Assembly (NCBI RefSeq): GCF_988242995.1
Contig: NZ_OZ547045.1
Direction: 5' to 3' (one strand)
Source of the DNA: a plasmid
Length of the DNA stretch: 33,568 nt
How positions within the stretch are numbered: position 1 is the first letter of the stretch; each line of letters opens with the position of its first letter. Positions 1 to 33,568 of the stretch are shown here, in pieces. The notes under the pieces are model-generated. The model saw nothing but the letters and a program-made list of their open reading frames with translations, made no database searches and was not told the DNA's origin. Position numbers and translations under genes: made by a program.

Positions 1-398
1 TTTTCTTCCGGTGTCAGTTCCTTTTTCTGGTTATTCAACGATTGCCGGGCAACCTGTTGCTGCTGCTGCTGCTGCGACGTCTGCAACGGCGGAACCACAT
101 CATTTTTCGGCGTGTTGTCGATAGTCGGCGGCACATCATCGAAAGACTGGCGCGGTAATGAGCTGGTCATAACCTGCTCTTTGTCCTTTTTGGGATCGTC
201 GGCCAGCTTCTTAACGTGCATCTGGTTATAGACGAACCATCCCACCATTGCCGTACCTATCAGCACCATCAGACCGACAAAGGCCCGCGCACCGGCAATA
301 CGCTTTTTAGGTGAGCCACTAAAGCCCTGGCGCTCATCCTCGATGCCGGTATCTTCTTCATCGAGGTAATCTAAGTTTTCCTCTCTGTCTTTGCTCAT
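1..398 (-). CDS. virB10: VirB10/TrbI-family T4SS core protein, N-terminal part; continues across the window ends into 32809..33568
   Basis: The minus-strand ATG at 398..396 overlaps the virB9 stop (ATGA). Translation is MSKDREENLDYLDEEDTGIEDERQGFSGSPKKRIAGARAFVGLMVLIGTAMVGWFVYNQ..., with a TM helix followed by a Gln-rich linker. Joining base 1 to base 33568 reads ...[13 protein letters not shown] in frame. Confidence 0.85.
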   Translation of the reverse strand, partial: MSKDREENLDYLDEEDTGIEDERQGFSGSPKKRIAGARAFVGLMVLIGTAMVGWFVYNQMHVKKLADDPKKDKEQVMTSSLPRQSFDDVPPTIDNTPKNDVVPPLQTSQQQQQQQVARQSLNNQKKELTPEE

Positions 399-1282
399 GA
401 TTTATCCCCCTCATCTTTTTTTACGCGCTTAACGTCTGGTGACGTAGTGCCGGTATTGATCGCCCCAAGATTTGGGTTGTAATTCATATTCAGGACGCCG
501 ACGACTTTATTCCCGTAACGAACACGCCATTCTTTAGCTACCGTTTCAGCAACAACAACGTTGTTATATTCACCGGCAGGGTGCTGATTAGGGGTATGCT
601 CTTTGCCATCAGCGCCAATATAAAACACAACGGGTAAATCTGCGTTTGCAGGGAATTTAAAATAGGTGAAACGGAAATTATCCCAGACGTTTACCGGGGC
701 CAAAGACCGCGATTCATCCTCATCGGACATTTTATAAAGCAGGTTGTAAGGCCCATTCTGAAGGTCTTTTAACGCCTTTTTCACGCGGTTGCTTTCCAGC
801 GTTTTATTTGCTTTTTTCATATCCTCAAACGGATAGAGATAAGTAAGCTGGAGAGTGGCATTTTTCATGCTCCACGGGGTTTTGATAAAGTTGGCTTTAA
901 CATTACCCTGGGCGTCTGTCGTGGTGTAGTCACCTACATAGTGCAGCACGATGTTATAAGTGCGCTTATTTGTGACCAGCACAAGGTTGGTGTCGCTGGG
1001 TACTTCCCCCTTCGGTTTGATGAACATGTTATTTTCTACATGGGTAAACGCATAACTATTGCTGTCACCAAAAGCATGTGTCACATAGCTTTCATCAGGC
1101 GCAACCACTATATGAGTGGCAACACCGGCAACGGAATCAATGCGCACCACATCAACCGGGTTATACACCACAGATTTAATCCGGTAGTCATATGGGCTAC
1201 CTTTCCCCACTTCCAGCGCCAGCGCCTGACCAGAAAGGCCAAGACTGACCAGAATTAAACCGGCAATTAATTGTTTTTTCAT
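395..1282 (-). CDS. virB9: VirB9-family T4SS outer-membrane core protein
   Basis: 295-aa ORF with a signal peptide (MKKQLIAGLILVSLGLSGQALA). It sits between virB8 and virB10 with overlapping or adjacent stops and starts. Confidence 0.9.
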   Translation of the reverse strand: MKKQLIAGLILVSLGLSGQALALEVGKGSPYDYRIKSVVYNPVDVVRIDSVAGVATHIVVAPDESYVTHAFGDSNSYAFTHVENNMFIKPKGEVPSDTNLVLVTNKRTYNIVLHYVGDYTTTDAQGNVKANFIKTPWSMKNATLQLTYLYPFEDMKKANKTLESNRVKKALKDLQNGPYNLLYKMSDEDESRSLAPVNVWDNFRFTYFKFPANADLPVVFYIGADGKEHTPNQHPAGEYNNVVVAETVAKEWRVRYGNKVVGVLNMNYNPNLGAINTGTTSPDVKRVKKDEGDKS

Positions 1283-1284
1283 GA

Positions 1285-2007
1285 TCAGCCCCCCACAGCG
1301 CCAACGTTCTCAGCGTTCTTACGGTAACTCGTTACACGGAAGCCAAGCGGATTGATATAGCGCTGCTGCGCGGTCATTGGTAACGCTTTGTACTCATATG
1401 CAATCGTGGCAATCCAGTAGCGCGGAGGCTCAGGGTTTGGACGCTGGCGAATGCGCTGCTGCGTGGTGAAGCGAACGGTGGCAACGCCGTGTTCGCGGTC
1501 GGTTATGACAGAGTTGATATGAACGGTCGTCCTTTCCGTGTCGCCCAACCGCTTATCAATGCGGTTAGCGCCTTTGAACATGGAAAGATATTCATCTGCT
1601 ACATCACCGGCAGCCATCAGGCTCATTGCGTCATAATCAACCTGAATGCTGTTGTAGTCGTAGGACTCGCGGTGAATAACAAATTGTGAGATCCAGTATT
1701 GGTCTATCACATCGCCATAAGTGGCCTCATCGCGGGTAATTTTTACCTGCGATACTTCGCCAGTGTCTTTGTTAATCGTTGTGAGGTATGCCGGTAACGG
1801 CTGCGCAAAACGGATAATTACTCCGACCGCAGTAACCATGCTCACAACTGCAAAGACGAAAAAGGCCGTGGCAATCTTCCAGGCGCGTGAACGTGAATTA
1901 AGGATCTCATTAACCATATCGCGCTCAAGCCCTTGAGTTTCCTCATGGTACTTATTCAGCTCATCCCGCGATATTGCCTGATTTTTGTTTTTCTTAAACA
2001 TTGTCAC
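1285..2007 (-). CDS. virB8: VirB8-family T4SS inner-membrane protein
   Basis: 240 aa with an N-terminal cytoplasmic segment, one TM helix (WKIATAFFVFAVVSMVTAVGVII) and a periplasmic domain. Synteny supports the call. The start is GTG at 2007 or ATG at 2001. Confidence 0.88.
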   Translation of the reverse strand: MTMFKKNKNQAISRDELNKYHEETQGLERDMVNEILNSRSRAWKIATAFFVFAVVSMVTAVGVIIRFAQPLPAYLTTINKDTGEVSQVKITRDEATYGDVIDQYWISQFVIHRESYDYNSIQVDYDAMSLMAAGDVADEYLSMFKGANRIDKRLGDTERTTVHINSVITDREHGVATVRFTTQQRIRQRPNPEPPRYWIATIAYEYKALPMTAQQRYINPLGFRVTSYRKNAENVGAVGG

Positions 2008-2174
2008 TCTCCGTTATTAGCGGCATCTGCACGATACAGCTCTGCGGGATACGTCTTGTTAACATCAACCAGCTTTCTCATGTTGGGTTCTGGCGGCGGC
2101 TTCGGGCTACTGGAACATGCGGCTAACATCAACCCGATAAGGGCCATTGCCGTGTATTTGAAGAAATGCACCAT
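2004..2174 (-). CDS. virB7: VirB7-like small lipoprotein
   Basis: A start at 2174 (MVHFFKYTAMALIGLMLAAC...) is preceded by a GGGAG SD. The protein has a lipobox (LAAC) and a Pro-rich segment. Its position between virB6 and virB8 fits. The ORF-track start at 2219 lacks start signals. Confidence 0.7.
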   Translation of the reverse strand: MVHFFKYTAMALIGLMLAACSSSPKPPPEPNMRKLVDVNKTYPAELYRADAANNGE

Positions 2175-2269
2175 CTTTGTCACTCCCTTTGAGTCAGTCA
2201 CAAAAAAATAATAAGTCATCGAAATTACAATTTCAATGACTTATTAGAAATTTATTTCTACATCGTTTT

Positions 2270-3310
2270 TTAGCGCCGTGAACCCTTTGCGAAACCCTGC
2301 ATTTGAGAGGTCGCAGCGGAGGCCGCACCTGCGCCGGGGCCACCGGCAGCGGTAGCCGCCGCAGTCTTAGCACCAGAGCCGCCACCGGCACCCGCAGAGC
2401 CTTTTTGACCACCATCGCGGAGAGCGCCACCCCCACGGCTACCACCACCACCGTTGTTAGGAACCAGCTCCTGAATGCCCGCAGAAACACCATCCCCCCA
2501 ACGAGCGGCAATTTCAGGTACTCGCTGAAGGATCAGGTAAGAGACAATCATTATCAGCAGACACGCGAACACCGGCCCTAACAGGCTGGTATCAGCCCCG
2601 GAAGCGGTGACGGCATCGAGTGCCTTTTGATAGAACTTAATCATCAAGCCAAACAGCATCGACAGCAGGATTGTAACCAAGCCATAGTTAATCAACGAGC
2701 CAAGCCATTTATTGAACATGCCATGCAGCGGCTTGAATAACAGGCAGAAAATAAAGACAGGCCCAAAGCACACAGTGATTGCCAACAGTAACTTCGCCAT
2801 CAATATCAGCCCGGCCCCGATACCACAGATCAGCACCGTGGAGATAATGACGGCACAAGCCAGGAACAAAGACGCCAACCCGGAACCGCTATAAATATCG
2901 GCGTTATCAAATGCAGTACGTGCAACCTGCATCCCGTCATGAATAGCCTTGTCAATGTTGTTACCCATTGCATCTTCAGTGCCACCAGTCGAACCGTTAA
3001 TAACCAGCACCGAGGAAAACTCATCGGGGATCTTCATGGCCGCATCAGCCAGTTGGGTTTGATACAGCCCGCCCGCACTGGCAAAGCTGATTATCATCGA
3101 CCACACAATGAATTTTTTTATCAACGATGAGAGCGGATCACCATGTGGACGCGCTAATGTAAAAAGCCCGTCCAGGGTTAGTTTGCAAATCAACGCTAAC
3201 CCGATTACCGGTGAAATGGTGGATATAACAATTCCAAGATTAGAGGCCACAAATTCCTTTGTGACCGTATCCATGTAATTGAAAAGATCCGTTGTAAATG
3301 AAAAGGCCAT
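2270..3310 (-). CDS. virB6: VirB6/TrbL-family polytopic T4SS membrane protein with a Gly/Ala-rich C-terminal tail
   Basis: 346 aa with multiple TM helices. The last ~60 aa are GGGGSRGGGALRDGGQKGSAGAGGGSGAKTAAATAAGGPGAGAAS. Synteny supports the call. Confidence 0.88.
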   Translation of the reverse strand: MAFSFTTDLFNYMDTVTKEFVASNLGIVISTISPVIGLALICKLTLDGLFTLARPHGDPLSSLIKKFIVWSMIISFASAGGLYQTQLADAAMKIPDEFSSVLVINGSTGGTEDAMGNNIDKAIHDGMQVARTAFDNADIYSGSGLASLFLACAVIISTVLICGIGAGLILMAKLLLAITVCFGPVFIFCLLFKPLHGMFNKWLGSLINYGLVTILLSMLFGLMIKFYQKALDAVTASGADTSLLGPVFACLLIMIVSYLILQRVPEIAARWGDGVSAGIQELVPNNGGGGSRGGGALRDGGQKGSAGAGGGSGAKTAAATAAGGPGAGAASAATSQMQGFAKGSRR

Positions 3311-3330
3311 GCTTTCCCCCTACGCCCTGT

Positions 3331-3567
3331 TCAGGGCGTGACTTTTGGCAATGAAAGGCCATCGTCATTTTTGCCAAACACTTTTAAATCTTTCTCTGCC
3401 TCCATCGCGTTCTGACAATCTGGCTTCACTTTGAGCGCCGCATCATCACGGCACTTTTCCACCATTGCTTTACGCTCTTTATCGTGCTCCTTGTACCAGG
3501 AAACAGGATGCTCAGAGTCGCAACCGGCCAGCAGGAAAAGAGCTAAAGGTAAAATCAGTTTTTTCAT
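3331..3567 (-). CDS. eex: Small lipoprotein at the entry-exclusion (Eex) position between virB5 and virB6
   Basis: 78 aa with a lipobox (LLAGC). It occupies the same position as eex in pKM101-type operons, as I recall them. Confidence 0.6.
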   Translation of the reverse strand: MKKLILPLALFLLAGCDSEHPVSWYKEHDKERKAMVEKCRDDAALKVKPDCQNAMEAEKDLKVFGKNDDGLSLPKVTP

Positions 3568-3570
3568 GGT

Positions 3571-4278
3571 TTATTCCGTTACGTTAGGCATGGAAAGATC
3601 TTCACCATCAGCACCGAGTACAAAGCGCTTCTGGGCGTATTGTTTTTGTTCCTGCAACATCTTGTCTTGCGAGGTTTGCAGCATTGCCATCAGTTGCAGC
3701 TTCGTTTGCTCCCCCTGAATAGCACCTTGCGCGGTCTGGATACGCGCCTGAAGGTCAGCGATTTGTTTCATATCCGTTGTTGAGTCAATTTGATTGGTCA
3801 GCTCCTGAATGTTGTTCAGCTCTGCCATTTCATTGTTATAAGCGGTCTGCGCCATCACGCGGTCATAAGCCCCTTTTTCAGCCAGTTTCTGCTTAATGAA
3901 ACTCATCGCTTCGGAACGGTTCATACCGTCAATCTGCGACTGAAATTCCTTCAGCATGGATTGAGCCGATGAAGTGATACCGGAATTGCTGTTCATGGCA
4001 TCGCTGTAAACCTGCGTCCAGTCAGACGGTAAATTTCCTTTGAGCTTACTAATGTCGCCATTCAGCAAATTACCAATGCCGGAGTTGCCGGTTAACGAGG
4101 CAAGGGTTTGCTCCTGCCTCAGCAATTGAGATTTGAGTTGTTCAATTTGCTGCGTCATTAACGAAACCTGTTCAACAGCCTGGGCCAGATTAGTAGGATC
4201 GTTAACAACCAGTTGCGCATTAACGGCAACCGGTGAAATAGCCAGAGCTAAAAAAACGCTAACAAGTGTCTTTTTCAT
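3571..4278 (-). CDS. virB5: VirB5-family minor pilus/adhesin protein
   Basis: 235 aa with a signal peptide, followed by a helical, Gln-rich sequence. Located immediately downstream of virB4. Confidence 0.85.
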
Positions 4279-4287
4279 GTCGTTACC

Positions 4288-6924
4288 TCACGCTGCGAGT
4301 ACAGATTTAAAGTAGGATTCGAGCCATTTATCAGGGGTATCATCCCCAATTTGCTCAATGATTTTCGCCAGTGTTTCGGCGTTTTGTGGTTCCCCTGACA
4401 GGATGCTAAGTATCTTGTCCAGCTTCCTGAAGTTCTCAGGCGTCTTAACGCGCGGGGCCAGGTTGAATTGCGCCATCGCACTTTGACTACCTTGTTTCAC
4501 AAGGAACTGGCGGGAGTTCTCAGGAATAGACAACAGCGCGTCAAACTCTGCCGGTGTCAGCTTGAGACGGGTTACGTAGTCCTCATAATCCGCATCCGGG
4601 TTTTCCAGAAGAATTTTAGTTACGCACTGCTGCATGATGGTTTTGCCAATGGCACTATCCAGCGCATCGTTTGGCTCTTGCGTGGAGAATACGTAAACCG
4701 CGTCTTTCTTACGGTCTGTTTTCAGGCCGCGTTTCACTTCCACCCGCATAATGGGATCGTCAAGGTACTGGTGAAACTCGTCGAATATCTGAATAACCCG
4801 GCGGCGGCCATCAATAGACTGACGCACACGGAAATTGAGATACATCAGCAGCGGTGTACGTGTTGCAGGAGGTATTTCATTATCTGCAACAATGAAATCA
4901 GTCAGGTCAAAACCGTAAATATCGTACTCACCGAGATTGAGGGAATCCGCGTCGTTATCGAACAACCACCCGTTTTCATGGCCGCGAGTCCACGGAACAA
5001 GCAACGATGCCAGCGTTTGTTTGCTACCCGCTGTTTGATATGGGTTAGGCATCTGACGCATCAACATATCCACGGTACGTAAATCCGTAGGGATAAGGGA
5101 GTTCTCATCCATCAAAGCGTCAACAGCGCGGTTAAGGTCATTCACCTGATCAGCATCGAGCACACTGCCTTTGGTAATTTCAGCACACAGGCGCATCAGG
5201 CGCTTACAAAACGCAATGTTAACTTTAGTGCCTGGCATCTGTAGAGGTGCCCACCCGGACGCAACACCTTCTTTCAAAACTGTATAGTGACCGTGTAACG
5301 CTTTAATCAGCGGCATCATGCCCTGATCACGGTCATAGGCAAAAATGCGCGGGTTATACTTCATTGATTGCGTCAGCAGGAAATTAAGCAGCGTCGTTTT
5401 ACCGGCCCCCGAACGGCCAAGCATTAACGTATGCGCCAGCGGGCGCTTACCGAAAGACATTTCATCTGCGGGCGTTACATGAAAGTTCATATACAGCGGC
5501 GTATTTGCCACAGTCTTGAACAACGTCAGTGCTGGCCCCCACGGATTATTGTTTGCTTTCCCGGACATAAAATTATGGAAAGGAGAGAAACAAAGAAAAT
5601 TCCAGCTATTCAGCGGGCAAGGGCGCGGCGATAAATGTTGATTAGCCGGGAGTTTTGCATAATAGGCCGCTTCGGAAGCTAACCCTACCTGGCTGGCGAT
5701 CAAGCCGCAATTGTTCAGCATATTTCTGGCTACACCGGCGTTTGAACGGGCCTCTTTGAGAGACTTGCCAAAGGTGTGTACCGTCAAATGATGCCAGCCC
5801 ATGATAAAGGTACGTGAAACCACGCCATCAACGGCGTCACTCATCTGGTTTATCTGCGTAAAGGACGGATCGCCTGTTTCCAGCAGCGCTTTTTGCTGGT
5901 TAGTAAGGTAAGTTCTTGCCGCTTGCTGGGACATACAGCAATACGTTTGAGTTAATACAAACTCAAACGGTGCTTCCATCAGGATATTGATTTGACCTGG
6001 TTCTGTATCAGAATCGTAATCCCGGATTTCAACGGCAGACGTGTAGCGGCGTTCGTCAGTACCGCGAATCTCGATACCATCCCCCCAAAATGAGGATATT
6101 GGGCGGGTAGTAGCTAAATATTCACGGATTCGGCCACGACAAACCGGCACTGGTGCCCACTCACCGTTAACCAGGTAATAGAGCCACTCAAGCGCTTTAG
6201 AATAGGTGTGTTGAGCACCACTAAAGACTTCTTTATCTTCCTGAATGTCCTGATATTCCACATCAGCCAGTAAATCCTCACGCAGATCGATAATGTCCTC
6301 ATCATCATCTTCTTCTGCATCTTCCTTTTTCTGCTCAGGAATGACATTCCCTCGCTTGTCGCGGAAGTAATAGCCTAAACGGTCGATGCCATAAGGACGC
6401 AGGGAGTTCATGACCTGCTCACAAACATCTTCCAACGCACCAATAGCATCAGTTTGCATTTCGCGCAGCTCGTCAGCCGATGGCTTATCAAACTTTGCCA
6501 GCATTTTTTGAGCGGCATCCCCTACCGGGTTATAAACAACCGTTAGGTAGAGGTCATTTACCATCATAGGAGTATCATCAAACTGATCGCGATAGTATTC
6601 ATTCACCATGCGCGGGAACGTCATATTGTAATGCGTGTCAGGATAATTATTAATTTCGCGGTGGTGTAAGTGAGTCCATAACTTAATATGTTCACTACCA
6701 ATACCCTTTAAAAGCTGATTTAAATCGGCATGCCACTTAATAAGTTCGGCATCAGAAGCGCAATCATGAGTTCGCCCCCGAATTTTAAATACAGAAAGGT
6801 ACTCCCCATTTACCGTACTGATAATATGAGGTGTTACATGGTAGGAGTAAGGAATATATTTTAAAGAGGATGGTTCTTTTCTGTAATCTTTAACCCCCCT
6901 CTTTTTCATTTCCGCTACGGCCAT
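4288..6924 (-). CDS. virB4: VirB4-family T4SS ATPase
   Basis: 878 aa with Walker A GRSGAGKTTLLNFLL. Length and synteny are typical of VirB4/TrwK/TraB. Confidence 0.95.
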   Translation of the reverse strand: MAVAEMKKRGVKDYRKEPSSLKYIPYSYHVTPHIISTVNGEYLSVFKIRGRTHDCASDAELIKWHADLNQLLKGIGSEHIKLWTHLHHREINNYPDTHYNMTFPRMVNEYYRDQFDDTPMMVNDLYLTVVYNPVGDAAQKMLAKFDKPSADELREMQTDAIGALEDVCEQVMNSLRPYGIDRLGYYFRDKRGNVIPEQKKEDAEEDDDEDIIDLREDLLADVEYQDIQEDKEVFSGAQHTYSKALEWLYYLVNGEWAPVPVCRGRIREYLATTRPISSFWGDGIEIRGTDERRYTSAVEIRDYDSDTEPGQINILMEAPFEFVLTQTYCCMSQQAARTYLTNQQKALLETGDPSFTQINQMSDAVDGVVSRTFIMGWHHLTVHTFGKSLKEARSNAGVARNMLNNCGLIASQVGLASEAAYYAKLPANQHLSPRPCPLNSWNFLCFSPFHNFMSGKANNNPWGPALTLFKTVANTPLYMNFHVTPADEMSFGKRPLAHTLMLGRSGAGKTTLLNFLLTQSMKYNPRIFAYDRDQGMMPLIKALHGHYTVLKEGVASGWAPLQMPGTKVNIAFCKRLMRLCAEITKGSVLDADQVNDLNRAVDALMDENSLIPTDLRTVDMLMRQMPNPYQTAGSKQTLASLLVPWTRGHENGWLFDNDADSLNLGEYDIYGFDLTDFIVADNEIPPATRTPLLMYLNFRVRQSIDGRRRVIQIFDEFHQYLDDPIMRVEVKRGLKTDRKKDAVYVFSTQEPNDALDSAIGKTIMQQCVTKILLENPDADYEDYVTRLKLTPAEFDALLSIPENSRQFLVKQGSQSAMAQFNLAPRVKTPENFRKLDKILSILSGEPQNAETLAKIIEQIGDDTPDKWLESYFKSVLAA

Positions 6925-7238
6925 TATTTTTTATCTCCATAATCGGTAGGTGAGTAACTAGAGCCGCCCCATAGCTTAGTAAATGGGGAGTTAATCATAT
7001 TTAGCCCTTTCGTCATGATAGCGAGCCATATAATGCGAAACATACGGTCGTCATGCTTGCTGATACAAAATTCAATAAACCACAGCAAGCCAAAAAGAAC
7101 TAAGGCCCAAAGGTGGATCGTCATAAATAACGTCGCACAAAATATGAAGGTGGCAATAATCACTGTTCGCGGAACACCGGCAAATGTCGGCAGTCGCGTA
7201 GCGCCTTTAAATAATGGATATTTACCGGATAAATTCAT
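6924..7238 (-). CDS. virB3: VirB3-family T4SS membrane protein
   Basis: 104 aa containing LFKGATRLPTFAGVP followed by two TM helices. Its stop overlaps the virB4 ATG (TAATG). Confidence 0.88.
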   Translation of the reverse strand: MNLSGKYPLFKGATRLPTFAGVPRTVIIATFIFCATLFMTIHLWALVLFGLLWFIEFCISKHDDRMFRIIWLAIMTKGLNMINSPFTKLWGGSSYSPTDYGDKK

Positions 7239-7260
7239 CGTTTCCTCCCGTTAGATACGG

Positions 7261-7279
7261 GCCGGGGGAAACCCCCGGC
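7261..7279 (-). promoter_or_regulatory. Intercistronic GC hairpin between the pilin gene and virB3
   Basis: GCCGGGGG-AAA-CCCCCGGC forms an 8-bp stem. No T-run follows on the sense (minus) strand. Confidence 0.4.
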
Positions 7280-7287
7280 AAACCTTC

Positions 7288-7578
7288 TTAACTCAGCCCA
7301 AACAGGCCAACCAGGTAGGACGCGGAACCGACGACAATCAGACCGACAACAATACGAACCGCCCAGCTAGCAGGGAGCATATGAGCGATCCACGCGATAG
7401 CACTGACGATAATCAGAACGGTGGCCGCAACCGGAATCCACGTCATTAACCAGGAGTTAACCGAACTCATGGAGGATTCACCGGTATCTGCACCGGCGGC
7501 AAGCGCCAGCTCAGGAGCACACAAAGCAACCATCATGAACATTGCCACCGGGAAATAACGTTTAATCGCTGTATTCAT
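7288..7578 (-). CDS. virB2: VirB2/TrbC-family pilin precursor
   Basis: 96 aa with a long leader ending in ALAAGA and two hydrophobic helices. Synteny supports the call. Confidence 0.88.
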   Translation of the reverse strand: MNTAIKRYFPVAMFMMVALCAPELALAAGADTGESSMSSVNSWLMTWIPVAATVLIIVSAIAWIAHMLPASWAVRIVVGLIVVGSASYLVGLFGLS

Positions 7579-7879
7579 CTTTGTCTAACACTCCATCATC
7601 AGGAAAAATAAAATCAGGCTCATCCAGGAAAAGCCCCACTTCTTTTGCATCAAAATCGTCTCTCAGCATTTCGGCCAGTATCCTCAGATCGGCCCACGTT
7701 CTAACCCCCTCTCCAGACTGGACTCGCAGGGAGCACGTAATTACTCCCCCCTCGCTATTTCTCACATCAAAAAGCGGTATCCATTTCTTTTTATCCATCC
7801 GTTGAATAGCGATACGAATTACTTTTTTTTGATTAAAAACTTCCTCTAACTGCTTCAACAAGATGAGATAAACGCGCAT
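7562..7879 (-). CDS. Small acidic protein between virB1 and virB2; positional equivalent of pKM101/R388 korA, function not recognisable from sequence
   Basis: 105-aa ORF with an AGGAG SD 9 nt upstream. It overlaps the virB2 start by 17 nt. The korA assignment rests only on remembered synteny. Confidence 0.5.
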   Translation of the reverse strand: MRVYLILLKQLEEVFNQKKVIRIAIQRMDKKKWIPLFDVRNSEGGVITCSLRVQSGEGVRTWADLRILAEMLRDDFDAKEVGLFLDEPDFIFPDDGVLDKDEYSD

Positions 7880-7906
7880 TGAGCGAACTCCTGTTACTCC
7901 CTGCTT

Positions 7907-8641
7907 CTACCGAAAAGCGTCACCATCAGATGCACCAAAAGCGTCTTTATCCGAGCCACCAAAGGCATCAGTCATACCGGCATCTTTTGGTTTTTCTTCA
8001 CCAACAGCAGCATCTACCGGCACAGCATCAATAGCAGCATCAACACTTTCTATATCAGTGGAACCATCATCGGCTTTCAGAGCAGGGATTACGGGTTTTG
8101 ATTGCCCTATTTGAGCAACCACCTTCGAAACATAACCGTTTGTAAATCCGGCGGTTAATGAACCCGTATTATAGCAAGACAATGCGTGTCTCAAAGCTGA
8201 CTGCCCCGGCGCATATTCCTTTGTTGCGAGCTGGTAGCAGTAGTTAAGTACCGTTTGTGCAGCTTCAAGATTTTTACAGCCATTAAACAGGTCAGCGGCT
8301 GAAACATTCAATTTTGAGAAATTCGCAGAGTTGATTTGCCCTAAACCTACGTCAAAGTTATAACCATGAGCCGTTAACCATTCGGTCGTTTTCACAGCCT
8401 CATCAAGTGATCGCGGTTGTTTAGCTAGCGGTGATTTCGTACCTTCAGGAACGTTAACGTTTATCGCGTATGGGTTGTTGCGCGATTCATGGCTAACCAA
8501 GTAACCAACAGTTAATGGGTGTACTTCTGGCGCACAACGTTTCGCCAACGCCATAACTGGCGCAGACAGCTCCGCAGTTGCGGGCGTGGCACCCATAAGA
8601 CCAGCAATTAACAGTGGGAAAAGGCTAACAACCTGCTTCAT
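7907..8641 (-). CDS. virB1: VirB1-family lytic transglycosylase
   Basis: A start at 8641 gives the signal peptide MKQVVSLFPLLIAGLMGATPATA. The protein contains an SLT-like core (VSHESRNNPYAINVN ... GLGQINS). The ORF-track start at 8755 would run through the divergent promoter. Confidence 0.85.
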   Translation of the reverse strand: MKQVVSLFPLLIAGLMGATPATAELSAPVMALAKRCAPEVHPLTVGYLVSHESRNNPYAINVNVPEGTKSPLAKQPRSLDEAVKTTEWLTAHGYNFDVGLGQINSANFSKLNVSAADLFNGCKNLEAAQTVLNYCYQLATKEYAPGQSALRHALSCYNTGSLTAGFTNGYVSKVVAQIGQSKPVIPALKADDGSTDIESVDAAIDAVPVDAAVGEEKPKDAGMTDAFGGSDKDAFGASDGDAFR

Positions 8642-8652
8642 CTCTTTTTTCC

Positions 8653-8670
8653 TTGAAATTGCAATTTCAA
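8653..8670. promoter_or_regulatory. Perfect 18-bp palindrome (operator) in the divergent virB1 / H-NS-like promoter region
   Basis: TTGAAATTGCAATTTCAA is its own reverse complement. It overlaps the plus-strand -35 and lies between the minus-strand -10 and the virB1 SD. Confidence 0.6.
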
Positions 8671-8687
8671 TGATTAACTGGTATAGT
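8659..8687 (+). promoter_or_regulatory. Candidate sigma70 promoter for the 8704-10026 operon
   Basis: TTGCAA-N17-TATAGT. A minus-strand TTGACA (8710..8705)-N16-TACTAT shares the same -10 bases and would drive virB1. Confidence 0.5.
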
Positions 8688-8703
8688 AAAGGTAAATTAG
8701 AAC

Positions 8704-8940
8704 ATGTCAAGACAAGATGAAAAGAAGCACAAAACAGAGCAGGAGCGCAAAACATCAGTGCCTAGACGAAAAATCATATTCGTACCCTTGCAGTCAGAAA
8801 AAAGCCCCAAAGGGGAGCCGCGCTACAGAGATCCCACCAATCCATTCAACACATGGGTTGGGAGGGGAAAGCGCCCTGACTGGCTAAAAAAGTATCTTGC
8901 TGAAGGCCGCGAGCTTTCGGAGTTTGAGATAACAGAATAA
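8704..8940 (+). CDS. H-NS-family C-terminal DNA-binding-domain protein (short, lacks the usual oligomerisation domain)
   Basis: 78 aa. RYRDPTNPFNTWVGRGKRPDWLKKYLAEGRELSEFEI matches the H-NS C-terminal motif (TW-GRG-P-W). The N-terminus is short and basic. Confidence 0.7.
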   Translation: MSRQDEKKHKTEQERKTSVPRRKIIFVPLQSEKSPKGEPRYRDPTNPFNTWVGRGKRPDWLKKYLAEGRELSEFEITE

Positions 8941-8951
8941 GGAGTTGACGG

Positions 8952-9404
8952 ATGAGTAAAGTTATTGATTTTCCTACCGGGAAAAACAGGGAGAGAAGGG
9001 CTAAGGCGATCCGGGCGCGTCGTAATAAGGCGCAGCAGCGGAGCGGAATAACCCCCTCCCAATTTTGGTGGGTAAAGAAAATAAAGTTTCTCACCGTTAT
9101 TAAAGGGTCGGCACGTTTACTTTTGATACATTCAGGGTTATTAGTTGCCGACATCCTTATCTATCTCATCTTTATTTTAGGAAAACTCCTAAAGGTATTT
9201 ACGATAATTGGCATCATCGCGGCGCTTCTGTTTCTGGTCGTGGAATATAGGAAGGATTGGCAATATACGCAATCCGCAATCCACGTCGCAGCACTATTTG
9301 TTGGCCTGGTAGTAATACGTATCGGGCATGACAAACTACTGAATGGCCTGATAAGGCTTAAATCCTACCTATCCAGAAAAGGGCAACAACAATGCGGAAG
9401 ATAA
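8952..9404 (+). CDS. Membrane protein with a basic N-terminus and 2-3 TM helices, unknown function
   Basis: 150-aa ORF with a GGAG SD (aaggagttgacggATG). Hydrophobic segments lie at roughly aa 60-125. Confidence 0.6.
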   Translation: MSKVIDFPTGKNRERRAKAIRARRNKAQQRSGITPSQFWWVKKIKFLTVIKGSARLLLIHSGLLVADILIYLIFILGKLLKVFTIIGIIAALLFLVVEYRKDWQYTQSAIHVAALFVGLVVIRIGHDKLLNGLIRLKSYLSRKGQQQCGR

Positions 9405-9709
9405 TACTTGCGTCCGTGGTGATACTGGCATCGTCTTATTCGGCTGCCAGCCTTGCAAAAGATCCATGTAAGACATTAGCTTGCATGGCTGCAAAATCAG
9501 GTGGTGAGTTTGGGAGTGTTGGCGATAGTGATTGCTCTGGTGCCATAGCTGACTTCTTCAACATTGTGAAGAAAAACAAACACGGCTTCCTTCCTAACCA
9601 TACCGCCGATGCTCGCAAAGAATTTATTATGAGTTGTCCAGGAGCGGCGCAGAACACCGCCGCAGTTAACCGGGTTATTTCAATGTTTGGACGTATCAGG
9701 AAAGGTTAA
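9392..9709 (+). CDS. TrbM-like secreted Cys-containing protein
   Basis: 105 aa with a signal peptide. The conserved Cys pattern (DPCKTLACMAAK ... FFNIVKK ... ARKEFIMSCPGA) resembles the TrbM family. Confidence 0.6.
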   Translation: MRKIILASVVILASSYSAASLAKDPCKTLACMAAKSGGEFGSVGDSDCSGAIADFFNIVKKNKHGFLPNHTADARKEFIMSCPGAAQNTAAVNRVISMFGRIRKG

Positions 9710-9711
9710 AC

Positions 9712-10026
9712 ATGAAACTTAAAAGCATGATCTTTACCGCCGCTCTTTTACTGACAGGTTGCGCCAGTCAATCACAGGTTGAGCAGCTAACCAAGCAGGT
9801 GAACACGCTCAAAACAGATATGTATAACCTACAGATTCAACAGCGTAACGATACTAAGGCACTTCAGCGCGAGGTACAGAAATCTCGCCCAATCGGTGTT
9901 TGCTACCTTGACGGCCAGCCCTATTCACAGGGAGCGGTCATTGCTGGCCGCATTTGCGCCAGCAATGGCGTTATTGTCAACGACAGGCCCGCAGAAGTTT
10001 CATGGCAGGTTTATCACCGCCGCTAA
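9712..10026 (+). CDS. Lipoprotein with an Lpp-like coiled N-terminus and a Cys-containing C-terminal domain
   Basis: 104 aa with lipobox LLTGC. Followed by a strong terminator. Confidence 0.65.
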   Translation: MKLKSMIFTAALLLTGCASQSQVEQLTKQVNTLKTDMYNLQIQQRNDTKALQREVQKSRPIGVCYLDGQPYSQGAVIAGRICASNGVIVNDRPAEVSWQVYHRR

Positions 10027-10035
10027 CAGCAAATC

Positions 10036-10057
10036 CGGGGCTTCGGCCCCGTTTTTT
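10036..10057 (+). terminator. Rho-independent terminator
   Basis: CGGGGC-TTCG-GCCCCG followed by TTTTTT. Confidence 0.8.
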
Positions 10058-10071
10058 ATGGTACAGGTAGC

Positions 10072-10725
10072 ATGGACATACTTTCTCTTTTCCCGTCTAA
10101 CCTCATCGCATTATGGGCCGTCTCATTCGGTTTTCTGGCCGTCCTGTATTGGTGGAAAGTCACCGGCAGAAAACGCAGACACAAGCGCAAACAGCAACAG
10201 GCCCGGCGTGTACTCGCAAAAATTCAGACTCTACCGGGGTTCGGCTACAAGATCGCGTATCTCAGAAAGATAGACCCTTTCACCTTTGAAGAATTATTAC
10301 TGGAGGGGTTTGAATCGCATGGCTTCAGAACTATCAGAAACAAGCGCTATACCGGCGATGGAGGCATTGACGGCCAGGTAATCATTGGAAAGGATCGCTA
10401 TCTCATCCAGGCCAAACGCTATGGCGGTCATATCGCTTTACAGCACGTTCAGGAGTTCGATAAGTTGCTTAAACGTCATAATTGTCGCGGTCTGTTTTGC
10501 CATACCGGAAAAACCGGCGCAGGTTCAAAATCAGTTAGCCTTGCCAGTGATCGGATGGAGATTATCAGCGGCCAGCGCCTTATTGATTTACTCACGCCCG
10601 GCAGCTCCTTCACCATCGCAACCGCACCGCAGACAATGATGAGGCGTACCGCAGCAACGCGAGGAACGAACACCATTGTCGAGGAAGCGGATAAAGAAAC
10701 AACCAACAGCATGAGAGTTAATTAA
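10072..10725 (+). CDS. Membrane-anchored Mrr_cat (PD-(D/E)xK restriction-endonuclease-like) protein
   Basis: 217 aa with an N-terminal TM helix and a basic stretch. FTFEELLLEGFESHGF...YTGDGGIDGQVIIGKDRYLIQAKRYGGHI matches the Mrr catalytic-domain pattern (D...Q-x-K). Confidence 0.75.
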   Translation: MDILSLFPSNLIALWAVSFGFLAVLYWWKVTGRKRRHKRKQQQARRVLAKIQTLPGFGYKIAYLRKIDPFTFEELLLEGFESHGFRTIRNKRYTGDGGIDGQVIIGKDRYLIQAKRYGGHIALQHVQEFDKLLKRHNCRGLFCHTGKTGAGSKSVSLASDRMEIISGQRLIDLLTPGSSFTIATAPQTMMRRTAATRGTNTIVEEADKETTNSMRVN

Positions 10726-11127
10726 ATGAAGTCTGTAACTATAGAAGCTAAAGCGTTTGCTGAAATGTTGGGAATAACAGAGGGTGAGTTAGTTATTGCT
10801 ATCAAGACAACTGGAAAATTTAAAAACAAGACTATTCCACAGCCTCATACTCCCCATAAATCGAAGAACAGATTTTTATATTCTGACGTGGTGAAGTTTA
10901 TGGAATCAATAAAGCAAAAAGAAAATCTACATAAAAGTTACTTGATGCGTTTTCGTCGGTGCAGGTCATTAGATACTCTTGAAAAGGTATTTGAAAGTTT
11001 GCGCGAAAAGTTAACGGGTAACGAACTGGACGCAATGATGAGCGCGTCAGACCATCGCAGAGCCGAAATTGCTCACAATACTTTATGGGATAAAGTCCCG
11101 GCATCTGCATGGAGAAATGTAAAATAA
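10726..11127 (+). CDS. Hypothetical protein, possible N-terminal HTH; start abuts the nuclease stop
   Basis: 133 aa. The ATG follows the TAA of the upstream gene directly (TAAATG). FAEMLGITEGELVIAI is HTH-like. A terminator follows. Confidence 0.55.
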   Translation: MKSVTIEAKAFAEMLGITEGELVIAIKTTGKFKNKTIPQPHTPHKSKNRFLYSDVVKFMESIKQKENLHKSYLMRFRRCRSLDTLEKVFESLREKLTGNELDAMMSASDHRRAEIAHNTLWDKVPASAWRNVK

Positions 11128-11132
11128 ACAAG

Positions 11133-11155
11133 GCCCGGCACCGGGCTTTGTTTTT
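11133..11155. terminator. Bidirectional rho-independent terminator
   Basis: GCCCGG-CA-CCGGGC is flanked by A-rich and T-rich runs. It lies between two convergent genes (ends at 11127 and 11159). Confidence 0.75.
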
Positions 11156-11158
11156 AGT

Positions 11159-11485
11159 CTATCCAATCAGCACTTTTATTTTAGCCCTAACCTCAGCTAA
11201 TACGACAGGAGGCACTTTTCCCTTTTTAACCGCGCCACGTTCCCGCCAATCAAGGCTTTTCACCTGGTCAGCCAGTACAGCGCTCCCCTCCCCGCTCATA
11301 ACCTCAAACGGATAACCTTTTATTTTTGTTGTCATAGGGCAGCACAGCAACAACCCTATTCTGCCGTTATATACCGCAGGGCTTAACACTAAGGCTGGTC
11401 TATGCCCCGCTTGTTCATGCCCTGCTTGCGGATTAAAATCCATCCATACAATATCACCGGCATCAGGAATATAGTCATTCGCCAT
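11159..11485 (-). CDS. mazF: MazF/ChpB-family endoribonuclease toxin
   Basis: 108 aa. YIPDAGDIVWMDFNPQAGHEQAGHRPALVLSP...KGYPFEV...LADQVKSLDWRERGA...IKVLIG is closely colinear with E. coli MazF. Confidence 0.92.
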   Translation of the reverse strand: MANDYIPDAGDIVWMDFNPQAGHEQAGHRPALVLSPAVYNGRIGLLLCCPMTTKIKGYPFEVMSGEGSAVLADQVKSLDWRERGAVKKGKVPPVVLAEVRAKIKVLIG

Positions 11486-11753
11486 TTTCTAACTTCTTCC
11501 TTCTATAGCCAACCCAGATAAACGTCAAAATGATAACGCCGCAAAGAATAAACATCAGTGCAACTGGAGTTGTATCGAGCACAGAAATAACTTGCTTACC
11601 ACCCTGATCGTCTAATGAAAAAGATTTATCATTAAACAACCTGTCTATACCCAACCATATTGAGTAAACGGCAATCCAAACCCATGCAACCTTACCGGCT
11701 ATATCCAGTAAAGCCACCACTCTTTTAAATATTTTTTTCATTGCAGGAGACAT
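11475..11753 (-). CDS. Two-TM membrane protein inserted between mazE and mazF
   Basis: 92-aa ORF with a GAGGTG SD inside the mazE 3' end. Its start lies 1 nt after the mazE stop. Its stop overlaps the mazF start by 11 nt. Confidence 0.65.
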   Translation of the reverse strand: MSPAMKKIFKRVVALLDIAGKVAWVWIAVYSIWLGIDRLFNDKSFSLDDQGGKQVISVLDTTPVALMFILCGVIILTFIWVGYRRKKLENGE

Positions 11754-11754
11754 A

Positions 11755-12000
11755 TTACAACACCTCTTTTCCTACTGGTGCGCCGAAAGAAATTTCCTCA
11801 TGAATATTCTCGTTAGTAACACAGGCCATCAAAGCATCCAGTGAATATTCCTTCGTTTTAACCGGCACAATAGTAATTTTCCCGTCCTCAACAGACAGCT
11901 CCACTACATCATTCACGCTTAAAGAAGCCTCCCGGATAATCGAAGAAGGGAGACGAACGGACGGGCTGTTACCCCATTTTTTAATAGTTACTTGAGTCAT
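11755..12000 (-). CDS. mazE: MazE/AbrB-fold antitoxin
   Basis: 81 aa. KKWGNSPSVRLPSSII...DGKITIVPV...NENIHEEISFGAPVGKEV is colinear with E. coli MazE. Confidence 0.9.
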   Translation of the reverse strand: MTQVTIKKWGNSPSVRLPSSIIREASLSVNDVVELSVEDGKITIVPVKTKEYSLDALMACVTNENIHEEISFGAPVGKEVL

Positions 12001-12030
12001 TACGCACCTCAGTTAAAAGCAGTTAGCCGG

Positions 12031-12237
12031 TTATCGGCTATTTAAGATGTACCAGGTTTCTTTAGCTTTAAAGAAAGCCCATACCCACGCCAGAGCTGAA
12101 GCTATACACAACGCCGTCATATTGACGAAGTTTCCCGGCGTGTATTCAGGGCCATGTAAAACAAGACCCGCCAGAGAAGCCAGGCTAATGACTATGAAAA
12201 TCAGTCCAAACATGATGTGAAAAATAAGCCAAAACAC
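12031..12237 (-). CDS. Two-TM small membrane protein, first gene of the mazE operon
   Basis: 68 aa with a GTG start preceded by GGAGGTG. It lies 30 nt upstream of mazE and downstream of the paired palindromes. Confidence 0.6.
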   Translation of the reverse strand: MFWLIFHIMFGLIFIVISLASLAGLVLHGPEYTPGNFVNMTALCIASALAWVWAFFKAKETWYILNSR

Positions 12238-12249
12238 TCACCACCTCCC

Positions 12250-12313
12250 GTATCAACCTTGTTGATACATTAACGCTACACTCTGTAGATTGACGTGTCA
12301 ACATTGTTGATAC
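12250..12313. promoter_or_regulatory. Two related palindromic operators upstream of the orf68-mazE-orf92-mazF operon
   Basis: GTATCAAC-CTT-GTTGATAC (12250..12268) and GTGTCAAC-ATT-GTTGATAC (12295..12313). The second contains a minus-strand TTGACA. Confidence 0.6.
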
Positions 12314-12337
12314 AGGTAGTGTCTCATAAACGATGAG

Positions 12338-12442
12338 TTTTGTTACACCGCTCCCGACCTATCCAAAAGCATCAAAATGTATGTTGCCAGTGTAACAAAA
12401 CTCGTTACAATAGTATGTGTAACAAAAACGGTGTAACAAAAA
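12338..12442. promoter_or_regulatory. res-like repeat cluster upstream of the serine recombinase
   Basis: GTGTAACAAAA occurs as a direct repeat at 12390, 12417 and 12431 and inverted at 12338..12348. There is also a TGTAAC-N7-GTTACA dyad at 12391..12409. Confidence 0.6.
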
Positions 12443-12451
12443 GCAGGACAT

Positions 12452-13036
12452 ATGAAGATAGGCTACGCCAGAAAGTCAACTAAAGAGCAAGACACATCGC
12501 TTGAGTACCAGATTGAGGCTTTACAAAAAGCCGGGTGCGAAAAGTGGTATGCGGAGCAGGTATCGAGAAGCGGTAGTAAACGGCTTAAAGCAGGTACACC
12601 AGAGTTAGAAAATTGCATCAAAGCGCTTCGCCCTGGTGACACGCTGGTTGTGTGGGCGCTAGATCGGTTGGGCGGGACTCTATTACAGCTTTTGCAGCTT
12701 ATGAATGAGCTACGCAACAAAGGCATTCATTTTGAAAGTATTAAAGAACATATCGACACACAAAGTCCAATGGGTGAAATGTACTATTCGCTCATAGCTA
12801 TTTTTTCCAATTTCGAGGTAGCCAGAAACCACGAAAGGACAATGGCCGGGCTTGCGGCTGCAAAGAAGAAAGGGCGCATTGGTGGCAGAAAACCAAAGCT
12901 ATCACCACAAGACATAAAAGAAATTAACGCGCTTGTTAAATCGCCAGAAGTTACGGTAAAAGAGATCGCGGCTCGTTTTAACGTGTCACGGCCAACGATT
13001 TACAGACACATTACCCCCGATAGTAATACTGATTAA
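12452..13036 (+). CDS. Small serine recombinase (resolvase/invertase family), probable multimer resolvase
   Basis: 194 aa. It has the catalytic N-terminus MKIGYARKSTKEQ, then LVVWALDRLG, GRIGGRKPKL and a C-terminal HTH (VSRPTIYRHI). Confidence 0.9.
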   Translation: MKIGYARKSTKEQDTSLEYQIEALQKAGCEKWYAEQVSRSGSKRLKAGTPELENCIKALRPGDTLVVWALDRLGGTLLQLLQLMNELRNKGIHFESIKEHIDTQSPMGEMYYSLIAIFSNFEVARNHERTMAGLAAAKKKGRIGGRKPKLSPQDIKEINALVKSPEVTVKEIAARFNVSRPTIYRHITPDSNTD

Positions 13037-13068
13037 CCGGCGGCAAACGGTAGCGAAGGAGCTAAACA

Positions 13069-13953
13069 GTGACAGATAAATCAGTACCAGCGAAGCAGAT
13101 AAAAACGGTAAACACCGGAATCGCGATTAAAGAGAATCCCCCCAAAGGGGATGATATGGCATTCACCCATTCGATATTGTGTCAAGTTGGCCTCCCCCGC
13201 TCTAAAGTGGATGGCCGGGAGTTCATGAGAAAATCAGGCGATGCCTGGCTAGTTGTCCAGGCCGGCTGGCTTGATGAAGGAAGCGGCCCGGTAGAACAAC
13301 CGATCCCCTACGGCTCAATGCCCCGTTTAGCGCTCGCCTGGGTATCGTCGTATGCACTCCGCAAAAAGACCCGCGAAATACCGATCGGTAAGAGTGCTAA
13401 TGAGTTCCTGCAATTAATGGGTTTATCAGGCGGCGGCAGACAATACAAAACACTACGCGAACAAATGCACGCGCTGGCAGCTTGCCGGTTGCAGTTAGGT
13501 TTTAAAGGTCGTTCTTTCAACGGCCAGCCTGTAGAGCAATTCGATGCCTGGCAGAAAGACGACCAAAGCGGCCAGCTAAGTTTATGGCCGGGCGTAATGA
13601 CCCTTTCAGAAGGGTACTTTAATGGGCTGATTGATAGCGCCGTTCCTCTCGATAACCGCGCTCTGTACGCGCTAAAGGGTTCGGCATTGTCGTTAGATGT
13701 TTATACGTGGCTTGCGCATCGTCTACACCGCATCCAGGGCCGACCGATTAAACTTCACTGGATGAATTTACGGGAGCAGTTTGCGCAAGAGTATATGGGT
13801 AAAGACCCTGACAAAGATTTTAAGAAGAAATTTCTTCCAGCTCTGCGCGACGTACTGACTGTATACCCACAGGCGAAGGTGGATAAAGTCACCGGAGGGA
13901 TATTACTGTATCCGTCTCCCCCACCTATCCCGTTCAAGGAAGGAAAAAAATAG
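13069..13953 (+). CDS. repA: Replication initiator RepA
   Basis: 294 aa with a GTG start and a GAAGGAG SD. FTHSILCQVGLPR... resembles the replication initiator protein A family, as I recall it. An iteron array lies immediately downstream. An alternative start is M30 at 13156. Confidence 0.75.
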   Translation: MTDKSVPAKQIKTVNTGIAIKENPPKGDDMAFTHSILCQVGLPRSKVDGREFMRKSGDAWLVVQAGWLDEGSGPVEQPIPYGSMPRLALAWVSSYALRKKTREIPIGKSANEFLQLMGLSGGGRQYKTLREQMHALAACRLQLGFKGRSFNGQPVEQFDAWQKDDQSGQLSLWPGVMTLSEGYFNGLIDSAVPLDNRALYALKGSALSLDVYTWLAHRLHRIQGRPIKLHWMNLREQFAQEYMGKDPDKDFKKKFLPALRDVLTVYPQAKVDKVTGGILLYPSPPPIPFKEGKK

Positions 13954-13975
13954 GCCCATACGGGCCTTTTTTTTA
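13953..13975 (+). terminator. Rho-independent terminator after repA
   Basis: GGCCC-ATAC-GGGCC followed by T8. Confidence 0.8.
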
Positions 13976-14056
13976 TTCACAGCAATTCCACTGCGATTTT
14001 CTGACCAGATCGGGGTAATGTGAACAAACCTGTAAAAAACCTGTTGAAACATGAAG

Positions 14057-14400
14057 TTATCCACGTACATCCGACCCCCCTGATTACCGTACATCCGACC
14101 CCCCTTGTCGTACATCCGACCCCCTAGCTTTGTACATCCGACCCCCTAAGTCGTACATCCGACCCCCTTTTTTTGTACATCCGACCCCCTATTTTTTGTA
14201 CATTAGACCCCCTGAAAATACGTACATCAGACCCCCCCTAAACCTATAAGGTGATCTCCTGTAGGTTTCCTGTAGTTTGACCGATAGCACTTAACCTATA
14301 AATTTTGCTTCTAAGAGATCAGCCTGTATGAATGCCCTCCGATAATTTATTCAATAAAATCAGTGGATAAAATAATAAATCGAATAATTTAAGTTCAGTG
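14057..14400. other. oriV region: DnaA boxes flanking the iterons plus an A+T-rich segment
   Basis: TTATCCACG at 14057..14065 abuts iteron 1. GTGGATAA (the box on the minus strand) is at 14363..14370. The stretch 14330-14400 is strongly A+T-rich. Confidence 0.7.
14065..14238 (+). repeat. oriV iterons: 8 direct repeats of GTACATCCGACCCCC
   Basis: Copies start at 14065, 14089, 14110, 14132, 14153, 14175, 14198 (GTACATTAGACCCCC) and 14222 (GTACATCAGACCCCC). Spacing is 21-24 bp. Confidence 0.9.
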
Positions 14401-14713
14401 TGTACGTGCCAATATCAGCAGCGGGAGCCTTTGCGCTTCCTCGCTTTTGTTGTTCGTTCCTCGCGTTGCTGCGGTACGCCTCAACAAAAGACTGCGGCGA
14501 GCGCTGCGATCTCTCAGGTAACAGATTGGGATTTAGTGCAAAGGGGGGAGGTAAAAAAGAGTGAGGCCCATCACCGGCAAGTAATGGGCCTCTGTCTTTC
14601 CTGCGAAGGAGCAGATTAGACGTTGTAAGAAGTATAGACGAAAGCAGTGTGGTATTGAAAGGGGATTCAGAGCGCCCTATATTTAATCATCAATACATCA
14701 ATTTTGGTGACTT

Positions 14714-15133
14714 ATGAAAAAAACGCTATTGAGCCTAACCCTGTTAGCTACCACCTGTCAGGCAAGCGCCCAGCCTTGCACAGTGATCTTTGAAAATGGT
14801 CAGTTAATTACGTTACCGGCGGCTGTCACTCAGGCAGACCAGGTGAAAGGGCTATCTGGTGATAATCACAACACCGGCTTAATCCTGGCATGGAACACAG
14901 CAGAACCCCGCGCAGTCTGGATGAAAAACACACCGAATCCACTTACAGCGGCGTTTATCAGTGCAAATGGCGTAATCCAGAGCGTTCAGGATATGCAGCC
15001 CAACAGCGACACCGCGCATTCATCCCTCCACCCGACCATAGCAATCATTGAGATGAGGACGGAAAAATTTAAACAGTTCAAATTATCAAAAGGCGACAAA
15101 GTCATTTCCAGCCAATGTTTCCCCCTCAAATAA
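14714..15133 (+). CDS. DUF192-family secreted protein
   Basis: 139 aa with a signal peptide. The pattern GLSG...LILAW...AVWMKNTPNPLTAAFISANGVI...IIEM...GDKV fits DUF192 (COG1430), as I recall it. Confidence 0.65.
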   Translation: MKKTLLSLTLLATTCQASAQPCTVIFENGQLITLPAAVTQADQVKGLSGDNHNTGLILAWNTAEPRAVWMKNTPNPLTAAFISANGVIQSVQDMQPNSDTAHSSLHPTIAIIEMRTEKFKQFKLSKGDKVISSQCFPLK

Positions 15134-15579
15134 CGCCTCAGAACCCCGTAGAGCCATTCAATCAGAAAAAAGCGGCCTCATGTACAGCTCAACCAAAATA
15201 GCCGCTTACAGAGCCATACAGCGCGTATATAACCAATATCGCCCGGCGGCACCGGCGCTAACGTGCCTGTAGGGGCGCTGGCCGCGCTGCGGCCATCCCC
15301 CCAACACCCGGATAAATCGCGCCCGGCCCGTCGCTACGCGCCAGCCCGCCCGCTCAACCGGGCCGTTGTGACGGGCCACTGTTCCGGCAGCGGCATCGTG
15401 TGACAGCCCGCTAAAACCGGCTTTGCAGGGAGGGGGTGGGCGCGTCTCCCGGTTTGATCCCGCAAGGCCCGGCAATTTGACCACGTCGCCCAGGTTGAGA
15501 TCGGCGCAGTTGCCTTTTATTTGTCGGCATCGGCGCTAAATTTAAGTAAATTTATCGTACTATATAATGATACTTAAAG

Positions 15580-15608
15580 TTGACTTTTGAGGGGGAAAAG
15601 CCTATACT
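15580..15608 (+). promoter_or_regulatory. Promoter P1 (TTGACT-N17-TATACT)
   Basis: -35 at 15580..15585, -10 at 15603..15608, exact 17-bp spacer. AATGATAC lies just upstream. Confidence 0.75.
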
Positions 15609-15615
15609 TTATTTA

Positions 15616-15690
15616 CGGTTAGCAATGGTGCTGACCGACCCGGAACCAGTGGCGGCAACCGCTCCGGGGAACTTGCGAAGGGGGCAAGAA
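15616..15690 (+). promoter_or_regulatory. Structured leader L1 (hairpin 1 + hairpin 2 + TGCGAAGG SD block)
   Basis: CGGTTAGCA-ATGG-TGCTGACCG, then CCCGG-AACC-AGTGG-CGGCAA-CCGCT-CCGGG, then TGCGAAGG 10 nt before the ATG. Confidence 0.7.
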
Positions 15691-15960
15691 ATGAATTTAA
15701 CCACACTGCTTAAAAAGCATTTTGATATTGAGGAATGTACAGATGTAGACCCTATGGTAAACCGGGAGGTTTACGCCATATGGGTTTATGAAAAAGGCGA
15801 GGATTGCGAGCCGCTTTTAATCCTCAAAGATGCTCAGGATGTTATGGGCGTAGACGGCTGGCTTGTCGGGAATATCTATTCCACGTTGCAACATGGCTTA
15901 TTGCTTCAGCATGAAGAACTGAAAATGATGATCCGAAACGGCGAGATTAAGAGCCGTTAA
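15691..15960 (+). CDS. Hypothetical leading-region protein (89 aa)
   Basis: The ATG at 15691 follows the conserved leader/SD. The ORF-track start at 15580 lies in the promoter. Confidence 0.65.
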   Translation: MNLTTLLKKHFDIEECTDVDPMVNREVYAIWVYEKGEDCEPLLILKDAQDVMGVDGWLVGNIYSTLQHGLLLQHEELKMMIRNGEIKSR

Positions 15961-15969
15961 ATGTTTATG

Positions 15970-16048
15970 CGGTCGGCAATGGTGCCGACCGGCCCGGAAT
16001 CAGCGGCGGCAACCGCTCCGGGCAAACTGCGAAGGTACAGAGGCTAAT
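15970..16048 (+). promoter_or_regulatory. Structured leader L2 (intercistronic, no promoter)
   Basis: CGGTCGGCA-ATGG-TGCCGACCG carries compensatory changes relative to L1. It has a full hairpin 2 and CTGCGAAGG. Confidence 0.7.
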
Positions 16049-16264
16049 ATGTCAGTAAAAGATTTCTCCCCTACCCTGGAAATTAAATTCCATCGTCGCC
16101 GCTGGCGTATCATGGCTGGATGCTCAAGCCTGGCGTCGTTCCGCTCCGAGCAGGACGCGATTGATGCGCTCAATAAGCGGCGCTCATTCTATGAATATTG
16201 GGCCGGTTCTGCCGGTGTCCAGGCAGAGAACACCGAGCCGGTGATAGTCCACATAACCTATTGA
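16049..16264 (+). CDS. Hypothetical leading-region protein (71 aa)
   Basis: The ORF starts after leader L2 and is followed by a terminator. Confidence 0.6.
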   Translation: MSVKDFSPTLEIKFHRRRWRIMAGCSSLASFRSEQDAIDALNKRRSFYEYWAGSAGVQAENTEPVIVHITY

Positions 16265-16274
16265 ACACTTTTAA

Positions 16275-16297
16275 AGCCCGTAAACCGGGCTTTTTTA
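16275..16297 (+). terminator. Rho-independent terminator
   Basis: GCCCG-TAAAC-CGGGC followed by TTTTTT. Confidence 0.75.
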
Positions 16298-16341
16298 GTC
16301 TTTAAAGTACAATTAAAAGTAAAAAATAATGATACCAATAG

Positions 16342-16370
16342 TTGACTTATGGAGGGTGAACACCTATACT
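16342..16370 (+). promoter_or_regulatory. Promoter P2 (TTGACT-N17-TATACT)
   Basis: -35 at 16342..16347, -10 at 16365..16370. AATGATACC lies upstream. It has no GC-rich CUP segment. Confidence 0.75.
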
Positions 16371-16378
16371 TTATTCAT

Positions 16379-16453
16379 CGGTTAGCAATAGTGCTGACCG
16401 GCCCGGAACCAGCGGCGGCAACCGCTCCGGGCAAACTGCGAAGGAGTAATATT
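16379..16453 (+). promoter_or_regulatory. Structured leader L3
   Basis: Hairpin 1 has loop ATAG. Hairpin 2 is full length. CTGCGAAGGAG precedes the ATG at 16454. Confidence 0.7.
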
Positions 16454-17281
16454 ATGTTATCTAGCCGTTTTCGTTCTGCAAATATCCTGCGTTCTGACCG
16501 CCCTCTTAACGATGATCAAATCATGCGTTATGCCCCGTCTATCTTTGCAACTGAAGCGCATGAAAGCCGCTCTGACCGGTACGCTTACATTGCGACCAGC
16601 GAAGTGTTAAACGGTTTGCGTGATAACGGTTTTCATCCGTTTATGGTTTGTCAGACTCGCGTTCGCAACCTGGATAAGCGCGAACACACCAAGCACATGA
16701 TCCGTCTGCGTCATGCCGGGCAAATTAACGGTACAGAAGCGAAGGAAATCATTTTGCTTAACTCGCACGATGGCAGCAGCAGCTATCAAATGCTGGCCGG
16801 TGTATTCCGTTTCGTTTGCCATAACGGTTTAGTGTGTGGTGATACGGTAGCGGATATTCGTATTCCCCATAAAGGCGATGTTACCGAGCGCGTTATTGAA
16901 GGGGCATTTGAGGTGCTGGATCAGTTTGATATGGTTGAAAGCCATATGGAATCTATGAAGTCTGTAACGCTGGATGCGCTGGAGAAGCGTATTTTTGCAG
17001 AAGCGGCGTTAGCACTGCGTTATGACGAACAAAAAGACGGCCCCGCACCAATCGCCGCTAGCCAGCTCCTTGAGGCGCGCCGTTTTGAAGATCGCAAAGA
17101 TGATTTATGGACAACGTTTAACCGCGTACAGGAAAACATTATCCGTGGTGGTTTGAGCGCCAGAACCAAACAGGGGAAATCAACCCGTACCCGCGCCGTA
17201 ACTGGTATGGATAAAGATACGTCTTTAAACCGCGCTTTATGGATTCTCAGCGAGCGCATGAATGAAATTAAAGCCGCTTAA
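16454..17281 (+). CDS. DUF932-family protein (common in plasmid/ICE leading regions)
   Basis: 275 aa from MLSSRFRS... . [28 protein letters not shown]...[27 protein letters not shown] fits DUF932, as I recall it. The ORF-track start at 16349 lies in the promoter/leader. Confidence 0.75.
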
Positions 17282-17289
17282 TGGCAAAT

Positions 17290-17314
17290 GCCCCGCTTAC
17301 CGGCGGGGCTTTTA
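17290..17314 (+). terminator. Hairpin + T-run between the DUF932 gene and ssb (probable attenuator)
   Basis: GCCCCGC-TTACCG-GCGGGGC followed by TTTTAT. ssb has its own SD downstream (AAGGTG). Confidence 0.5.
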
Positions 17315-17337
17315 TCAACCCGAAAAAGGTGATTATC

Positions 17338-17838
17338 ATGGCTTCAAGAGGTGTTAATAAAGTAATTCTGGTCGGCAATTTAGGCCAAGATCCTGAAGTG
17401 CGTTATATGCCGAACGGCGGCGCGGTTGCCAACATTACGCTAGCCACGTCAGAAAGCTGGCGCGACAAGCAGACCGGCGAAATGAAAGAACAAACGGAAT
17501 GGCATCGCGTTGTATTATTCGGCAAGCTGGCAGAGGTCGCCGGGGAATATCTGCGCAAGGGTTCGCAGGTGTACATTGAGGGCCAGCTCAGAACACGTAA
17601 ATGGACAGATCAAGCTGGCGTGGACAAGTACACTACAGAGGTTGTCGTTAACGTTGGCGGCACTATGCAGATGTTAGGCGGTCGCCAGCAAAACGGCTCT
17701 CAGCCAGGTAATAATGAATGGGGCCAGTCGCAGCAGCCGCAAGGCGGCCAGCAGTTCAGCGGCCAGCCACAGAACACCGGCGCAGCGCCAGCGGCAGGAA
17801 ATGAGCCGCCTCCTTTTGATGATGATATTCCGTTTTAG
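17338..17838 (+). CDS. ssb: Single-stranded DNA-binding protein
   Basis: [44 protein letters not shown]..., with a Gly/Gln-rich linker and an acidic tip DDDIPF. Confidence 0.95.
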
Positions 17839-17856
17839 CCCTGATAAATATTTAAA

Positions 17857-17872
17857 TGTAAATTTATTTACA
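17857..17872. promoter_or_regulatory. A+T palindrome upstream of the KorA-like gene, containing TAAATTTA
   Basis: TGTAAAT-TT-ATTTACA. The TAAATTTA core also occurs twice in each CUP copy (for example 18806..18813 and 18816..18823). Confidence 0.4.
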
Positions 17873-17961
17873 GATTTATCTAAATAAATAACCGTTTTAG
17901 AGTTAACCTTCTGTAATTATTGATTAAATCGGCCCGTTTTCGGGCCGTAATGAGGTAAAAA

Positions 17962-18264
17962 ATGGCAGTAGAACGCATTTCCCCTGAAGAATGGCAGCGC
18001 ATCGCACCGGCATTGCGTACATGCAGCCAGGTAACGATCGATATGGCTTATGCCGTACTGGTTGATGGCCGTAAACAAGTAGATGTGGCGTCAGAGTTTG
18101 ACCGGTCAAAGCAAACGGTCAATGCGGCTATCAGGCGCGTTACTGCAATTTTTAACGAGGTTATCCCGGAAGATGAGCAGTTAGAATTTGTACAAGTCTG
18201 GTTGCCGCCAGAGCTGGCGAAGCAGGTAAAAGAAATGGCTAAACCGTATCAGAATAAAAAATAA
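17962..18264 (+). CDS. KorA/TrfB-family HTH repressor (ArdK-like candidate regulator of the leading-region promoters)
   Basis: 100 aa. The protein is colinear with RK2 KorA as I remember it (...TIDMAYAVLVDGRKQVDVASEFDRSKQTVNAAIRRV...). Confidence 0.7.
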   Translation: MAVERISPEEWQRIAPALRTCSQVTIDMAYAVLVDGRKQVDVASEFDRSKQTVNAAIRRVTAIFNEVIPEDEQLEFVQVWLPPELAKQVKEMAKPYQNKK

Positions 18265-18848
18265 CAGGAGTTATCGACATGTGTGAGTACGGATTTAAAA
18301 ACTAACTGAAAAAAATCACTTATGGCGTTCCCTGCGGGGCGGGCTTTCGTGCTGCGCATCGAGCCAGGCAAGCTGTCTCGCCCCTTCGGGCTTCAATCCC
18401 TAACGCCTCCGGGCTGTCGCCCTCCGCGCTCCGCTTGACCCCCACGCCCTGCGCCGGACTTGCCCCGCCTACGGCGGCCCCGCCCCTCCGGGGTGGCTTC
18501 GCCATCCTCTGCCAGCGGCACCGGCGCTAACGTGCCTGTAGGGGCGCTGGCCGCGCTGCGGCCATCCCCCCAACACCCGGATAAATCGCGCCCGGCCCGT
18601 CGCTACGCGCCAGCCCGCCCGCTCAACCGGGCCGTTGTGACGGGCCACTGTTCCGGCAGCGGCATCGTGTGACAGCCCGCTAAAACCGGCTTTGCAGGGA
18701 GGGGGTGGGCGCGTCTCCCGGTTTGATCCCGCAAGGCCCGGCAATTTGACCACGTCGCCCAGGTTGAGATCGGCGCAGTTGCCTTTTATTTGTCGGCATC
18801 GGCGCTAAATTTAAGTAAATTTATCGTACTATATAATGATACTTAAAG

Positions 18849-18877
18849 TTGACTTTTGAGGGGGAAAAGCCTATACT
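18849..18877 (+). promoter_or_regulatory. Promoter P3 (TTGACT-N17-TATACT)
   Basis: -35 at 18849..18854, -10 at 18872..18877. Confidence 0.75.
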
Positions 18878-18885
18878 TTATTTAT

Positions 18886-18959
18886 CGGTTAGCAATGGTG
18901 CTGACCGACCCGGAACCAGCGGCGGCAACCGCTCCGGGCAATCTGCGAAGGTGGGAATT
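18886..18959 (+). promoter_or_regulatory. Structured leader L4
   Basis: Full hairpin 1 and hairpin 2, with CTGCGAAGG before the ATG at 18960. Confidence 0.7.
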
Positions 18960-19268
18960 ATGAATACTTTCAACGCTGACAAAATCCGCTCTGAACTGGA
19001 TGTTTTAGCGAAAGAAACAATGCCCGGTTGTGGTCTTATTTACGAGCTGTATCAGCGTCGTTTGAGCGCTGCCATTGATAACTTTGTCGCTACCCTGCCA
19101 GCAGAACAACACGCCCAGGCATTTGAACTGGCCCGCCAGGAGTTTGATTACCTTTCTGCGGAAGAAATTGCTGATGAAATCCGCCGCGACTCAGAAAACG
19201 GCTATTGCAGCCACGGCATTGATCGCAATTGCTGCCCTTTGGGTTGCGGGGATTTGGACGATTATTAA
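18960..19268 (+). CDS. Hypothetical acidic leading-region protein (102 aa) with a Cys-rich C-terminus
   Basis: The ATG follows leader L4. The C-terminus is CSHGIDRNCCPLGCGDLDDY. Confidence 0.65.
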   Translation: MNTFNADKIRSELDVLAKETMPGCGLIYELYQRRLSAAIDNFVATLPAEQHAQAFELARQEFDYLSAEEIADEIRRDSENGYCSHGIDRNCCPLGCGDLDDY

Positions 19269-19303
19269 TTGACAGGGGGCTATTGCCCCCTACAACCAAA
19301 ACG

Positions 19304-19351
19304 GGCGGCGGCAACCGCCACTATTTAAACAATCTGCGAAGGATATAGATT
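19304..19351 (+). promoter_or_regulatory. Partial leader L5 (hairpin-2 core + CTGCGAAGG)
   Basis: GGCGG-CGGCAA-CCGCC, where the outer pair has changed from A-T to G-C. CTGCGAAGG is at 19334..19342. Confidence 0.6.
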
Positions 19352-19774
19352 ATGAGCGCATACGTGGTATCTGATAAATCCATTTCTACTATCGTTAAAA
19401 CTCTGGTTATTGCCGGTACACTTCAACCTGTCGAAGCTGTTTCTTTTGGTCAGATGATGCTTAATCTGAATACTCATTCCGTTAATATTCGCTATCAAGA
19501 AAACAGCCCGGCGCACCCTTTTGAATACAGCGACCCGGAATTAAATATCCATGACCCCAAAACTCAAATGCAGGTGATTGTCTGTATTGATGAATATGAA
19601 TATCAGTCCTGCGAGTTTGCCGAATACTATGAAACGATGGTGCATACAGTCCTAAAAGCCATCAAATCAGCGCTTATGCAGGCTTACACGGATATGTTGC
19701 CTAACCCATCGCAATGGAAAGAAAAAAAGTCCTATGACTTGCCAGGCTACTCAGAAGCTGAATGGGGTTTATGA
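19352..19774 (+). CDS. Hypothetical leading-region protein (140 aa)
   Basis: The ORF follows leader L5 and is followed by two hairpins. Confidence 0.65.
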   Translation: MSAYVVSDKSISTIVKTLVIAGTLQPVEAVSFGQMMLNLNTHSVNIRYQENSPAHPFEYSDPELNIHDPKTQMQVIVCIDEYEYQSCEFAEYYETMVHTVLKAIKSALMQAYTDMLPNPSQWKEKKSYDLPGYSEAEWGL

Positions 19775-19808
19775 TTGAACGGGGGGGAAATCCCCCCCTT
19801 CTACCTGA

Positions 19809-19829
19809 AGGGGCTACGCCCCTTTTTTT
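19809..19829 (+). terminator. Rho-independent terminator, preceded by a G7/C7 hairpin at 19781..19798
   Basis: AGGGGC-TAC-GCCCCT followed by T7. Confidence 0.75.
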
Positions 19830-19848
19830 ATGCCGGTTTTATGCCGCT

Positions 19849-20003
19849 TACTTATGGCGTTCCCTGCGGGCCGGGCTTTCGTGCTGCGCATCGAGCCAGG
19901 CAAGCTGTCTCGCCCCTTCGGGCTTCAATCCCTAACGCCTCCGGGCTTTCGCCCTCCGCGCTCCGCTTGGCCTCCGGGCTTTCGCCCTCCGCGCTTTGCT
20001 TGG
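19849..20003 (+). repeat. Partial CUP module M1 with an internal 33-bp tandem duplication
   Basis: Matches the first ~120 bp of copies B and C. The unit CCTCCGGGCTTTCGCCCTCCGCGCTCCGCTTGG (19938..19970) is repeated at 19971..20003 with 2 substitutions. Confidence 0.85.
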
Positions 20004-20031
20004 CCTTTCCAGCCGGTGCCAGCTCCGGGCC

Positions 20032-20284
20032 GCGAGGATAACCGGCGGGAGGCGAACTGTCCTCCACAGCTCCCCGTTCCGTTGGATGGTCTGCCGTTCC
20101 TCCATTACCGGTATTCCACACTAGCGCGGTGTGGCGTCAATAGTTCGCTTCGCCGCTTCGCGCTATTGACCCCACCCCTTGCGCCAGTGTTACACACCGG
20201 TTGTCGGAAACGACAAACCCTCCAACTACCCTACAGGTGCTTTATGGCCGAAATTCTCCAACTCCTCCCGCCGGTTATCCTCGC
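20032..20284 (+). repeat. Perfect 21-bp long-range inverted repeat bracketing a structured 211-nt segment
   Basis: GCGAGGATAACCGGCGGGAGG (20032..20052) pairs with CCTCCCGCCGGTTATCCTCGC (20264..20284). Internal hairpins are CCACAC/GTGTGG, GTCAATAG/CTATTGAC and TTGTCG-GAAA-CGACAA. Confidence 0.9.
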
Positions 20285-20348
20285 TATTGCAGCCCTCATC
20301 ACAGCCATCACCGGGCTAATAAAAGTCCTGAAAAGCAAGAAGAAGTAA
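20244..20348 (+). CDS. 34-aa hydrophobic peptide with a Lys-rich tail (type I toxin-like)
   Basis: MAEILQLLPPVILAIAALITAITGLIKVLKSKKK, with an AGGTG SD 5 nt upstream. Codons 7-14 form the right arm of the 21-bp inverted repeat. A strong terminator follows. Confidence 0.55.
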   Translation: MAEILQLLPPVILAIAALITAITGLIKVLKSKKK

Positions 20349-20351
20349 CGG

Positions 20352-20380
20352 AAAGGGGCGGCAAGCCGCCCCTTTCCCCT
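20352..20380 (+). terminator. Rho-independent terminator
   Basis: AAAGGGGCGGC-AA-GCCGCCCCTTT, an 11-bp stem. Confidence 0.8.
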
Positions 20381-21004
20381 GCTCCCCTTGCTTACCCTGC
20401 TGTACGATCCGTGGATTTCACAGTTGAATAATTTTTTGTGGTCGCCGTAATTGGCCCCGCTGCGCCAGTCGCTTACTTAGGGCGTTCCCTGCGGGCCGGG
20501 CTTTCGTGCTGCGCATCGAGCCAGGCAAGCTGTCTCGCCCCTTCGGGCTTCAATCCCTAACGCCTCCGGGCTTCGCCCTCCGCGCTCCGCTTGGCCCCCA
20601 CGCCCTGCGCCGGACTTGCCCCGCCTACGGCGGCCCCGCCCCTCCGGGGTGGCTTCGCCATCCTCTGCCAGCGGCACCGGCGCTAACGTGCCTGTAGGGG
20701 CGCTGGCCGCGCTGCGGCCATCCCCCCAACACCCGGATAAATCGCGCCCGGCCCGTCGCTACGCGCCAGCCCGCCCGCTCAACCGGGCCGTTGTGACGGG
20801 CCACTGTTCCGGCAGCGGCATCGTGTGACAGCCCGCTAAAACCGGCTTTGCAGGGAGGGGGGGGGCGCGTCTCCCGGTTTGATCCCGCAAGGCCCGGCAA
20901 TTTGACCACGTCGCCCAGGTTGAGATCGGCGCAATTGCCTTTTATTTGTCGGCATCGGCGCTAAATTTAAGTAAATTTACCGTACTATATAATGATACTT
21001 AAAG

Positions 21005-21033
21005 TTGACTTTTTAGGGGGGAAAATCTATACT
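21005..21033 (+). promoter_or_regulatory. Promoter P4 (TTGACT-N17-TATACT)
   Basis: -35 at 21005..21010, -10 at 21028..21033. Confidence 0.75.
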
Positions 21034-21040
21034 TTATTTA

Positions 21041-21113
21041 CGGTTAGCAATGGTGCTGACCGACCCGGAACCAGCGGCGGCAACCGCTCCGGGTAATCTG
21101 CGAAGGAAAATGT
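21041..21113 (+). promoter_or_regulatory. Structured leader L6
   Basis: Full hairpins 1 and 2, with CTGCGAAGG before the ATG at 21114. Confidence 0.7.
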
Positions 21114-21395
21114 ATGAATACGACCCTTTTTGTTTTAATCCTTGCCGTAGCTGGCGCGTTGTATCTGCCCTGGCGACTTGTGCGCGATGGTTACAAAGAG
21201 CTTGTACAGATGTGTCTGTTTTGCTCCTGTATCGTCACGCTGGCCGCTGTATATGCCGTGTTGGTCAATCTCAATAACCCACACCCGTTTATGCCTATGT
21301 TTATCGCGGTAACGGCGTTCGGTGCGGTATTTGTGGCTGATTGCGCTTTATCTCTCTGGCTCTATCAGCGTAAAGCTAAGACGGCTAACCACTAA
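21114..21395 (+). CDS. Small polytopic membrane protein (93 aa)
   Basis: The ATG follows leader L6. There are three hydrophobic segments. A terminator follows. Confidence 0.65.
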   Translation: MNTTLFVLILAVAGALYLPWRLVRDGYKELVQMCLFCSCIVTLAAVYAVLVNLNNPHPFMPMFIAVTAFGAVFVADCALSLWLYQRKAKTANH

Positions 21396-21406
21396 CCACT
21401 AACTAA

Positions 21407-21429
21407 ACCGCCCTGCGGGGCGGTTTTTA
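21407..21429 (+). terminator. Rho-independent terminator
   Basis: ACCGCCC-TGC-GGGGCGGT followed by TTTTT. Confidence 0.75.
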
Positions 21430-21449
21430 ACCGTGATACGGGGGCAATT

Positions 21450-21692
21450 ATGGGAAACATCATTTTGATGGCCGAGAAGCTAAAAGGCGCGGTTTCCGAT
21501 GAATATGAAGTGTATGAATTTGAGGGCATGGATGATTTGATCCGGTTTCGTAAGAAATACCCGGAACAAATGAAGTATGAATATTCTTACTGTCTATCTG
21601 GCGGTACGAAAGATTTTCACCATATTGCGCTCGTCGAAGCTGACCATTTTAAGCAGTTCAAAAAGCAGGTTGACCAGTACCAGGCTCGATAA
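21450..21692 (+). CDS. Hypothetical leading-region protein (80 aa)
   Basis: ORF with a G-rich SD (acgggggcaattATG). A terminator follows. Confidence 0.55.
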   Translation: MGNIILMAEKLKGAVSDEYEVYEFEGMDDLIRFRKKYPEQMKYEYSYCLSGGTKDFHHIALVEADHFKQFKKQVDQYQAR

Positions 21693-21699
21693 CCTTGAA

Positions 21700-21727
21700 C
21701 GGCGCGGCAATACCGCGCTGTTTTTTA
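21700..21727 (+). terminator. Rho-independent terminator
   Basis: CGGCGCGG-CAATA-CCGCGCTG followed by TTTTTT. Confidence 0.7.
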
Positions 21728-21746
21728 CCCTCTATTTATGTCTTAT

Positions 21747-21771
21747 TTTAGTATCATATTATGATACTAAA
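21747..21771. promoter_or_regulatory. Perfect 25-bp palindromic operator abutting promoter P5
   Basis: TTTAGTATCATA-T-TATGATACTAAA. The right half (ATGATACT.AA) is the element conserved upstream of P1-P4. Confidence 0.65.
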
Positions 21772-21773
21772 TA

Positions 21774-21802
21774 TTGACTTATCAGGCCGCAAAAAGTATA
21801 CT
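21774..21802 (+). promoter_or_regulatory. Promoter P5 (TTGACT-N17-TATACT)
   Basis: -35 at 21774..21779, -10 at 21797..21802. Confidence 0.75.
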
Positions 21803-21810
21803 TTATTTAT

Positions 21811-21851
21811 CGGTTAGCAATGGTGCTGACCGTATGCGAAGGAGTAAAGTT
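21811..21851 (+). promoter_or_regulatory. Truncated leader L7 (hairpin 1 + TATGCGAAGGAG; hairpin 2 absent)
   Basis: CGGTTAGCA-ATGG-TGCTGACCG is joined directly to TATGCGAAGGAG. Confidence 0.6.
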
Positions 21852-22007
21852 ATGAAAAAATTCATTGGCAACCGTAACGGCAAGGCGGTTTTTCAGGAAG
21901 GTGATCGTGAGTTGGTAGCCGCTTACCAGATGAAATCCTCCCCGATTCCGGTAACGCCACGCAAGCTGAAAGCTGAAATGGATGCTATCGCCGCTACAGC
22001 CCGATAA
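21852..22007 (+). CDS. Hypothetical small protein (51 aa)
   Basis: The ATG at 21852 follows leader L7 and a strong SD (GAAGGAG). Confidence 0.55.
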   Translation: MKKFIGNRNGKAVFQEGDRELVAAYQMKSSPIPVTPRKLKAEMDAIAATAR

Positions 22008-22043
22008 TCATTCACCCGCGCCGTTGGCGCGGGTAACTCTCAC

Positions 22044-22082
22044 AGCGGCGGCAACCGCTTTTTTATGCGAAGGAGCAACGCG
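22044..22082 (+). promoter_or_regulatory. Partial leader L8 (hairpin-2 core + T-run + TATGCGAAGGAG)
   Basis: AGCGG-CGGCAA-CCGCT-TTTTT, then ATGCGAAGGAG before the ATG at 22083. Confidence 0.55.
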
Positions 22083-22265
22083 ATGTATCTATCTTTGATG
22101 GAACAAGCACGACAGGCAGAGGAATTGCGCGACTGGAAAACCGCCGCGCAACTCTACACCCAGGCGATGGCCGTTAGTCCAAAAGCCAGAACTATGCGCC
22201 AGCGCCGCGAAAGGCTGTATCTGCAACAGCGCATTGAGTTTTGCGAGCGTAATTCGAGAATGTAA
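22083..22265 (+). CDS. Hypothetical helical small protein (60 aa)
   Basis: The ATG at 22083 follows leader L8. A bidirectional terminator follows. Confidence 0.55.
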   Translation: MYLSLMEQARQAEELRDWKTAAQLYTQAMAVSPKARTMRQRRERLYLQQRIEFCERNSRM

Positions 22266-22271
22266 AAAACT

Positions 22272-22304
22272 AAAAAAAACCGCCTCAATCCGGCGGTTTT
22301 TTTT
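22272..22304. terminator. Bidirectional rho-independent terminator between convergent genes
   Basis: A8-ACCGCC-loop-GGCGGT-T8. Confidence 0.8.
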
Positions 22305-22306
22305 GG

Positions 22307-23074
22307 TTAGGCTGCCTGGTATTCTGCCTTTCCGCAGTGTTCGCCGCCACAGTACAGAATTAGGCCCGGTTTCCCCCAAACGTTGGTATGGCATTTCGGG
22401 CAGGTGTATTTTGTCCGGTTTGATTTATTAACCGGCGTATCCGGTGGCGGGTTTACCAGGGAAAGGGCTTGCGTGATCTCATCATCCAGCTCGCCATTGT
22501 CGCTGTAACCCTCATCATCATCGCCATCATCAACATAACCTTTGCCGTCTGCGCCGGTTGGCGTTGGTGGCGTTGGTTTGTGCGGTGGGAACCTGTCCAG
22601 CCAGCTCAGTTTAAACTCCGTGGTTAGCAACTCCTTGCAGGCTGTATCAAACGGGCCGCCGTCCTCGATGTAGTGGCTCATCGACTCACCGACGCGCTTT
22701 CCTCCGGGCTGGCCGCTGTCGGATGGTATCAGGCCGATGCGCTCCATCATCGCCGCCCACTCTTTATTGTGGTATCCACGGCGTCCCGGTTGGCCGGTGT
22801 GTTGTTGGTACTGGTGAACCATTTCATGCACAAGCGTGGAAAGTGTGTCGCGTATCGTGCGGATCGAGAAATAGACCGGATTCATGGCGATTTCATCAAC
22901 GATTTGGCCGGTTGTGCGGCCAACAAAACGGGCATTTGAGAAATAGCCAAACGTTCGTTTTTCGCGCTGAAGGGTGATTAGGCAGGGCGGCAGCGTACTA
23001 TCAAACAGCCGCTGATTGAAAAATTCGTATGCGCGTTGAAGCTCGTCGTAAGTTTCCTGGGTAGGGATGATCAT
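22307..23074 (-). CDS. SprT-like zinc metalloprotease with a C-terminal zinc ribbon
   Basis: HEMVH motif in an SprT-like context (LSTLVHEMVHQYQQ...YHNKEWAAMMERIGL). The C-terminus is CPKCHTNVWG...YCGGEHC. The likely start is MIIPTQ at 23074 (GAGG SD). The ORF-track start at 23113 lies inside an operator. Confidence 0.75.
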   Translation of the reverse strand: MIIPTQETYDELQRAYEFFNQRLFDSTLPPCLITLQREKRTFGYFSNARFVGRTTGQIVDEIAMNPVYFSIRTIRDTLSTLVHEMVHQYQQHTGQPGRRGYHNKEWAAMMERIGLIPSDSGQPGGKRVGESMSHYIEDGGPFDTACKELLTTEFKLSWLDRFPPHKPTPPTPTGADGKGYVDDGDDDEGYSDNGELDDEITQALSLVNPPPDTPVNKSNRTKYTCPKCHTNVWGKPGLILYCGGEHCGKAEYQAA

Positions 23075-23096
23075 AGCGGCCTCATAAATTAATTTC

Positions 23097-23140
23097 TGGA
23101 TTGTGCAATCCATTTTATTGCTTATGGATTGTGCAATCCA
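23097..23140. promoter_or_regulatory. Two copies of the 16-bp motif TGGATTGTGCAATCCA flanking a -10-like TAAAAT (minus strand) of the SprT-like gene
   Basis: Copies at 23097..23112 and 23125..23140. The minus-strand TAAAAT corresponds to 23112..23117. Confidence 0.6.
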
Positions 23141-23151
23141 CTTTTATTTTG

Positions 23152-23233
23152 GGCGTTCCCTGCGGGCGGGCTTTCGTGCTGCGCATCGAGCCAGGCAAGC
23201 TGTCTCGACCCTTCGGGCGTCAATCCCTAACGC
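23152..23233 (+). repeat. Isolated copy of CUP module M1
   Basis: GGCGTTCCCTGCGGGCGGGCTTTCGTGCTGCGCATCGAGCCAGGCAAGCTGTCTCGACCCTTCGGGCGTCAATCCCTAACGC matches the M1 segment of copies B and C, apart from one missing base and about three substitutions. Confidence 0.85.
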
Positions 23234-23242
23234 AATCCAGGC

Positions 23243-23270
23243 AAAAAAAAGCGGCCCGCATGGGGCCGCT
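23243..23270 (-). terminator. Rho-independent terminator of the stbABC operon
   Basis: The minus strand reads GCGGCCCC-ATGC-GGGCCGC followed by T8. Confidence 0.8.
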
Positions 23271-23287
23271 TCCGGTCAGGCTTTTTA

Positions 23288-23656
23288 TCAGTGCAGCAGG
23301 AACGTTATAGCCGCCGCGCCGAGCGCTCCACCAACAAAGGAACAGACAACCGTGATAATCAGTATCTGCCTGATAAGCGCTTTCGAAAACCCTGTATGCG
23401 CCCCGGCCAGACGTTCAAAAAATTGTTCGCTAACCTTCTGCTCCTTCTTCAGAGTGTTGACCAGCTCGCGCTGGCTTGCGATCACTTCTGTTTTCGCAGT
23501 CTCCGATGATTTTGCTATCGCGTCGGAGGCTTTATCCAGCCGTTCTATTGCTTCGGTAACGCTTACACTTACACTTTCCAGTTTTGAGGTGATTTCTTTA
23601 GCATCGCCTAAAAACCAGTCCATCAGGACATCTAATTTATCAGGTTGCTTTTCCAT
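23288..23656 (-). CDS. stbC: StbC-position protein with a C-terminal TM helix
   Basis: 122 aa. It is the third gene of the stb-like operon. The assignment is by synteny only. Confidence 0.55.
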   Translation of the reverse strand: MEKQPDKLDVLMDWFLGDAKEITSKLESVSVSVTEAIERLDKASDAIAKSSETAKTEVIASQRELVNTLKKEQKVSEQFFERLAGAHTGFSKALIRQILIITVVCSFVGGALGAAAITFLLH

Positions 23657-23657
23657 A

Positions 23658-24368
23658 TTATTCAGCCGTTAATATTTCAAAGGTGCGATCAAGATTACGT
23701 TTAACCGGTAATGCTAATTTCATCCAGCGATAACGACGCGCAGCCGCCGCACGTTCATCGGCATCGGTGCAAGTTTTAGCTTTTGCTTTAAAGGTTTCTG
23801 GATCTTCTGCCAGCAGTTCTTCAAACGAAATTTTGTGATACGCGAGGTATTCATAAATTTCACTTTCAAAAACGGCGGCATCTTTATGAATAGAGGCTTT
23901 TTTAGAATCTTTCGCCCATTCATATACCGAAGCAATATCCTCCTGCGGAGTCGATTTAATGCGGTTAGGCAGAAGAACAATTTTAGATTTAGGAACGCCA
24001 GCGGCACTTAACGCGAGGGCGGTCTTAATACTTTCCTGCCATGCTTTATCATCCGGGGTGACAGGAATCAGATATTTATCAAATTCGTCAATTGCACCCT
24101 CATATTTTGTCATGGTAGAAAGAAACCGCTCAACGTTCGACGCGCCAATATCCACGATGGCATTATCTTCAAATACGATTTCTTCAACGAGTTGACCAAA
24201 GTTATCGCCGGTTAAGCTCATCACTTCATCAACACCCAAATCCGCAGCCGACATATTGATTGTCTCGATGGCAAAGAATTTAGCGCCAGCCATGCGAGGA
24301 TACAGCAGGTATGACGAAATAATGGTTTTGCCGACGCTGCCACTGTAATTCATTACTGCAATTTTCAT
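23658..24368 (-). CDS. stbB: ParA/MinD-like ATPase (StbB-like)
   Basis: 236 aa with a deviant Walker A at the N-terminus (MKIAVMNYSGSVGKT). AAGGAG SD. Confidence 0.8.
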   Translation of the reverse strand: MKIAVMNYSGSVGKTIISSYLLYPRMAGAKFFAIETINMSAADLGVDEVMSLTGDNFGQLVEEIVFEDNAIVDIGASNVERFLSTMTKYEGAIDEFDKYLIPVTPDDKAWQESIKTALALSAAGVPKSKIVLLPNRIKSTPQEDIASVYEWAKDSKKASIHKDAAVFESEIYEYLAYHKISFEELLAEDPETFKAKAKTCTDADERAAAARRYRWMKLALPVKRNLDRTFEILTAE

Positions 24369-24380
24369 CTGTAAGCTCCT

Positions 24381-24815
24381 TTAGAAACCTTTCTTATTAC
24401 CTACGCTACCTTTGAATGAGGTTGCGACTTTCTTTGCCTCATCACCAATTTTTTTAAAATCGGTATCGGATAAAAATTCTTTGTTCCCGCCCATATCCTC
24501 AACTAATTTTTCTGGTTCTGGATTGTGCAATCCAGTTTCCACCGGTTCCGCTTTCTCCTGCTCTTTTGGATTGTGCAATCCAGTATTTACCGTACTTTCT
24601 GGATTGTGCAATCCACCTTTTTTGCGTTTCAATCTTGCCCGGTACAAGGCCATATCTAACGCTTTCACAGTCACAGAAAAGCTGTATTCACTATCAAGAA
24701 GTTGAGCAATTTCTTGCCTACTAATACCCTTGTCTAACAAACCTTCAATCTCATCAAGACGCGCTCTTACAGCCGCAGCGAGATTGCGAGGTTCCAGTAA
24801 AAGGTCTTTTTTCAT
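24381..24815 (-). CDS. stbA: StbA-like DNA-binding protein (N-terminal HTH, repetitive linker)
   Basis: 144 aa. It is the first gene next to oriT. It has an HTH-like segment (GISRQEIAQLL) and three GLHNP repeats. The assignment is by synteny with R388/pKM101. Confidence 0.65.
   Translation of the reverse strand: MKKDLLLEPRNLAAAVRARLDEIEGLLDKGISRQEIAQLLDSEYSFSVTVKALDMALYRARLKRKKGGLHNPESTVNTGLHNPKEQEKAEPVETGLHNPEPEKLVEDMGGNKEFLSDTDFKKIGDEAKKVATSFKGSVGNKKGF
24519..24615. repeat. Three further copies of TGGATTGTGCAATCCA inside the stbA coding sequence
   Basis: Copies at 24519..24534, 24567..24582 and 24600..24615. All are in the same orientation as the two at 23097..23140. Each encodes GLHNP. 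Confidence 0.9.
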
Positions 24816-24876
24816 ACCACCCCCGCTTGTCGAATTTCACTATATGGCAGCCTGTTTTAGCTGTCAATCGGTTTTT

Positions 24877-25012
24877 GTAGTATTTCAGTAGTATTCCTGT
24901 AGTAATTCAGTAGTAACGCTTGTCGATACCGCTCATTTTTGTAGTATATCTGTAGTAATGGCTATTTCAGTTTGTAGTATTTTAGTAGTAATTCAGTAGT
25001 ATCGGTGTAGAA
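24877..25012. repeat. Phased GTAGTA repeat array (putative StbA-binding, centromere-like site)
   Basis: GTAGTA at 24877, 24888, 24899, 24910, 24941, 24952, 24974, 24985 and 24996, plus GTAGAA at 25007. Within each cluster the copies fall on an 11-bp lattice. Confidence 0.7.
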
Positions 25013-25121
25013 AACTTTCATGCAAGCATGAAAGTGGTGAATGTGAACGCTTTTTGAGCGTTTTATGCGTGTGTAAGACCTGTTTCTCCCTTAAAAAAGG
25101 CGTGTTATGGTATCCCTTAAT

Positions 25122-25160
25122 GGCTATACACCATACGCAATTACGATTTTCATCGTAAAT
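25122..25160 (-). other. oriT core: inverted repeat + predicted nic site (minus strand)
   Basis: The minus strand reads ATTTACGAT-GAAA-ATCGTAAT-TGCGTATGGTGT/ATAGCC. This resembles the R388 site GCGCACC-GAAA-GGTGCGT-ATTGTCT/ATAGCC, as I recall it. The predicted nick is between 25128 and 25127. Confidence 0.6.
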
Positions 25161-25197
25161 GCTTGAAAACAAAACAAATTATTCTAATTTGTGTTTT

Positions 25198-25279
25198 CAT
25201 ATGTAATACACTACGTATTACATATGTGTGTCTAAGCCGCATATATGCTAGATTTAACTGTATTACATCGGTATTACAT
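25198..25279. promoter_or_regulatory. 12-bp inverted repeat plus 11-bp-spaced direct repeats of GTATTACAT upstream of the RHH gene
   Basis: CATATGTAATAC-ACTAC-GTATTACATATG (25198..25226). GTATTACAT also occurs at 25260 and 25271. These are probably binding sites for the accessory protein and part of its promoter. Confidence 0.55.
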
Positions 25280-25290
25280 CAAGGAAACCC

Positions 25291-25638
25291 ATGCCAACAA
25301 TCAGTTTAAGAGTGACCGAAGCGCAAAAAATCGACCTTGAATTTCGTTCGGAGGGCAACGTATCGGACTACATCAAGCAACAGCTTTTTGGACAAAAAGA
25401 GAGTGCCAGCGAAGTGATCTCCCGGCTTGATAAACTTCTGGAACGTCCTGTTTCAGAGCATCAAGCAGCCGGGCGAGATAGGTACATCGAGGCTATGTTG
25501 ATCGAGGTGTTATTGATACTTCGCCAGGTGAGTAAAGCAGATGCGCAGAAAGTAGCCGGTGGTGAAATTCGGCGCTTAGGGCTGGAGCCGTGGTCAGCAG
25601 AACTGGCCCAGGAAAGAGAGGAACAGAGTCATGAATGA
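25291..25638 (+). CDS. trwA: Ribbon-helix-helix relaxosome accessory protein (TrwA-like)
   Basis: 115 aa with an N-terminal RHH signature (PTISLRVTEAQKIDLE...SDYIKQQL). It is the first gene reading away from oriT. Confidence 0.7.
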   Translation: MPTISLRVTEAQKIDLEFRSEGNVSDYIKQQLFGQKESASEVISRLDKLLERPVSEHQAAGRDRYIEAMLIEVLLILRQVSKADAQKVAGGEIRRLGLEPWSAELAQEREEQSHE

Positions 25639-27208
25639 AGCGGATAAGGGTAAAATTTGCCTGGGAGCATTGCTGTTTACCCCTCTAGTTACGTGGTTTA
25701 TTGCTGCAAAATCATTGTATGGATTTACGCCAAAAGATGCGCGTGAACGTCTGGTTTTGCTTATTCAACAGACCTTTGATTTATGGCCGTTATGGGGCGC
25801 TTTATTAGCCGGTGAGATAGTTGCCATTATAGGGCTTGTCATCTTTTTTAAATTTAACCACCAGATATTCAAAGGCGCACCATTTAAGAAAATATACCGT
25901 GGCACACGGCTTGTTTCAAAAAGAGCTTTAGCCTCATTAACCAAAGAAAGGGAGCCGCAAATAACGATTGCTGATATTCCAATTCCTACTAAAGCAGAGG
26001 CTACGCATATTTCTATAGCCGGTGCTACAGGCGTTGGTAAGTCAACAATATTTGCTGAAATGATGAAATGTTGTTTAATGCGCGGCAAGATGGAGCGCGT
26101 AGCTTCAAAGAAAGACCGCATGATAATACTAGATCCAGACGGTGATTTTCTTTCTCGCTTTTATAAGAAAGGCGATAAGATTTTAAATCCCTACGATGCC
26201 AGAACGGAGGGGTGGGTATTTTTTAATGAAATTAAAAGTGATTTTGACTTTGAGCGGTTCGGTGTTTCAATCGTACCTACAGCGAAAGATTCACAAACAG
26301 AAGAATGGAATGGATACGGTCGCCTTTTGTTTACCGAGGTAGCGCGGAAGGTATTTAACACAAGCCGAAATCCAACAATGGAAGAAGTATTCTATTGGAC
26401 AAACGAAGTACCATTAGAAGAACTTGAAGGATATGTCAGAGGAACTAAAGCGCAGGCTTTATTTGCCGGTAGCGGTCGGGCCGTGGGTAGCGCTCGCTTT
26501 GTGCTTAGTAATAAACTTGCCGCGCACCTGAAAATGCCGACAGGAGATTTTTCAATTCGTGAATGGCTAGACGATCCAAACGGTGGGAATTTATATATCA
26601 CCTGGACTGATGAAATGCGTGAAGCACTGAAATCACTTATTTCATGCTGGACAGATAGCATTTTCTCTATTGTGTTAGGGATGAGTTCAAGCCATACCCG
26701 GAAAATCTGGACATTTATAGATGAACTGGAATCCCTTGATTACCTACCTTCATTGCGTGATGCGTTAACTAAAGGCCGCAAAAAAGGGCTTAGAGTTGTC
26801 ACCGGCTATCAATCGTATTCACAGGTTATCAGCATCTATGGCAGCGATGTAGCCGAAACCCTTTTATCTAACCATCGTACATCCGTTGTCATGGCCGCCG
26901 GTCGCCTGGGTGAAAGAACACTGGAATTTGTCTCTAAATCATTGGGTGAGATTGAAGGTGAAAGAGAGAAAACAGGAATTAGCCGCCGCTTTGGTCAGTT
27001 GGGAACAAAAAATACCAATGAAGATCACAAGCGCGAACGGGCAGTAACGCCAACCGAAATCGCTACGCTGGATGATTTGACCGGCTACATAGCGTTTCCG
27101 GGAAGTCTGCCAGTGGCAAAATTTGAGACTCATCACGTTAAATACACTCGTTCTAACCCCGTACCGGGCGTTGTCTTACGTGAAAGCACCGCATTTGCAG
27201 GAATGTAA
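25631..27208 (+). CDS. trwB: Type IV coupling protein (VirD4/TrwB family)
   Basis: 525 aa with two N-terminal TM helices and Walker A GATGVGKST. It overlaps the upstream gene by 8 nt. Confidence 0.92.
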   Translation: MNEADKGKICLGALLFTPLVTWFIAAKSLYGFTPKDARERLVLLIQQTFDLWPLWGALLAGEIVAIIGLVIFFKFNHQIFKGAPFKKIYRGTRLVSKRALASLTKEREPQITIADIPIPTKAEATHISIAGATGVGKSTIFAEMMKCCLMRGKMERVASKKDRMIILDPDGDFLSRFYKKGDKILNPYDARTEGWVFFNEIKSDFDFERFGVSIVPTAKDSQTEEWNGYGRLLFTEVARKVFNTSRNPTMEEVFYWTNEVPLEELEGYVRGTKAQALFAGSGRAVGSARFVLSNKLAAHLKMPTGDFSIREWLDDPNGGNLYITWTDEMREALKSLISCWTDSIFSIVLGMSSSHTRKIWTFIDELESLDYLPSLRDALTKGRKKGLRVVTGYQSYSQVISIYGSDVAETLLSNHRTSVVMAAGRLGERTLEFVSKSLGEIEGEREKTGISRRFGQLGTKNTNEDHKRERAVTPTEIATLDDLTGYIAFPGSLPVAKFETHHVKYTRSNPVPGVVLRESTAFAGM

Positions 27209-27210
27209 AC

Positions 27211-30117
27211 ATGCTGAATATTACGACTATTACCCGTCAGCGAGTGGATAAGGTTGTCGATTACTACTCTGATGGCGCAGACGATTATTATGCAAAAGAC
27301 GGCAACGCGATGCAGTGGCAAGGCGCTGGCGCGGAGGAATTGGGCCTAACCGGAGAGGTTGAGCAACAACGATTTGCAAAGTTGCTCGATGGTAAAATTA
27401 CGGATGATATTTCCGTGATGCGTAAGACGGCCAACAGCGAAAGCAAAGAGCGGTTAGGTTATGACCTCACGTTTTCCGCGCCCAAAGGCGTTACGCTTCA
27501 GGCGCTGGTCGGTGGTGATAAACGTATAATCGAAGCGCATGATCGGGCCGTGGCAAAAGCTATTGAGGAAGCGGAACGGTTGGCGTTAGGCCGCTTTACC
27601 ATCAACAAAAAAACGCACGTTGAAAACACCAATAAGCTGATTGTTGCGAAATTCAGACATGAAACTTCTCGTGAGTTAGATCCTGAATTACATACCCATG
27701 CGTTTGTAATGAACCTCACCAAAACCAGTGATGGTAAATGGCGTTCACTCACTAATGACGGCATTGTTAACTCGCTTACTTTATTGGGTAACGTCTATAA
27801 ATCGGAGCTGGCAAGAGAGCTGGAGCTGGCAGGTTACAACCTGCGTTATGACCGTAACGGCACATTTGATTTAGCACACTTCACCCCGGAACAAACCGCA
27901 CACTTCAGCCAGCGCAGCCAGCAAATTGAAGATGAGTTAGCAAAAGCGGGATTGACCCGCGAAACAGCCAGCCATGAACAAAAAAATGCGGCCGCACTTA
28001 AAACCCGCAAAAGCAAAAGCGAAGTGGATCGCGATGTTCTCTATGAGGGCTGGAAAACTCGCGCTAAAGAGCTTCAGATTGATTTTGATAGTCGTGAATG
28101 GAAAGGCGCAGCCAAAGACGACATAGCGCGTAATAAGCAACCAGAGCTGGAAAAGCCGATTGAGTATCAGGCTGACAAGGTTATGACCTTTGCTATCCGT
28201 TCGCTCACCGAACGTCAGTCCGTGATCACCGAGCGGGAGCTGATGGATGTAGCAATGAAGCATGGCTATGGCCGTTTAACCGTCAATGATATACGGGCAG
28301 CGAGAGAGCGGGCCATTTCCTCCGGCAACCTCATCAAAGAAGAAACCCGATACGCAGCGGCCACAACCAATAAAAAACAACAGAACGTTGCCATGACACG
28401 CGAACAATGGGTAACGGAACTGGTGAAAGCTGGCCGTAATAAAGATGAAGCCAGAAAACTTGTAGATAAGGGCATCACAAACGGGCGATTGGTACAGCAA
28501 AAAACACGCTATACCACGCAGTTAGCCCAACAACGAGAGCGCAATATCCTGAAACTGGAGAGGGAAGGGCGCGGGAAAATCCAGGCGCCATACACCCGCG
28601 AGTTTAGCGAAGGTTGGTTAGCCAGCAGAACACTAAAACCCGAACAGTTAAAAGCGGTCATGGGGATTATCCACACCTCTAACCAGTTTATTTCTGTACA
28701 TGGGTTTGCCGGTACTGGCAAAAGTTATATGACCAAATCGGCAGCGGATTTTCTCAAAGAGCAGGGCGTACACGTCACCAGTCTTGCCCCCTATGGTAGC
28801 CAGGTAAAAGCGCTACAGGCTGAAGGGCTGGAGTCTCGTACACTCCAGTCTTTCCTCCAGGCGTCAGATAAAAAAATTGGCCCCGGATCAGTCGTTTTTA
28901 TTGACGAAGCCGGGGTAATCCCTGCCCGTCAGATGGAGGAAACTATGCGCGTGATCCGTGATGCGGGCGCACGAGCGGTATTCCTGGGCGATACAAAACA
29001 GACCAAAGCCGTTGAAGCGGGTAAACCTTTCGAGCAGCTTATCAAAGCTGGCATGGAAACAGCCTATATGAAAGATATTCAGCGCCAGAAAGACCCGGAA
29101 TTGTTGAAAGCGGCGCTGAATGCAGCGGAAGGAAAAATAAAGGCATCGCTGGCGCACGTAACCAGTATCGTTGAAGAAAAAAACCATGATCAACGCTATC
29201 GCCGGATTGTCGGGGATTATGTGGCAATGGCACCAACAGAGCGGGCAAACTCCCTGATTATCACCGGCACGAACGACAGCCGGAAAAAAATCAATGAGTA
29301 CATTCAGGCCGAGCTGGGGCTGAAAGGGCAGGGCTTGAATTACCAGCTACTGAATCGCCTTGATACCACTCAGGCCCAGCGCCAGCACAGCAAGTATTAT
29401 GAGAAAGGAGCCGTAATCATCCCGGAGCGGGATTACAGTAACGGGTTGAAGCGTGGGGGCGTTTATACCGTTCTCGATACCGGCCCCGGCAATAAACTAA
29501 CGGTAAGCGACAGCAGCGGCGACACTATCGCATTTTCACCGGCGCGATTTTCAAAGTTATCCGTGTACTCAGTAGAAAAAACGGAGCTGGCCGTGGGCGA
29601 CCAGGTAAGGATCACCCGTAACGATGCACACCTTGATTTAGCGAACGGCGACCGTTTTAAAGTTAAGGGCGTCCAGAGTGGTGAGGTATTACTGGAGAAC
29701 GAAAGAGGGCGTCTGGTAAAAATTGATGCCAGCAAGCCTATGTACTTAGGGCTGGCATACGCCTCGACCGTACATAGCGCTCAGGGGCTGACCTGCGATA
29801 AAGTTTTTATCAATATGGATACCCGATCACTCACAACGGCCAAAGATGTTTATTACGTAGCTGTCACCCGCGCTAAACACGAAGCCGTCATTTATACCGA
29901 CGATGAGAAAAAGCTGGATAAAGCGGCCAGCCGTGAAGGGTTCAAAACCGCAGCGCTTGAGCTGGAACAACTCAAACGCTACGCCAAAGAGCAGCAACAT
30001 GATTCCCGCGAAAAAGGCCGCGACAAAGCAGAGCCGACACCGGAGAAAGATAATTCCCGGCGTAAAGGCAAGGGCCATGAAAAAAATAACGACGACAGAG
30101 CATTTAACCCGCTCTAA
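27211..30117 (+). CDS. trwC: MOBF relaxase-helicase (TrwC/TraI family)
   Basis: 968 aa. The N-terminal TrwC relaxase domain has DYYSDGADDYYAKDG and the His triad region HETSRELDPELHTHAFVMN. The helicase Walker A is GFAGTGKS. Confidence 0.95.
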   Translation: MLNITTITRQRVDKVVDYYSDGADDYYAKDGNAMQWQGAGAEELGLTGEVEQQRFAKLLDGKITDDISVMRKTANSESKERLGYDLTFSAPKGVTLQALVGGDKRIIEAHDRAVAKAIEEAERLALGRFTINKKTHVENTNKLIVAKFRHETSRELDPELHTHAFVMNLTKTSDGKWRSLTNDGIVNSLTLLGNVYKSELARELELAGYNLRYDRNGTFDLAHFTPEQTAHFSQRSQQIEDELAKAGLTRETASHEQKNAAALKTRKSKSEVDRDVLYEGWKTRAKELQIDFDSREWKGAAKDDIARNKQPELEKPIEYQADKVMTFAIRSLTERQSVITERELMDVAMKHGYGRLTVNDIRAARERAISSGNLIKEETRYAAATTNKKQQNVAMTREQWVTELVKAGRNKDEARKLVDKGITNGRLVQQKTRYTTQLAQQRERNILKLEREGRGKIQAPYTREFSEGWLASRTLKPEQLKAVMGIIHTSNQFISVHGFAGTGKSYMTKSAADFLKEQGVHVTSLAPYGSQVKALQAEGLESRTLQSFLQASDKKIGPGSVVFIDEAGVIPARQMEETMRVIRDAGARAVFLGDTKQTKAVEAGKPFEQLIKAGMETAYMKDIQRQKDPELLKAALNAAEGKIKASLAHVTSIVEEKNHDQRYRRIVGDYVAMAPTERANSLIITGTNDSRKKINEYIQAELGLKGQGLNYQLLNRLDTTQAQRQHSKYYEKGAVIIPERDYSNGLKRGGVYTVLDTGPGNKLTVSDSSGDTIAFSPARFSKLSVYSVEKTELAVGDQVRITRNDAHLDLANGDRFKVKGVQSGEVLLENERGRLVKIDASKPMYLGLAYASTVHSAQGLTCDKVFINMDTRSLTTAKDVYYVAVTRAKHEAVIYTDDEKKLDKAASREGFKTAALELEQLKRYAKEQQHDSREKGRDKAEPTPEKDNSRRKGKGHEKNNDDRAFNPL

Positions 30118-30225
30118 GTGACACCCCCGGACAGTACCGGCACAACGCACCCTGGATTATTGGGAGCCGGTTTTGTCGGGGGTTTTCCTGTATTTATATT
30201 GCGTCTAACCCGTACAATCTTTTTC

Positions 30226-30255
30226 AGGCAGCTTGAATGACTGCCACCTTTTTTT
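30226..30255 (+). terminator. Rho-independent terminator after the relaxase gene
   Basis: GGCAG-CTTGAATGA-CTGCC-ACC followed by T7. Confidence 0.6.
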
Positions 30256-30330
30256 CGTCGCCGGCAGCTGATGGCCAACGCGGGCGCCCAACCAGCTAAA
30301 TCAATAAAAACAGTATGTTAACGGAGGGGG

Positions 30331-30366
30331 AAATAAAAAAAGGGCATTCAAATAATTTGATGCCCT
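30331..30366 (-). terminator. Rho-independent terminator ending the T4SS-nuc-GNAT transcript
   Basis: The minus strand reads AGGGCATCAAA-TTA-TTTGAATGCCCT followed by T7. Confidence 0.7.
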
Positions 30367-30425
30367 TTGTGGGAATTTGCGTACCGGAGTAGTTAGCGGC
30401 TTTTAAGTTTGTGAACAGCCAAGAA

Positions 30426-30681
30426 GGGGTCAGTTTGGAGATCGGAAATTTTTGTACGTTAAGCGCATTATTTAACCAATCTTGGTTCGTAAGGGGTTGA
30501 TTTTGCGTCAGTGGCTATCGCTTTTAAGTTGTCGCTCTTGCAGTATCGCATTTAGGTTATCCGATTAAGGTCAAACCTCTGAAAATGCCGTATAGCGCGG
30601 GAGTACACCCTATTGCTATAGGTAAGTCTGTTCAAAAAACAGGCTTACCGTACAATAATTCTCTATATCCAAACTGACCCC
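30426..30681. repeat. 14-bp long-range inverted repeat
   Basis: GGGGTCAGTTTGGA (30426..30439) pairs with TCCAAACTGACCCC (30668..30681). The right arm covers the last codons of the 35-aa ORF. Confidence 0.85.
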
Positions 30682-30770
30682 AAGAAGCAAAGCCCCACGA
30701 CCACCACACCGACAAACACACAAAGTGAAAGTGTCAAAATAGCATCATTGAATCTATCGGCTGCTGTCAT
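30663..30770 (-). CDS. 35-aa hydrophobic peptide, start 2 nt after the GNAT stop
   Basis: MTAADRFNDAILTLSLCVFVGVVVVGLCFLGSVWI. The ATG lies 2 nt after the GNAT TAA, and GGAGGG lies 8 nt upstream. Confidence 0.45.
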   Translation of the reverse strand: MTAADRFNDAILTLSLCVFVGVVVVGLCFLGSVWI

Positions 30771-30772
30771 GG

Positions 30773-31267
30773 TTAACCCTCCAATCGGTACGTTTTTTTA
30801 CCGCCTTGCGTTTCATTGATGATAGTAAACCCACTTCCGGCCAGCAATCCCATCATTTTAGTTGATGGAGGCAAACAGGACGCTTCCAGCCGGTGGCCGG
30901 GGGTGGCTTCAATAATGGAGTTGAGCATACTCTTACCAATGCCTTTACCCTGCTTATCGGCTGAAACAGCGAACATGCGGATCTCAAGATGAGACGCAAG
31001 GCCAGCAAAGTTATTGCGTCCGGTTAACAGCGCAAACCCTACCGGTTTACGTGTTAATTGCTCATCAAAGATAAAGAGATAATCCGCAACGGGGATATTA
31101 GCGCTGTATTTTTGAGTGACAGCTTGTAGCTCAGATTTGACCGTTTCCAGGCCATCACCATTAGCATAGAAAAATGCGCCAGATGTAATGCCCTCGCGCA
31201 CCAGATTCATGATAAAAGGAATATCTTTGTCGTTTCCTAACCGCATATCGAGCATAGCGCCCTCCAT
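30773..31267 (-). CDS. GNAT-family N-acetyltransferase
   Basis: 164 aa with an acetyl-CoA motif region (VSADKQGKGIGKSMLNSIIE). The start is ambiguous: 31267 or 31255. Confidence 0.75.
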   Translation of the reverse strand: MEGAMLDMRLGNDKDIPFIMNLVREGITSGAFFYANGDGLETVKSELQAVTQKYSANIPVADYLFIFDEQLTRKPVGFALLTGRNNFAGLASHLEIRMFAVSADKQGKGIGKSMLNSIIEATPGHRLEASCLPPSTKMMGLLAGSGFTIINETQGGKKTYRLEG

Positions 31268-31822
31268 TCAATAAGACGGGGTAAAATCCCGGCCCTGATC
31301 CCAGCGAGATTGCCAGTGCTTCTGATACTGCGCGGCCAGTTCCGGCGCATCCCACATCACAATAGCGTTTTCAGAGTTATATTTTTCGGCGCTGGCCGTG
31401 TAGTTAAAACTACCGGTTTCCACATGGCGACCATCAACTATGATCACTTTGTCATGCTGGATTTTGTAATTACCGTTAACCCGCAGAGGAATACCGGCAC
31501 TTGTAACCAGATTCATTGCCGCACGACTCGCCCGGCCAGTATTACCATTCTCATCAATGACGATTTTCACATCGACGCCCCGGCGTTTAGCCGCAATCAG
31601 CGCTTTCATAATATCGGGGGCGGTAAAGCTGTAGGCCATCATTCTGATGTTCTCTTTTGCCGAACCGATAACGTTGATAACAAGCTCCTGCGCCGTCCCT
31701 TCTGGCGAAAAACCTACTTGCGCCGATGCAGCATAAACAGACGGGGCCGCAGCCCCGTAAAGTACGGCGGCAACCAGTGCCGCTTTAAAGAGAAAGTTGC
31801 GCTTTTTTAAACGCTGGATCAT
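31268..31822 (-). CDS. nuc: Phospholipase-D-family periplasmic endonuclease (Nuc-like)
   Basis: HKD motif (IQHDKVIIVDGRHVETGSFNYTASAEKYNSEN). The signal peptide [31 protein letters not shown] begins at 31822. It occupies the same position after virB11 as nuc of pKM101, as I recall it. Confidence 0.85.
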   Translation of the reverse strand: MIQRLKKRNFLFKAALVAAVLYGAAAPSVYAASAQVGFSPEGTAQELVINVIGSAKENIRMMAYSFTAPDIMKALIAAKRRGVDVKIVIDENGNTGRASRAAMNLVTSAGIPLRVNGNYKIQHDKVIIVDGRHVETGSFNYTASAEKYNSENAIVMWDAPELAAQYQKHWQSRWDQGRDFTPSY

Positions 31823-32816
31823 AAAGAACCTCAACAATCTGGCGGTGTTCCATGTACACAACAATATCTATCGTGGTGTACAGCGTTTTCATAATTACGT
31901 CATAATCCAGCGTCTGGCCGATGCCGGTTTGCTTGATAAGTAGTGCAATGCGGCTGAAAGTCGATTTTGCATCATCGGCATGAGTGGATGTGATCCCGCC
32001 AGGATGCCCGGTATTAAGCGAGTTAATGTAATCCCATGCCGCATCATCCCTAAGCTCTGTCATCATGATACGGTCGGGAGAAAGGCGCATACACGCTTTC
32101 AGACTGACCGCCGGGGCCAGGCGGCCCTCCTGATCGCCGTACAGCATATAAACCATTTCATGATGTAGCTCAGACCCAATTTCGTGAACGTCCTCAGAAA
32201 CCACAATACGCTCTGTATAAGGCACTTCACGAAGCAGAGAACGGGTAAACGTTGACTTACCCGAACTTGTAGACCCCGATACAACGATATTCAGCTTATT
32301 GCGTACCGCTATTTTGAAAAACGAAACAAGGTCGTCTTTATCAAGCAATTCCAGTAATTCTTGCTCGAATGGCAGTAGGGCCACTTCACCCTGAATCTTT
32401 CGTTTCCAGCCAGTAAAACGGCCCTCATCGCGGAGTTGTTCGAGAGACTTATCAACCGGTAAATGCTTACGAAACGCGATTGCTACCGTACCCTCCAATA
32501 CGGCAGGGGGTAAGCAGATAATCCCCCTTGAGCCGTCCGGCAGAAGAACGTTATTAACGGACTCTTTCGGCAGACCGTTGAAGCCACACAGCGTATCGGT
32601 TAATCGGGAGATATACTCAGCGGTGATTTTCTCATTTTCATGGAAAACACGGCCTTTCGATGTTTCACAAACAACCTGCTGATACTTGTTGATTCTCAAC
32701 TCCCACACATCGGGATCGTTCAGGTACATCAGAAGTGGTTCGAGCGTCAGCCATACGCCCTGCTCACGGCGGGGGCGCTGGCGAATATCTTCAATATTGC
32801 TGATTAAATCACTCAT
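31785..32816 (-). CDS. virB11: VirB11-family T4SS ATPase
   Basis: 343 aa with Walker [10 protein letters not shown] and a His box ([11 protein letters not shown]). Its start overlaps the virB10 stop. Confidence 0.93.
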
Positions 32817-33568
32817 TCATTTCTAACCCATAAACAGTGCTGAAATCGAGATCGCGGGCTACGTAGATGGATACAGCATCGCCCTGGGCGGCATAGAGTG
32901 TTGGCGGGATATTGATTTTCGCCCGTAATGCCTCCGTAGCAAGCTGGTCGGTACTGTTTTCCGTTGTGTTAAACGTCACATCAGAGCTGTTGTTGTTTAT
33001 CGACGCGATACCGGCTTTCATCCCATCAGTCAGCACAGAGAAAAAGATTGCATCGCCCATGCGTTCCCAAAAGTGAGAATTAACCTGGCCGGGAATGCCC
33101 GCACTACCTAAAGAGTTAGTGCCGCTGCTGTCGAGGTTAACAAGCGTCTGATCCGGGTTACGCAAGCGTGACCAGAGGACAAACACACGATTCTGGCCGT
33201 TCTGGATACCGCTATTCTGCTCACCCGTTACTACAGCCCCTTTATCAATCAGTTTCACAGTGCCATCGGCAGAGTACACATCACGGCTAACGGTACATTT
33301 AACCTGGCCCGGAACAGTGGTATCCAGTTCGGTATTTGTACCGCAAGGGATCATAGTGCCTTGCGCAATTGTCAGATTGGGATGTGGCATTACAGATGCC
33401 TGGGCGACGGCCATACGCGCCGGTTTCATACGGCTAGCCAGTGCCTGGCTGCTTGAGCTGGTTTCTGTATTGTCCTGACCGGCCCGGCGCTCCTGGTCTT
33501 TCGCTGTCGTGGCCTGTTTTTCAGGATCTACACCGTTGAAAGACACACCTAACCGGGCGCGCATTATT
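32809..33568 (-). CDS. virB10: VirB10/TrbI-family protein, C-terminal part (5' portion lies at 1..398 across the circular junction)
   Basis: The conserved C-terminal barrel region is present ([34 protein letters not shown]...). The reading frame stays open to the window end and continues at base 1. Confidence 0.88.

Follow-up and report, generated by a model that had tools for sequence, protein, structure and literature searches.

A gene for a predicted membrane protein lies between mazE and mazF in a conserved three-gene operon of IncN-type plasmids

It is customary to regard a toxin-antitoxin module as a pair of genes that encode soluble proteins, and the pipelines that detect such modules use adjacency of the two genes as a rule. 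On an IncN-type conjugative plasmid (contig NZ_OZ547045.1 of RefSeq assembly GCF_988242995.1), whose relatives are named IncN3-type in the literature, genes for a MazE antitoxin and a MazF toxin are separated by a 279 bp gene for a small predicted membrane protein. We analyzed a window of 33,568 nt from this plasmid, in which the operon adjoins replication and multimer-resolution genes and reads, on the minus strand, ORF68, mazE, X (ORF92), mazF and a terminator. ORF68 (12031..12237) is an optional first cistron of 68 aa that starts at GTG, 5 nt downstream of a GGAGGT Shine-Dalgarno sequence, mazE (11755..12000) encodes an 81-aa antitoxin with an AbrB/SpoVT-type fold (PF04014), X (11475..11753) is the middle cistron and encodes a 92-aa predicted inner-membrane helical hairpin, and mazF (11159..11485) encodes a 108-aa endoribonuclease toxin (PF02452). 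X starts 1 nt past the mazE stop, has its own Shine-Dalgarno sequence (GAGGTG, 7 nt 5' of the gene), and overlaps the mazF ATG with its end by 11 nt. An initial annotation, made from the sequence alone, had given the coordinates and features of these four reading frames and of two promoter palindromes correctly throughout. The four-gene operon that it described is present here but is one variant among several, the constant core being mazE-X-mazF only.

The two outer members of this core are canonical proteins. MazF matches PF02452 (E = 4e-25; 88.5 bits versus a Pfam cut-off of 23.1) and the NCBIfam MazF equivalog NF007386 (170 bits versus a cut-off of 120), and aligns from end to end with E. 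coli MazF (3nfc; E = 8e-39). Its HEQAGHRP and PMTT motifs fall at matching positions of 3nfc, and equivalents of E24, R29, and T52, the catalytic and substrate-binding residues of the E. coli enzyme, are kept. MazE matches PF04014 in Pfam (E = 1.2e-11; 44.7 bits versus a cut-off of 24.7), and its alignment to E. coli MazE (1mvf and 1ub4; E = 9e-17) covers residues 4-80 and takes in the toxin-binding tail at the C-terminus; as its score on the NCBIfam MazE equivalog is 64.9, under the cut-off of 113, it is a family member rather than a strict equivalog. Both proteins are complete and free of additional domains, share 70-79% identity with relatives from two-gene loci, and by homology they should work as in E. 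coli, with MazF acting as an RNase that MazE neutralizes. That adjacency is the norm for mazEF, as the initial annotation had assumed, is borne out by the closest MazF relatives, in which mazE abuts mazF in 79 of 79 informative cases; the two genes likewise adjoin in the relatives on Serratia (79% identity) and Yersinia plasmids. Judged from this comparison, the two-gene adjacency would be the ancestral state. Small ORFs beside mazEF on the Serratia and Yersinia plasmids were considered as displaced homologues of X or ORF68 and rejected, as they are soluble and bear no sequence resemblance to either. Antitoxin and toxin genes of the canonical two-gene form are adjacent with nothing between them; the locus described here departs from that form, and mazE-X-mazF is an undescribed three-gene version of the classic module. 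We found no description of the split arrangement in the full-text literature on IncN2/IncN3, pJIE137/p271A, pOXA-48, or tripartite or membrane-associated mazEF.

If X and ORF68 were untranslated chance ORFs, the real unit would simply be mazE and mazF with a long spacer. Consistent with this, neither ORF matches a database family and ORF68 is unannotated in most related records. Against it, both ORFs keep their frame, length, Shine-Dalgarno sequence, and purifying selection at synonymous divergence above 1, and ORF68 aligns over its full length to an annotated 72-aa protein of IncL/M plasmids, so that this explanation is barely credible. Plasmids with approximately 82% nucleotide identity keep both genes, as do more distant ones, and the frame, length, and two-helix pattern of X persist at 31-52% identity across approximately 24 related loci, with products of 76-98 aa. 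The NG86 omega of X is 0.15-0.32 over the deeper comparisons, and its uncorrected pN/pS is 0.32-0.67, with upper 95% bootstrap bounds below 1 and values significantly below 1 in 10 of 10 pairwise comparisons; for ORF68, the pN/pS values are 0.21-0.42, and those of the informative comparisons have upper confidence limits below 1. In a ten-sequence alignment of X, the second helix and the LLDTTP motif that precedes it are strongly conserved, and C71 and G72 are invariant. Purifying selection, together with a Shine-Dalgarno sequence of its own in every lineage, upholds the earlier view that the 92-aa ORF is not a chance insertion, and on its pattern of substitution X is a real, selected coding gene. 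It nevertheless evolves 4-5 times faster than MazE or MazF; between lineages L097 and L099, 16 of 85 X residues differ but no MazF residue does. Positive selection on X was considered and rejected, as no pairwise omega exceeds 1, and the raised dN and dS of X in close comparisons look more like allele exchange.

The distribution of X is narrow and bound to this operon. Only five clusters of X occur in 1.84 billion representative proteins, and in PLSDB X is present in 114 plasmids, while MazF at 80% identity or above is present in 115. These are Klebsiella, Escherichia, Salmonella, and Citrobacter plasmids, more than 110 of which carry the locus, some together with KPC; the locus is also present in 55 of 5,426 complete E. 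coli genomes. As the initial annotation had stated for this plasmid, a 92-aa two-TM ORF separates mazE and mazF, and an X homologue does so in every related locus with readable context, including 8 of 8 metagenome loci; P0013 and P0015, whose contigs are too short for their neighbours to be read, lie outside this statement. Homologues of the 92-aa ORF thus co-occur with mazEF elsewhere, and the family was found nowhere else. Among the lineages examined X was never lost, while accessory genes were gained and lost. Such strict exclusivity to one operon is what would be expected of a true third component and runs counter to a passenger-like X, unlike the behaviour of ORF68 and ORF180.

The first cistron behaves differently. 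As described initially, the 68-aa ORF has two predicted TM segments, a GTG start, and its own Shine-Dalgarno sequence and opens the operon here, but it is not a fixed member: L007 and L009, which are the most divergent lineages, lack it, L099 and L100 have an unrelated three-helix ORF of 93 aa in its place, and in L109 the two occur together. Nor is its family tied to mazEF, as homologues occur on approximately 1,000 IncL/M (pOXA-48-type) plasmids in an operon without mazEF. The closest of these, the 72-aa WP_004187411.1, aligns to ORF68 over its full length at 56-58% identity and shares its Met-Phe start, two hydrophobic helices, and HxxEYTxGxFxNMTxLCI loop. Unlike that of ORF68, its operon also encodes a RelB/DinJ-domain protein, an HTH regulator, and a protein of 227 aa, with a pemIK pair lying approximately 2 kb from its gene on the opposite strand. 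ORF68 is an optional passenger, not part of the core. The ORF180 family likewise occurs on other plasmids without mazEF, and an ORF180 remnant is found in L004; the operons of some lineages contain up to three further membrane-protein genes. Searches with ORF68, ORF180, ORF104, and ORF145 against Pfam, NCBIfam, PADLOC, and PHROGs returned nothing significant.

Whatever the accessory content, the promoter signals of the operon are shared. Two matches to the palindrome pattern GTATC-N9-GAYAC, the only two in the window versus 0 expected from shuffles, lie at the promoter on the minus strand. Palindrome 1 (12295..12313; GTATCAACAATGTTGACAC), is a putative MazE/MazF operator that departs from the pattern at one position; the -35 hexamer TTGACA (12301..12296) lies inside it. 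From the sequence we infer a -10 hexamer, TAGCGT (12273..12278), 17 nt past the -35; it was missed by a simple promoter scan because only 3 of its 6 positions match, and the relatives have TACACT, TACATT, CATACT, or TATATT at the same position. Palindrome 2 (12250..12268; GTATCAACAAGGTTGATAC), a perfect match and putative second operator, lies between this hexamer and the first Shine-Dalgarno sequence. Palindrome 1 is near-identical in 8 of 9 aligned lineages (GTATCAACAATGTTGACAC, with one centre base different in L007) and reads GTGTCAACATTGTTGACAC in L100, while palindrome 2 keeps its outer half-sites GTATC...GATAC in all lineages around a variable centre. Promoter and operators are conserved and directly precede mazE where ORF68 is absent. 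The palindromes were expected at the promoter, and their conservation, with palindrome 1 enclosing the -35 and palindrome 2 just past the -10 and over the +1 region, fits autoregulation by MazE/MazF. At the other end, an intrinsic terminator on the minus strand (11123..11146; GCCCGGTGCCGGGC followed by a T-rich tail) separates mazF from a convergent hha-like gene. A hairpin over the ORF68 stop (12024..12040, minus strand) was considered as an attenuator between ORF68 and mazE and rejected: it has a weak 6-bp stem and a poor T tract, is not conserved, with a different intergenic sequence in L002-L004, and is probably not a functional terminator. A search against Rfam at E values up to 1 gave nothing in 10900-12600.

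At the junction between X and mazF, the X stop overlaps the mazF start in 9 of 9 lineages, and also in the 8 metagenome loci as judged by tblastn coordinates. The overlap measures 4, 8, or 11 nt throughout the lineages, while the spacing between mazE and X ranges from 1 to 550 nt. The Shine-Dalgarno duplex of X is calculated at -5.6 to -11.4 kcal/mol in 9 of 9 lineages, whereas that of mazF is -2.9 kcal/mol in four of the nine and -5.6 to -5.8 kcal/mol in the other five, against a median of -6.1 kcal/mol in canonical two-gene relatives. The mazE-proximal translation-initiation site, which serves mazF in the two-gene relatives, has been taken over by X. The constant overlap, together with a mazF ribosome-binding site that four of the nine lineages have in weak form or lack, makes coupling of MazF synthesis to the translation of X probable, although this coupling need not be obligatory, as the mazF Shine-Dalgarno sequence is of moderate strength in the other five. 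Such a junction could mean that X matters only in cis, as a frame, possibly born de novo from a T-rich spacer, that is maintained so that ribosomes can travel on from mazE to mazF, thereby setting the toxin dose, while its peptide has no function. Besides the invariant overlap and the weak mazF sites, this would suit the fast evolution of X, its lack of homologues anywhere, and its GC content of 0.38, below that of mazE (0.43) and mazF (0.48). However, selection against stop codons alone would not keep the two-helix pattern, the charge distribution, and the near-invariant second-helix motif of X, all of which outlast saturating synonymous divergence, nor does it sit with a pN/pS significantly below 1 in every comparison. 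We therefore regard a purely cis-acting X as improbable.

X and ORF68 each have two hydrophobic stretches (Kyte-Doolittle maxima of 1.7-2.7), and an AlphaFold2 model of X is a helical hairpin (pLDDT 72); X is predicted to be an inner-membrane protein whose ends are both cytoplasmic, which would expose only about 10 residues per end to the cytoplasm. With its small size, two predicted TM helices, and charged C-terminus (RRKKLENGE), it fits the form of class II holins and type I membrane toxins. X has no match in Pfam, NCBIfam, or PADLOC, nothing significant in PHROGs (best E = 0.016), and no tblastn match in 50,697 phage records, and Foldseek comparison of the model to the PDB returned only generic helical hairpins, every one at E above 1. 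Neither an endolysin gene nor an Rfam match that could be an antisense RNA antitoxin lies near X, and X matches no described membrane toxin or holin family. Nor does X have any homologue of known function that would point to a particular role at the membrane.

These features, and the exclusivity of X, could reflect a genuine tripartite toxin-antitoxin system in which X is a membrane-damaging second effector, set free on derepression of the promoter, or a membrane sensor or anchor through which MazE stability or MazF activity is controlled. This is in essence the proposal of the initial annotation, which saw both membrane proteins as functional partners, narrowed to X. Occurrence of X in the mazE-X-mazF operon only, its retention throughout the lineages examined against a turnover of other accessory genes, its unfailing overlap with mazF, and its holin-like or type-I-toxin-like form with a basic C-terminus all point this way, and the conserved second helix, LLDTTP motif, C71, and G72 suggest a specific intramembrane interaction. 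On the other hand, MazE and MazF are complete without an extra domain and close to their two-gene relatives, X offers them only some 10 residues at either end, it evolves several times faster than they do, as the L097 and L099 alleles illustrate, and it has no cognate antitoxin of its own; ORF68 is not universal. The operon genes also show no ACA depletion that would spare the X mRNA: sparing of the X and ORF68 mRNAs from MazF through missing ACA, the cleavage site of E. coli MazF, was considered and rejected, as the two genes contain 2 and 4 ACA sites, counts no lower than those of codon shuffles. A tripartite system is therefore a possibility that we consider somewhat unlikely, and a direct partnership of X with MazE/MazF is possible but not favoured, because MazE and MazF are complete and canonical, the ends of X are so short, and X evolves so much faster.

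The locus can be compared with several described systems. E. coli mazEF (chpA), pemIK of R100, and kis/kid of R1 share its antitoxin-first order and promoter palindromes, and pemIK and kis/kid are, like it, plasmid modules of the MazF addiction family; unlike all three, it always has a gene for a predicted membrane protein of 76-98 aa between antitoxin and toxin. Tripartite type II systems include TAC (HigB-HigA with a SecB-like chaperone), PaaR2-PaaA2-ParE2, omega-epsilon-zeta, PasABC, and HipBST, in which the third protein is a soluble chaperone, regulator, or split toxin or antitoxin encoded outside the antitoxin-toxin pair. The mazE-X-mazF operon resembles these in having three genes around a canonical pair, but X is a predicted membrane hairpin with almost no soluble part and is encoded between antitoxin and toxin, and neither X nor ORF68 shows homology to a SecB-like chaperone, a regulator, or PasC in Pfam, NCBIfam, or PADLOC. 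An RNase toxin system is linked to a small two-helix membrane protein in MqsR/MqsA, which controls GhoT/GhoS; GhoT is encoded apart, in an operon that contains its own antitoxin. X shares small size, predicted hairpin topology, and a basic C-terminus with GhoT-type and type I toxins and class II holins, a likeness that is a functional analogy only.

Taken together, we tentatively favour, at a little under an even chance, an interpretation in which X is a small membrane protein that acts on its own account inside an addiction or defence module while its translation gates MazF, with ORF68 as a passenger. The mazE-X-mazF operon would be such a module of the IncN-type plasmid, derived from a canonical mazEF pair. 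A single promoter would drive it under autorepression by MazE/MazF at the two palindromic sites, and the transcript would end at the terminator past mazF. As the mazF start lies in the last codons of X, ribosomes would arrive at mazF mainly through termination on X followed by re-initiation, so that X translation would gate MazF and limit it relative to MazE. X itself would most likely act at the membrane, in a role such as exclusion, phage resistance, or host interaction, and not by direct binding to MazE/MazF; the tight autoregulation of the promoter would serve it, and its place inside the toxin-antitoxin pair would guard it against loss. A bolder version, which we think rather doubtful, is that X is an orphan, obligatory membrane component, possibly born de novo where mazE and mazF adjoin, and either a second, membrane-acting effector or a trigger or sensor of events such as pilus-dependent phage entry or conjugation; the system would then be the first among type II systems to have such a component encoded between antitoxin and toxin, the allelic mosaicism of X would reflect diversifying selection, and the recruitment of at least four unrelated small membrane-protein families to the operon would be functional.

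A large comparative survey knew of no type II system with a membrane component (PMC2701414, 2009). The present locus shows that a clinically relevant lineage of conjugative resistance plasmids keeps a membrane-protein gene locked inside its mazE/mazF pair. If X acts with MazEF, RNA cleavage would be linked to the membrane; if it merely relays ribosomes, the operon would be a clear natural case of an inserted cistron that sets toxin dose. Passenger genes, in turn, can secure their inheritance by their place inside an addiction operon.

All parts of the four-gene operon described in the initial annotation, including its coordinates, Shine-Dalgarno sequences, overlap and palindromes, were found in the window. 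The operon lies on the minus strand and opens with ORF68 (12237..12031), a 68-aa ORF with a GTG start and GGAGGT 5 nt upstream, followed by mazE (12000..11755; PF04014, E=1.2e-11), the 92-aa ORF here called X (11753..11475), which starts 1 nt past the mazE stop behind GAGGTG and reaches 11 nt into mazF, and mazF itself (11485..11159; PF02452, E=4e-25; NCBIfam MazF equivalog, 170 bits with a cut-off of 120). A good intrinsic terminator (11146..11133) lies downstream. MazE aligned over its full length to E. coli MazE structures (E=9e-17), with its C-terminal tail present, as did MazF to the E. coli MazF structure (E=8e-39), with equivalents of E24, R29, and T52 present. X and ORF68 each contain two hydrophobic stretches of membrane-spanning length. 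The module belongs to the MazE/MazF families while departing from their rule of two adjacent genes.

The 33.6-kb window is an essentially complete conjugative plasmid. Its operon region (11100-12460; 1,361 bp) matches E. coli S931B plasmid unnamed3 (33,507 bp) at 100% identity and Salmonella plasmid pCFSAN004085 at 99.2%; MOB-suite typed the latter as IncN, MOBF, and MPF_T. Relatives at ~82% nucleotide identity are ~34-kb plasmids termed IncN3-type in the literature, and p53083_KPC has such a segment (PMC8333104). The locus was present in 55 of 5,426 complete E. coli genomes, plasmid-borne every time, and is flanked by divergent resolvase and repA genes on one side and a convergent hha-like gene on the other. 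The latter (10726-11127, +), which faces mazF across the shared terminator, encodes a 133-aa protein with an N-terminal extension of ~70 aa and a Hha domain confined to residues 74-130; in some relatives the annotation at this position covers just a 60-78 aa Hha protein. The product of 10072-10725 (+) resembles Mrr_cat restriction endonucleases (PF04471, E=3e-21) and carries a hydrophobic segment at its N terminus and then a highly basic stretch, RKRRHKRKQQQARR, which suggests a membrane-anchored nuclease.

Upstream of the operon, a palindrome with one mismatch (12295-12313, palindrome 1) and a perfect palindrome (12250-12268, palindrome 2) are the sole matches in the window, where shuffled sequences expect 0, and share the conserved core GTATC-N9-GAYAC. 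The promoter is conserved across all lineages: TTGACA falls within palindrome 1, the -10 element lies 17 nt beyond it (TAGCGT in the window; TACACT, TACATT, CATACT, or TATATT in others), and palindrome 2 directly follows. This layout is as expected for autorepression by MazE/MazF, as had been proposed from the palindromes, and we infer that both serve as binding sites. Between this promoter and the resolvase gene, four copies of GTGTAACAAAA (12335-12442; three direct, one inverted) adjoin the resolvase start and probably serve the multimer-resolution system as its res site or resolvase operator, separate from the two palindromes.

Both small ORFs retain intact frames even in plasmids whose synonymous sites have mostly changed relative to the window. 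In deep comparisons, NG86 omega was 0.14-0.16 for ORF68 and 0.15-0.32 for X, with mazE, mazF, and hha mostly at 0.03-0.11. Uncorrected pN/pS with bootstrap 95% bounds, a conservative measure under synonymous saturation, was 0.32-0.67 for X (upper bound below 1 in 10 of 10 pairs) and 0.21-0.42 for ORF68 (upper bound below 1 in all informative pairs). In each of the nine lineages analysed, the Shine-Dalgarno sequence of X equals or exceeds that of mazE in strength. By these signatures X and ORF68 are real genes, and the earlier view that they are no chance insertion is borne out; because of this conservation, chance ORFs are excluded as an explanation with very little residual doubt.

A profile search with X across 1.84 billion representative proteins recovered five clusters only, two of them on contigs too short to show gene context. 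The divergent, full-length clusters P0014 and P0016 (31-50% identity to X) are encoded as mazE-X-mazF, flanked by hha and, at the opposite end, by repA and resolvase. By tblastn, X was present in 114 PLSDB records and MazF at >=80% identity in 115, and all eight metagenome contigs carrying X had the same gene order. In a species-representative genome set, mazE and mazF are adjacent in 79 of the 80 MazF relatives nearest in sequence (63-72% identity), the lone other case being cut by a contig end, and the nearest plasmid relatives outside the clade, from Serratia (79%) and Yersinia (70%), likewise have the two-gene form. On this evidence the split is derived and fixed in a single plasmid lineage, to which X is confined as an orphan family.

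Co-occurrence with mazEF in other genomes holds throughout for X, found between mazE and mazF wherever the context is readable, but only in some lineages for ORF68. Across ~24 loci, the order reads ORF93, ORF68, mazE, ORF180, X, mazF, and ORF145 or ORF104, where all genes other than mazE, X, and mazF are present in some lineages only. The optional genes encode mutually unrelated proteins with two or three hydrophobic helices each, for which no family assignment was found. ORF68, which opens the operon in the initial annotation, is absent from the two most divergent lineages (L007 and L009), where the shared promoter and palindromes stand directly before mazE; in L099 and L100 the unrelated three-helix ORF93 takes its place, and L109 has both. 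A 72-aa homologue with two hydrophobic helices (WP_004187411.1; full-length match, 56-58% identity), missed by word-index protein search and detected by tblastn, occurs on ~1,030 IncL/M (pOXA-48-type) plasmid records, for example at 3001-3219 of locus L101 from pRIVM_C018873_1. Its conserved operon there also encodes a RelB/DinJ-domain protein of 395 aa, an HTH regulator, and proteins of 227 and 69 aa, and lacks mazEF. ORF68 is thus a portable, optional passenger. In a human-gut metagenome contig (L106, 1014-1212) ORF68 is split over three frames, which points to gene decay or misassembly.

Plasmid pO157_Sal of E. coli Xuzhou21, typed MOBP/MPF_T, encodes a distant ORF180 homologue (L103, 2953-3522; 26% identity across 164 aa) directly after a SprT-like gene, with no toxin-antitoxin gene found nearby. 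Remnants also persist: the first 25 codons of ORF180 alone remain within the mazE-X spacer of pSCU-115-2 (L004, 2708-2780), and the first 17 codons of ORF145 remain after mazF in two metagenome contigs (L110, 1372-1422; L111, 2094-2144). These remnants show that accessory membrane genes were lost repeatedly with X retained; the accessory genes are thus gained and lost, and X is not.

In two-gene relatives the mazF Shine-Dalgarno sequence lies within the last codons of mazE (e.g. ...AAGGAAGTCTGGTAATG); in the window and L007 the corresponding position is directly upstream of the X start codon. The mazF start lies 4, 8, or 11 nt ahead of the X stop in every lineage. Its Shine-Dalgarno duplex has an energy of -2.9 kcal/mol in four of the nine lineages and roughly -5.7 in the other five; the median at canonical loci is -6.1. 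MazF synthesis thus probably depends largely on ribosomes completing X, which would keep MazF lower than MazE. A purely cis-acting role for X is improbable, being hard to square with the constraint on its protein.

An AlphaFold2 model of X predicts a hairpin of two helices (residues 3-40 and 61-89; mean pLDDT 72), and the charge distribution of X predicts cytoplasmic N and C termini. X has diverged 4-5 times faster than MazE/MazF (31-52% versus 78-91% identity), keeping an acidic residue early in helix 1 and a nearly invariant stretch, SLLDTTPVAIMFIFCGVII, where helix 2 begins. The operon of pAVS0247-B (L097, 1253-3523) is recombinant, with ORF68 and mazE resembling those of lineage L003 (two MazE aa differences) and ORF180, X, mazF, and ORF145 resembling L099, with identical MazF; MazE and MazF of different sublineages are thus evidently compatible. 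Even so, 16 of the 85 residues differ between the L097 and L099 X proteins, and dN and dS are both elevated, suggesting that X alleles have been exchanged between plasmids.

The main rival reading, a true tripartite system with X as second effector or sensor, draws on the finding that X occurs strictly in this operon alone, but we consider it less likely, as X is predicted to leave just ~10 cytoplasmic residues at either end and neither MazE nor MazF has extra domains, which favours a separate membrane role. To our knowledge, the third components of known tripartite toxin-antitoxin systems are soluble and lie outside the antitoxin-toxin pair, so the likeness is limited to gene number. MqsRA-GhoST links an RNase toxin to a small membrane toxin and may be compared with mazE-X-mazF by analogy only. 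No description of the split arrangement was found in the full-text literature searched, although one may lie beyond its reach; IncN plasmid papers name mazE and mazF without remark on their arrangement. According to a 2009 survey, membrane components were at that time unknown among type II systems (PMC2701414).

Taken together, our analysis supports the initial interpretation in part, with X a fixed, selected, and probably coupled member of the operon and ORF68 a portable passenger. Our tentative preference is for canonical MazEF action, with MazF gated by translation of X and the X protein serving a membrane role of its own. X would then be driven by a tightly autoregulated promoter and shielded from loss by its place inside an addiction pair.

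Follow-up and report, generated by a model that had tools for sequence, protein, structure and literature searches.

What is the block of twelve small plus-strand genes beside the origin of transfer of this plasmid, how is it expressed, and what do its products do? The window analysed here is the whole 33,568-nucleotide stretch of contig NZ_OZ547045.1. All twelve open reading frames were found at the places and with the sizes of the original prediction, and stbABC and the SprT-like gene next to them run on the minus strand, as it had said (Table 1). The block had been taken for an uncharacterised kind of locus, but it carries five repeated promoters, and we regard it as probably a repressor-gated establishment module, namely this plasmid's form of the CUP-controlled regulon of IncN plasmids. 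This regulon was described from the IncN plasmids pKM101/R46 by Delver and Belogurov in 1997 (PMC5371602, PMC5027574, PMC6289460), so the block is of an ordinary type. The best plasmid match was the IncN/MOBF/MPF_T plasmid pCFSAN004085 (98.4% identity).

Table 1 Features of the island and its surroundings. R1 is the covariance model of the cassette.
Feature	Position	Strand	Evidence and remarks
CUP long repeat copy 1, GC-rich distal part	15148-15542	+	without D4 module; families D1/D2
CUP promoter 1	15580-15608	+	TTGACT-17-TATACT; repeat family D5; promoter scan
Cassette before 89-aa gene	15615-15690	+	hp1, hp2, TGCGAAGG; R1 match at 15633, 51.5 bits
CcgD homologue, 89 aa, acidic	15691-15960	+	pI 4.8; 38% identity to R46 CcgD; pN/pS 0.07-0.12
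Promoterless cassette between cistrons	15970-16048	+	hp1 with compensatory changes, hp2, Shine-Dalgarno; R1 match at 15987, 56.4 bits
71-aa gene	16049-16264	+	pN/pS 0.08; terminator downstream at 16273-16293
CUP promoter 2	16342-16370	+	short CUP without GC-rich part; promoter scan
Cassette of CUP promoter 2	16378-16453	+	R1
DUF932 gene, 275 aa	16454-17281	+	PF06067, E 2e-55
Plasmid ssb, 166 aa	17338-17838	+	PF00436, E 1e-40
ardK, KorA/TrfB-family repressor	17962-18264	+	PF16509, E 3e-12; 38% identity to R46 ArdK
D4 copy a, distal end of CUP copy 3	18320-18439	+	repeat and alignment comparison
CUP long repeat copy 3, GC-rich part	18417-18811	+	families D1/D2
CUP promoter 3	18849-18877	+	promoter scan
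Cassette of CUP promoter 3	within 18849-18959	+	hp1 18885-18908, hp2 18909-18938, TGCGAAGG 18944-18951
ccgAII, 102 aa, acidic	18960-19268	+	63% identity to R46 CcgAII
Partial cassette before 140-aa gene	19289-19351	+	hp2 inner stem, CTGCGAAGG; R1 match at 19289, 29.9 bits
140-aa gene	19352-19774	+	large unnamed mobile-element protein family; terminator downstream at 19807-19825
D4 copy b	19852-19971	+	followed by 33-nt tandem repeats (19937-20005; family D8); repeat comparison
34-aa hydrophobic peptide gene	20244-20348	+	own GC hairpin 3' at 20350-20377
D4 copy c, distal end of CUP copy 4	20477-20595	+	repeat comparison
CUP long repeat copy 4, GC-rich part	20573-20967	+	repeat analysis
CUP promoter 4	21005-21033	+	promoter scan
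Cassette of CUP promoter 4	21040-21113	+	R1
CcgC homologue, 93-aa membrane protein	21114-21395	+	33-35% identity to R46 CcgC; GRAVY 0.91
80-aa gene	21450-21692	+	pN/pS 0.21-0.23; terminator downstream at 21704-21721
CUP promoter 5	21774-21802	+	perfect palindrome TTTAGTATCATA-T-TATGATACTAAA upstream at 21747-21771
Cassette of CUP promoter 5	within 21747-21851	+	hp1 only, then TGCGAAGG
51-aa basic protein gene	21852-22007	+	pN/pS 0.15-0.17
hp2 inner hairpin, T-run, TGCGAAGG	22029-22074	+	R1, 31.7 bits
60-aa basic helical protein gene, weakly ANR-like	22083-22265	+	bidirectional terminator downstream at 22272-22304
SprT-like zinc metalloprotease gene, island boundary	22307-23113	-	PF10263, E 4e-11; 65-67% identity to R46 SprT-like protein
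D4 copy d, core domain only, between minus-strand stbC and SprT	23149-23233	+	keeps plus-strand polarity
stbC, stbB, stbA	23288-24815	-	38%, 58% and 35% identity to R46 StbC, StbB and StbA
oriT core	25122-25160	-	inverted repeat TTACGAT-GAAA-ATCGTAA, then TTGCGTATGGTGT/ATAGCC; read on minus strand

The island adjoins stbABC and oriT and therefore lies, as proposed, in the predicted leading region. On the minus strand, the oriT core consists of an inverted repeat, 8 nt and the predicted nick in TTGCGTATGGTGT/ATAGCC, a layout that we take to be the same as that of the TrwC site of R388 (GTCT/ATAGCC). The relaxase shares 52% identity with TraI of R46. The minus-strand nick originally placed near 25127 is a reasonable prediction, and nicking between 25128 and 25127 would bring stbABC into the recipient first and make the T-strand the template of the plus-strand genes, which supports the earlier statement to that effect for all twelve. 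Gene polarity towards oriT recurs in R46, pGLE121P3, pIE321 and other relatives. Because the twelve genes form only five or six transcription units, their common strand does not count as twelve independent events.

The genes themselves are real. In about ten open reading frames aligned without gaps to L007 and L008, two plasmids with approximately 90% DNA identity to this one, pN/pS was 0.00-0.23, showing that those tested are under purifying selection. The 34-aa gene had three synonymous and no non-synonymous changes, its protein being 100% identical. DUF932 and ssb gave gapped alignments only and were left out of pN/pS, with both supported by their Pfam matches; the 93-aa gene, also alignable only with gaps, encodes a protein 90% identical to those of L007 and L008. 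The Pfam matches bear out the earlier recognition of ssb, a DUF932 protein (62-64% identical to Pseudomonas and Pandoraea plasmid copies) and a KorA-like repressor. That the other nine lacked recognisable function was overstated: three have named R46 homologues (CcgD, CcgAII and CcgC) and one is weakly ANR-like.

The island is organised by large repeats, which the earlier description lacks. Three copies of a long CUP of approximately 400 bp are mutually 99-100% identical (15243-15542 is 100% identical to 18512-18811 and 99% to 20668-20967), and the promoter-proximal part is present in five copies. The five CUP promoters are strong, with identical hexamers matching at 10 of 12 positions, and outscored every other sigma-70 match in 8.2 kb. 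They head operons of the ccgD-like and 71-aa genes (promoter 1), DUF932, ssb and ardK (promoter 2), ccgAII and the 140-aa gene (promoter 3), the ccgC-like and 80-aa genes (promoter 4), and the 51-aa and 60-aa genes (promoter 5). The 34-aa gene, which has neither a CUP promoter nor a UTR cassette, is a separate unit outside this scheme. The scheme also does not account for the role of the GC-rich 300-bp part of the long CUPs.

CUPs are binding sites for ArdK that contain promoters (PMC6289460, PMC5371602, PMC5027574), and ArdK operators can overlap the -35 box (PMC9723621). At promoter 1, comparison with the R46 CUP and the latter study points to a putative operator, ATGATACTT-N-TTGACTT, just upstream of the -35 box and reaching into it. 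Among the five CUP promoters, a single one has a perfectly palindromic upstream site. The 'KorA-like' gene, whose product has a KORA/TrfB fold, is probably ardK, encoding the putative repressor of all five promoters, a role that the original prediction missed. The gene carries the annotation 'ArdK family' in CP074311. The protein here is only 38% identical to those studied, and its operator is a candidate drawn from sequence comparison.

Directly 5' of eight of the twelve start codons, three of them those of internal cistrons, lies a cassette of one or two GC hairpins (hp1 and hp2) followed by TGCGAAGG(AG), with the core GGCGGCAACC; the predicted mRNA begins with hp1. GCGGCGGCAACCGC occurs seven times on the island gene strand (0.01 expected) and TGCGAAGG eight times in the island (1.3 expected for the whole window). 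The covariance model gave 44 significant matches, all of them in leading-region islands and on the strand of the genes, and none elsewhere in the window. The hp2 stem was 87% paired, compared to 34-49% in slid controls, with 21 double-change cells compared to 5.8 in shuffles, none of 500 shuffles reaching that count; because these sequences were selected by their invariant 10-mer, the constancy of the loop is in part circular. The cassette also occurs, with compensatory changes, in IncW and Pseudomonas MOBF plasmids. It may stabilise the mRNA, insulate a strong ribosome-binding site, so that the genes behind it would be well expressed in many hosts, and supply homology for gene swapping. The element at 22029-22074 may combine a partial terminator or attenuator with the Shine-Dalgarno cassette. 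The fold z-score of the cassette was -3.3 as RNA and -4.35 as DNA. G.U and A.C mismatches were equally frequent in hp2 (11 vs 11), so hp2 could act on either strand, as T-strand DNA or as RNA.

A second structured element, D4, of approximately 120 nt, is present in four copies of one polarity, and both it and the cassette appear to be undescribed so far. D4 was 92% paired, compared to 28-50% in slid controls, under a consensus structure that came from the very sequences scored for pairing, and had 38 double-change cells compared to 16 in shuffles. Its closing stem varies as GGCGTT/AACGCC, GGCATTA/TAATGCC, GGCGTC/GACGCC, GGCGTG/CACGCC and GGAGCGA/TCGCTCC.

Folded T-strand DNA rather than RNA might be the active form of hp2 and especially of D4, either as ssi priming sites for the complementary strand or as roadblocks that set when the leading region becomes dsDNA, such as the stem-loop roadblock shown for the F plasmid (bioRxiv 10.64898/2026.01.09.698686). 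Along with the D4 covariation, polarity relative to oriT is consistent with this, being fixed in all four copies here and in every D4 copy of eight other plasmids; copy d keeps it even though local transcription between stbC and SprT runs the opposite way. With DNA parameters, the minus strand was the more stable in 13 of 14 D4 copies, with one tie, although its higher G content could explain this advantage. Against it, D4 has weak fold z-scores whichever strand is folded (-0.5 and -1.0), its structure was scored on its own source sequences, and hp2 lies at a fixed short distance from the Shine-Dalgarno and start codon, as expected of an RNA element and not of a priming site. We consider an active DNA form unlikely.

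The regulon is most likely expressed by zygotic induction, a repressor-free burst as shown for ArdK in R388, where negative feedback and post-conjugation overshoot were measured (PMC3937220). ArdK from the second operon would bind each promoter at its -35 box or immediately 5' of it, holding the regulon nearly silent in the established host. The minus strand would then enter a recipient devoid of ArdK, the promoters would fire together once the complementary strand is made, and new ArdK would shut them off, giving a transcriptional overshoot. With the genes pointing towards oriT, transcription would be codirectional with complementary-strand synthesis. The original prediction instead implied transcription from the incoming single strand, and Frpo/ssi-type hairpin promoters acting before the complementary strand is made would explain the common template strand. 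In its favour, all twelve genes have the T-strand as their predicted template, and leading genes with ssDNA promoters in F and IncI plasmids show this polarity as a rule (PMC11541004, PMC12672017, PMC9849209). Upstream of their promoters, the long CUPs carry 300-400 nt of GC-rich sequence, and new classes of ssDNA promoter without similarity to Frpo are still emerging (PMC12672017). However, folding of the T-strand revealed no Frpo-like hairpin rebuilding the -35 and -10 boxes; the fold across the whole CUP reached a z of only -1.9, and the only pairing in the promoter region was a short AT-rich inverted repeat that leaves both boxes in a loop, not a duplex, and is not kept in promoters 2 and 5. 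The GC-rich part is absent at two of the five promoters. The boxes form a canonical, near-consensus double-stranded sigma-70 promoter, its upstream sequence resembles the pKM101 ArdK operator, and the pKM101 CUP system is treated in the literature as one of zygotic induction without ssDNA promoters (PMC6294495), making direct transcription of the T-strand highly improbable.

The cargo of this regulon consists of SSB, DUF932, Ccg proteins and six lineage-restricted small proteins. CcgAII is acidic, with four helices and a conserved Cys/His tail (CxHG..D..CCPxGCGD; alignment A2); its model (pLDDT 87) had no fold match in the PDB. The 140-aa protein falls into a protein family with over 3,000 unnamed members in phages and plasmids and matches uncharacterised phage proteins; it has a confident helical fold (pLDDT 96.4) with no solved counterpart in the structure search. 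The 71-aa gene had no R46 homologue and no family match in Pfam, NCBIfam, PADLOC or PHROGs, and there were likewise none for the 80-aa protein in Pfam, NCBIfam and PHROGs or for the 51-aa protein in Pfam and NCBIfam. The 60-aa protein matched the ANR model NF033650 below the cut-off of 32 (E 6.6e-5, 22.7 bits) and phrog_2227 (E 2e-6).

An anti-defence role of the orphans is plausible from their location: in pKM101/R46, the nearest relatives that are well studied, such a block houses the anti-restriction genes ardA and ardB, which makes anti-defence or establishment roles for these proteins a fair hypothesis. Protein comparison with R46 revealed no homologues of ArdA, ArdB, ArdR or the SOS-mutagenesis proteins MucAB in the window, and no orphan matched a known anti-defence family in Pfam, NCBIfam, PADLOC, PHROGs or the PDB, so one or more of the orphans may fill that role. 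The lack of matches to anti-defence or defence-related models also suits proteins that modulate host physiology, inhibit fertility, exclude competing plasmids, act in the membrane or in regulation (for example as an ANR-like anti-activator), or are near-neutral cargo of the cassette system. The weak ANR likeness of one protein would make it a regulator, two others are membrane peptides, in agreement with the original prediction, and gene content varies among close relatives, some having extra genes and some lacking certain ones. Furthermore, p271A persists as a plasmid although 5.2 kb of its CUP regulon is gone (PMC3490853). Such roles are quite possible, though somewhat less likely than not, given the purifying selection on all tested genes, the proven anti-restriction genes in the same slot of R46, the lack of ArdA and ArdB homologues here, and relatives of the 140-aa protein in phage early-gene arrays or beside relaxases, typical anti-defence neighbourhoods.

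This plasmid and R46 share the backbone order relaxase-T4CP-oriT-stbABC-SprT-island-rep and homologues of CcgD, CcgAII, CcgC and ArdK. A D4 copy also occupies the stbC-SprT position in L007, L009 and R46, and the R46 CUPs contain an analogous hairpin pair with TAAGGAG, including a promoterless copy before ccgC.

The island (window 15200-22306) is a variant of a plasmid system known since the 1990s and not a new kind of island, and the window itself represents most of a small IncN-family conjugative plasmid. A search with the island returned 797 matching plasmid records. The best match was pCFSAN004085 from Salmonella (IncN, MOBF, MPF_T, 33.8 kb, 98.4% identity), and about 150 more records matched at 90-95%, many of them 34-35 kb IncN plasmids of Enterobacterales. 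The backbone order is the same in the window, in pCFSAN004085, and in the R46 annotation: relaxase, coupling protein, a small accessory gene, oriT, stbA-stbB-stbC, an SprT-like gene, the block of small genes directed towards oriT, and the replicon. The relaxase of the window is 52% identical to R46 TraI and its StbB is 58% identical to that of R46, which makes the window a distinct lineage within the IncN-like family.

The original prediction, which placed the nick on the minus strand, is sound by analogy. Read on that strand, TTACGAT-GAAA-ATCGTAA is followed by TTGCGTATGGTGT/ATAGCC, matching what we take to be the layout of the R388 TrwC site GTCT/ATAGCC (inverted repeat, 8 nt, nick). The relaxase remains attached to the 5' end at ATAGCC, so that stbABC enters first on the minus strand and plus-strand genes are templated by it. 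The gene map, with an order shared by R46, also agrees with the predicted leading-region position and with genes directed towards oriT. All twelve plus-strand open reading frames (ORFs) were found in the window with the sizes claimed, and the three folds recognized at that stage, DUF932, SSB, and KorA/TrfB, returned Pfam E-values of 2e-55, 1e-40, and 3e-12 (the last for PF16509); that of the SprT-like protease was 4e-11. Relative to orthologues in two plasmids about 90% identical in DNA (L007 and L008), pN/pS was 0.00-0.23 in the ten ORFs that aligned free of gaps; DUF932, ssb, and the 93-aa gene, with gapped alignments, were left out of the scoring. The 34-aa ORF carried three synonymous and no non-synonymous changes, and the 93-aa gene had a protein identity of 90% in both plasmids. 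The low pN/pS indicates that the ORFs aligned free of gaps are real genes, and a spurious-ORF reading was thus rejected for these ten.

The interval from stbA to the oriT core contains 11-bp repeats in an array (TTTGTAGTA / TCAGTAGTA, window 24874-25012); these are probably the StbA binding sites, corresponding to the R388 stbDRs. A 33-nt repeat around the palindrome TGGATTGTGCAATCCA has five copies within window 23084-23144 and 24506-24619. Three of them belong to the coding sequence of stbA and are translated into a recurring GLHNP peptide, and the other two are located a short way upstream of the SprT-like gene. Window 14089-14196 and 14714-15133 hold iteron-like repeats of 21-22 bp (GTACATCCGACCCCC), located downstream of the rep gene, and a DUF192 gene that encodes a probable signal peptide. 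The DUF192 gene is found immediately upstream of the island on the same strand, with no conserved upstream repeat in front. The SprT-like zinc protease (window 22307-23113, minus strand) contains a C-terminal Cys-rich, zinc-ribbon-like tail. Its gene lies beside stbABC in the window lineage (pCFSAN004085, L007, and L008) and in the Pseudomonas plasmid pGLE121P3, while the R46 homologue is placed elsewhere, between mucAB and ardK. SprT/Spartan-type enzymes cleave DNA-protein crosslinks, and the incoming T-strand, the transferred strand, carries covalently bound relaxase; it is conceivable that the protease is linked to the relaxase-bound T-strand.

Large direct repeats, absent from the original prediction, organise the island (see table). 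These are conserved upstream repeats with a promoter (CUPs), the long copies of which are GC-rich against a plasmid GC content of about 47%. All five promoter-proximal copies share the identical hexamers TTGACT-17-TATACT, and the five CUP promoters, numbered 1-5 along the plus strand, were the top five promoter matches in the 8.2 kb scanned. The conserved CUP sequence extends to the ATG. The middle 300 bp of the long CUPs (18444-18800, 15243-15542, and 20668-20967) has about 65% GC and is 99-100% identical between copies, and this near-identity suggests gene conversion between them. Only 92 plasmid records cover this GC-rich middle, in which no convincing fold, ORF, or family match was found. 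GC-rich ORFs inside the CUP repeats are annotated as hypothetical proteins in CP074311; these are probably artefacts of GC-rich repeat DNA.

Repeated elements and transcription units of the island, with the copies of element D4 in related plasmids (window coordinates unless another plasmid is named)
Feature	Position	Description
Long CUP repeat, about 400 bp, three copies	15148-15542, 18417-18811, 20573-20967	99-100% identical, GC-rich
Promoter-proximal CUP part, about 100-150 bp, five copies	at 15540, 16302, 18809, 20965, 21734	
Putative ArdK operator	at CUP promoters	ATGATACTT-N-TTGACTT, inferred by sequence comparison
Terminators	16273, 19807, 21704, 22272	plus strand
Operon 1		ccgD-like gene and 71-aa gene
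Operon 2		DUF932-ssb-ardK
Operon 3		ccgAII and 140-aa gene
Operon 4		ccgC-like gene and 80-aa gene
Operon 5		51-aa gene and 60-aa gene
34-aa gene		separate, outside the five operons
Cassettes	15615-15690, 15970-16048, 16378-16453, 18885-18959, 19289-19351, 21040-21113, 21810-21851, 22029-22082	directly before start codons
Hairpin hp1		CGGTTAGCA-ATGG-TGCTGACCG
Hairpin hp2		CCCGGA-acc-AGCGG-CGGCAA-CCGCT-CCGGG, core GGCGGCAACC
3' part of cassette		4-10 nt spacer, TGCGAAGG(AG), 5-10 nt spacer, ATG
D4, about 85-120 nt, four copies	18320-18439, 19852-19971, 20477-20595, 23149-23233	GC-rich, multi-stem
D4 in related plasmid L002	22049-22155, 23760-23876, 26266-26376	
D4 in related plasmid L004	688-801, 4001-4126	further copies in L005, L006, L009, L010, L011

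By homology, the gene described as KorA-like is ArdK. Its PF16509 protein has 38% identity to R46 ArdK, and the closest record is annotated as ArdK family. Every CUP in the IncN system has a promoter and an ArdK-binding site (PMC5371602, PMC5027574, PMC6289460, PMC6294495). In R388, ArdK represses five establishment promoters, its own included, and a burst of transcription follows conjugation (PMC3937220). Operators of the ArdK family flank or overlap the -35 box (PMC9723621). At each CUP promoter of the window, ATGATAC(T/C) precedes TTGACTT by 4-6 nt and is similar to CCGTACTTGTATTGACTT of the R46 CUPs, and at promoter 5 this site belongs to a perfect 12-bp palindrome. From the operator-like sites and the behavior of ArdK in R388, we infer that the island is most likely controlled by ArdK-gated zygotic induction. 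A fresh recipient would contain no repressor, the promoters would fire upon becoming double-stranded, and newly made ArdK would then shut them off. The gene polarity would fit such induction, as transcription would run in the same direction as complementary-strand synthesis.

The original prediction implied transcription from the incoming single strand, as would be expected if the CUPs contained an Frpo-like single-stranded DNA promoter. Folding of the T-strand across a whole CUP gave no more than z = -1.9, and near the promoter only a short AT-rich inverted repeat is found. In this repeat both boxes stay unpaired, and promoters 2 and 5 do not conserve it; the GC-rich part is missing from two of the five CUP promoters. 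In a search of the T-strand for an Frpo/ssi feature, no long hairpin that rebuilds the -35 and -10 boxes was found. The Frpo-like promoter was rejected on these folds and the inverted-repeat search, and the likely expression mechanism of the island differs from the one implied. ArdK-gated induction from double-stranded promoters is thus the preferred reading, and the identity of the regulon provides an experimental handle, with one repressor and five identical promoters.

A second repeated unit precedes eight of the twelve start codons. This cassette consists of one or both of the hairpins hp1 and hp2 and a Shine-Dalgarno sequence, and promoterless copies are found before the second genes of three operons. 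At a CUP promoter, hp1 begins close to the predicted transcription start (-10 box end at 18877, hp1 start at 18885). Seven copies of GCGGCGGCAACCGC were counted on the island's gene strand, where chance would give 0.01, and eight of TGCGAAGG in the island, with an expectation of 1.3 across the entire window. Folding of the two hairpins gave z = -3.3 with RNA and -4.35 with DNA parameters, and the promoterless copy at 15970 carries compensatory changes in hp1 (TTAG/CTGA to TCGG/CCGA). In Pseudomonas MOBF plasmids, hp2 with a Shine-Dalgarno sequence is found 6-9 times per plasmid, always just 5' of start codons and on the gene strand, and in the IncW plasmid pIE321 it is found seven times, followed by GCAGGAGTC. 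Over 40 distinct copies the stems were 87% paired, compared to 34-49% with a slid partner, and hp2 stems had 21 double-change cells versus 5.8 after shuffling, a value reached in 0 of 500 shuffles. The invariance of the loop is partly circular, since hp2 copies were picked by their invariant 10-mer. A covariance model gave 44 significant hits, each in a leading-region island and on its gene strand, with no hit in R46 and none in the window outside the island. In a scan of contigs from one genome per species with the pattern CCGG-N5-9-GGCGGCAACCGCTCCGG, the majority of hits fell in GC-rich actinomycetes by chance, and true multi-copy hits were present only in contigs of Pseudomonas, Stutzerimonas, and Oligella.

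No description of hp2 was found in the searchable literature or in Rfam; Rfam searches of the whole window at gathering thresholds and of 15100-23300 at E <= 5 returned only terminator look-alikes. The R46 CUPs contain an analogous hairpin pair of different sequence followed by TAAGGAG, so the cassette principle belongs to the known CUP concept. We read the cassette as an mRNA-stabilising, context-insulating ribosome-binding unit that doubles as a recombination joint. A role in RNA is favored by the fixed distance from hp2 to the start codon, and wobble counts in hp2 (11 G.U and 11 A.C) do not separate the functional strand. The cassette is common to IncN-like, IncW, and Pseudomonas plasmids, and it may explain both the reliable expression of leading genes across hosts and the exchange of cargo. 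Within ardK (window 18212-18221), the sequence GGTTGCCGCC is exactly complementary to the hp2 core. RNA-RNA pairing between the two was considered and rejected, as GGTTGCCGCC forms the codons of a conserved W-L-P-P motif and, while present in ardK of the related plasmid L009 and the IncW plasmid L010, is missing from L005 and L011, although both have hp2. The complementarity is probably a coincidence.

The separate structured element D4 is found at the far end of long CUP copies 3 and 4, and one copy lies between stbC and the SprT-like gene. Of the 1,717 plasmid records matched by a 491-nt query beginning with D4, 1,527 were conjugative, and very diverse plasmids were matched by the first 120 nt alone. 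Relatives (R46, Pandoraea, four Pseudomonas plasmids, and IncW) have 2-4 copies each, all with the polarity of the leading genes, including those in stbC-SprT or stbC-orfD spacers, where the local genes run in the opposite direction. The closing stem shows compensatory change by lineage (GGCGTT/AACGCC, GGCATTA/TAATGCC, GGCGTC/GACGCC, GGCGTG/CACGCC, and GGAGCGA/TCGCTCC). The longest complementary run averaged 6.4 nt within a copy versus 4.0 nt between copies, and the RNAalifold consensus was 92% paired versus 28-50% when slid, with 38 double-change cells versus 16 after shuffling. The 3' end of D4 copy b carries a 33-nt tandem repeat (GCCTCCGGGCTTTCGCCCTCCGCGCT..., window 19937-20005), with two units in the window and at least six in the otherwise 98% identical pCFSAN004085 (L001 11062-11262), indicating that its copy number varies.

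D4 is a candidate for either a T-strand DNA signal or a non-coding RNA. Its polarity is tied to oriT and not to local transcription, which suggests a role of the T-strand at the DNA level. With DNA parameters, 13 of 14 copies fold more stably on the minus strand and one is tied; after shuffling controls this strand difference is small (z = -1.0 versus -0.5) and partly explained by G content. Our hypothesis is that D4 is a T-strand signal that primes complementary-strand synthesis or sets its timing (compare bioRxiv 10.64898/2026.01.09.698686). For plasmids that lack Frpo-type promoters, D4 is a candidate for a signal to second-strand synthesis that acts at the DNA level.

Nine of the twelve island proteins had been described as being of no recognizable function. 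For three of them this is overstated, as they are homologues of R46 CcgAII (63% identity), CcgD (38%), and CcgC (33-35%). None of the nine had an above-threshold curated family in Pfam, NCBIfam, PADLOC, or PHROGs, and no similarity to characterised anti-defence proteins (ArdA, ArdB/KlcA, ArdC, anti-CRISPRs, and others) was found. Four of them were searched by sequence for solved relatives, with none found. CcgAII is acidic (pI 4.35), and its ELYQRRLS motif is invariant. A tail rich in Cys and His, CxHG..D..CCPxGCGD, suggests metal binding; the CcgAII model has four helices (pLDDT 87) and no PDB match. The 140-aa protein (19352-19774) belongs to a family of at least 3,345 members that has neither a name nor a Pfam model, found in phage early-gene arrays and next to relaxases in plasmids. 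A helical fold is predicted for it with very high confidence, and no solved analogue was found. The 60-aa protein matches NF033650 (ANR) weakly over its full length (E 6.6e-5, 22.7 bits with a cut-off of 32) and phrog_2227 at E 2e-6. The CcgC-like 93-aa protein and the 34-aa product are membrane peptides. The latter, the hydrophobic peptide MAEILQLLPPVILAIAALITAITGLIKVLKSKKK (window 20000-20380), is perfectly conserved in relatives, and its gene is preceded by a GC-rich leader (about 250 nt) and followed by a hairpin of its own, with neither a CUP promoter nor a cassette. This arrangement recalls a type I toxin or a small membrane modulator. A tblastn search of plasmids with the 34-aa peptide gave no match, which is probably an effect of the low-complexity filter.

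In tblastn searches at E < 1e-3, R46 ArdA, ArdB, ArdR, CcgAI, MucAB, and OrfD had no counterpart in the window. By analogy, an anti-defence role for some of the nine proteins is a reasonable guess, strengthened by the lack of ArdA and ArdB homologues. This lack, along with that of any match to known anti-defence proteins, makes the conserved unknown proteins a short, well-defined list of candidates. Plasmids of the IncN family, whose success hinges on the first minutes in a new host, are major carriers of carbapenemase and ESBL genes. What raises the island above the routine is this short list in a lineage with no recognized anti-restriction genes, together with two structured non-coding elements in IncN-like, IncW, and Pseudomonas plasmids for which no description was found. 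It is possible, if on balance somewhat doubtful, that hp2 and D4 are two undescribed classes of structured elements specific to MOBF leading regions (IncN-like, IncW, Pseudomonas, and Pandoraea), forming part of the establishment machinery rather than being passive repeats, and that, in addition, at least one of six lineage-restricted proteins is a new anti-defence protein. Were this so, hp2 would be a portable expression cassette recognized by a host or plasmid factor, D4 would act as a signal for T-strand priming or complementary-strand timing, and the 140-aa protein would be the best anti-defence candidate.

Similar islands are found in Pseudomonas MOBF/MPF_T plasmids such as pGLE121P3, pCCBH28525_KPC, and pUR_RT652. 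In pGLE121P3 the backbone of relaxase, oriT, stbABC, SprT, and island is the same. These islands also encode DUF932, ssb, and a TrfB-related repressor within long arrays of small genes on the same strand, have hp2 and GCGAAGGAG cassettes before 6-9 starts per plasmid and 2-4 copies of D4, and include relatives of CcgAII and of the 140-aa protein. Unlike the window, they do not have the identical 400-bp CUP repeats, hp1 is absent or different, and the cargo includes, for example, a DNA cytosine methyltransferase, DUF4942, and a RelE/ParE pair. With the Frpo/ssi elements of F and IncI1, the island shares its leading-region location, the T-strand as template, and early transient expression as its presumed purpose. 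However, the promoters of the window are ordinary double-stranded promoters with a putative repressor site, and no sequence similarity to known families of RNA or single-stranded DNA motifs was detected with Rfam.

The regulon of R388 and pIE321 also has an ArdK of the KorA/TrfB family, which there represses several leading or establishment promoters, including that of its own ssb-ardK operon; measurements there showed an overshoot following conjugation (PMC3937220, PMC9723621). In pIE321, hp2 with the GGCGGCAACC core is found before ardC, ssb, and other start codons, along with D4-like copies. In contrast to the window, these plasmids lack long CUP repeats, have GCAGGAGTC in place of TGCGAAGG as their Shine-Dalgarno context, and include the known anti-restriction gene ardC in their cargo, and the operators of R388 ArdK are direct repeats of another sequence.

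The closest parallel in architecture is the CUP-controlled regulon of the IncN1 plasmids pKM101 and R46, reportedly described by Delver and Belogurov in 1997. As in those plasmids, the island lies between stbABC/oriT and the replicon with its genes directed towards oriT, and is composed of several operons, each starting from a copy of the conserved upstream element and its strong promoter. Both encode the ArdK repressor inside the block along with homologues of ccgAII, ccgC, ccgD, and the SprT-like gene, and in both, part of the untranslated region is copied without the promoter before internal cistrons. Unlike pKM101 and R46, the window does not have ardA, ardB, ardR, ccgAI, mucAB, or orfD. 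Relative to R46, its ardK is found not beside repA but in a DUF932-ssb-ardK operon, an arrangement shared with IncW and Pseudomonas plasmids; the CUP sequence differs, with the D4 part alone aligning (about 75%); and the hairpins of the untranslated region differ in sequence, as does the relaxase, at only 52% identity. Despite the lack of ardA and ardB, we assign the island to the CUP regulons as a variant because these genes are cargo and not architecture, and the regulons of IncN2 plasmids differ in cargo as well (PMC5371602).

Follow-up and report, generated by a model that had tools for sequence, protein, structure and literature searches.

A covarying multi-hairpin module with transferred-strand-specific loop motifs in the CUP repeats of an IncN plasmid

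The closest described relatives of the locus studied here are the conserved upstream (CUP) elements of pKM101/R46, which go back to Delver and Belogurov 1997 (pmid 9300052), cited in PMC6289460 and PMC5371602. In these two papers, ArdK binds a 13-nt consensus overlapping the CUP promoter (PMC6289460), and only this promoter-proximal part is accounted for (PMC6289460, PMC5371602), which agrees with the initial annotation of the present locus, where only the promoter/leader end of each copy was held to be explained. Leading regions of IncF and IncI plasmids carry the single-stranded DNA promoters Frpo/ssi1-3/ssp, which are specific to the transferred strand and repeated before establishment operons (PMC9849209, PMC12672017, PMC11541004). 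Mini-hairpin DNA with C-GNA-G or GNNA loops is hyperstable, nuclease-resistant and poorly bound by SSB, and is found at single-stranded DNA (ssDNA) primer or RNA start sites such as the G4/St-1/alpha3 origins, RSF1010 ssiA and the N4 promoters (PMC13037366). The radC and STAXI motifs are structured non-coding elements conserved in mobile elements, where they neighbour DNA-handling genes such as ssb and antirestriction genes (PMC2864571).

The window, that is, the whole stretch of 33,568 nt analysed from contig NZ_OZ547045.1, belongs to an IncN plasmid whose closest relatives are pCFSAN004085 and plasmid pN-Cit. The pN-Cit subgroup is IncN3; PLSDB typing of pN-Cit gives IncN only. The repeats and their promoters are as follows.

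15249..15690, + strand: CUP copy A, 5'-truncated, without M1; distal body, promoter and leader kept
about 15580-15608, + strand: CUP promoter of copy A, placed by repeat-family register
16302..16400, + strand: promoter-leader-only ('small') CUP, from the repeat families
18318..18959, + strand: full-length CUP copy B, with M1, GC-rich body, promoter and leader; next ORF ATG at 18960
18849..18877, + strand: CUP promoter TTGACT-17-TATACT of copy B, from the promoter scan
20475..21113, + strand: full-length CUP copy C (97% identity with B)
21005-21033, + strand: CUP promoter TTGACT-17-TATACT of copy C, from the promoter scan
21734-21832, + strand: second promoter-leader-only ('small') CUP, from the repeat families

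Repeat search and alignment confirmed the layout first proposed, with three large copies, A being 5'-truncated, and two solitary M1 fragments. In global alignment the near-identical copies B and C agreed at 625 of 643 positions (97%), and A agreed with B at 433 of 449 (96%) from B position 195 onward only, so that A lacks the first 194 bp (about 190 bp in the earlier estimate). The repeat search of the window resolved a 300-nt family at 15243/18512/20668 (99-100% identity), a second family at 18417/20573 (99%), an M1 family starting at 18318/19850/20475/23145 and a promoter-leader family starting at 15540/16302/18809/20965/21734. The repeat bodies have a GC content of 0.68-0.70, compared with 0.447 in the promoter-leader part and 0.484 over the window, in keeping with the impression that the bodies are much GC-richer than the rest of the plasmid. 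ORFs within the GC-rich body gave zero Pfam matches.

Sequence comparison supports the identification of these repeats as known IncN CUP elements, homologous to those of R46/pKM101; this had been suggested at the outset and was borne out by the IncN typing, the R46 homology, the M1-model matches and the 3' promoter. Like the pKM101/R46 CUPs, the repeats precede several co-oriented leading-region operons, 4-10 kb from oriT (~25.1 kb), have a sigma-70 promoter and a putative operator at the 3' end with homology stopping at the start codon, and occur in large and small versions. Each CUP ends in a predicted ArdK-type sigma-70 promoter and leader, and a KorA/TrfB-family (ArdK-like) gene lies at 17962-18264. 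The oriT-stb-leading-gene order is the same as in R46. When aligned with R46 by blastn, M1 and the segments 18442-18503 and 18688-18785 matched its intergenic CUP regions at 71-80% identity, and the M1 model matched R46 at 22047, 23759 and 26264, in the same sense as ccg/ardA. Compared with the R46 CUPs, however, the shared modules are only 71-80% identical and the promoter parts of the window CUPs had no blastn match in R46.

M1, the first part of each full-length copy, is described here for the first time; it is a discrete element comprising several hairpins (7-8 small helices) and showing strong covariation. A covariance model found exactly four copies in the window, all on the + strand, with filters on or off alike.

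18322..18440, + strand: M1 in copy B (110.4 bits, E 8e-17)
19807..19825, + strand: intrinsic terminator closing the upstream operon, immediately ahead of solitary M1 F1
19854..19972, + strand: solitary M1 F1, directly after the + strand terminator
20479..20596, + strand: M1 in copy C (110.1 bits)
23150..23265, + strand: solitary M1 F2, core only (71.5 bits), ~1.9 kb from the nick site

F2 is the copy nearest to oriT, and its placement matches R46 22047-22165. M1 had been put at ~84 bp, with solitary occurrences at 19849..20003 and 23152..23233; both occurrences stand, but the size has to be revised to ~119 nt, consisting of a ~88-nt core plus a 3' hairpin and tail. In copy B the helices run P1, P2, P1b, Pa, P3, P4 and P5, followed by the tail GCGCT-N-CGC, and a tandem duplicate of the P5 and tail unit after F1 reaches ~20003. 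CUP copy A functions without M1, a point against priming by M1.

The covariation was analysed in 109 copies from 91 loci. In an alignment fitted to the structure, 93.5% of the cells were paired, compared with 76% in shuffles and 37-52% with partners slid; both sides were altered in 26 of 31 pairs (443 cells) and, with Pa and the tail hairpin added, in 29 of 37. RNAalifold on an unfitted alignment recovered P3 and P5 only. Although most of the collected copies share 17 'invariant' nucleotides, this is a product of the pattern used to collect them, and divergent copies co-vary in these very blocks, with GTGC-TGC-GCAT replaced by GGGC-ATT-GCCC and CGAG/CTCG by CGCG/CGCG or CATG/CATG. Such compensatory evolution, seen in hosts very far apart and alongside different relaxase types, points to selection on the M1 fold. 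M1 was found in at least 1,700 plasmid records, as well as in ICE-like contigs from several proteobacterial genera and MAGs. The body beyond M1 was confined to ~100 IncN plasmids, pN-Cit included, at 90-92% identity. The body had also been described as dense in hairpins: the hairpins named are present in the sequence, and their density rests on covariation and loop motifs, because on both strands the whole body folds with an energy no better than that of shuffled sequence (z -0.16 and -0.19).

The orientation of M1 was considered relative to the following feature.

25121..25136, - strand: oriT nick region GTATGGTGT/ATAGCCA; the hairpin TTACGAT-GAAA-ATCGTAA comes before it

On comparison with the nick site of R388, this feature identifies the - strand as the one transferred and the region below 25121 as the first to enter. 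M1 thus lies in the sense of the leading genes and opposite to the nicked strand, both in the window and in R46, whose oriT counterpart is on the strand opposite its M1 copies; it is likewise gene-sense in IncN2, Pandoraea, P. syringae and Xanthomonas plasmids and in F.

Analysis of the loops revealed a marked difference between the strands. Between 18300 and 21000 the - strand carries 20 C-GNA-G hairpins (10 when each distinct sequence counts once) and the + strand 0, whereas dinucleotide shuffles gave 1.19 +/- 1.07 and none of 500 reached 20. In the R46 leading region the transferred strand has 10 and the other strand 0. Among the M1-family triloops, 63 of 124 are T-N-C on the + strand, equivalent to G-N-A on the - strand, compared with 13.6 expected from loop composition; the middle position is unconstrained, C-G closes 101 of the 124, and GNA on the + strand accounts for only 3/124 triloops in unique hairpins. 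In 66 of 79 copies the - strand sequence of the tail is GCGNAGC, and each of the four bases is seen at N. Mini-hairpins flanking M1 at 135 loci were antisense in 125 cases vs 40 sense, and three stand in tandem in each full-length copy.

18465..18504, - strand: tandem mini-hairpins CCGCC-GTA-GGCGG, CCCC-GGA-GGGG and TGGC-GAA-GCCA, copy B
20621..20660, - strand: the same three mini-hairpins, copy C

R46 and L125 retain part of the set at 18465-18504, with compensatory changes. With their G+C stem, C-G closure and GNA or GNNA loop, the - strand hairpins are of the GCGNAGC / GCGNNAGC type, and the transferred strand contains the exact mini-hairpin motifs GCGAAGC and GCGAAAGC; the melting temperature of r(GCGAAAGC) is 39 C (PMC13037366). 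The loop rule does not hold in some copies: the P3 loop in the window is GCAAG, and in the F variant it is the sense strand of P3 that reads C-GAA-G. Strand tests based on energy and on wobble pairs were neutral.

These properties resemble those of the G4/St-1/alpha3 origins and RSF1010 ssiA, whose ssDNA hairpins are likewise strand-specific, with C-G closure and GNA or GNNA loops (PMC13037366). As with those phage and RSF1010 signals, SSB exclusion would be expected, and the elements are placed where complementary-strand synthesis must begin. The start triplet of E. coli DnaG is 5'-CTG-3'. Unlike the G4-type signals, M1 has no conserved CTG in its transferred-strand consensus, since there is no conserved CAG in the sense-strand consensus, and it comes with no dedicated primase gene (none is annotated in the R46 or pN-Cit records). 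It also differs from the phage and RSF1010 signals in being a closed multi-helix module with several copies per plasmid. Because M1 has neither the CTG nor, in its transferred-strand form, any -35/-10-like hexamers, no known initiation enzyme is clearly implied.

The other point of comparison is Frpo, with which the CUPs share a leading-region position, specificity for the transferred strand and repetition before establishment operons. A variant of M1 lies just upstream of both F single-strand promoters, Frpo1 and Frpo2, within the ~600-bp Frpo1/Frpo2 repeat and 38 nt upstream of the giant stem-loop. M1 itself is distinct from the promoter stem-loop; in contrast with Frpo, it is G+C-rich, ~120 nt long and devoid of -35/-10 boxes. 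The CUP has no giant stem like that of F (z -2.4 vs -6.7); transferred-strand folds of the CUPs gave z from -0.16 to -2.4, compared with -6.65 for F Frpo2. With this weak fold and with no promoter-like hexamers in the body, the CUP body was rejected as an Frpo-type ssDNA promoter.

The initial annotation had offered an incoming-strand signal, a recombination substrate or an RNA as possible roles for the GC-rich part. Our analysis favours the incoming-strand signal, because the loop motifs occur specifically on the transferred strand and match known priming sites (PMC13037366). We reasoned that the GC-rich body, built as a series of short G+C stems, may work as ssDNA on the transferred (-) strand, with a putative role in priming, and we put the probability of this reading at roughly 0.4. 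The most likely role would be that of an SSB-resistant start of complementary-strand synthesis upstream of the ArdK-controlled promoters. The strand would enter the recipient with its 5' end leading; M1 and the following hairpins, for which we infer folding on this strand in vivo, would fold and remain free of SSB, and would then offer a host enzyme a start site for RNA or primer synthesis. The new strand would proceed in gene direction across the CUP promoter and operon, which would turn double-stranded and thus become expressible before ArdK accumulates. In F, M1 adjoins a promoter that already primes, and a priming role there would therefore be redundant.

The same structure and strand asymmetry would also fit a replication roadblock or timer, in which the hyperstable transferred-strand hairpins stall arriving complementary-strand synthesis and keep the downstream cassette single-stranded for longer, as the ssp2 stem-loop has been shown to do in F. 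The position of the F variant next to giant Frpo stem-loops whose activity needs ssDNA is consistent with this, as is the stem-loop block resolved by UvrD in F, ssp2 (bioRxiv 10.64898/2026.01.09.698686). However, that block was mapped to ssp2 itself and to no M1-like element (bioRxiv 10.64898/2026.01.09.698686), and the IncN downstream promoter is an ordinary double-strand sigma-70 promoter without an Frpo-like stem; a delay would postpone rather than prolong expression. We regard a roadblock as rather unlikely.

Covariation by itself cannot separate RNA from ssDNA, and M1 could instead be a cis-acting structured RNA in the 5' UTR or intergenic part of leading-region mRNA, controlling stability, antitermination or translation. 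M1 is in gene sense throughout, and several copies lie 30-60 nt from a start codon and are therefore probably also transcribed. Copy B follows the korA/ardK-like gene, and a scan of 18200-18322, which takes in only part of that gene, showed no terminator. The radC and STAXI elements, near the same gene classes, are precedents; a role in ssDNA was raised for STAXI by its own authors, Weinberg et al. 2010 (PMC2864571). M1, however, matches neither Rfam model nor any other Rfam family (0 hits at gathering score in the window and 8 homologous loci, with chance-level hits only at E up to 10), and no tRNA or tmRNA was found. Whereas the UUCG tetraloops of STAXI favour RNA, the loop signature of M1 is the opposite: its sense loops are C-UNC-G triloops, which have no known stability, GNRA or UNCG occurs in 2 of 69 sense-strand tetraloops, and the conserved tail would form a 2-bp RNA stem. 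Furthermore, G.U is not enriched over A.C (wobble pairs make up 2%; G.T 61 vs A.C 52), and F1 sits behind a terminator, so read-through from the upstream operon is unlikely. The RNA option for the GC-rich part is thus weakened, and we consider it quite improbable.

It is more improbable still that M1 is an ssDNA transcription signal which recruits or stops RNA polymerase on a single-stranded template, as an accessory or insulator of leading-region promoter cassettes, in the form of a novel ssDNA promoter part or a template-strand terminator. M1 does lie at the upstream edge of both ssDNA-promoter (F) and dsDNA-promoter (IncN) cassettes, the ssDNA promoters used by N4 virion RNA polymerase are GNA-loop hairpins (PMC13037366), and new ssDNA promoter classes keep emerging (PMC12672017); but none of the M1 stems contains -35/-10-like hexamers, and the bacterial ssDNA promoters known so far consist of long stem-loops that contain A+T.

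Integron attC sites are imperfect palindromes with R/L boxes (GTTRRRY core), found near cassettes together with the IntI integrase. No conserved GTTRRRY was noticed in an informal look at the M1 alignments, and no integrase is present in the annotation of related plasmids. The expectation that the long repeats promote rearrangement is supported, as inversion and deletion mediated by CUPs are documented in IncN2 (PMC5371602) and module-level differences between the window plasmid and pN-Cit fit. A selfish repeat or recombination module, mosaic junk or cassette junctions kept by homologous or site-specific shuffling and having no establishment role, would suit these events, the patchy sharing of modules 18442-18503, 18526-18709 and 18688-18785, each in different plasmids, and the restriction of the body beyond M1 to IncN, but the fold of M1 under compensatory evolution, its fixed orientation relative to oriT and the lack of a shared recombinase accompanying it make this no less improbable than a transcription signal.

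Returning to the incoming-strand signal, we suggest, somewhat more tentatively than for the body as a whole, that M1 may represent a new and very widespread class of ssDNA establishment signal that starts or gates the conversion of the incoming strand to duplex. If this is true, a closed cluster of GNA-loop mini-hairpins on the transferred strand would recruit host machinery at the upstream edge of leading-region promoter cassettes, those of Frpo1 and Frpo2 in F among them, and the class would span ICEs and conjugative plasmids from several proteobacterial groups (Enterobacterales, Pseudomonas, Xanthomonas, Burkholderiales and others).

A repeat search and a global alignment of the window found the large GC-rich repeats where the initial annotation had placed them. 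The search gave a 300-nt family at 15243, 18512 and 20668 (99–100% identity), a second family at 18417 and 20573 (99%), a family at 18318, 19850, 20475 and 23145 corresponding to a multi-hairpin module of about 119 nt (M1), and five copies of a promoter–leader part. In the global alignment the two full copies, B and C, matched at 625 of 643 positions, and copy A was 5′-truncated as had been described, missing the first 194 bp and matching B from B position 195 at 433 of 449 positions. The GC content of the repeat bodies was 0.68–0.70, against 0.484 for the window and 0.447 for the promoter–leader part. The features are as follows.

15249–15690: copy A, 5′-truncated
18318–18959: copy B
20475–21113: copy C
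18322–18440, + strand: M1 in copy B
19854–19972, + strand: solitary M1, F1
20479–20596, + strand: M1 in copy C
23150–23265, + strand: solitary M1, F2

The plasmid is an IncN conjugative plasmid; 65% of the query aligned to pCFSAN004085, with 98.7% identity across that part. The repeat body is about 92% identical to that of pN-Cit, which is typed only as IncN in PLSDB and which we take to be the IncN3 reference. R46 was more distant, with identities of 74–80% for M1, 80% for 18442–18503 and 71% for 18688–18785, and all of its matches to the body modules lay within the R46 intergenic CUP (conserved upstream element) regions. At the 3′ end of every large copy was TTGACT-17-TATACT followed by a leader, and no promoter-like site was found in the GC-rich part. 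The CUP papers cited here (PMC6289460, PMC5371602) explain only the ArdK-binding promoter-proximal part, and describe inversion and deletion mediated by CUPs in IncN2 plasmids. Thus, from the R46 homology, the promoter layout and the scope of that literature, the repeats had been assigned correctly to the CUPs, and their GC-rich part was rightly said to lack an explanation, as far as those papers show. The leader itself (18878–18959, + strand) is structured, with a hairpin CGGTTAGCA-ATGG-TGCTGACCG followed by a hairpin CCCGGA...TCCGGG, both kept in all five promoter–leader copies. The Rfam 'pemK RNA' model matched the promoter/operator at 18833–18876 (+ strand; AUAAUGAUACUU) weakly (16.4 bits, E 2.6), and part of that family may be a double-strand operator of the CUP type.

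A covariance model of M1 was built from 14 sequences, with the structure read from alignments. In the window it detected exactly four copies, each on the + strand. R46 yielded three, each in the sense of ccg/ardA, and 91 of the collected loci yielded 109. When the 109 copies were aligned by fitting to the model, 93.5% of cells were paired, compared with 76% after shuffling and 37–52% with the partners slid, and changes on both sides were seen at 26 of 31 pairs. Seemingly invariant blocks proved, from divergent copies, to be two further helices, with changes from GTGC-TGC-GCAT to GGGC-ATT-GCCC and from CGAG/CTCG to CGCG/CGCG or CATG/CATG; on their addition, 29 of 37 pairs covaried. That most copies are invariant over 17 nt stems from the search pattern itself. 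From the unfitted alignment, RNAalifold recovered helices P3 and P5 only. Folding energies computed with DNA parameters for either strand of M1 and of the entire body did not differ significantly from those of shuffles and were therefore not used as evidence. No Rfam family matched the window or eight homologous loci at the gathering score, relaxing the cut-off to E 10 gave hits at chance level only, and no tRNA or tmRNA was found by ARAGORN. A tRNA-like T-arm reading of GGGCTTCAATCCC was rejected, as the change CCC to CGC covaries with GGG to GCG upstream and not with the neighbouring GGGC. Also rejected was the RNAalifold proposal of a pseudoknot or long-range pairing between GTGCTGCGCA and the 3′ tail, which showed zero covariation and is contradicted by retention of the local hairpin Pa in divergent copies. 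In 53 of 67 unique hairpins, helix P3 (for example 18362–18380) is broken by a conserved C.T mismatch, seen on the transferred strand as A.G, and the pair next but one to it is A.C in 12 copies; this mismatch could be a recognition feature.

Blastn with the CUP body matched 1,717 plasmid records, 1,527 of them typed conjugative, and outside IncN the match was limited to the first ~120 nt. Host genera included Pseudomonas, Burkholderia, Xanthomonas, Pandoraea and Aeromonas. Pattern scans of metagenomes, genomes and IMG/VR contigs added ~130 copies of M1; a 17-mer scan of genome contigs gave mostly chance matches, with the second conserved block in only about a dozen loci. The carriers include IncN and IncF plasmids, one IncI-gamma/K plasmid, plasmids of Pseudomonas, Xanthomonas and Pandoraea, and ICE-like contigs of other proteobacteria. 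Genes beside M1, by record annotation or Pfam, were ssb, DUF932, KorA/TrfB-like and kleA, which are typical of establishment regions; others, recognized by eye, we take to be DUF2958, DUF736 and radC. The distance to the next gene was not constant (median ~190 nt, broad spread), the ORF calls being noisy in such G+C-rich DNA. A full-text search with conserved strings and related terms found no description of the element. About a dozen IMG/VR contigs classed as viral (L250, L252, L269, L272, L275, L276 and others) carry true copies, two in opposite orientation in L252; these contigs may belong to ICEs or plasmids that were wrongly classed, or may represent phage-plasmids. Another conserved block, GGGCTGGCTTGCTGTTCCCTTCAC..TATCACGGCGTTCTCG, lies 30–90 nt 3′ of many copies (L137, L143, L214, L040, L205 and others), its carriers including Variovorax (L040) and several metagenome contigs.

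With filters off, the M1 model also matched plasmid F twice on the + strand, at ~58090 and ~63478 (E 1.5e-7 and 1e-5), 5.39 kb apart. Both matches lie within the ~600-bp repeat that contains the single-strand promoters Frpo2 and Frpo1 (PMC9849209). In our F locus (L280) the positions are as follows.

10016–10622: Frpo2 repeat, M1-like module at 10091–10208
15404–16012: Frpo1 repeat, M1-like module at 15479–15597

One site is upstream of ssb and the other upstream of an ORF unnamed in the record, which is presumably ygeA. In the Frpo2 repeat, 38 nt separate the ssb-proximal module from the giant promoter stem-loop that follows it (z −6.65 for this copy). The F-type variant was present in at least 5,000 plasmid records. 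A giant hairpin of the Frpo type is absent from the CUPs (z −2.4). Thus the CUPs and the Frpo repeats have an upstream module in common but differ in promoter type.

We then considered on which strand M1 enters the recipient, using the nick region of oriT.

25121–25136, − strand: oriT nick region, a GAAA-loop hairpin followed by GTATGGTGT/ATAGCC

It is flanked by stb genes on one side and by coupling-protein and relaxase genes on the other, and its R46 equivalent is on the strand opposite to the R46 M1 copies; M1 is therefore present on the transferred strand as its complement. On the transferred strand the loop of the nick-adjacent hairpin (25140–25160, − strand; TTACGAT-GAAA-ATCGTAA) is of the GNNA type and resembles in style those of the CUP hairpins.

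Two strand tests were neutral, namely the MFE difference over 60 elements (p 0.12) and G.T versus A.C mismatches (6 versus 9 in a first pass, 61 versus 52 on the model alignment). The loops were strongly asymmetric. Among 124 triloops of unique hairpins, 63 had the sense-strand sequence T-N-C and hence G-N-A on the transferred strand, compared with 13.6 expected from loop composition, and a sense-strand GNA was seen in only three; the central position was free and the closing pair was C-G in 101 loops. On the transferred strand, 66 of 79 copies of the conserved M1 tail (GCGCT-N-CGC) have the sequence GCGNAGC. Between 18300 and 21000, C-GNA-G hairpins numbered 20 on the − strand (10 when each distinct sequence was counted once) and none on the + strand, whereas shuffles gave 1.19 ± 1.07 and reached 20 in 0 of 500. 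All 10 in the R46 leading region lay on the transferred strand, and M1 flanks in 135 loci had 125 antisense and 40 sense. Both GCGNAGC and GCGNNAGC represent the 'mini-hairpin DNA' motif, a short G+C stem closed by C-G with a GNA or GNNA loop. According to a 2026 review (PMC13037366), this motif is extraordinarily stable, nuclease-resistant, poorly bound by SSB and much weaker as RNA, and occurs at the G4/St-1/alpha3 primer start, RSF1010 ssiA and the N4 ssDNA promoters.

These features suggest that M1 may be a priming site on the transferred strand. Complementary-strand synthesis on the incoming strand has the same polarity as the leading genes, so extension of a primer placed at M1 would convert the CUP promoter and operon to duplex DNA and allow their expression; from the copy nearest oriT it would cover the stb–oriT segment. 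This reading fits the mini-hairpins known at primer start sites (PMC13037366), the lack of a primase in the annotation of R46 and pN-Cit, and recent evidence for repeated priming of incoming strands and for conversion that can begin at leading-region elements. The transferred-strand form of M1 has neither a conserved CTG nor −35/−10 hexamers, so that no enzyme is implied. The loop rule is broken in some M1 copies, and CUP A has no M1.

The main rival is that M1 acts as a roadblock to conversion, of the kind shown for the F stem-loop ssp2, which would suit its position beside Frpo but not its position before a double-strand promoter. A sense-strand RNA role is possible for the M1 copies that lie close to start codons. 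Against it, RNA-type tetraloops were almost absent from the sense strand (2 of 69), and one solitary M1 sits immediately 3′ of a terminator. A coding role for the CUP body was rejected, as its ORFs match no Pfam family and the frame implied by the neighbour's annotation contains stops.

Beyond M1, the CUP body occurs only in this IncN lineage, in about 100 plasmids, and is a mosaic of modules patchily shared between plasmids. The first module 3′ of M1 consists of three tandem mini-hairpins and is retained, with compensatory stem changes, in R46 and one metagenomic plasmid. Between the solitary M1 F1 and CUP C, 20244–20348 (+ strand) contains a Shine–Dalgarno site and a 34-aa hydrophobic ORF, MAEILQLLPPVILAIAALITAITGLIKVLKSKKK, with a strong hairpin at 20350–20377. 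This stretch is identical in pCFSAN004085 and a metagenomic IncN-like contig, and the ORF belongs to no Pfam or NCBIfam family; it could encode a small membrane peptide or a type I toxin. A DinQ-like toxin is annotated in the CUP regulon of an IncN2 plasmid. Elsewhere, direct repeats of ~21–22 nt at 14089–14196 (GTACATCCGACCCCC...), just 3′ of a RepA-like ORF (13069–13953), are probably replication-origin iterons.

As repeats, these elements had already been described as CUPs. The new part is our reading of their GC-rich stretch as transferred-strand mini-hairpins, and of M1 as an element that is widespread, covaries, is not represented in Rfam and is common to the CUPs and the Frpo repeats of F. 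We rate M1 and the CUP body as belonging with the ssDNA signals of leading regions. How the incoming conjugative strand is primed, and when its first genes are expressed, is now under direct study in F and IncI plasmids. For this, M1 is a concrete candidate, being small, conserved and defined in position and strand, and testable in the existing F and pKM101 systems. If inert, it would still be a useful marker of leading regions and of the transferred strand. If M1 controls the conversion of single- to double-stranded DNA, the 25-year-old puzzle of the GC-rich CUP part would be explained, the IncN CUPs and the F Frpo repeats would be linked as variants of a common cassette architecture, and M1 would offer a sequence target for blocking the establishment of resistance plasmids.

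Follow-up and report, generated by a model that had tools for sequence, protein, structure and literature searches.

Control by conserved upstream repeats (CUPs) is known from the IncN1 plasmids R46/pKM101 (Delver & Belogurov 1997, J Mol Biol 271:13, as summarised in PMC5027574, PMC5371602 and PMC6289460), and the literature on IncN1 describes a CUP regulon with ArdK binding at the CUPs, which is annotated for IncN2 as well (PMC6289460, PMC5371602, PMC5027574). PMC6289460, citing Delver & Belogurov 1997, gives IncN ArdK as a repressor on the basis of EMSA and reporter assays. The nearest solved homologue of the protein considered here is ArdK of the IncW plasmid R388 (PMC9723621; PDB 7bca, 7bbq, 7bcb), a small helix-turn-helix protein with beta/alpha dimerisation, for which reporters and crystal structures showed repression of repeated leading-region promoters; its targets are some five establishment promoters, the ssb promoter among them, and it works with negative feedback and an operator at or beside the -35 box (PMC9723621). 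That operator consists of two direct copies, TTGACA-N4-TTGACA, the second of which serves as the -35 box, and in the published view ArdK-clade proteins bind such direct repeats as asymmetric dimers (PMC9723621). KorA (TrfB) of the IncP plasmids RP4/RK2 also belongs to Pfam KORA and is, as the present protein appears to be, a global plasmid repressor of several promoters with a palindromic operator; unlike the one described below, its operator overlaps the -10 box and has abutting arms.

Judging from its sequence, the window (the whole stretch of plasmid DNA analysed, 33,568 nucleotides) is almost a whole IncN3 conjugative plasmid of the pN-Cit group. It shares 98% identity with the IncN plasmid pCFSAN004085 and its gene order with pN-Cit (IncN3), relatives were typed as replicon IncN, MOBF and MPF_T, and the order rep - CUP operons - SprT - stbCBA - T4CP - relaxase mirrors that of R46, the leading region being syntenic with the R46 one. 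What the earlier note had called an island is instead this leading region, which lies beside stbABC and oriT on an IncN-type backbone and is transcribed towards oriT. The following five promoters can be assigned to a CUP regulon, which switches on early establishment genes of the plasmid.

15580-15608, + strand: promoter P1 (TTGACT-N17-TATACT), driving an 89-aa ORF (15691-15960) and a 71-aa ORF (16049-16264)
16342-16370, + strand: promoter P2, driving the DUF932 gene (16454-17281), ssb (17338-17838) and ardK
18849-18877, + strand: promoter P3, driving a ccgAII-like ORF (18960-19268) and a 140-aa ORF (19352-19774)
21005-21033, + strand: promoter P4, driving ORFs 21114-21395 and 21450-21692
21774-21802, + strand: promoter P5, driving a 51-aa ORF (21852-22007) and a 60-aa ORF (22083-22265)
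15148-15681, + strand: long CUP repeat with P1 (repeat families D1-D4), running from a GC-rich upstream part through an AT-rich part to the operator, promoter and leader
18318-18951, + strand: long CUP repeat with P3, from the repeat families
20475-21106, + strand: long CUP repeat with P4, from the repeat families

As had been claimed, TTGACT-N17-TATACT is present exactly five times in the window, always on the + strand (15580, 16342, 18849, 21005 and 21774), compared with no occurrence in 100 dinucleotide-preserving shuffles. The hexamers agree with the consensus at 10 of 12 positions and the spacer is 17 bp; such near-consensus sigma-70 promoters should fire without an activator, which speaks for control by repression and not by activation. 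The five do not count as independent promoters, as all fall within one 99-nt repeat family and represent three lineages only. P1, P3 and P4 lie inside long direct repeats whose 300-nt repeat families show 99-100% identity, the full units measuring about 530-630 bp. The window contains three long copies, two short copies close to the promoter and a solo fragment. The spacer sequences, said to differ, do so between lineages, but those of P1 and P3 are the same; P4 is 3 positions off these, and P2 and P5 are different.

Like R46/pKM101, the window has an IncN backbone whose leading region carries long direct CUP repeats, all in one orientation, and also an ardK repressor gene. At its end, every repeat has a sigma-70 promoter, with TTGACT as the -35 hexamer, and a structured leader. 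Several of these upstream repeats exceed 400 bp and are homologous to the R46 CUPs (blastn matches of 70-80% for the long copies), the GC-rich part being 70-80% identical in R46. In contrast, the -10 hexamer is TATACT instead of the GATAAT of R46/pKM101, ardK lies within a CUP operon and not behind a promoter of its own (CUPA), and an ArdK-type site is absent from repA in the window. The cargo is also different (DUF932, ssb, a ccgAII-like ORF and unnamed small ORFs); tblastn found no ArdR, and no ArdA or ArdB name turned up for the CUP-driven ORFs (Pfam/NCBIfam) or in the relatives' annotation, a difference that concerns cargo, variable between IncN subgroups, rather than control logic. Each CUP has its promoter, but a different conserved site takes the place equivalent to that of the ArdK site: TACTTGTATTGAC, the site in R46, lies directly against the -35 box or overlaps it, whereas the candidate operator in the window is a dyad 6 nt upstream of it. 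It is a known kind of circuit, with the operator spelled differently.

15557-15573, + strand: candidate P1 operator, GTACTA-TATAA-TGATAC, an imperfect inverted repeat found by motif match; GTA and TGATAC invariant in the alignment
16319-16335, + strand: candidate P2 operator, GTAAAA-AATAA-TGATAC, motif match
18826-18842, + strand: candidate P3 operator, GTACTA-TATAA-TGATAC, motif match
20982-20998, + strand: candidate P4 operator, GTACTA-TATAA-TGATAC, motif match
21747-21771, no strand assigned: candidate P5 operator, a perfect palindrome with core GTATCA-TATTA-TGATAC at 21751-21767; inverted repeat kept in P5 orthologues

The heptamer ATGATAC occurs 10 times in the window (3.3 expected), and the earlier note correctly placed a copy before each of the five promoters, although these copies end exactly 6 nt, not 4-5, before the -35 hexamer; to arrive at a gap of 5 nt one has to count in the next T, present in four of five. 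A sixth copy, on the - strand (21751-21757), makes TTTAGTATCATA-T-TATGATACTAAA (21747-21771) the perfect 25-bp palindrome reported at P5. The element forms the arm nearer the promoter in an inverted repeat that does not vary between diverged promoters, whether paralogous or orthologous. In the 17-bp candidate operator GTAnnA-N5-TGATAC both arms are perfect at P5, while the other promoters have an invariant proximal arm and a partial distal one. Searching the window for GTAnnA-N5-TnnTAC returned exactly five matches, all at the five promoters (0.36 expected), and none at the tra or kil promoters. Across 13 aligned promoters from 4 IncN3 plasmids, GTA-N8-TGATAC-N6-TTGACTT-N16-TATACT was invariant and the flanks diverged. 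Both arms were kept in the aligned P5 orthologues, pN-Cit has a perfect palindrome at its P1-type promoter, and the Pseudomonas plasmid pPHE101 shows the same arrangement as the P2 operator (GTAAAA-N5-TGATAC).

17962-18264, + strand: ardK, encoding a probable 100-aa KorA/TrfB-family repressor of the ArdK subfamily (Pfam KORA; recognition helix SKQTVNAAIRRV)

The 100-aa protein, previously recognised as KorA/TrfB-like, does match Pfam KORA (PF16509) over residues 9-91 (46.9 bits, gathering cut-off 26.7, E=3.2e-12), and its features place it in the ArdK subfamily. Among PDB entries (phmmer) R388 ArdK (7bca/7bbq) was nearest (E=1.2e-12), with a much weaker similarity to RP4 KorA (E=1.3e-4); R46 ArdK is 36-38% identical over 90% of the length, and the annotation of pCFSAN004085 reads 'ArdK family'. 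KorA has a Pro-Glu-Gly turn with a flexible Gly (Gly70, in a Pro-x-Gly turn), at which position ArdK has Glu (PMC9723621), whereas the turn before the dimerisation strand in the window protein (IPEDEQLEFVQVWLPP; PEDEQ) is without Gly, as in ArdK. With respect to R388 ArdK, the base-contacting R45 is replaced by K and the linker is 3 residues longer. Since neither the R46-type site TACTTGTATTGAC (motif search) nor an ArdR homologue (tblastn) was found in the window, no regulator other than ArdK is linked to the regulon.

A comparison of about 40 promoters, drawn from IncN3 plasmids, Pseudomonas plasmids and others, showed a single conserved layout in which a 6-N5-6 inverted repeat is followed after 6 nt by the -35. 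The corresponding search (6-N5-6-N6-(-35)) yielded 53 matches versus 7.4 in shuffles, and a spacer of 5 with a gap of 6, plus register shifts, was the sole peak of the geometry scan. The closest non-IncN ArdK relatives, on Pseudomonas IncP-9-like plasmids (pUTK21, pPHE101, pNCGM3741 and others; 42-52% identity), share with the window this operator geometry, the DUF932/ssb/ardK neighbourhood and a 5'-UTR hairpin. They differ from it in their half-sites (TTTGAC, TTTTAC or TTGTAC versus TGATAC) and -10 hexamer (GATACT or GATAAT), and are without long GC-rich IncN-type CUP repeats at every promoter. The half-site differs between ArdK clades, with GTAnnA-N5-TGATAC as the IncN3 form. Operator types sort by ArdK clade and cross-matches are almost absent, one contig (L013) having both TAC and GAC types: TnnTAC pairs with the helix SKQTV[N/H]AA, TTTGAC with TKQTAHAA, SRQNAHAA and SRQLVHAA, GTTTAT with STQAVFAT, and the R46 13-mer with SKQNISST, a co-variation sampled in about five clades only and confounded with plasmid lineage, because any lineage-specific protein would co-vary with the half-site.

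Most likely, ArdK binds the GTAnnA-N5-TGATAC inverted repeat as a dimer and would thereby shut all five promoters. Of the one or two repressors proposed earlier, the KorA-like candidate is the one with support, which comes indirectly from its family, the invariant arm and the clade-linked half-site. The middle of the operator falls 14.5 bp before the -35 hexamer, near -50 for a transcription start 7 nt past the -10, and without overlap with the core promoter the route to repression is not obvious; a dimer on the 17-bp operator could clash with sigma region 4 and alpha-CTD at the adjacent -35/UP region. As ardK is the third gene of the P2 operon and has no CUP promoter of its own, a negative-feedback loop would follow, yet a terminator-like hairpin 3' of the DUF932 gene (17290-17309) could limit read-through from P2, so the feedback path is a proposal. 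In an established plasmid ArdK would keep the regulon low, and upon entry into a recipient without ArdK the five operons would fire in a burst until it builds up, an overshoot resembling zygotic induction. Given the published direct-repeat mode (PMC9723621), a symmetric inverted-repeat mode would depart from the published view.

The direct-repeat mode supplies the main alternative, in which ArdK binds as in R388, an asymmetric dimer on direct repeats formed by TGATAC and the -35 box, directly occluding sigma-70, and the distal arm is an accessory or second-dimer site. In crystals with DNA, R388 ArdK is bound head-to-tail even on what looks like an inverted repeat, and the same paper describes the operators of the ArdK clade as direct repeats located at the -35 box, spaced by 6 bp in pNAH20 (PMC9723621); the proximal arm TTTGAC and the -35 TTGAC form a repeat with a period of 11 bp in the Pseudomonas relatives, and in pLE43E the arm GTTTAT resembles the -35 GTTGAT. 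However, in IncN3 only 2 of 6 positions agree between TGATAC and the -35 region GTTGAC, and the TGA-to-TGA distance is 13 bp, compared with a start-to-start range of 9-11 bp tested for R388. The invariant distal GTA and the perfect P5 palindrome also speak against it, and a distal arm that is perfect or 1 off in most of the ~40 relatives' promoters has no explanation in a pure direct-repeat model. This arrangement is unlikely, though it keeps an appreciable share of the probability.

It is quite improbable that another protein (H-NS-like, Hha-like, an IncN-type KorA or host Fur) binds the repeat and ArdK acts elsewhere or not at all. The plasmid does encode an H-NS-family, an Hha/YmoA-family and another small regulator, and the region is AT-rich. 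Moreover, ATAATGATA resembles part of the Fur box GATAATGATAATCATTATC, with 12-13 of 19 matches to that consensus by hand count. Nevertheless, what stays invariant in GTA...TGATAC is its G and C bases and not an A/T tract, a fixed 17-bp dyad is not something that H-NS requires, the geometry persists in relatives whose arms (GTCAAA/TTTGAC) are not Fur-like, and the motif is confined to the CUP promoters, absent from those of tra or kil. Homologous ArdK proteins bind beside the -35 of such promoters (PMC6289460, PMC9723621). It is more improbable still that there is no operator and that the shared motif reflects common ancestry of a repeated segment, or a UP-element-like part of a strong promoter, homogenised by recombination among the CUP copies: identity among P1, P3 and P4 is indeed uninformative and strong promoters are often AT-rich at -40 to -60, but the P1, P2 and P5 lineages diverge strongly on both sides and keep GTA-N8-TGATAC in 13 of 13 promoters, and the dyad persists across genera with changed half-sites, a compensatory evolution of both arms that neither ancestry nor UP-element function predicts.

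17839-17900, no strand assigned: 62-bp AT-rich insertion between ssb and ardK (alignment), holding TGTAAATTTATTTACA and flanked by the 9-bp direct repeat CCGTTTTAG

A second operator and repressor had been suggested from the A+T motif TAAATTTA, which occurs 8 times in the window (1.1 expected). Six of these copies form pairs within the three identical long repeats, as described for the CUP copies, but none was found in the window at P2 or P5, and the motif was not conserved in alignments even with plasmids about 90-98% identical to the window; a second operator or repressor acting through it is thus not supported. The supposed palindrome in front of ardK, TGTAAATTTATTTACA (17857-17872), is a 7-2-7 inverted repeat and not a perfect palindrome; it was rejected as a conserved operator, since the 62-bp insertion that holds it is found only in the window and is absent from the aligned relatives, which puts it outside the conserved circuit.

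Most leading-region genes are preceded by a 5'-UTR hairpin, GCGG-CGGCAA-CCGC, which is supported by covariation and apparently undescribed.

15609-15690, + strand: conserved P1 5' leader, with hairpin 1 (15616-15637) and hairpin 2 (15639-15668, apex 15649-15662)
16371-16453, 18878-18959, 21034-21113 and 21803-21851: equivalent leaders of P2-P5

The P5 leader (21803-21851) has hairpin 1 only, and in the P1 leader the Shine-Dalgarno sequence GCGAAGG is at 15675-15681.

The window contained five TTGACT-N17-TATACT promoters (P1 to P5), all on the + strand, and none of 100 dinucleotide-preserving shuffles of the window contained one, in agreement with the identical hexamers and 17-bp spacers described in an earlier note made from the sequence. 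The heptamer ATGATAC, present 10 times in the window (3.3 expected), was found upstream of all five promoters as that note had claimed, with exactly 6 nt between its end and the -35 hexamer in the five copies, rather than the 4-5 bp given there. At P5, the reported perfect 25-bp palindrome (21747-21771) was confirmed; it arises from a sixth ATGATAC copy, located on the other strand (21751-21757).

Promoters of the window and the dyad upstream of each
15580, + strand, P1: GTACTA-N5-TGATAC
16342, + strand, P2: GTAAAA-N5-TGATAC
18849, + strand, P3: GTACTA-N5-TGATAC
21005, + strand, P4: GTACTA-N5-TGATAC
21774, + strand, P5: GTATCA-N5-TGATAC, perfect, both arms retained in orthologues

P1, P3 and P4 lie within long direct repeats, 99-100% identical over 300-nt repeat families and forming full long CUP (conserved upstream repeat) units of ~530-630 bp, and one 99-nt repeat family takes in P1-P5. 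Because of these shared families the five promoters are not independent, and effectively represent three lineages (P1/P3/P4, P2 and P5). Their hexamers match 10 of 12 consensus positions around a 17-bp spacer, which predicts strong promoters that need no activator and makes a repressor operator the best reading of the upstream site. A promoterless solo piece of the GC-rich 5' end of the CUP (126 bp, 19850-19975, 97% identical to 18318-18443) was also observed, and suggests past recombination between CUP copies.

The 6.8-kb promoter region matched 797 plasmid records, the best being the IncN plasmid pCFSAN004085 (98%). As the latter is 33.8 kb long and has the same gene order, the window represents practically an entire plasmid; pN-Cit, the IncN3 reference, belongs to the same plasmid group. 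The gene order (resolvase, repA, five co-oriented small operons, an SprT-like gene, stbCBA, T4CP and relaxase) mirrors that of the leading region of R46 (IncN1). According to four papers (PMC5027574, PMC5371602, PMC6294495, PMC6289460), each leading-region operon of R46 is preceded by a CUP of >400 bp with a promoter and an ArdK-binding site, the CUP-controlled regulon of Delver & Belogurov 1997. The R46 CUPs matched the GC-rich part of the long repeats of the window at 70-80%, which together with the gene order identifies P1-P5 as CUP promoters. The system is the already known IncN CUP/ArdK regulon, in an IncN3 version whose putative dyad operator has diverged. In contrast to the window, R46 CUP promoters read CGTACTTGTATTGACT-N17-GATAAT, and R46 ArdK is only 36-38% identical to the protein encoded here. 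In R46, four CUPs and the ardK promoter carry the 13-mer TACTTGTATTGAC; these five identical copies, along with the "13 consensus nucleotides" mentioned in PMC6289460, suggest that it is the R46 ArdK site. No such 13-mer was found in the window with up to 2 mismatches allowed, nor was the ATGATAC element found at R46 CUP promoters. A search of the window for an ArdR homologue was likewise negative.

The 100-aa product of 17962-18264 (+), ArdK, had been described as KorA-like, an identity borne out by its match to Pfam KORA (E=3e-12). The nearest solved relative was R388 ArdK (E=1e-12), with RP4 KorA far behind (1e-4), and pCFSAN004085 carries an identical protein annotated as "ArdK family". 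R388 ArdK represses five establishment promoters via repeats at or adjoining the -35 box, in a negative feedback with overshoot after conjugation (PMC9723621), while IncN1 ArdK was reported to bind CUP-type sequences in EMSA and to repress in a reporter assay (PMC6289460). Considering this homology and the R388 and IncN1 data, the candidate singled out in the earlier note belongs to an experimentally characterised repressor family for such promoters. The main interpretation is that this KorA-like repressor would coordinate P1-P5, in agreement with the biology of the family and with the comparative evidence. The ardK gene lacks its own CUP promoter and follows DUF932 and ssb as the third gene of the P2 operon, an arrangement that would imply negative autoregulation and, upon entry of the plasmid into an ArdK-free recipient, a burst from all five operons. 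Such behaviour has been suggested for pKM101 and described for R388 (PMC6294495, PMC9723621). Within the P2 operon, a terminator-like hairpin with a T-tract (17290-17309) lies between the DUF932 gene and ssb, and could reduce the read-through that reaches ssb and ardK.

The candidate operator was delimited in an alignment of 13 promoters, taken from the window and from three IncN3 plasmids ~90% identical to it. GTA-N8-TGATAC-N6-TTGACTT-N16-TATACT was invariant and the flanks of the three lineages were diverged; the invariance of GTA-N8-TGATAC amid such flanks defines the element as a 17-bp dyad, GTAnnA-N5-TGATAC, which, centred near -50, would act as the ArdK repressor operator. Exactly five dyad-type sites occur in the window (0.36 expected), and pN-Cit carries a perfect dyad at a P1-type promoter. 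In more distant plasmids the geometry (6-N5-6, 6 nt, -35 box) was kept and the half-sites differed.

Dyads of distant plasmids, with identity of their ArdK to that of the window
pPHE101 (52%): GTAAAA-N5-TGATAC and GTAAAA-N5-TTTTAC
pNCGM3741 (47%): GTCAAA-N5-TTTGAC
pL2757hy (44%): GTCAAA-N5-TTTGAC
pLE43E (42%): ATAAAC-N5-GTTTAT, ahead of a TTGAT -35 box

A generic scan for this geometry in all fetched loci yielded 53 matches (7.4 in shuffles), ~40 of them preceding -10-like hexamers, and the grid of spacer and gap lengths had its sole peak at spacer 5 and gap 6, together with the register shifts of that combination. Operator type sorted by ArdK clade with almost no cross-matches, tracking the recognition helix. 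This partition, partly confounded with plasmid lineage, is the best available computational support for the putative link between ArdK and the operator.

Half-sites and ArdK recognition helices
TnnTAC: SKQTV[N/H]AA
TTTGAC: TKQTAHAA, SRQNAHAA and SRQLVHAA
GTTTAT: STQAVFAT
R46 13-mer: SKQNISST

As an alternative binding mode, ArdK could sit head-to-tail on the proximal arm (the half-site nearer the -35 box) and the -35 box itself, as in R388. The Pseudomonas relatives are compatible with this arrangement, as their proximal arm TTTGAC repeats the -35 TTGAC with an 11-bp period, which is probably why the literature names these operators direct repeats; in IncN3, however, the resemblance is lost (2/6 positions) and the dyad is retained, which favours the inverted-repeat reading. 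The operator would then be symmetric, with its centre 14.5 bp upstream of the -35 hexamer. The complete inverted-repeat model, in which ArdK from IncN3 and Pseudomonas IncP-9-like plasmids would bind a 17-bp inverted repeat as a symmetric dimer, leaving the core promoter untouched, and a GCGG-CGGCAA-CCGC hairpin would add a post-transcriptional layer, is conceivable but on the whole rather doubtful. If true, it would add a third kind of operator, in both topology and position, to the KorA/ArdK family, whose binding mode is unusually plastic, and would depart from the published rule that ArdK recognizes direct repeats at the -35 box.

Other sequences were discarded as operators. The motif TAAATTTA occurs 8 times in the window (1.1 expected), six of them as pairs inside the three identical long repeats; its pairing in each long CUP copy was thus as described previously, while its proposed role for a second repressor did not hold, since it is missing from P2 and P5 and altered in close relatives (to TAAATTTG in pCFSAN004085, and to AAAATTTA or TATCTTTA in ~90% identical plasmids). 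The supposed palindrome TGTAAATTTATTTACA ahead of ardK (17857-17872), a 7-2-7 inverted repeat and not a perfect palindrome, was removed from the circuit because it sits in an AT-rich insertion of 62 bp separating ssb from ardK (17839-17900) that is missing from all relatives compared (pCFSAN004085 and three IncN3 plasmids, ~90% identical). The insertion has inverted ends (GATAAAT...ATTTATC) and the 9-bp direct repeat CCGTTTTAG on both sides, and could have been left by a small mobile element or have arisen by slippage. GTAACA-N5-CGTTAC at the resolvase/repA promoter (12392-12408) was rejected as an ArdK site, being one of several TGTAACAAAA repeats of res-site type. Repeated TGTAACAAAA and TTTTGTTACA motifs, conserved in relatives, surround the promoter of the serine recombinase gene (12340-12440) and resemble a res site that overlaps this promoter. 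The resemblance to a Fur box (12-13/19 by hand count against the consensus) was judged coincidental, since the geometry is retained in relatives whose arms are not Fur-like.

A conserved leader follows each CUP promoter and comprises hairpin 1 (with a GCAAT-containing loop), hairpin 2 and the SD GCGAAGG. Hairpin 1 is an extra of CUP leaders, while hairpin 2, followed by SD GCGAAGG(AG) and a start codon, is also found ahead of internal promoterless ORFs and precedes nearly every leading-region ORF. Its apex, GCGG-CGGCAA-CCGC, is invariant, and its outer stem is variable with compensatory changes. Seven copies were detected in the window, one with a mismatch (0.36 expected at the two-mismatch threshold).

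Copies of the hairpin 2 apex in the window
15649-15662, + strand
16003-16016, + strand
16412-16425, + strand
18919-18932, + strand
19305-19318, + strand
21074-21087, + strand
22045-22058, + strand

Among the fetched plasmid and contig loci, hairpin 2 was found in L008, L009, L011-L022 and L032-L035; in contigs of Pseudomonas, Enterobacter and Burkholderia/Paraburkholderia, leading-region ORFs are preceded by the identical 14-mer. The hairpin ranges from Enterobacteriaceae (IncN3 plasmids) to Pseudomonas and Burkholderia. Covariation was assessed by a custom helix search instead of a fixed-register count on alignment A5, because bulge length varies. A helix of at least 5 bp was present in 29 of 36 non-redundant copies (3.0 in shuffles, maximum 8), with ~20 helix variants in the outer stem and G-U wobbles that fit the mRNA strand only. 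The leader hairpin matched no Rfam family: the promoter/leader region gave no hit at gathering thresholds and no credible one at E<1, and the 14-mer was absent from the literature searched. The hairpin may constitute a post-transcriptional layer of the regulon; it and the inverted-repeat topology are the two parts of the system that deserve experiment.

As carriers of carbapenemase and ESBL genes, IncN-family plasmids are of major importance. Their ArdK/CUP circuit would set the establishment burst (ssb, DUF932 and anti-defence candidates), which decides the survival of a newly transferred plasmid. From the difference between IncN3 GTAnnA-N5-TGATAC and the IncN1 13-mer, the two ArdK proteins are predicted to be orthogonal, and co-resident IncN1 and IncN3 plasmids should hence not cross-repress. 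With the operator sequence, one can also search for resistance genes accidentally silenced by ArdK, as in the case of blaIMP-6 in an IncN1 plasmid (PMC6289460), and the paired half-sites and recognition helices are candidate natural repressor-operator pairs for specificity studies.

Several minor features were observed. A hairpin without T-tract (CGGCCC-N6-GGGCCG, 17929-17946) directly precedes the ardK SD, with an invariant stem and a variable loop in four IncN3 plasmids, and may affect the processing, stability or translation of the ardK mRNA. Located 3' of ardK, an 8-codon mini-ORF (MCEYGFKN*, 18279-18305) is what remains of a 113-aa ORF, intact in pCFSAN004085, from which 315 bp were deleted in frame between two ATG-containing junctions. 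Just downstream of repA (14089-14196), about five tandem GTACATCCGACCCCC copies with ~21-22 bp spacing are probably replication-origin iterons. At the end of the P5 operon, a 60-aa ORF (22083-22265) showed a weak, below-cut-off match to the ANR family of AraC negative regulators (NF033650, E=7e-5).

What the first reader, a model, noticed from the sequence alone, without database searches (positions are those of the whole stretch)
15616..22082. Structured leader element of about 75 nt repeated eight times in front of leading-region genes, with compensatory base changes
The consensus is CGGTTAGCA-ATGG-TGCTGACCG (hairpin 1), a 1-2 nt linker, then hairpin 2: CCCGG-AACC-AGCGG-CGGCAA-CCGCT-CCGGG. 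Hairpin 2 has an outer stem, a bulge, an inner stem and a 6-nt loop. About 5 nt later comes CTGCGAAGG(AG), followed by the start codon 7-13 nt downstream.

Full copies are at 15616, 15970, 16379, 18886 and 21041. Modular partial copies are at 19304 (hairpin-2 core), 21811 (hairpin 1 only) and 22044 (hairpin-2 core).

The intercistronic copy at 15970 has CGGTCGGCA...TGCCGACCG. An A-T pair becomes G-C and a T.G wobble becomes C-G. The copy at 19304 changes the inner stem from AGCGG/CCGCT to GGCGG/CCGCC. The copy at 15616 has AGTGG/CCGCT, a wobble. These wobble pairs are tolerated only in the plus sense. That argues for a structure in the mRNA rather than in the transferred minus-strand DNA.

The element occurs both directly after promoters, where hairpin 1 would sit at the extreme 5' end of the transcript, and between cistrons without a promoter. 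I do not know of a described RNA family with this sequence.
Basis: seen in the sequence. Interest (0 to 1): 0.78.

Follow-up and report, generated by a model that had tools for sequence, protein, structure and literature searches.

The report
Structured leader of plasmid establishment genes
The repeated ~75-nt two-hairpin element is real; it is the transcribed end of the known IncN "CUP" repeats, and its second hairpin, with an invariant CGGCAA loop just upstream of the ribosome-binding site, also occurs in IncW, IncP-9 and other Pseudomonas plasmids, so it is probably an undescribed mRNA leader for early plasmid-establishment genes.

Summary

The window is an IncN plasmid. The element is the 3', transcribed end of the known CUP (conserved upstream) repeats. 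Five TTGACT-17-TATACT promoters each sit 7-8 nt upstream of hairpin 1.

The new result concerns hairpin 2 plus the GC(G)A(A)GGAG ribosome-binding motif. This module is not IncN-specific. It precedes 5-10 leading-region genes in IncW R388, IncP-9, pMBUI4 and Pseudomonas syringae plasmids.

Its stems covary: 8 of 11 pairs change on both sides, and 0 of 500 shuffles reach the observed score. The CGGCAA loop persists on completely different stems. In DUF932 orthologues the leader is 87-93% identical, against 63-64% for the adjacent coding DNA.

Hairpin 1 is replaced by unrelated hairpins in other families, always starting 4-8 nt after the -10 box.

An mRNA leader is the best explanation: a 5'-terminal stabilising hairpin plus a loop-specific hairpin next to the ribosome-binding site. 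A structure in the transferred DNA strand is not excluded. There is no Rfam match, and no accessible paper describes the structure.

The parts
15580..15608 (+). CUP promoter 1 (TTGACT-17-TATACT). Hairpin 1 starts 8 nt after the -10 box.
   Evidence: 10/12 match; sequence
15616..15693 (+). Full leader copy A. Hairpin 1 15616-15637; hairpin 2 15639-15668 (inner stem AGTGG/CCGCT with a U.G wobble); TGCGAAGG 15674-15681; ATG 15691 (89-aa ORF).
15970..16051 (+). Full leader copy B, intercistronic, with no promoter predicted. Hairpin 1 variant CGGTCGGCA/TGCCGACCG 15970-15991; hairpin 2 15992-16023; TGCGAAGG 16028-16035; ATG 16049.
16342..16370 (+). CUP promoter 2 (truncated CUP).
16379..16456 (+). 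Full leader copy C. Hairpin 1 16379-16400; hairpin 2 16401-16432; TGCGAAGGAG from 16437; ATG 16454 (DUF932 protein).
18849..18877 (+). CUP promoter 3.
18886..18962 (+). Full leader copy D. Hairpin 1 18886-18907; hairpin 2 18909-18938; TGCGAAGG 18944-18951; ATG 18960 (CcgAII-like ORF).
   Evidence: annotation of the near-identical plasmid
19274..19354 (+). Modular intercistronic copy G. A different hairpin GGGGGC-TATT-GCCCCC at 19274-19291; hairpin-2 core GGCGG-CGGCAA-CCGCC at 19304-19319 with no outer stem; TGCGAAGG 19335-19342; ATG 19352.
   Evidence: E 1.4e-5
21005..21033 (+). CUP promoter 4.
21041..21116 (+). Full leader copy E. Hairpin 1 21041-21062; hairpin 2 21063-21094; TGCGAAGG 21099-21106; ATG 21114.
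21774..21802 (+). CUP promoter 5 (truncated CUP), preceded by the palindrome AGTATCATA-T-TATGATACT.
   Evidence: sequence
21811..21854 (+). Copy F. Hairpin 1 only (21811-21832), joined through TA to TGCGAAGGAG (21835-); ATG 21852. Hairpin 2 is precisely absent.
22014..22085 (+). Modular intercistronic copy H. A different hairpin ACCCGCGCC-GTT-GGCGCGGGT at 22014-22034; hairpin-2 core AGCGG-CGGCAA-CCGCT at 22044-22059 followed by TTTTTT (terminator-like); TGCGAAGGAG from 22066; ATG 22083.
13036..13071 (+). ACCG-GCGGCAAA-CGGT, then GCGAAGGAG (13053-), with the GTG start at 13069.
14563..14611 (+). Orphan relative. A 9-bp hairpin GAGGCCCAT/ATGGGCCTC with CGGCAA inside its loop, followed by TGCGAAGGAG (14602-), but no ORF.
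   Evidence: z = -3.5
15148..15690 (+). Long CUP repeat copy 1 (GC-rich body, promoter and leader). Paralogues lie at about 18318-18959 and 20475-21113.
   Evidence: families D1-D5, 99-100% identity between copies
25122..25140 (-). oriT nick region. It reads TTGCGTATGGTGTATAGCC on the minus strand and aligns with the R388 nick region. This makes the minus strand the transferred strand, so the leader genes use it as their template.
   Evidence: The position of the R388 nick within GTCT/ATAGC is from memory of the R388 literature.

Best explanation
The element is the 5' untranslated leader of the mRNAs made from the CUP promoters of an IncN plasmid. It is reiterated in reduced form in front of internal cistrons.

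Shown:
- Five strong sigma-70-type promoters are each followed, 7-8 nt after the -10 box, by hairpin 1.
- Hairpin 2 follows after a 0-1 nt linker and ends 5 nt before GCGAAGG(AG). The start codon lies 7-13 nt further on.
- Hairpin 2 is a covarying two-helix stem with a 4-5 nt A-rich 5' bulge and an invariant CGGCAA hexaloop.
- In DUF932 orthologues, hairpin 2 is conserved between IncN and Pseudomonas plasmids far better than the coding DNA.

Inferred mechanism:
1. After entry into a recipient, the promoters fire before the ArdK repressor accumulates (zygotic induction, as described in the literature).
2. Transcripts start at or 1-2 nt before hairpin 1. Their 5' end is therefore base-paired and shielded from 5'-end-dependent decay, in the manner of the ompA stabiliser. 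Only the structure matters, which explains why other plasmid families carry unrelated hairpins at the same place.
3. Hairpin 2 gives every cistron the same insulated, unpaired ribosome-binding site. Its loop is probably read by a trans-acting factor, not yet identified, that coordinates translation or stability of the whole establishment gene set.
For: Position:
- Promoters lie at 15580, 16342, 18849, 21005 and 21774, with hairpin 1 at 15616, 16379, 18886, 21041 and 21811.
- In six plasmid lineages with unrelated stem sequences, the first hairpin starts 4-8 nt after the -10 box.
- 74 of 86 GGCGGCAACC sites in 16 loci are followed by SD, start codon and an ORF of at least 40 aa. The distance from the motif's end to the start codon is 24-44 nt, median 31. 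Seventy-nine sites lie on the gene strand and 7 on the other.

Structure:
- On 68 distinct hairpin-2 sequences, 86.4% of cells are paired against 78.7% in shuffles (0/500). Eight of 11 pairs change on both sides, in 50 cells. The covariation score is 0.205 against 0.091 (0/500). Slid controls give 32-46% paired.
- Stem variants seen: CCTGG/CCAGG, CTTGG/CCAAG, GACGG/CCGTC, CACGG/CCGTG, AGGGG/CCCCT, GGCGG/CCGCC.
- In a scan anchored on GCGAAGG rather than on the loop, CGGCAA persists on stems AGGA/TCCT, AGCA/TGCT, GCC/GGC and GAGG/CCTC.

Conservation:
- In DUF932 orthologues the coding DNA is 63-64% identical, the hairpin-2-to-SD leader 87-93%, and the hairpin-1 region 40-57%.

Strand:
- The third outer pair shows C-G, U.G (about 10 distinct copies) and U-A, but no C.A copy appears in the fitted table of true elements.
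- The window's hairpin 1 is more stable on the + strand, -13.6 against -8.9 kcal/mol.

Folding:
- The two hairpins are the minimum-energy fold, with the SD free. The same architecture appears in the R388 Pssb and pMBUI4 leaders.
Against: - No transcript 5' ends or half-lives are available. The 5'-terminal position of hairpin 1 rests on promoter geometry alone.
- Strand evidence is weak. For hairpin 2 the count is 14 G.U against 7 A.C, and most of the G.U are one substitution in related plasmids. For hairpin 1 across families it is 16 G.U against 22 A.C.
- Minus-strand folds are on average as stable or more stable.
- All copies share one orientation relative to oriT, so the transferred-strand reading cannot be excluded.
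- Copy 21811 lacks hairpin 2 and copies 19304 and 22044 lack hairpin 1, so neither hairpin is indispensable for every gene.
- No binding partner for the loop was found.
- High identity among paralogues could partly reflect gene conversion.
Confidence: 0.55

Rival explanations
1. The hairpins act in the transferred single strand (the minus strand) after conjugation. They could be SSB-free entry sites for priming of complementary-strand synthesis, or roadblocks that time conversion to double-stranded DNA. Both roles are described for stem-loops in the F leading region.
For: - The minus strand is the transferred strand, and the region enters early.
- The complement folds equally well or better: mean -17.1 against -16.2 kcal/mol for hairpin 2, and IncP-9 hairpin 1 is more stable on the minus strand.
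- A.C outnumbers G.U in hairpin 1 across families, 22 against 16.
- The copies are spaced 0.4-2.5 kb apart, like priming sites.
- F-plasmid work shows that leading-region stem-loops prime or stall conversion.
Against: - A priming or roadblock site has no reason to sit at a fixed 24-44 nt from start codons or 4-8 nt after a -10 box.
- The U.G but never C.A intermediates in the hairpin-2 outer stem fit the plus strand.
- The transferred-strand fold of a whole CUP does not form a double-stranded -35/-10, so it is not Frpo-like.
Confidence: 0.15
2. The conserved leader is mainly a cassette boundary. A shared ~45-nt sequence in front of each gene allows homologous recombination to shuffle establishment and anti-defence genes within and between plasmids. 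It is kept uniform by gene conversion rather than by a function of its own, in the manner of the promoter-stem-loop cassettes of T4-type phages.
For: - The gene content behind the leaders differs between plasmid families while the leader is 87-93% identical.
- The literature reports deletions, inversions and translocations by recombination between CUPs.
- Modular partial copies exist.
Against: Recombination alone does not explain three observations. Stems are kept by compensatory changes. The loop is retained on completely different stems. Position relative to the SD and the -10 box is fixed. Shuffling may be a consequence of the leader rather than its cause.
Confidence: 0.1
3. Hairpin 1 is a palindromic double-stranded DNA operator lying over +1 to +22, bound by a plasmid repressor (ArdK, ArdR, StbA or another).
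For: - It is a 9-4-9 near-palindrome placed where many operators lie.
- Its left arm plus AGCAAT is much better conserved than its right arm in Pseudomonas plasmids.
- R388 StbA also represses ArdK-controlled promoters.
Against: - ArdK operators are direct repeats next to the -35 box.
- The StbA-type repeats of this plasmid, (T/C)(G/A)GTAGTA at 24872-25010, do not resemble hairpin 1.
- Hairpin 1 also occurs between cistrons without a promoter, at 15970.
- Stems differ completely between families yet stay complementary.
Confidence: 0.07
4. The two adjacent promoter-proximal stem-loops act in the nascent RNA on RNA polymerase. This would be processive antitermination of the put (HK022) or conAn (pLS20) type, letting transcription read through the terminators between establishment genes.
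For: - Two stem-loops separated by 0-1 nt lie directly after the promoter.
- Terminator-like hairpins lie between the genes, at 16273, 17290, 19807 and 21704.
- pLS20 establishment genes use such a system.
Against: - Hairpin 2 is repeated in front of internal cistrons and stays tied to the SD, which an RNA-polymerase-modifying signal does not need.
- Each operon has its own promoter.
- There is no sequence or Rfam similarity.
Confidence: 0.05

Closest known systems
CUP (conserved upstream) repeats of the IncN plasmids pKM101/R46 (Belogurov 1993; Delver & Belogurov 1997, as cited)
   Same: This is the same object at the DNA level. Long repeats precede leading-region operons of an IncN plasmid, carry a strong promoter at their 3' end, and sit in an ArdK-controlled regulon.
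   Different: The accessible literature treats CUPs as promoter plus ArdK-binding site and as recombination substrates. It notes that their regulatory function has 'not been studied in detail'. I found no description of the two-hairpin RNA structure, the invariant loop or its presence outside IncN. I could not read the 1993 and 1997 papers themselves.
5'-terminal stabiliser hairpins and RBS-proximal hairpin of the E. coli ompA 5' UTR (Emory 1992; Arnold 1998; from memory)
   Same: One stem-loop lies at the extreme 5' end of the transcript and a second lies next to the ribosome-binding site. In hairpin 1 the structure is conserved rather than the sequence.
   Different: Here the second hairpin has an invariant loop sequence. 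The module is repeated before many genes and shared between plasmid families. Its function is untested.
PeSL (promoter-early stem-loop) cassettes of T4-type phages (Arbiol 2010; from memory)
   Same: Repeated promoter-plus-stem-loop units precede small, variable early genes of a mobile element, and they are associated with modular gene shuffling.
   Different: There is no sequence relation, the element is a plasmid rather than a phage, and an extra loop-specific hairpin is tied to the SD.
Frpo / ssi single-strand promoters of the F leading region (Masai & Arai 1997, as cited)
   Same: Stem-loops lie in the leading region, and the genes use the transferred strand as template.
   Different: Frpo is a long hairpin that itself forms the -35/-10 in single-stranded DNA. 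Here the promoter lies outside the hairpins and does not become double-stranded in the predicted fold.
ArdK-regulated promoters of IncW R388
   Same: The regulon is homologous (ssb, ardC, orf7, orf12, orf14). R388 leaders carry the same CGGCAA-loop hairpin upstream of GCAGGAG.
   Different: The published work addresses the ArdK and StbA operators and transcriptional dynamics only. The papers I read mention no leader structure (0 occurrences of hairpin, UTR or leader).

Membership tests
IncN CUP repeat | Long (>400 bp) conserved repeat upstream of leading-region transcription units of an IncN plasmid | tested here: met
   Three copies of about 540-640 bp are 99-100% identical over 300 nt, and there are two truncated promoter-proximal copies. 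The best plasmid hit is typed IncN/MOBF.
IncN CUP repeat | Strong sigma-70 promoter near the 3' end | tested here: met
   Five TTGACT-17-TATACT sites. This is a consensus match only; activity was not measured.
IncN CUP repeat | Control by ArdK through direct repeats beside the -35 box | tested here: inconclusive
   An ArdK/KorA-family gene is present at 17962-18264. The operator was not delineated here. The literature places it at the -35 box, not in the hairpins.
Any Rfam family | Covariance-model score at the gathering threshold | tested here: not met
   There are 0 hits at gathering over the whole window. Only irrelevant sub-threshold hits appear at E up to 10 in 15500-22200.
5'-terminal mRNA stabiliser hairpin (ompA type) | Stem-loop beginning within about 0-3 nt of the transcript 5' end | tested here: inconclusive
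   Stems start 4-8 nt after the -10 hexamer in every promoter-proximal copy of six lineages. No transcription start site has been mapped for this plasmid.
5'-terminal mRNA stabiliser hairpin (ompA type) | Removal shortens, and restoration lengthens, mRNA half-life | not testable with these tools
   This needs rifampicin-chase or reporter experiments.
Frpo-type single-strand promoter | The transferred strand folds so that -35 and -10 lie in a duplex stem | tested here: not met
   A DNA fold of 18640-18960 (minus strand) shows only short local hairpins; the -35/-10 do not form a long stem.
Intrinsic terminator | GC-rich hairpin followed by a T-run | tested here: not met
   Only the copy at 22044 is followed by TTTTTT. 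All the others are followed by (G/C)AAnCTGCGAAGG.
ArdK or StbA operator (for hairpin 1) | Sequence matching the known repeats of these repressors | tested here: not met
   ArdK binds direct repeats at the -35 box. The StbA-type 11-bp repeats at 24872-25010 are unrelated to hairpin 1.

The most novel reading that the evidence does not exclude
The CGGCAA-loop hairpin is the operator of a dedicated trans-acting factor. This could be a plasmid- or host-encoded RNA-binding protein, or a kissing RNA. If so, the establishment and anti-defence genes of IncN, IncW, IncP-9 and related broad-host-range plasmids form a post-transcriptional regulon layered on ArdK repression. That layer would set the burst of early expression after conjugative entry.
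Probability: 0.25. Interest if true: 0.8.

Novelty: new member of a known kind. Interest (0 to 1): 0.6.

Why it matters
IncN, IncW and IncP-9 plasmids are major broad-host-range carriers of resistance and catabolic genes. Their fate in a new host depends on a short burst of leading-region expression (SSB, anti-restriction proteins, methylases, many unknown proteins).

Regulation of these genes has been studied only at the level of repressors and promoters. A leader hairpin that is better conserved than the proteins it precedes, and that is shared between enterobacterial and Pseudomonas plasmids, points to an unexplored post-transcriptional layer.

It also offers three practical things:
- a sequence marker for finding establishment genes;
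- a possible target for blocking plasmid establishment;
- a naturally portable 5' UTR that works across hosts.

Tried and rejected
1. **Hairpin 1 as StbA operator.** The plasmid's own StbA-type repeats near oriT are (T/C)(G/A)GTAGTA, which is unrelated.
2. **Hairpin 1 as ArdK operator.** Published ArdK operators are direct repeats at the -35 box.
3. **Frpo-like single-strand promoter.** The transferred-strand fold of a CUP gives no duplex -35/-10.
4. **A kissing partner.** A CTGG-TTGCCG-CCAG hairpin inside ardK (18197-18212) is also present in R388 ardK. It is explained by the conserved VWLPP protein motif, and IncP-9 homologues use CTG CCC instead. I treat it as coincidence.
5. **Rfam.** Nothing at gathering or at E up to 10, including CRISPR-repeat families.
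6. **Strand assignment by wobble counts or folding energies.** Inconclusive.
7. **Genome-collection scan for GCGGCGGCAACCGCNCCRGG.** Most of the 120 loci were chance matches in GC-rich genomes. True elements appeared only in Pseudomonas or Stutzerimonas contigs and in a few plasmid-like metagenome-assembled contigs.
8. **Metagenome scan GGCGGCAACC-N12-30-GCGAAGGAG.** Of 112 distinct sites, 91 were chance and only about 10 were true elements, so little diversity was gained.
9. **Viral contigs.** Nine single hits were found; I judged most to be chance, and one hairpin with the same loop in an unrelated context was not pursued.
10. **Literature.** No paper in the library contains the motif string. 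The original CUP papers are not held. The IncP-9 and pMOS94-lineage papers I read do not mention the element.

Full report

Yes. The hairpin-1 sequence CGGTTAGCAATGGTGCTGACCG, allowing up to 3 mismatches, occurs six times. All six are on the + strand, at 15616, 15970, 16379, 18886, 21041 and 21811, against 0 expected from shuffles.

The hairpin-2 core GCGGCGGCAACCGC occurs at 15649, 16003, 16412, 18919, 19305, 21074 and 22045. TGCGAAGG follows at 15674, 16028, 16437, 18944, 19335, 21099, 21835 and 22066. Start codons lie 7-13 nt further on.

RNAfold returns hairpin 1 plus hairpin 2 as the minimum-energy structure of each full copy, with z-scores of -1.5 to -2.8, and leaves the Shine-Dalgarno (SD) region unpaired in the centroid. 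A covariance model of hairpin 2, trained on an alignment that included the window's own seven copies, finds those seven and nothing else significant in the window with filters off.

- the repA leader at 13036-13071 (ACCG-GCGGCAAA-CGGT, then GCGAAGGAG);
- an orphan hairpin at 14563-14592 with CGGCAA in its loop, followed by TGCGAAGGAG but no ORF.

The two 'core only' copies at 19304 and 22044 are each preceded by another GC-rich hairpin. The general layout is therefore: a hairpin of any sequence, then the CGGCAA hairpin, then the SD.

**2. What is the surrounding DNA?**

The window is an IncN-type conjugative plasmid. Its best match is pCFSAN004085 (IncN, MOBF, MPF_T), whose annotation names DUF945/DUF932, SSB, ArdK and CcgAII in this stretch. 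Pfam confirms DUF932, SSB and KORA.

The region is the 'CUP-controlled regulon' described for pKM101/R46. CUPs (conserved upstream repeats) are repeats of more than 400 bp that precede the leading-region operons and carry a promoter and an ArdK-binding site.

In the window the long repeats are about 15148-15690, 18318-18959 and 20475-21113, with truncated promoter-proximal copies at 16302-16453 and 21734-21851. Five TTGACT-17-TATACT promoters end 7-8 nt before hairpin 1.

The oriT nick region lies on the minus strand at 25122-25140 and aligns with the nick region of R388.

**3. It is not confined to IncN.**

A sensitive BLAST of one 78-nt copy against plasmids finds 193 records. These include 79 from Pseudomonas as well as Escherichia, Klebsiella, Salmonella and others, and 173 are typed as conjugative. 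I fetched regions of the following:
- R388 (IncW);
- four IncP-9-type plasmids;
- two P. syringae plasmids;
- pMBUI4;
- pMEN15-like plasmids;
- a P. fragi plasmid;
- a Rouxiella plasmid.

In each, 1-10 genes of the establishment region are preceded by the same hairpin 2. The genes include DUF932, ssb, cytosine methyltransferases and many small unknown ORFs. The hairpin is followed by GCGAAGGAG, or by GCAGGAG in R388 and pMBUI4.

Scans of species-representative genomes, metagenomes and viral contigs added only a few Pseudomonas or plasmid-like contigs. Most other matches were chance hits in GC-rich DNA. The element looks restricted to this clade of MOBF/MPF_T plasmids and their relatives.

**4. 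Evidence that hairpin 2 is a selected structure.**

I used an ungapped alignment of 68 distinct copies. This is conservative, because copies with a 5-nt bulge are out of register. The results:

| Measure | Observed | Shuffles |
|---|---|---|
| Cells forming a standard pair | 86.4% | 78.7% (0/500 reach observed) |
| Pairs with changes on both sides | 8 of 11 (50 cells) | mean 4.9 pairs; 4/500 reach 8 (cells: 0/500) |
| Covariation score | 0.205 | 0.091 (0/500 reach observed) |
| Paired when partners are slid 1-3 columns | 32-46% | – |

Concrete variants:
- outer stem: CCCGG/CCGGG, CCTGG/CCAGG, CTTGG/CCAAG, GCCGG/CCGGC, GGCCG/CGGCC;
- inner stem: AGCGG/CCGCT, GACGG/CCGTC, CACGG/CCGTG, AGGGG/CCCCT, GGCGG/CCGCC, GAGG/CCTC.

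The loop is more striking. I ran a scan anchored on GCGAAGG rather than on the loop. In it the hairpin keeps CGGCAA even where the stem is entirely different: AGGA/TCCT, AGCA/TGCT, GCC/GGC, and the two window relatives.

For the orthologous DUF932 genes of the window and five Pseudomonas plasmids:

| Region | Nucleotide identity |
|---|---|
| Coding DNA | 63-64% (protein 61-63%) |
| 46 nt from hairpin 2 to the SD | 87-93% |
| Hairpin-1 region | 40-57% |

This pattern fits a hairpin whose loop sequence is itself read by something.

**5. Hairpin 1.**

Across lineages the first hairpin has unrelated sequences:
- IncN: CGGTTAGCA/TGCTGACCG
- Rouxiella: CAGTTAGC/GTTAACTG
- IncP-9: GTCGAAGC/GCTTCGAC
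- P. syringae: GTCAAAGC/GCTTTGA
- pMBUI4: ATCGGAACC/GGTTCCGAT
- R388 Pssb: TGGGTC/GACCCA

It always starts 4-8 nt after the -10 hexamer, that is, at or next to the expected transcript start.

Within the Pseudomonas group the left arm plus AGCAAT is nearly constant, while the right arm drifts by transitions.

**6. Which strand?**

A strand-neutral fit of hairpin 2 gives 14 G.U against 7 A.C among 79 distinct copies. Ten of the 14 are the same CCTGG/CCGGG state in related IncP-9 copies, although the reciprocal C.A state does not appear in the fitted table.

For hairpin 1 across families the count is 16 G.U against 22 A.C. IncP-9 hairpin 1 (GCCTCGAC variant) folds better on the minus strand. Wobble evidence therefore favours the plus strand only mildly for hairpin 2 and not at all for hairpin 1.

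Position is the stronger argument for RNA. Of 86 GGCGGCAACC sites in 16 loci, 74 are followed by SD, start codon and ORF, with the start codon 24-44 nt (median 31) after the motif. Seventy-nine are on the gene strand. Hairpin 1 is locked to the -10 box. A signal in the transferred DNA strand has no obvious need for nucleotide-level registration with promoters and ribosome-binding sites.

All leader-bearing genes point toward oriT in every plasmid examined. No natural inversion is available to separate the two readings.

**7. Mechanism.**

I commit to an mRNA leader, with confidence about 0.55.

Hairpin 1 would make the 5' end of the primary transcript base-paired. This is the known requirement for protection from 5'-end-dependent decay, as in the ompA-type stabiliser (established knowledge, from memory). 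It also explains why only its structure and position are conserved.

Hairpin 2 would give each cistron, including internal ones, the same insulated and unpaired ribosome-binding site. It would also present CGGCAA to an unidentified factor. This step is inferred. Both steps are untested.

Rivals:
- **A structure in the transferred strand**, used for priming or as a conversion roadblock, as now described for F. Confidence 0.15.
- **A recombination boundary** kept uniform by gene conversion. The literature documents CUP-mediated rearrangements. Confidence 0.10.
- **A DNA operator** for hairpin 1. The ArdK operators (direct repeats at the -35 box) and the plasmid's StbA-type repeats do not match. 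Confidence 0.07.
- **put/conAn-like antitermination.** Confidence 0.05.

**8. Comparison with what is known, and novelty.**

At the DNA level this is a member of the CUP repeats, which are already known. No Rfam family matches.

No paper in the searchable library contains the motif string. The R388, ArdK, IncN2 and IncP-9 papers I read discuss promoters and operators but not a leader structure. A 2018 paper states that the function of the CUP repeats has not been studied in detail.

I could not read the original 1993 and 1997 CUP papers, so prior mention of the stem-loops there cannot be excluded.

I rate it a new member of a known kind: a structured 5' UTR leader. The unexpected feature is a loop-specific hairpin conserved across plasmid incompatibility groups and host families.

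**9. Limits.**
- All structural inferences are computational.
- Many of the 68-79 sequences are paralogues or close orthologues, so counts of cells are not counts of independent events.
- The loci were found through the conserved motif. Loop invariance is therefore demonstrated independently only by the GCGAAGG-anchored scan.
- Transcription start sites are predicted, not mapped.

Noticed in passing
window 20244-20348 (+), terminator 20350-20377: A 34-aa ORF encodes a hydrophobic peptide with a lysine-rich tail (MAEILQLLPPVILAIAALITAITGLIKVLKSKKK). It is preceded by AGGTG and followed by a 12-bp GC-rich terminator-like hairpin. It lies between CUP fragments and looks like a type I toxin or small membrane peptide.
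   Followed up: no
window 14064-14240: Seven ~22-bp direct repeats (CGTACATCCGACCCCCY) lie just downstream of the replication gene at 13069-13953. They are presumably the iterons of oriV.
   Followed up: no
window 24872-25013: Eleven-bp-spaced repeats (T/C)(G/A)GTAGTA lie between the stbA-like gene and oriT, resembling StbA-binding direct repeats. Perfect inverted repeats lie at 25198-25226 and 25014-25035.
   Followed up: partly
window 18318-18800, 19850-20005, 20475-20960: The 5' body of the CUPs is very GC-rich, has no convincing ORF, and contains a 33-bp tandem duplication (GCCTCCGGGCTTTCGCCCTCCGCGCT..GCTTGGCC at 19937-20005). A promoter-less CUP fragment lies at 19850-20005. Its function is unknown.
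   Followed up: no
window 15584-15602 and paralogues; 21750-21768: The 17-nt spacer of the CUP promoters is itself a small palindrome (CTTTT-GAGGGGG-AAAAG). The truncated CUP at 21734 has a perfect 9-1-9 palindrome, AGTATCATA-T-TATGATACT, just upstream of its -35 box, where the other copies have the imperfect GTACTATATAATGATAC.
   Followed up: no
window 18197-18212 (+), inside ardK; L002 about 20322-20343 (-): A hairpin TCTGG-TTGCCG-CCAGA lies in the ardK coding region. Its loop is the exact complement of the CGGCAA loop, and R388 ardK has the same with an 8-bp stem. It coincides with the conserved VWLPP motif and is absent from IncP-9 homologues, so it is probably coincidental.
   Followed up: yes
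window 22083-22265 (+): The 60-aa product behind the last leader copy weakly resembles the ANR family of small negative regulators (NCBIfam NF033650, E 6.6e-5, below the cut-off).
   Followed up: no
L134 5560-5610 (-) and L136 (viral contigs): An intergenic hairpin GCGCCC-AAA-GCGG-CGGCAA-CCGC-TCC-GGGCGC has the same loop and a similar two-helix layout, in contigs classed as viral and apparently unrelated to these plasmids.
   Followed up: partly

Follow-up and report, generated by a model that had tools for sequence, protein, structure and literature searches.

A 16-bp palindrome accompanies the gene of the SprT-like zinc metalloprotease Mpr across unrelated plasmid backbones

The DNA analyzed here, called the window below, is a stretch of 33,568 nucleotides of plasmid contig NZ_OZ547045.1 (assembly GCF_988242995.1). 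Its backbone is that of an IncN-type conjugative plasmid, in which the gene mpr comes after stbABC, on the side of oriT that is transferred first. The features of this locus are as follows.

22065-22265: convergent 66-aa gene facing mpr
22272..22304, both strands: bidirectional intrinsic terminator common to mpr and the convergent 66-aa gene (terminator search)
22307..23074, minus strand: coding sequence of mpr, an SprT-like zinc metalloprotease of 255 aa (Mpr family), stop codon 22307-22309 (homologue alignment and GAGG site)
22310..22429, minus strand: basic C-terminal zinc ribbon, residues 216-255, Cys 225/228/242/247 (alignment, model)
22430..22579, minus strand: acidic, Pro-rich disordered linker, residues 166-215 (composition and pLDDT)
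22769..22771, minus strand: codon of H102, predicted third zinc ligand, in an invariant Y-H-N motif (alignment)
22814..22828, minus strand: HEMVH catalytic motif, H83 E84 M85 V86 H87 (homologue alignment)
23074-23072, minus strand: ATG start codon of mpr (sequence reading)
23080..23083, minus strand: ribosome-binding site GAGG, 5 nt upstream of the ATG (sequence)
23112..23140, minus strand: putative sigma-70 promoter of mpr (Pmpr), -35 TGGATT at 23140-23135, 17-nt spacer, -10 TAAAAT at 23117-23112
23097..23112: operator O2, a palindrome identical to O1, covering the final base of the putative -10 together with the predicted transcription start
23125..23140: operator O1, 16-bp palindrome TGGATTGCACAATCCA, overlapping the putative -35
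24519-24534, 24567-24582 and 24600-24615: three further exact palindromes within the stbA coding sequence
25121..25136, minus strand: nic-like core of oriT, TGCGTATGGTGT/ATAGCCATTAAGGGATACC on the minus strand

The longest open reading frame found mechanically at mpr (22307..23113, minus strand) encodes 268 aa. The first 13 codons of this frame are the translation of operator O2, and the homologues in the alignment begin with M-x-x-P-T; the true coding sequence of mpr is therefore 22307..23074. Once the start was set at 23074, the length of 255 aa given in the initial annotation was confirmed. The -35 and -10 elements were read by eye and are below the threshold of a consensus scan, and thus the promoter is putative.

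The stbC terminator (23273-23247) directly precedes mpr, and the distance from mpr to the nic-like site is about 2.0-2.8 kb. That is, the gene lies immediately after the stb operon in the leading region, as had been noticed at first. The orientation of the nic-like core, which we take to resemble the R388 nic region, indicates that the minus strand is the transferred strand, which carries the coding sequences of stbABC and mpr. The mpr gene therefore is not transcribable from the incoming single strand and awaits synthesis of the complementary strand; the convergent genes on the plus strand are free of this limit. The initial annotation called mpr early-entering; this is right as to its position, but not as to expression from the incoming single-stranded DNA. 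A repeat of about 90 nt upstream of the operators was considered as a folded single-stranded promoter or priming signal and was rejected, because its folding was no better than that of shuffled sequences (z from -1.0 to +0.5). An Rfam search across the window gave no known RNA family, and BLASTP gave no alignment between the convergent 66-aa open reading frame and the one at the same position in IncP-9.

The Mpr protein matched the Pfam family SprT-like (PF10263) with 43.2 bits against a cut-off of 25.6 (E=4e-11, profile positions 2-96 of 108), and no other Pfam family, the ArdC N-terminal domain included, matched it at E<=0.05. Among the matches listed, PF10263 was present in all 120 Mpr homologues, or the sequence was a fragment. 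In the alignment of 45 homologues, E84 and H102 were invariant and H83 and H87 were kept in 44; H102 aligned with the His of the 'EGHGPEF' segment of Spartan. The AlphaFold model of Mpr has a mean pLDDT of 84, and the protease fold is of the Spartan/Wss1 type. The catalytic domain has a nearly neutral pI of 6.3 and is separated from the zinc ribbon by the disordered linker of about 50 residues, which has a net charge of -11 (family median -8) and 16% Pro; residues 172-195 have a pLDDT below 50. The ribbon is basic (pI 9.1) and was modelled at a pLDDT of 92-96. Its pattern is C225-x2-C228 ... C242-x4-C247, of which the first three Cys are invariant and the fourth is Cys in 34/45 sequences, and it carries a conserved N-x-S-N-R-x-K-Y arm. 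The residues R220, C225, C228, W233, K235 and C242 are invariant in it. No sequence-specific DNA-binding domain was recognised in Mpr, and the ribbon gave only insignificant Pfam matches.

These results place Mpr in the SprT/Spartan/Wss1 class of zinc metalloproteases, as a member carried by plasmid backbones. The initial annotation had described a SprT-type zinc metalloprotease with an acidic linker and a C-terminal zinc ribbon, and had seen no ArdC-like N-terminal domain. Both descriptions agree with Pfam and with the model, in which the N-terminus is the SprT helix, and the homology search did not place the protein in an unrelated family. Mpr is not an orthologue of E. coli SprT, because it scored only 12.9 bits against the cut-off of 175 for the E. 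coli SprT equivalog (NCBIfam NF003421). Matches 57-60% identical over at least 98% of the length bear the name Mpr in UniRef and NCBI. The protein is thus already known as 'Mpr zinc metalloproteinase' (pKM101, RA3), and the gene family is not new; the RA3 papers name mpr and leave its function unassigned.

Homologues of Mpr occur on 2,647 of the 72,556 PLSDB plasmids (about 3.6%). The gene directly follows stbC also in IncP-9 and P. syringae plasmids; in IncX3 and one MOBP plasmid it adjoins type IA topoisomerase genes, and in a Serratia plasmid an ArdR-like gene. The only PHROGs match of Mpr was phrog_6361, a family of unknown function, and no PADLOC profile of anti-phage defence or anti-defence matched it at E<=0.01. 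The leading-region protein YfjB/HerB is ParB-like and was dismissed as irrelevant.

The window contains five exact copies of the palindrome TGGATTGTGCAATCCA against 0.46 expected by chance, and none of 100 shuffles reached five. Two of them are O1 and O2, and the other three are in stbA, about 500-600 bp from nic, where each encodes a GLHNP motif of the StbA linker. The other promoters of the window were scanned, and the palindrome was found in none of them. The dedicated operators of the initial annotation thus exist as a pair of mpr's own, but they are not unique to mpr, since stbA holds three more copies. Upstream of stbA there is, at 24872-25013, an array of ten direct repeats 11 bp long, which is separate from the palindrome and looks like the true counterpart of the StbA centromere of R388.

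We surveyed 79 GTDB mpr loci from Alpha-, Beta- and Gammaproteobacteria, taking the promoter zone as -150..+10 of mpr. As a result, 69 strict sites were found in this zone, at 55 of the 79 loci, against 27 sites in the remaining 586 kb, a 118-fold difference in density. With the window and the plasmid pTOR_01 counted, 57 of 82 loci were positive, and a promoter-proximal site was missing at 25. Relatives of the mpr of the window keep both promoter copies. An unbiased scan of metagenome contigs found mpr more often than any other gene downstream of the 16-mer; about 100 of 120 matches had no mpr nearby, and these are probably due to chance. That is, the 16-bp palindrome travels with mpr across unrelated backbones, which is the new finding here. 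The literature that we searched contained the palindrome sequence in no paper, and the papers on Mpr do not mention an operator.

The palindrome also varies between Mpr clades. The mpr of IncN1 has the variant TGTATTGCACAATACA at -33, in which both arms are changed symmetrically, and a divergent Mpr clade (IncX3, L080, L085, L214) has a third operator class, the symmetric CTGTATCGTACGATACAG. The three symmetric classes are distributed according to Mpr clade, and the sites of any one plasmid agree in class. In five plasmid lineages, IncN1, IncP-9 and Pseudomonas syringae plasmids among them, the copies inside stbA match the type of the Pmpr site, even where mpr is 10 kb from stbA, and the in-frame copies encode GLHNP or xLHNT repeats. 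Hybrid G/A sites occur as well, and position 3 may therefore simply be tolerated. When Mpr residues were compared for covariation with the G/T operator type, the best column was R99 (0.73 bit), a value confounded by phylogeny. The zinc ribbons of operator-positive and operator-negative loci showed no differences among the 82 loci.

All-against-all clustering of open reading frames showed that Mpr is the only family common to all loci. No small regulator gene travelling with mpr was found in this way, the second-largest cluster being a spurious antisense frame inside mpr. The complete IncU plasmid pTOR_01 has korA, korB, korC and kfrA and no stb, and its only two palindromes are both upstream of mpr. 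KorC was rejected as the binder in IncU, since pTOR_01 has korC and yet the palindrome only at mpr. KorA/ArdK is an unlikely binder in the window, since no other promoter of the window has the palindrome and the CUP-like repeats bear a different inverted repeat. On unrelated plasmid and ICE backbones mpr alone is inherited along with the palindrome, and the simplest assumption is therefore that its product, Mpr, is the binder. Several observations count against this: no DNA-binding domain was recognised in Mpr, the charge of its catalytic domain is close to neutral, the 25 loci with no promoter-proximal site have ribbons of the same appearance, hybrid sites occur, and the covariation is confounded.

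Another reading makes Mpr a soluble SprT-like protease of the ordinary kind and the palindromes operators of another plasmid repressor. In stbABC plasmids this would most plausibly be StbA, which would regulate mpr as the StbA of R388 does ardC, and would bind inside its own gene. StbA of R388 represses PstbA, PardC, Porf7, Porf12 and Porf14 through 9-bp TTGCATCAT repeats, and the half-site TTGCACAAT matches 7 of the 9 bases of TTGCATCAT. The agreement of site variants between stbA and Pmpr in the five stb-bearing lineages and the position of mpr directly after stbC in IncN-type, IncP-9 and P. syringae plasmids speak in the same direction. However, stbB was nearby in only 10 of the 57 operator-positive loci and absent within 4 kb in 47, pTOR_01 retains both mpr operators without stb, the ten-repeat array of the window looks like a separate centromere for StbA, and the loci have no regulator gene in common besides mpr. 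In pIXO134, the one mpr-less stb plasmid examined, stbA retains a shortened class-B-like palindrome, an ambiguous result. We regard StbA as a credible rival in stb-bearing plasmids, though on the whole an unlikely binder. Still less probable, in our opinion, is a chromosomal host factor conserved in Proteobacteria that would place mpr under host regulation. The occurrence of the site upstream of mpr in three proteobacterial classes, the tolerance of G/T and C/A at positions 3 and 14, hybrids included, and the extended T...A flanks found above chance (24%) in some mpr-less metagenome matches would fit such a factor. On the other hand, the operator classes follow the Mpr clades, which would be expected of a binder that evolves along with the element instead of the host, and no paper in the literature searched contains the palindrome. 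To our knowledge, it also matches no consensus of a global regulator.

The function of Mpr may also be considered apart from the binder. The initial annotation proposed, speculatively, that Mpr processes a host defence protein or the relaxase-DNA adduct. Mpr might be an ArdC-like establishment or anti-restriction factor, or might remove covalent protein-DNA adducts such as those of relaxase or topoisomerase; this is compatible with our preferred reading, and we regard it as a minor possibility. It is favored by the Spartan/Wss1-class fold, whose members cleave DNA-protein crosslinks, by the zincin core shared with ArdC, by the position of mpr in the leading region, and by its neighbors, that is, the type IA topoisomerase (IncX3, one MOBP plasmid), mucAB (IncN1) and the ArdR-like gene (Serratia plasmid). 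In contrast, the contexts of mpr are heterogeneous, often beside partition genes and not in leading regions, its orientation bars expression from the incoming single strand, and the similarity to ArdC is weak, with no ArdC N-terminal domain. Furthermore, the catalytic mutant E229A of ArdC still promoted R388 conjugation into P. putida, so that the analogy with ArdC predicts no protease-dependent phenotype. The absence of a PADLOC match also argues against this function, and the literature search gave no paper that ties SprT-like plasmid genes to anti-defence or to the leading region.

In our preferred reading, Mpr binds the palindrome, shuts down its own expression and, while the plasmid is becoming established, works as a protease tethered to DNA; we give this reading slightly less than an even chance. 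Pmpr would fire between the two identical 16-bp palindromes. Mpr would bind the palindrome as a dimer, with the invariant arm of the zinc ribbon as the reading head, and this binding would shut its own promoter. After transfer, when the complementary strand has been made and Mpr is not yet present, the promoter may give a burst and then be shut off; the leading-region promoters of R388 under negative feedback overshoot after conjugation, which is a precedent for this step of timing. The sites inside stbA may hold the protease on the DNA that enters first, where the tethered Mpr would cleave proteins seated on plasmid DNA, by analogy with the DNA-activated Spartan. We infer that Mpr is the binder, that its ribbon reads DNA and that its proteolysis depends on DNA; for the last of these, the basic ribbon (pI 9.1) and the DNA site linked to the gene offer indirect support. 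The most specific form of this idea is that Mpr is a sequence-specific, DNA-tethered SprT protease, which reads the 16-18-bp palindrome wTTGkATTGyrCAATmCAAw through the zinc-ribbon arm, represses itself, loads in stb-bearing plasmids also on the stbA sites by oriT, and clears or processes proteins on newly entered DNA. This form can be offered only tentatively, and we think it rather doubtful. Candidates for the proteins cleared are relaxase, StbA, host nucleoid proteins and defence proteins.

Among the backbones that carry mpr are IncN, IncX3, IncU and IncP-9, by which carbapenemase genes and other resistance determinants are spread. The cis-element travelling with mpr makes this backbone gene directly testable for binding of the palindrome and for DNA-switched proteolysis. 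If the reading is true, a sequence-addressed member would be added to the Spartan/Wss1 class; we know of no protease among the SprT, Spartan and Wss1 enzymes that is addressed to a DNA 'postcode'. Near oriT, a new function in plasmid establishment or maintenance would also have been identified, a possible target for limiting plasmid spread. The in-frame operator copies in stbA clearly illustrate how a DNA-binding site may constrain a protein linker.

Compared with known systems, the closest proteins are Mpr of the IncN plasmids pKM101/R46/N3 and of IncU RA3 (GenBank AAD17385 family). They belong to the same family, the Mpr of the window being 63-67% identical to the IncN1 Mpr and about 50% to the IncU Mpr, and are alike in length, domain order and motifs. 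The location is different: mpr is here directly after stbC and about 2 kb from nic, whereas it is about 11 kb away by mucAB and ardK in IncN1 and by the partition operon in IncU. The chromosomal SprT of E. coli has, like Mpr, a SprT-like domain followed by a zinc ribbon, but the sequences of linker and ribbon are unrelated. Metalloproteases of the IrrE/PprI and ImmA types either have a separate HTH repressor as their substrate or contain an HTH of their own, whereas mpr has neither an HTH nor a partner repressor gene. ArdC of IncW R388 and Mpr are both leading-region plasmid proteins with a zincin-type core, and ArdC is under repressor control with an overshoot after transfer; the third zinc ligand is Glu in ArdC and His in Mpr. 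Human Spartan (SPRTN) and yeast Wss1 show marginal sequence similarity to Mpr (E 0.03), and their ubiquitin, PCNA and p97 modules are absent from it. The zinc-binding subdomain of Spartan (residues 167-214) is joined directly to the protease and shows no sequence preference in its binding of unpaired DNA, whereas the ribbon of Mpr follows an acidic linker of about 50 residues and its gene is accompanied by a specific palindrome.

The gene under study, mpr, was defined from the following features:

22307..23113, minus strand: mechanical ORF, 268 aa
22307..23074, minus strand: mpr coding sequence, 255 aa, with a GAGG site 5 nt upstream of the ATG
23097-23112: operator O2, an exact copy of the palindrome TGGATTGCACAATCCA, upstream of the mpr ATG
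23125-23140: operator O1, a second exact copy of TGGATTGCACAATCCA, upstream of the mpr ATG

Because the first 13 codons of the mechanical ORF merely translate O2, and because the homologues start with M-x-x-P-T, we took 22307..23074 as the true coding sequence. This start and the GAGG site confirm the length of 255 aa given in the initial annotation. The other elements that it had named in the protein were also found, that is, the HEMVH core (residues 83-87), the acidic, Pro-rich linker (residues 166-215, net charge -11, 16% Pro) and the CxxC...CxxxxC ribbon (residues 225-247). The linker is disordered, with pLDDT below 50 for residues 172-195. In 45 homologues of 52-69% identity, E84, Y101, H102, N103, R220, C225, C228, W233, K235 and C242 are invariant, and the fourth ribbon Cys is kept in 34 of the 45. 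By pI, the catalytic domain (6.3) is close to neutral and the zinc ribbon (9.1) basic, with a strongly acidic linker between them, and this pattern holds family-wide. Five homologues in the alignment (P0087, P0101, P0103, P0107 and P0109) are extended at the N terminus by 60-100 residues, which include a conserved acidic D-F-N-P-F motif, and the catalytic site of P0107 is altered to REMVS. An antisense ORF of about 88 aa (22673-22939, plus strand) lies opposite the HEMVH region and is present in 52 homologous loci. It recurs only because it mirrors the conserved mpr coding sequence, and it is almost certainly not a gene.

The plasmid is a conjugative, IncN-type, MOBF/MPF_T plasmid of about 34 kb. 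Its mpr region is 98.6% identical to that of the Salmonella plasmid pCFSAN004085 and about 92% identical to those of some 90 further enterobacterial plasmids, in all of which the counterpart is annotated as 'SprT-like domain-containing protein' downstream of stbA-stbB-stbC. The window has two copies, 96% identical, of a GC-rich repeat of about 90 nt: one at 23144-23233, which separates the stbC terminator from the mpr operators, and one 2.7 kb off at 20473-20563. IncP-9-type plasmids have a related element flanking mpr (L018, about 3770-3900 and 5960-6100). As ssDNA the repeat folded no better than shuffled sequence, and it had no Rfam match. The segment 20000-21000 has a G+C content of 62%, against about 47% for the plasmid, and contains a perfect 21-nt inverted repeat (arms 20032-20052 and 20264-20284, 211 nt between); an inserted element is one possible reading, a structured site another.

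The window contains five exact copies of TGGATTGCACAATCCA, against 0.46 expected. From the sequence, a putative promoter of mpr, which is below the promoter-scan threshold, can be drawn with -35 TGGATT, a 17-nt spacer and -10 TAAAAT; O1 would then cover the -35 element, and O2 the end of the -10 element and the start site. The remaining three copies (24519-24615) are in frame inside stbA (24381-24815, minus strand), where each encodes GLHNP in the StbA linker. This linker appears to be a protein segment constrained by a candidate DNA-binding site.

We fetched 80 loci by protein similarity, one genome per GTDB species, of which 79 were usable. A strict match could differ from the palindrome at no more than 2 of 16 positions, and the interval -150..+10 relative to the mpr start was taken as mpr-proximal. 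A strict site was present at mpr in 55 of the 79 loci, and there were 69 sites in 12.7 kb of mpr-proximal sequence against 27 in the other 586 kb, a 118-fold difference. Several of these 27 were at the promoter of an mpr-containing operon. The hosts of operator-bearing loci are Alpha-, Beta- and Gammaproteobacteria. The consensus was wTTGkATTGyrCAATmCAAw, with T1, G2, G7, C10, C15 and A16 invariant; a proximal site was absent in 25 of 82 loci. All-against-all clustering of every ORF showed that only Mpr is common to all loci, the next real ORF families being ArdK-like (16 loci), ParA (12) and StbB (10). When metagenome contigs were scanned without bias for the exact 16-mer, 120 loci were obtained, and mpr was the commonest gene downstream (17 loci, in most of which the site is 3-100 bp upstream). 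Five further loci were short stbA contigs, and the other matches are probably no more than chance would give for a 16-mer in so large a collection. Four metagenome contigs without mpr (L109, L186, L187 and L203) have the exact 16-mer about 70-130 bp ahead of a short ORF similar to addiction-module antidotes; the four may represent a single locus, or the palindrome may have a second user there.

Individual plasmids show the same inheritance across unrelated backbones and hosts. The IncU plasmid pTOR_01, whose Mpr is 50% identical, has korA, korB, korC and kfrA and lacks the stb operon, and it bears two copies upstream of mpr and none elsewhere in 20.9 kb. In IncN1, mpr is 10 kb from stbA, yet it bears the variant TGTATTGCACAATACA at -33, with both arms changed symmetrically, and stbA contains three copies of the same variant, encoding xLHNT. 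CTGTATCGTACGATACAG forms a third symmetric class. It goes with a divergent Mpr clade, marked by HEQxH and an arm rich in K/R, whose members include IncX3, two Pseudomonas loci and one P. syringae plasmid, and the class-B plasmids have one matching copy inside an stbA-like gene. Sites that lie far apart on one plasmid agree in their variant. In the P. syringae plasmid pPK_RT811, stbA and the region upstream of mpr hold four sites each; in IncP-9-type loci, stbA holds one, the mpr promoter two, and a further one follows just downstream. In IncX3 plasmids, mpr is second in a two-gene operon, its start overlapping the stop of a preceding 59-aa ORF, and CTGTATCGTACGATACAG lies upstream of this ORF (L004 5788-5803, pNDM5_025985; also L080, L085 and L214). 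The palindrome, in six spellings, was not found in the literature searched. Of the "dedicated operators" in the initial annotation, the two exact palindromes at the mpr promoter stand and are co-inherited with mpr, while three more copies inside stbA show that they are not unique to mpr within the plasmid. We consider this conserved cis-element, co-inherited with mpr across Proteobacteria, the most interesting part of that annotation.

Since the conserved palindrome sits at the promoter, is inherited with one gene, changes symmetrically with the Mpr clade and is concordant within plasmids, we propose that its binder is encoded by mpr, and that Mpr may autoregulate by binding it as a dimer. The best candidate for the reading head is the invariant N-x-S-N-R-x-K-Y...W-G-K-P zinc-ribbon region. 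The proposal is weakened by three points: no known sequence-specific DNA-binding fold was detected in Mpr, 25 of the 82 loci have no proximal site, and a test of covariation between Mpr residues and operator type was confounded by phylogeny. Where stb genes are present, StbA could plausibly be the binder instead. StbA of R388 regulates ardC and its neighbours via TTGCATCAT repeats, and 7 of 9 bases match the palindrome half-site. However, most operator-positive loci have no stb genes nearby, and the window has, between the stbA promoter and oriT, its own ten copies of an 11-bp direct repeat (24872-25013, groups 4+2+4, consensus about TTyWGTAGTAW). This array resembles the stbS centromere of R388, in which 9-bp repeats with spacers of 2 bp form two sets of five, and is probably the StbA binding array. 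Xanthomonas oryzae pIXO134 (L213) has stbABC and lacks mpr; its stbA contains CTGTATCGATACAG at 9861-9874, a class-B-like palindrome without the four central bases, and a 2-mismatch class-B site at 9965. These sites may be decayed, or used by something other than Mpr.

If Mpr is the binder, a dimer on the palindrome would repress its own promoter, and such negative autoregulation would give a burst of mpr after plasmid entry. For leading-region promoters of R388, a burst after entry has been measured, with negative autoregulation. In Spartan, a zinc-binding subdomain and a basic region couple DNA binding to activity. By analogy, site-bound Mpr might act on proteins located on plasmid DNA, and the sites inside stbA would position it about 0.5 kb from nic. 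What results is the hypothesis, concrete and testable, of an SprT protease that regulates itself and is addressed to DNA by sequence.

The order of entry was considered from the oriT region; the oriT core and the ardK homologue are located as follows:

25095-25175, minus strand: oriT core, hairpin TTACGAT-GAAA-ATCGTAA (GAAA loop), then TGCGTATGGTGT/ATAGCCATTAAGGGATACC (also written TTGCGTATGGTGT/ATAGCCATTAAGGGATACC)
17962-18264: ardK homologue, Pfam KORA

The oriT core is in the intergenic region from stbA to the traK-like gene, and TGCGTATGGTGT/ATAGCCATTAAGGGATACC is close in appearance to the nic region of R388 (MOBF). This resemblance, with further basis, indicates that the minus strand is transferred. 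With this strand transferred, mpr directly follows the stb genes in transfer order (stbA, stbB, stbC, mpr), as had been claimed, at 2.0-2.8 kb from the nic-like site. The transferred strand is, therefore, the coding strand of these four genes, and they cannot be transcribed from the incoming ssDNA, a consequence that the initial annotation did not draw. The convergent plus-strand genes, with CUP-like repeats ahead of them, have the classical leading-region orientation. These repeats (20965-21062, 21734-21832 and 22043-22059, ahead of small plus-strand plasmid genes) contain an identical 22-nt segment, CGGTTAGCAATGGTGCTGACCG, with the look of a KorA/ArdK-type operator.

Neighbours of mpr in different plasmids
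IncN type (window), IncP-9 and P. syringae: stbABC
IncN1: mucAB and ardK
IncX3: topB and hns
IncU: partition operon
MOBP plasmid: type I topoisomerase and a large zincin protein
Serratia plasmid: ArdR-like gene and ParA

What these contexts share is the backbone part that serves establishment and maintenance, which is not in every case the leading region. Mpr might act on a defence protein or on the relaxase adduct, as suggested initially; the precedent of ArdC gives these roles weak support, because a mutated catalytic site did not keep ArdC from promoting the conjugation of R388 into P. putida.

mpr is a plasmid gene already named but uncharacterised. Several of its 2,944 database relatives are called 'Mpr' or 'zinc metalloproteinase Mpr protein', the RA3 literature describes RA3 mpr as a homologue of pKM101 Mpr with unassigned function, and the annotation of plasmid N3 has mpr where IncN1 plasmids have a gene 63-67% identical. 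By tblastn, homologues were present in 2,647 of 72,556 PLSDB plasmids, including IncN1, IncX3, IncU, IncC and Pseudomonas plasmids, and 2,206 of the 2,647 are conjugative. Mpr matched none of the PADLOC profiles, and its PHROGs match is a family without assigned function. The SprT-type assignment was right, the Pfam SprT-like profile exceeding its cut-off (E 4e-11), and the NCBIfam equivalog of E. coli SprT was not reached (12.9 vs 175 bits). No member of the Mpr family has a solved structure, and the nearest PDB sequence is Spartan (E about 0.03-0.05). The comparison value was highest with the Spartan SprT domain (10.4; 115 residues aligned, 23% identity), followed by minigluzincins (~8), Wss1 (7.7), IrrE (6.1) and ArdC (5.8). 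The N-terminal domain of ArdC is absent from Mpr, and the analogy with ArdC does not extend to membership; from these values, Mpr belongs to the Spartan/Wss1 class and not to the ArdC class.
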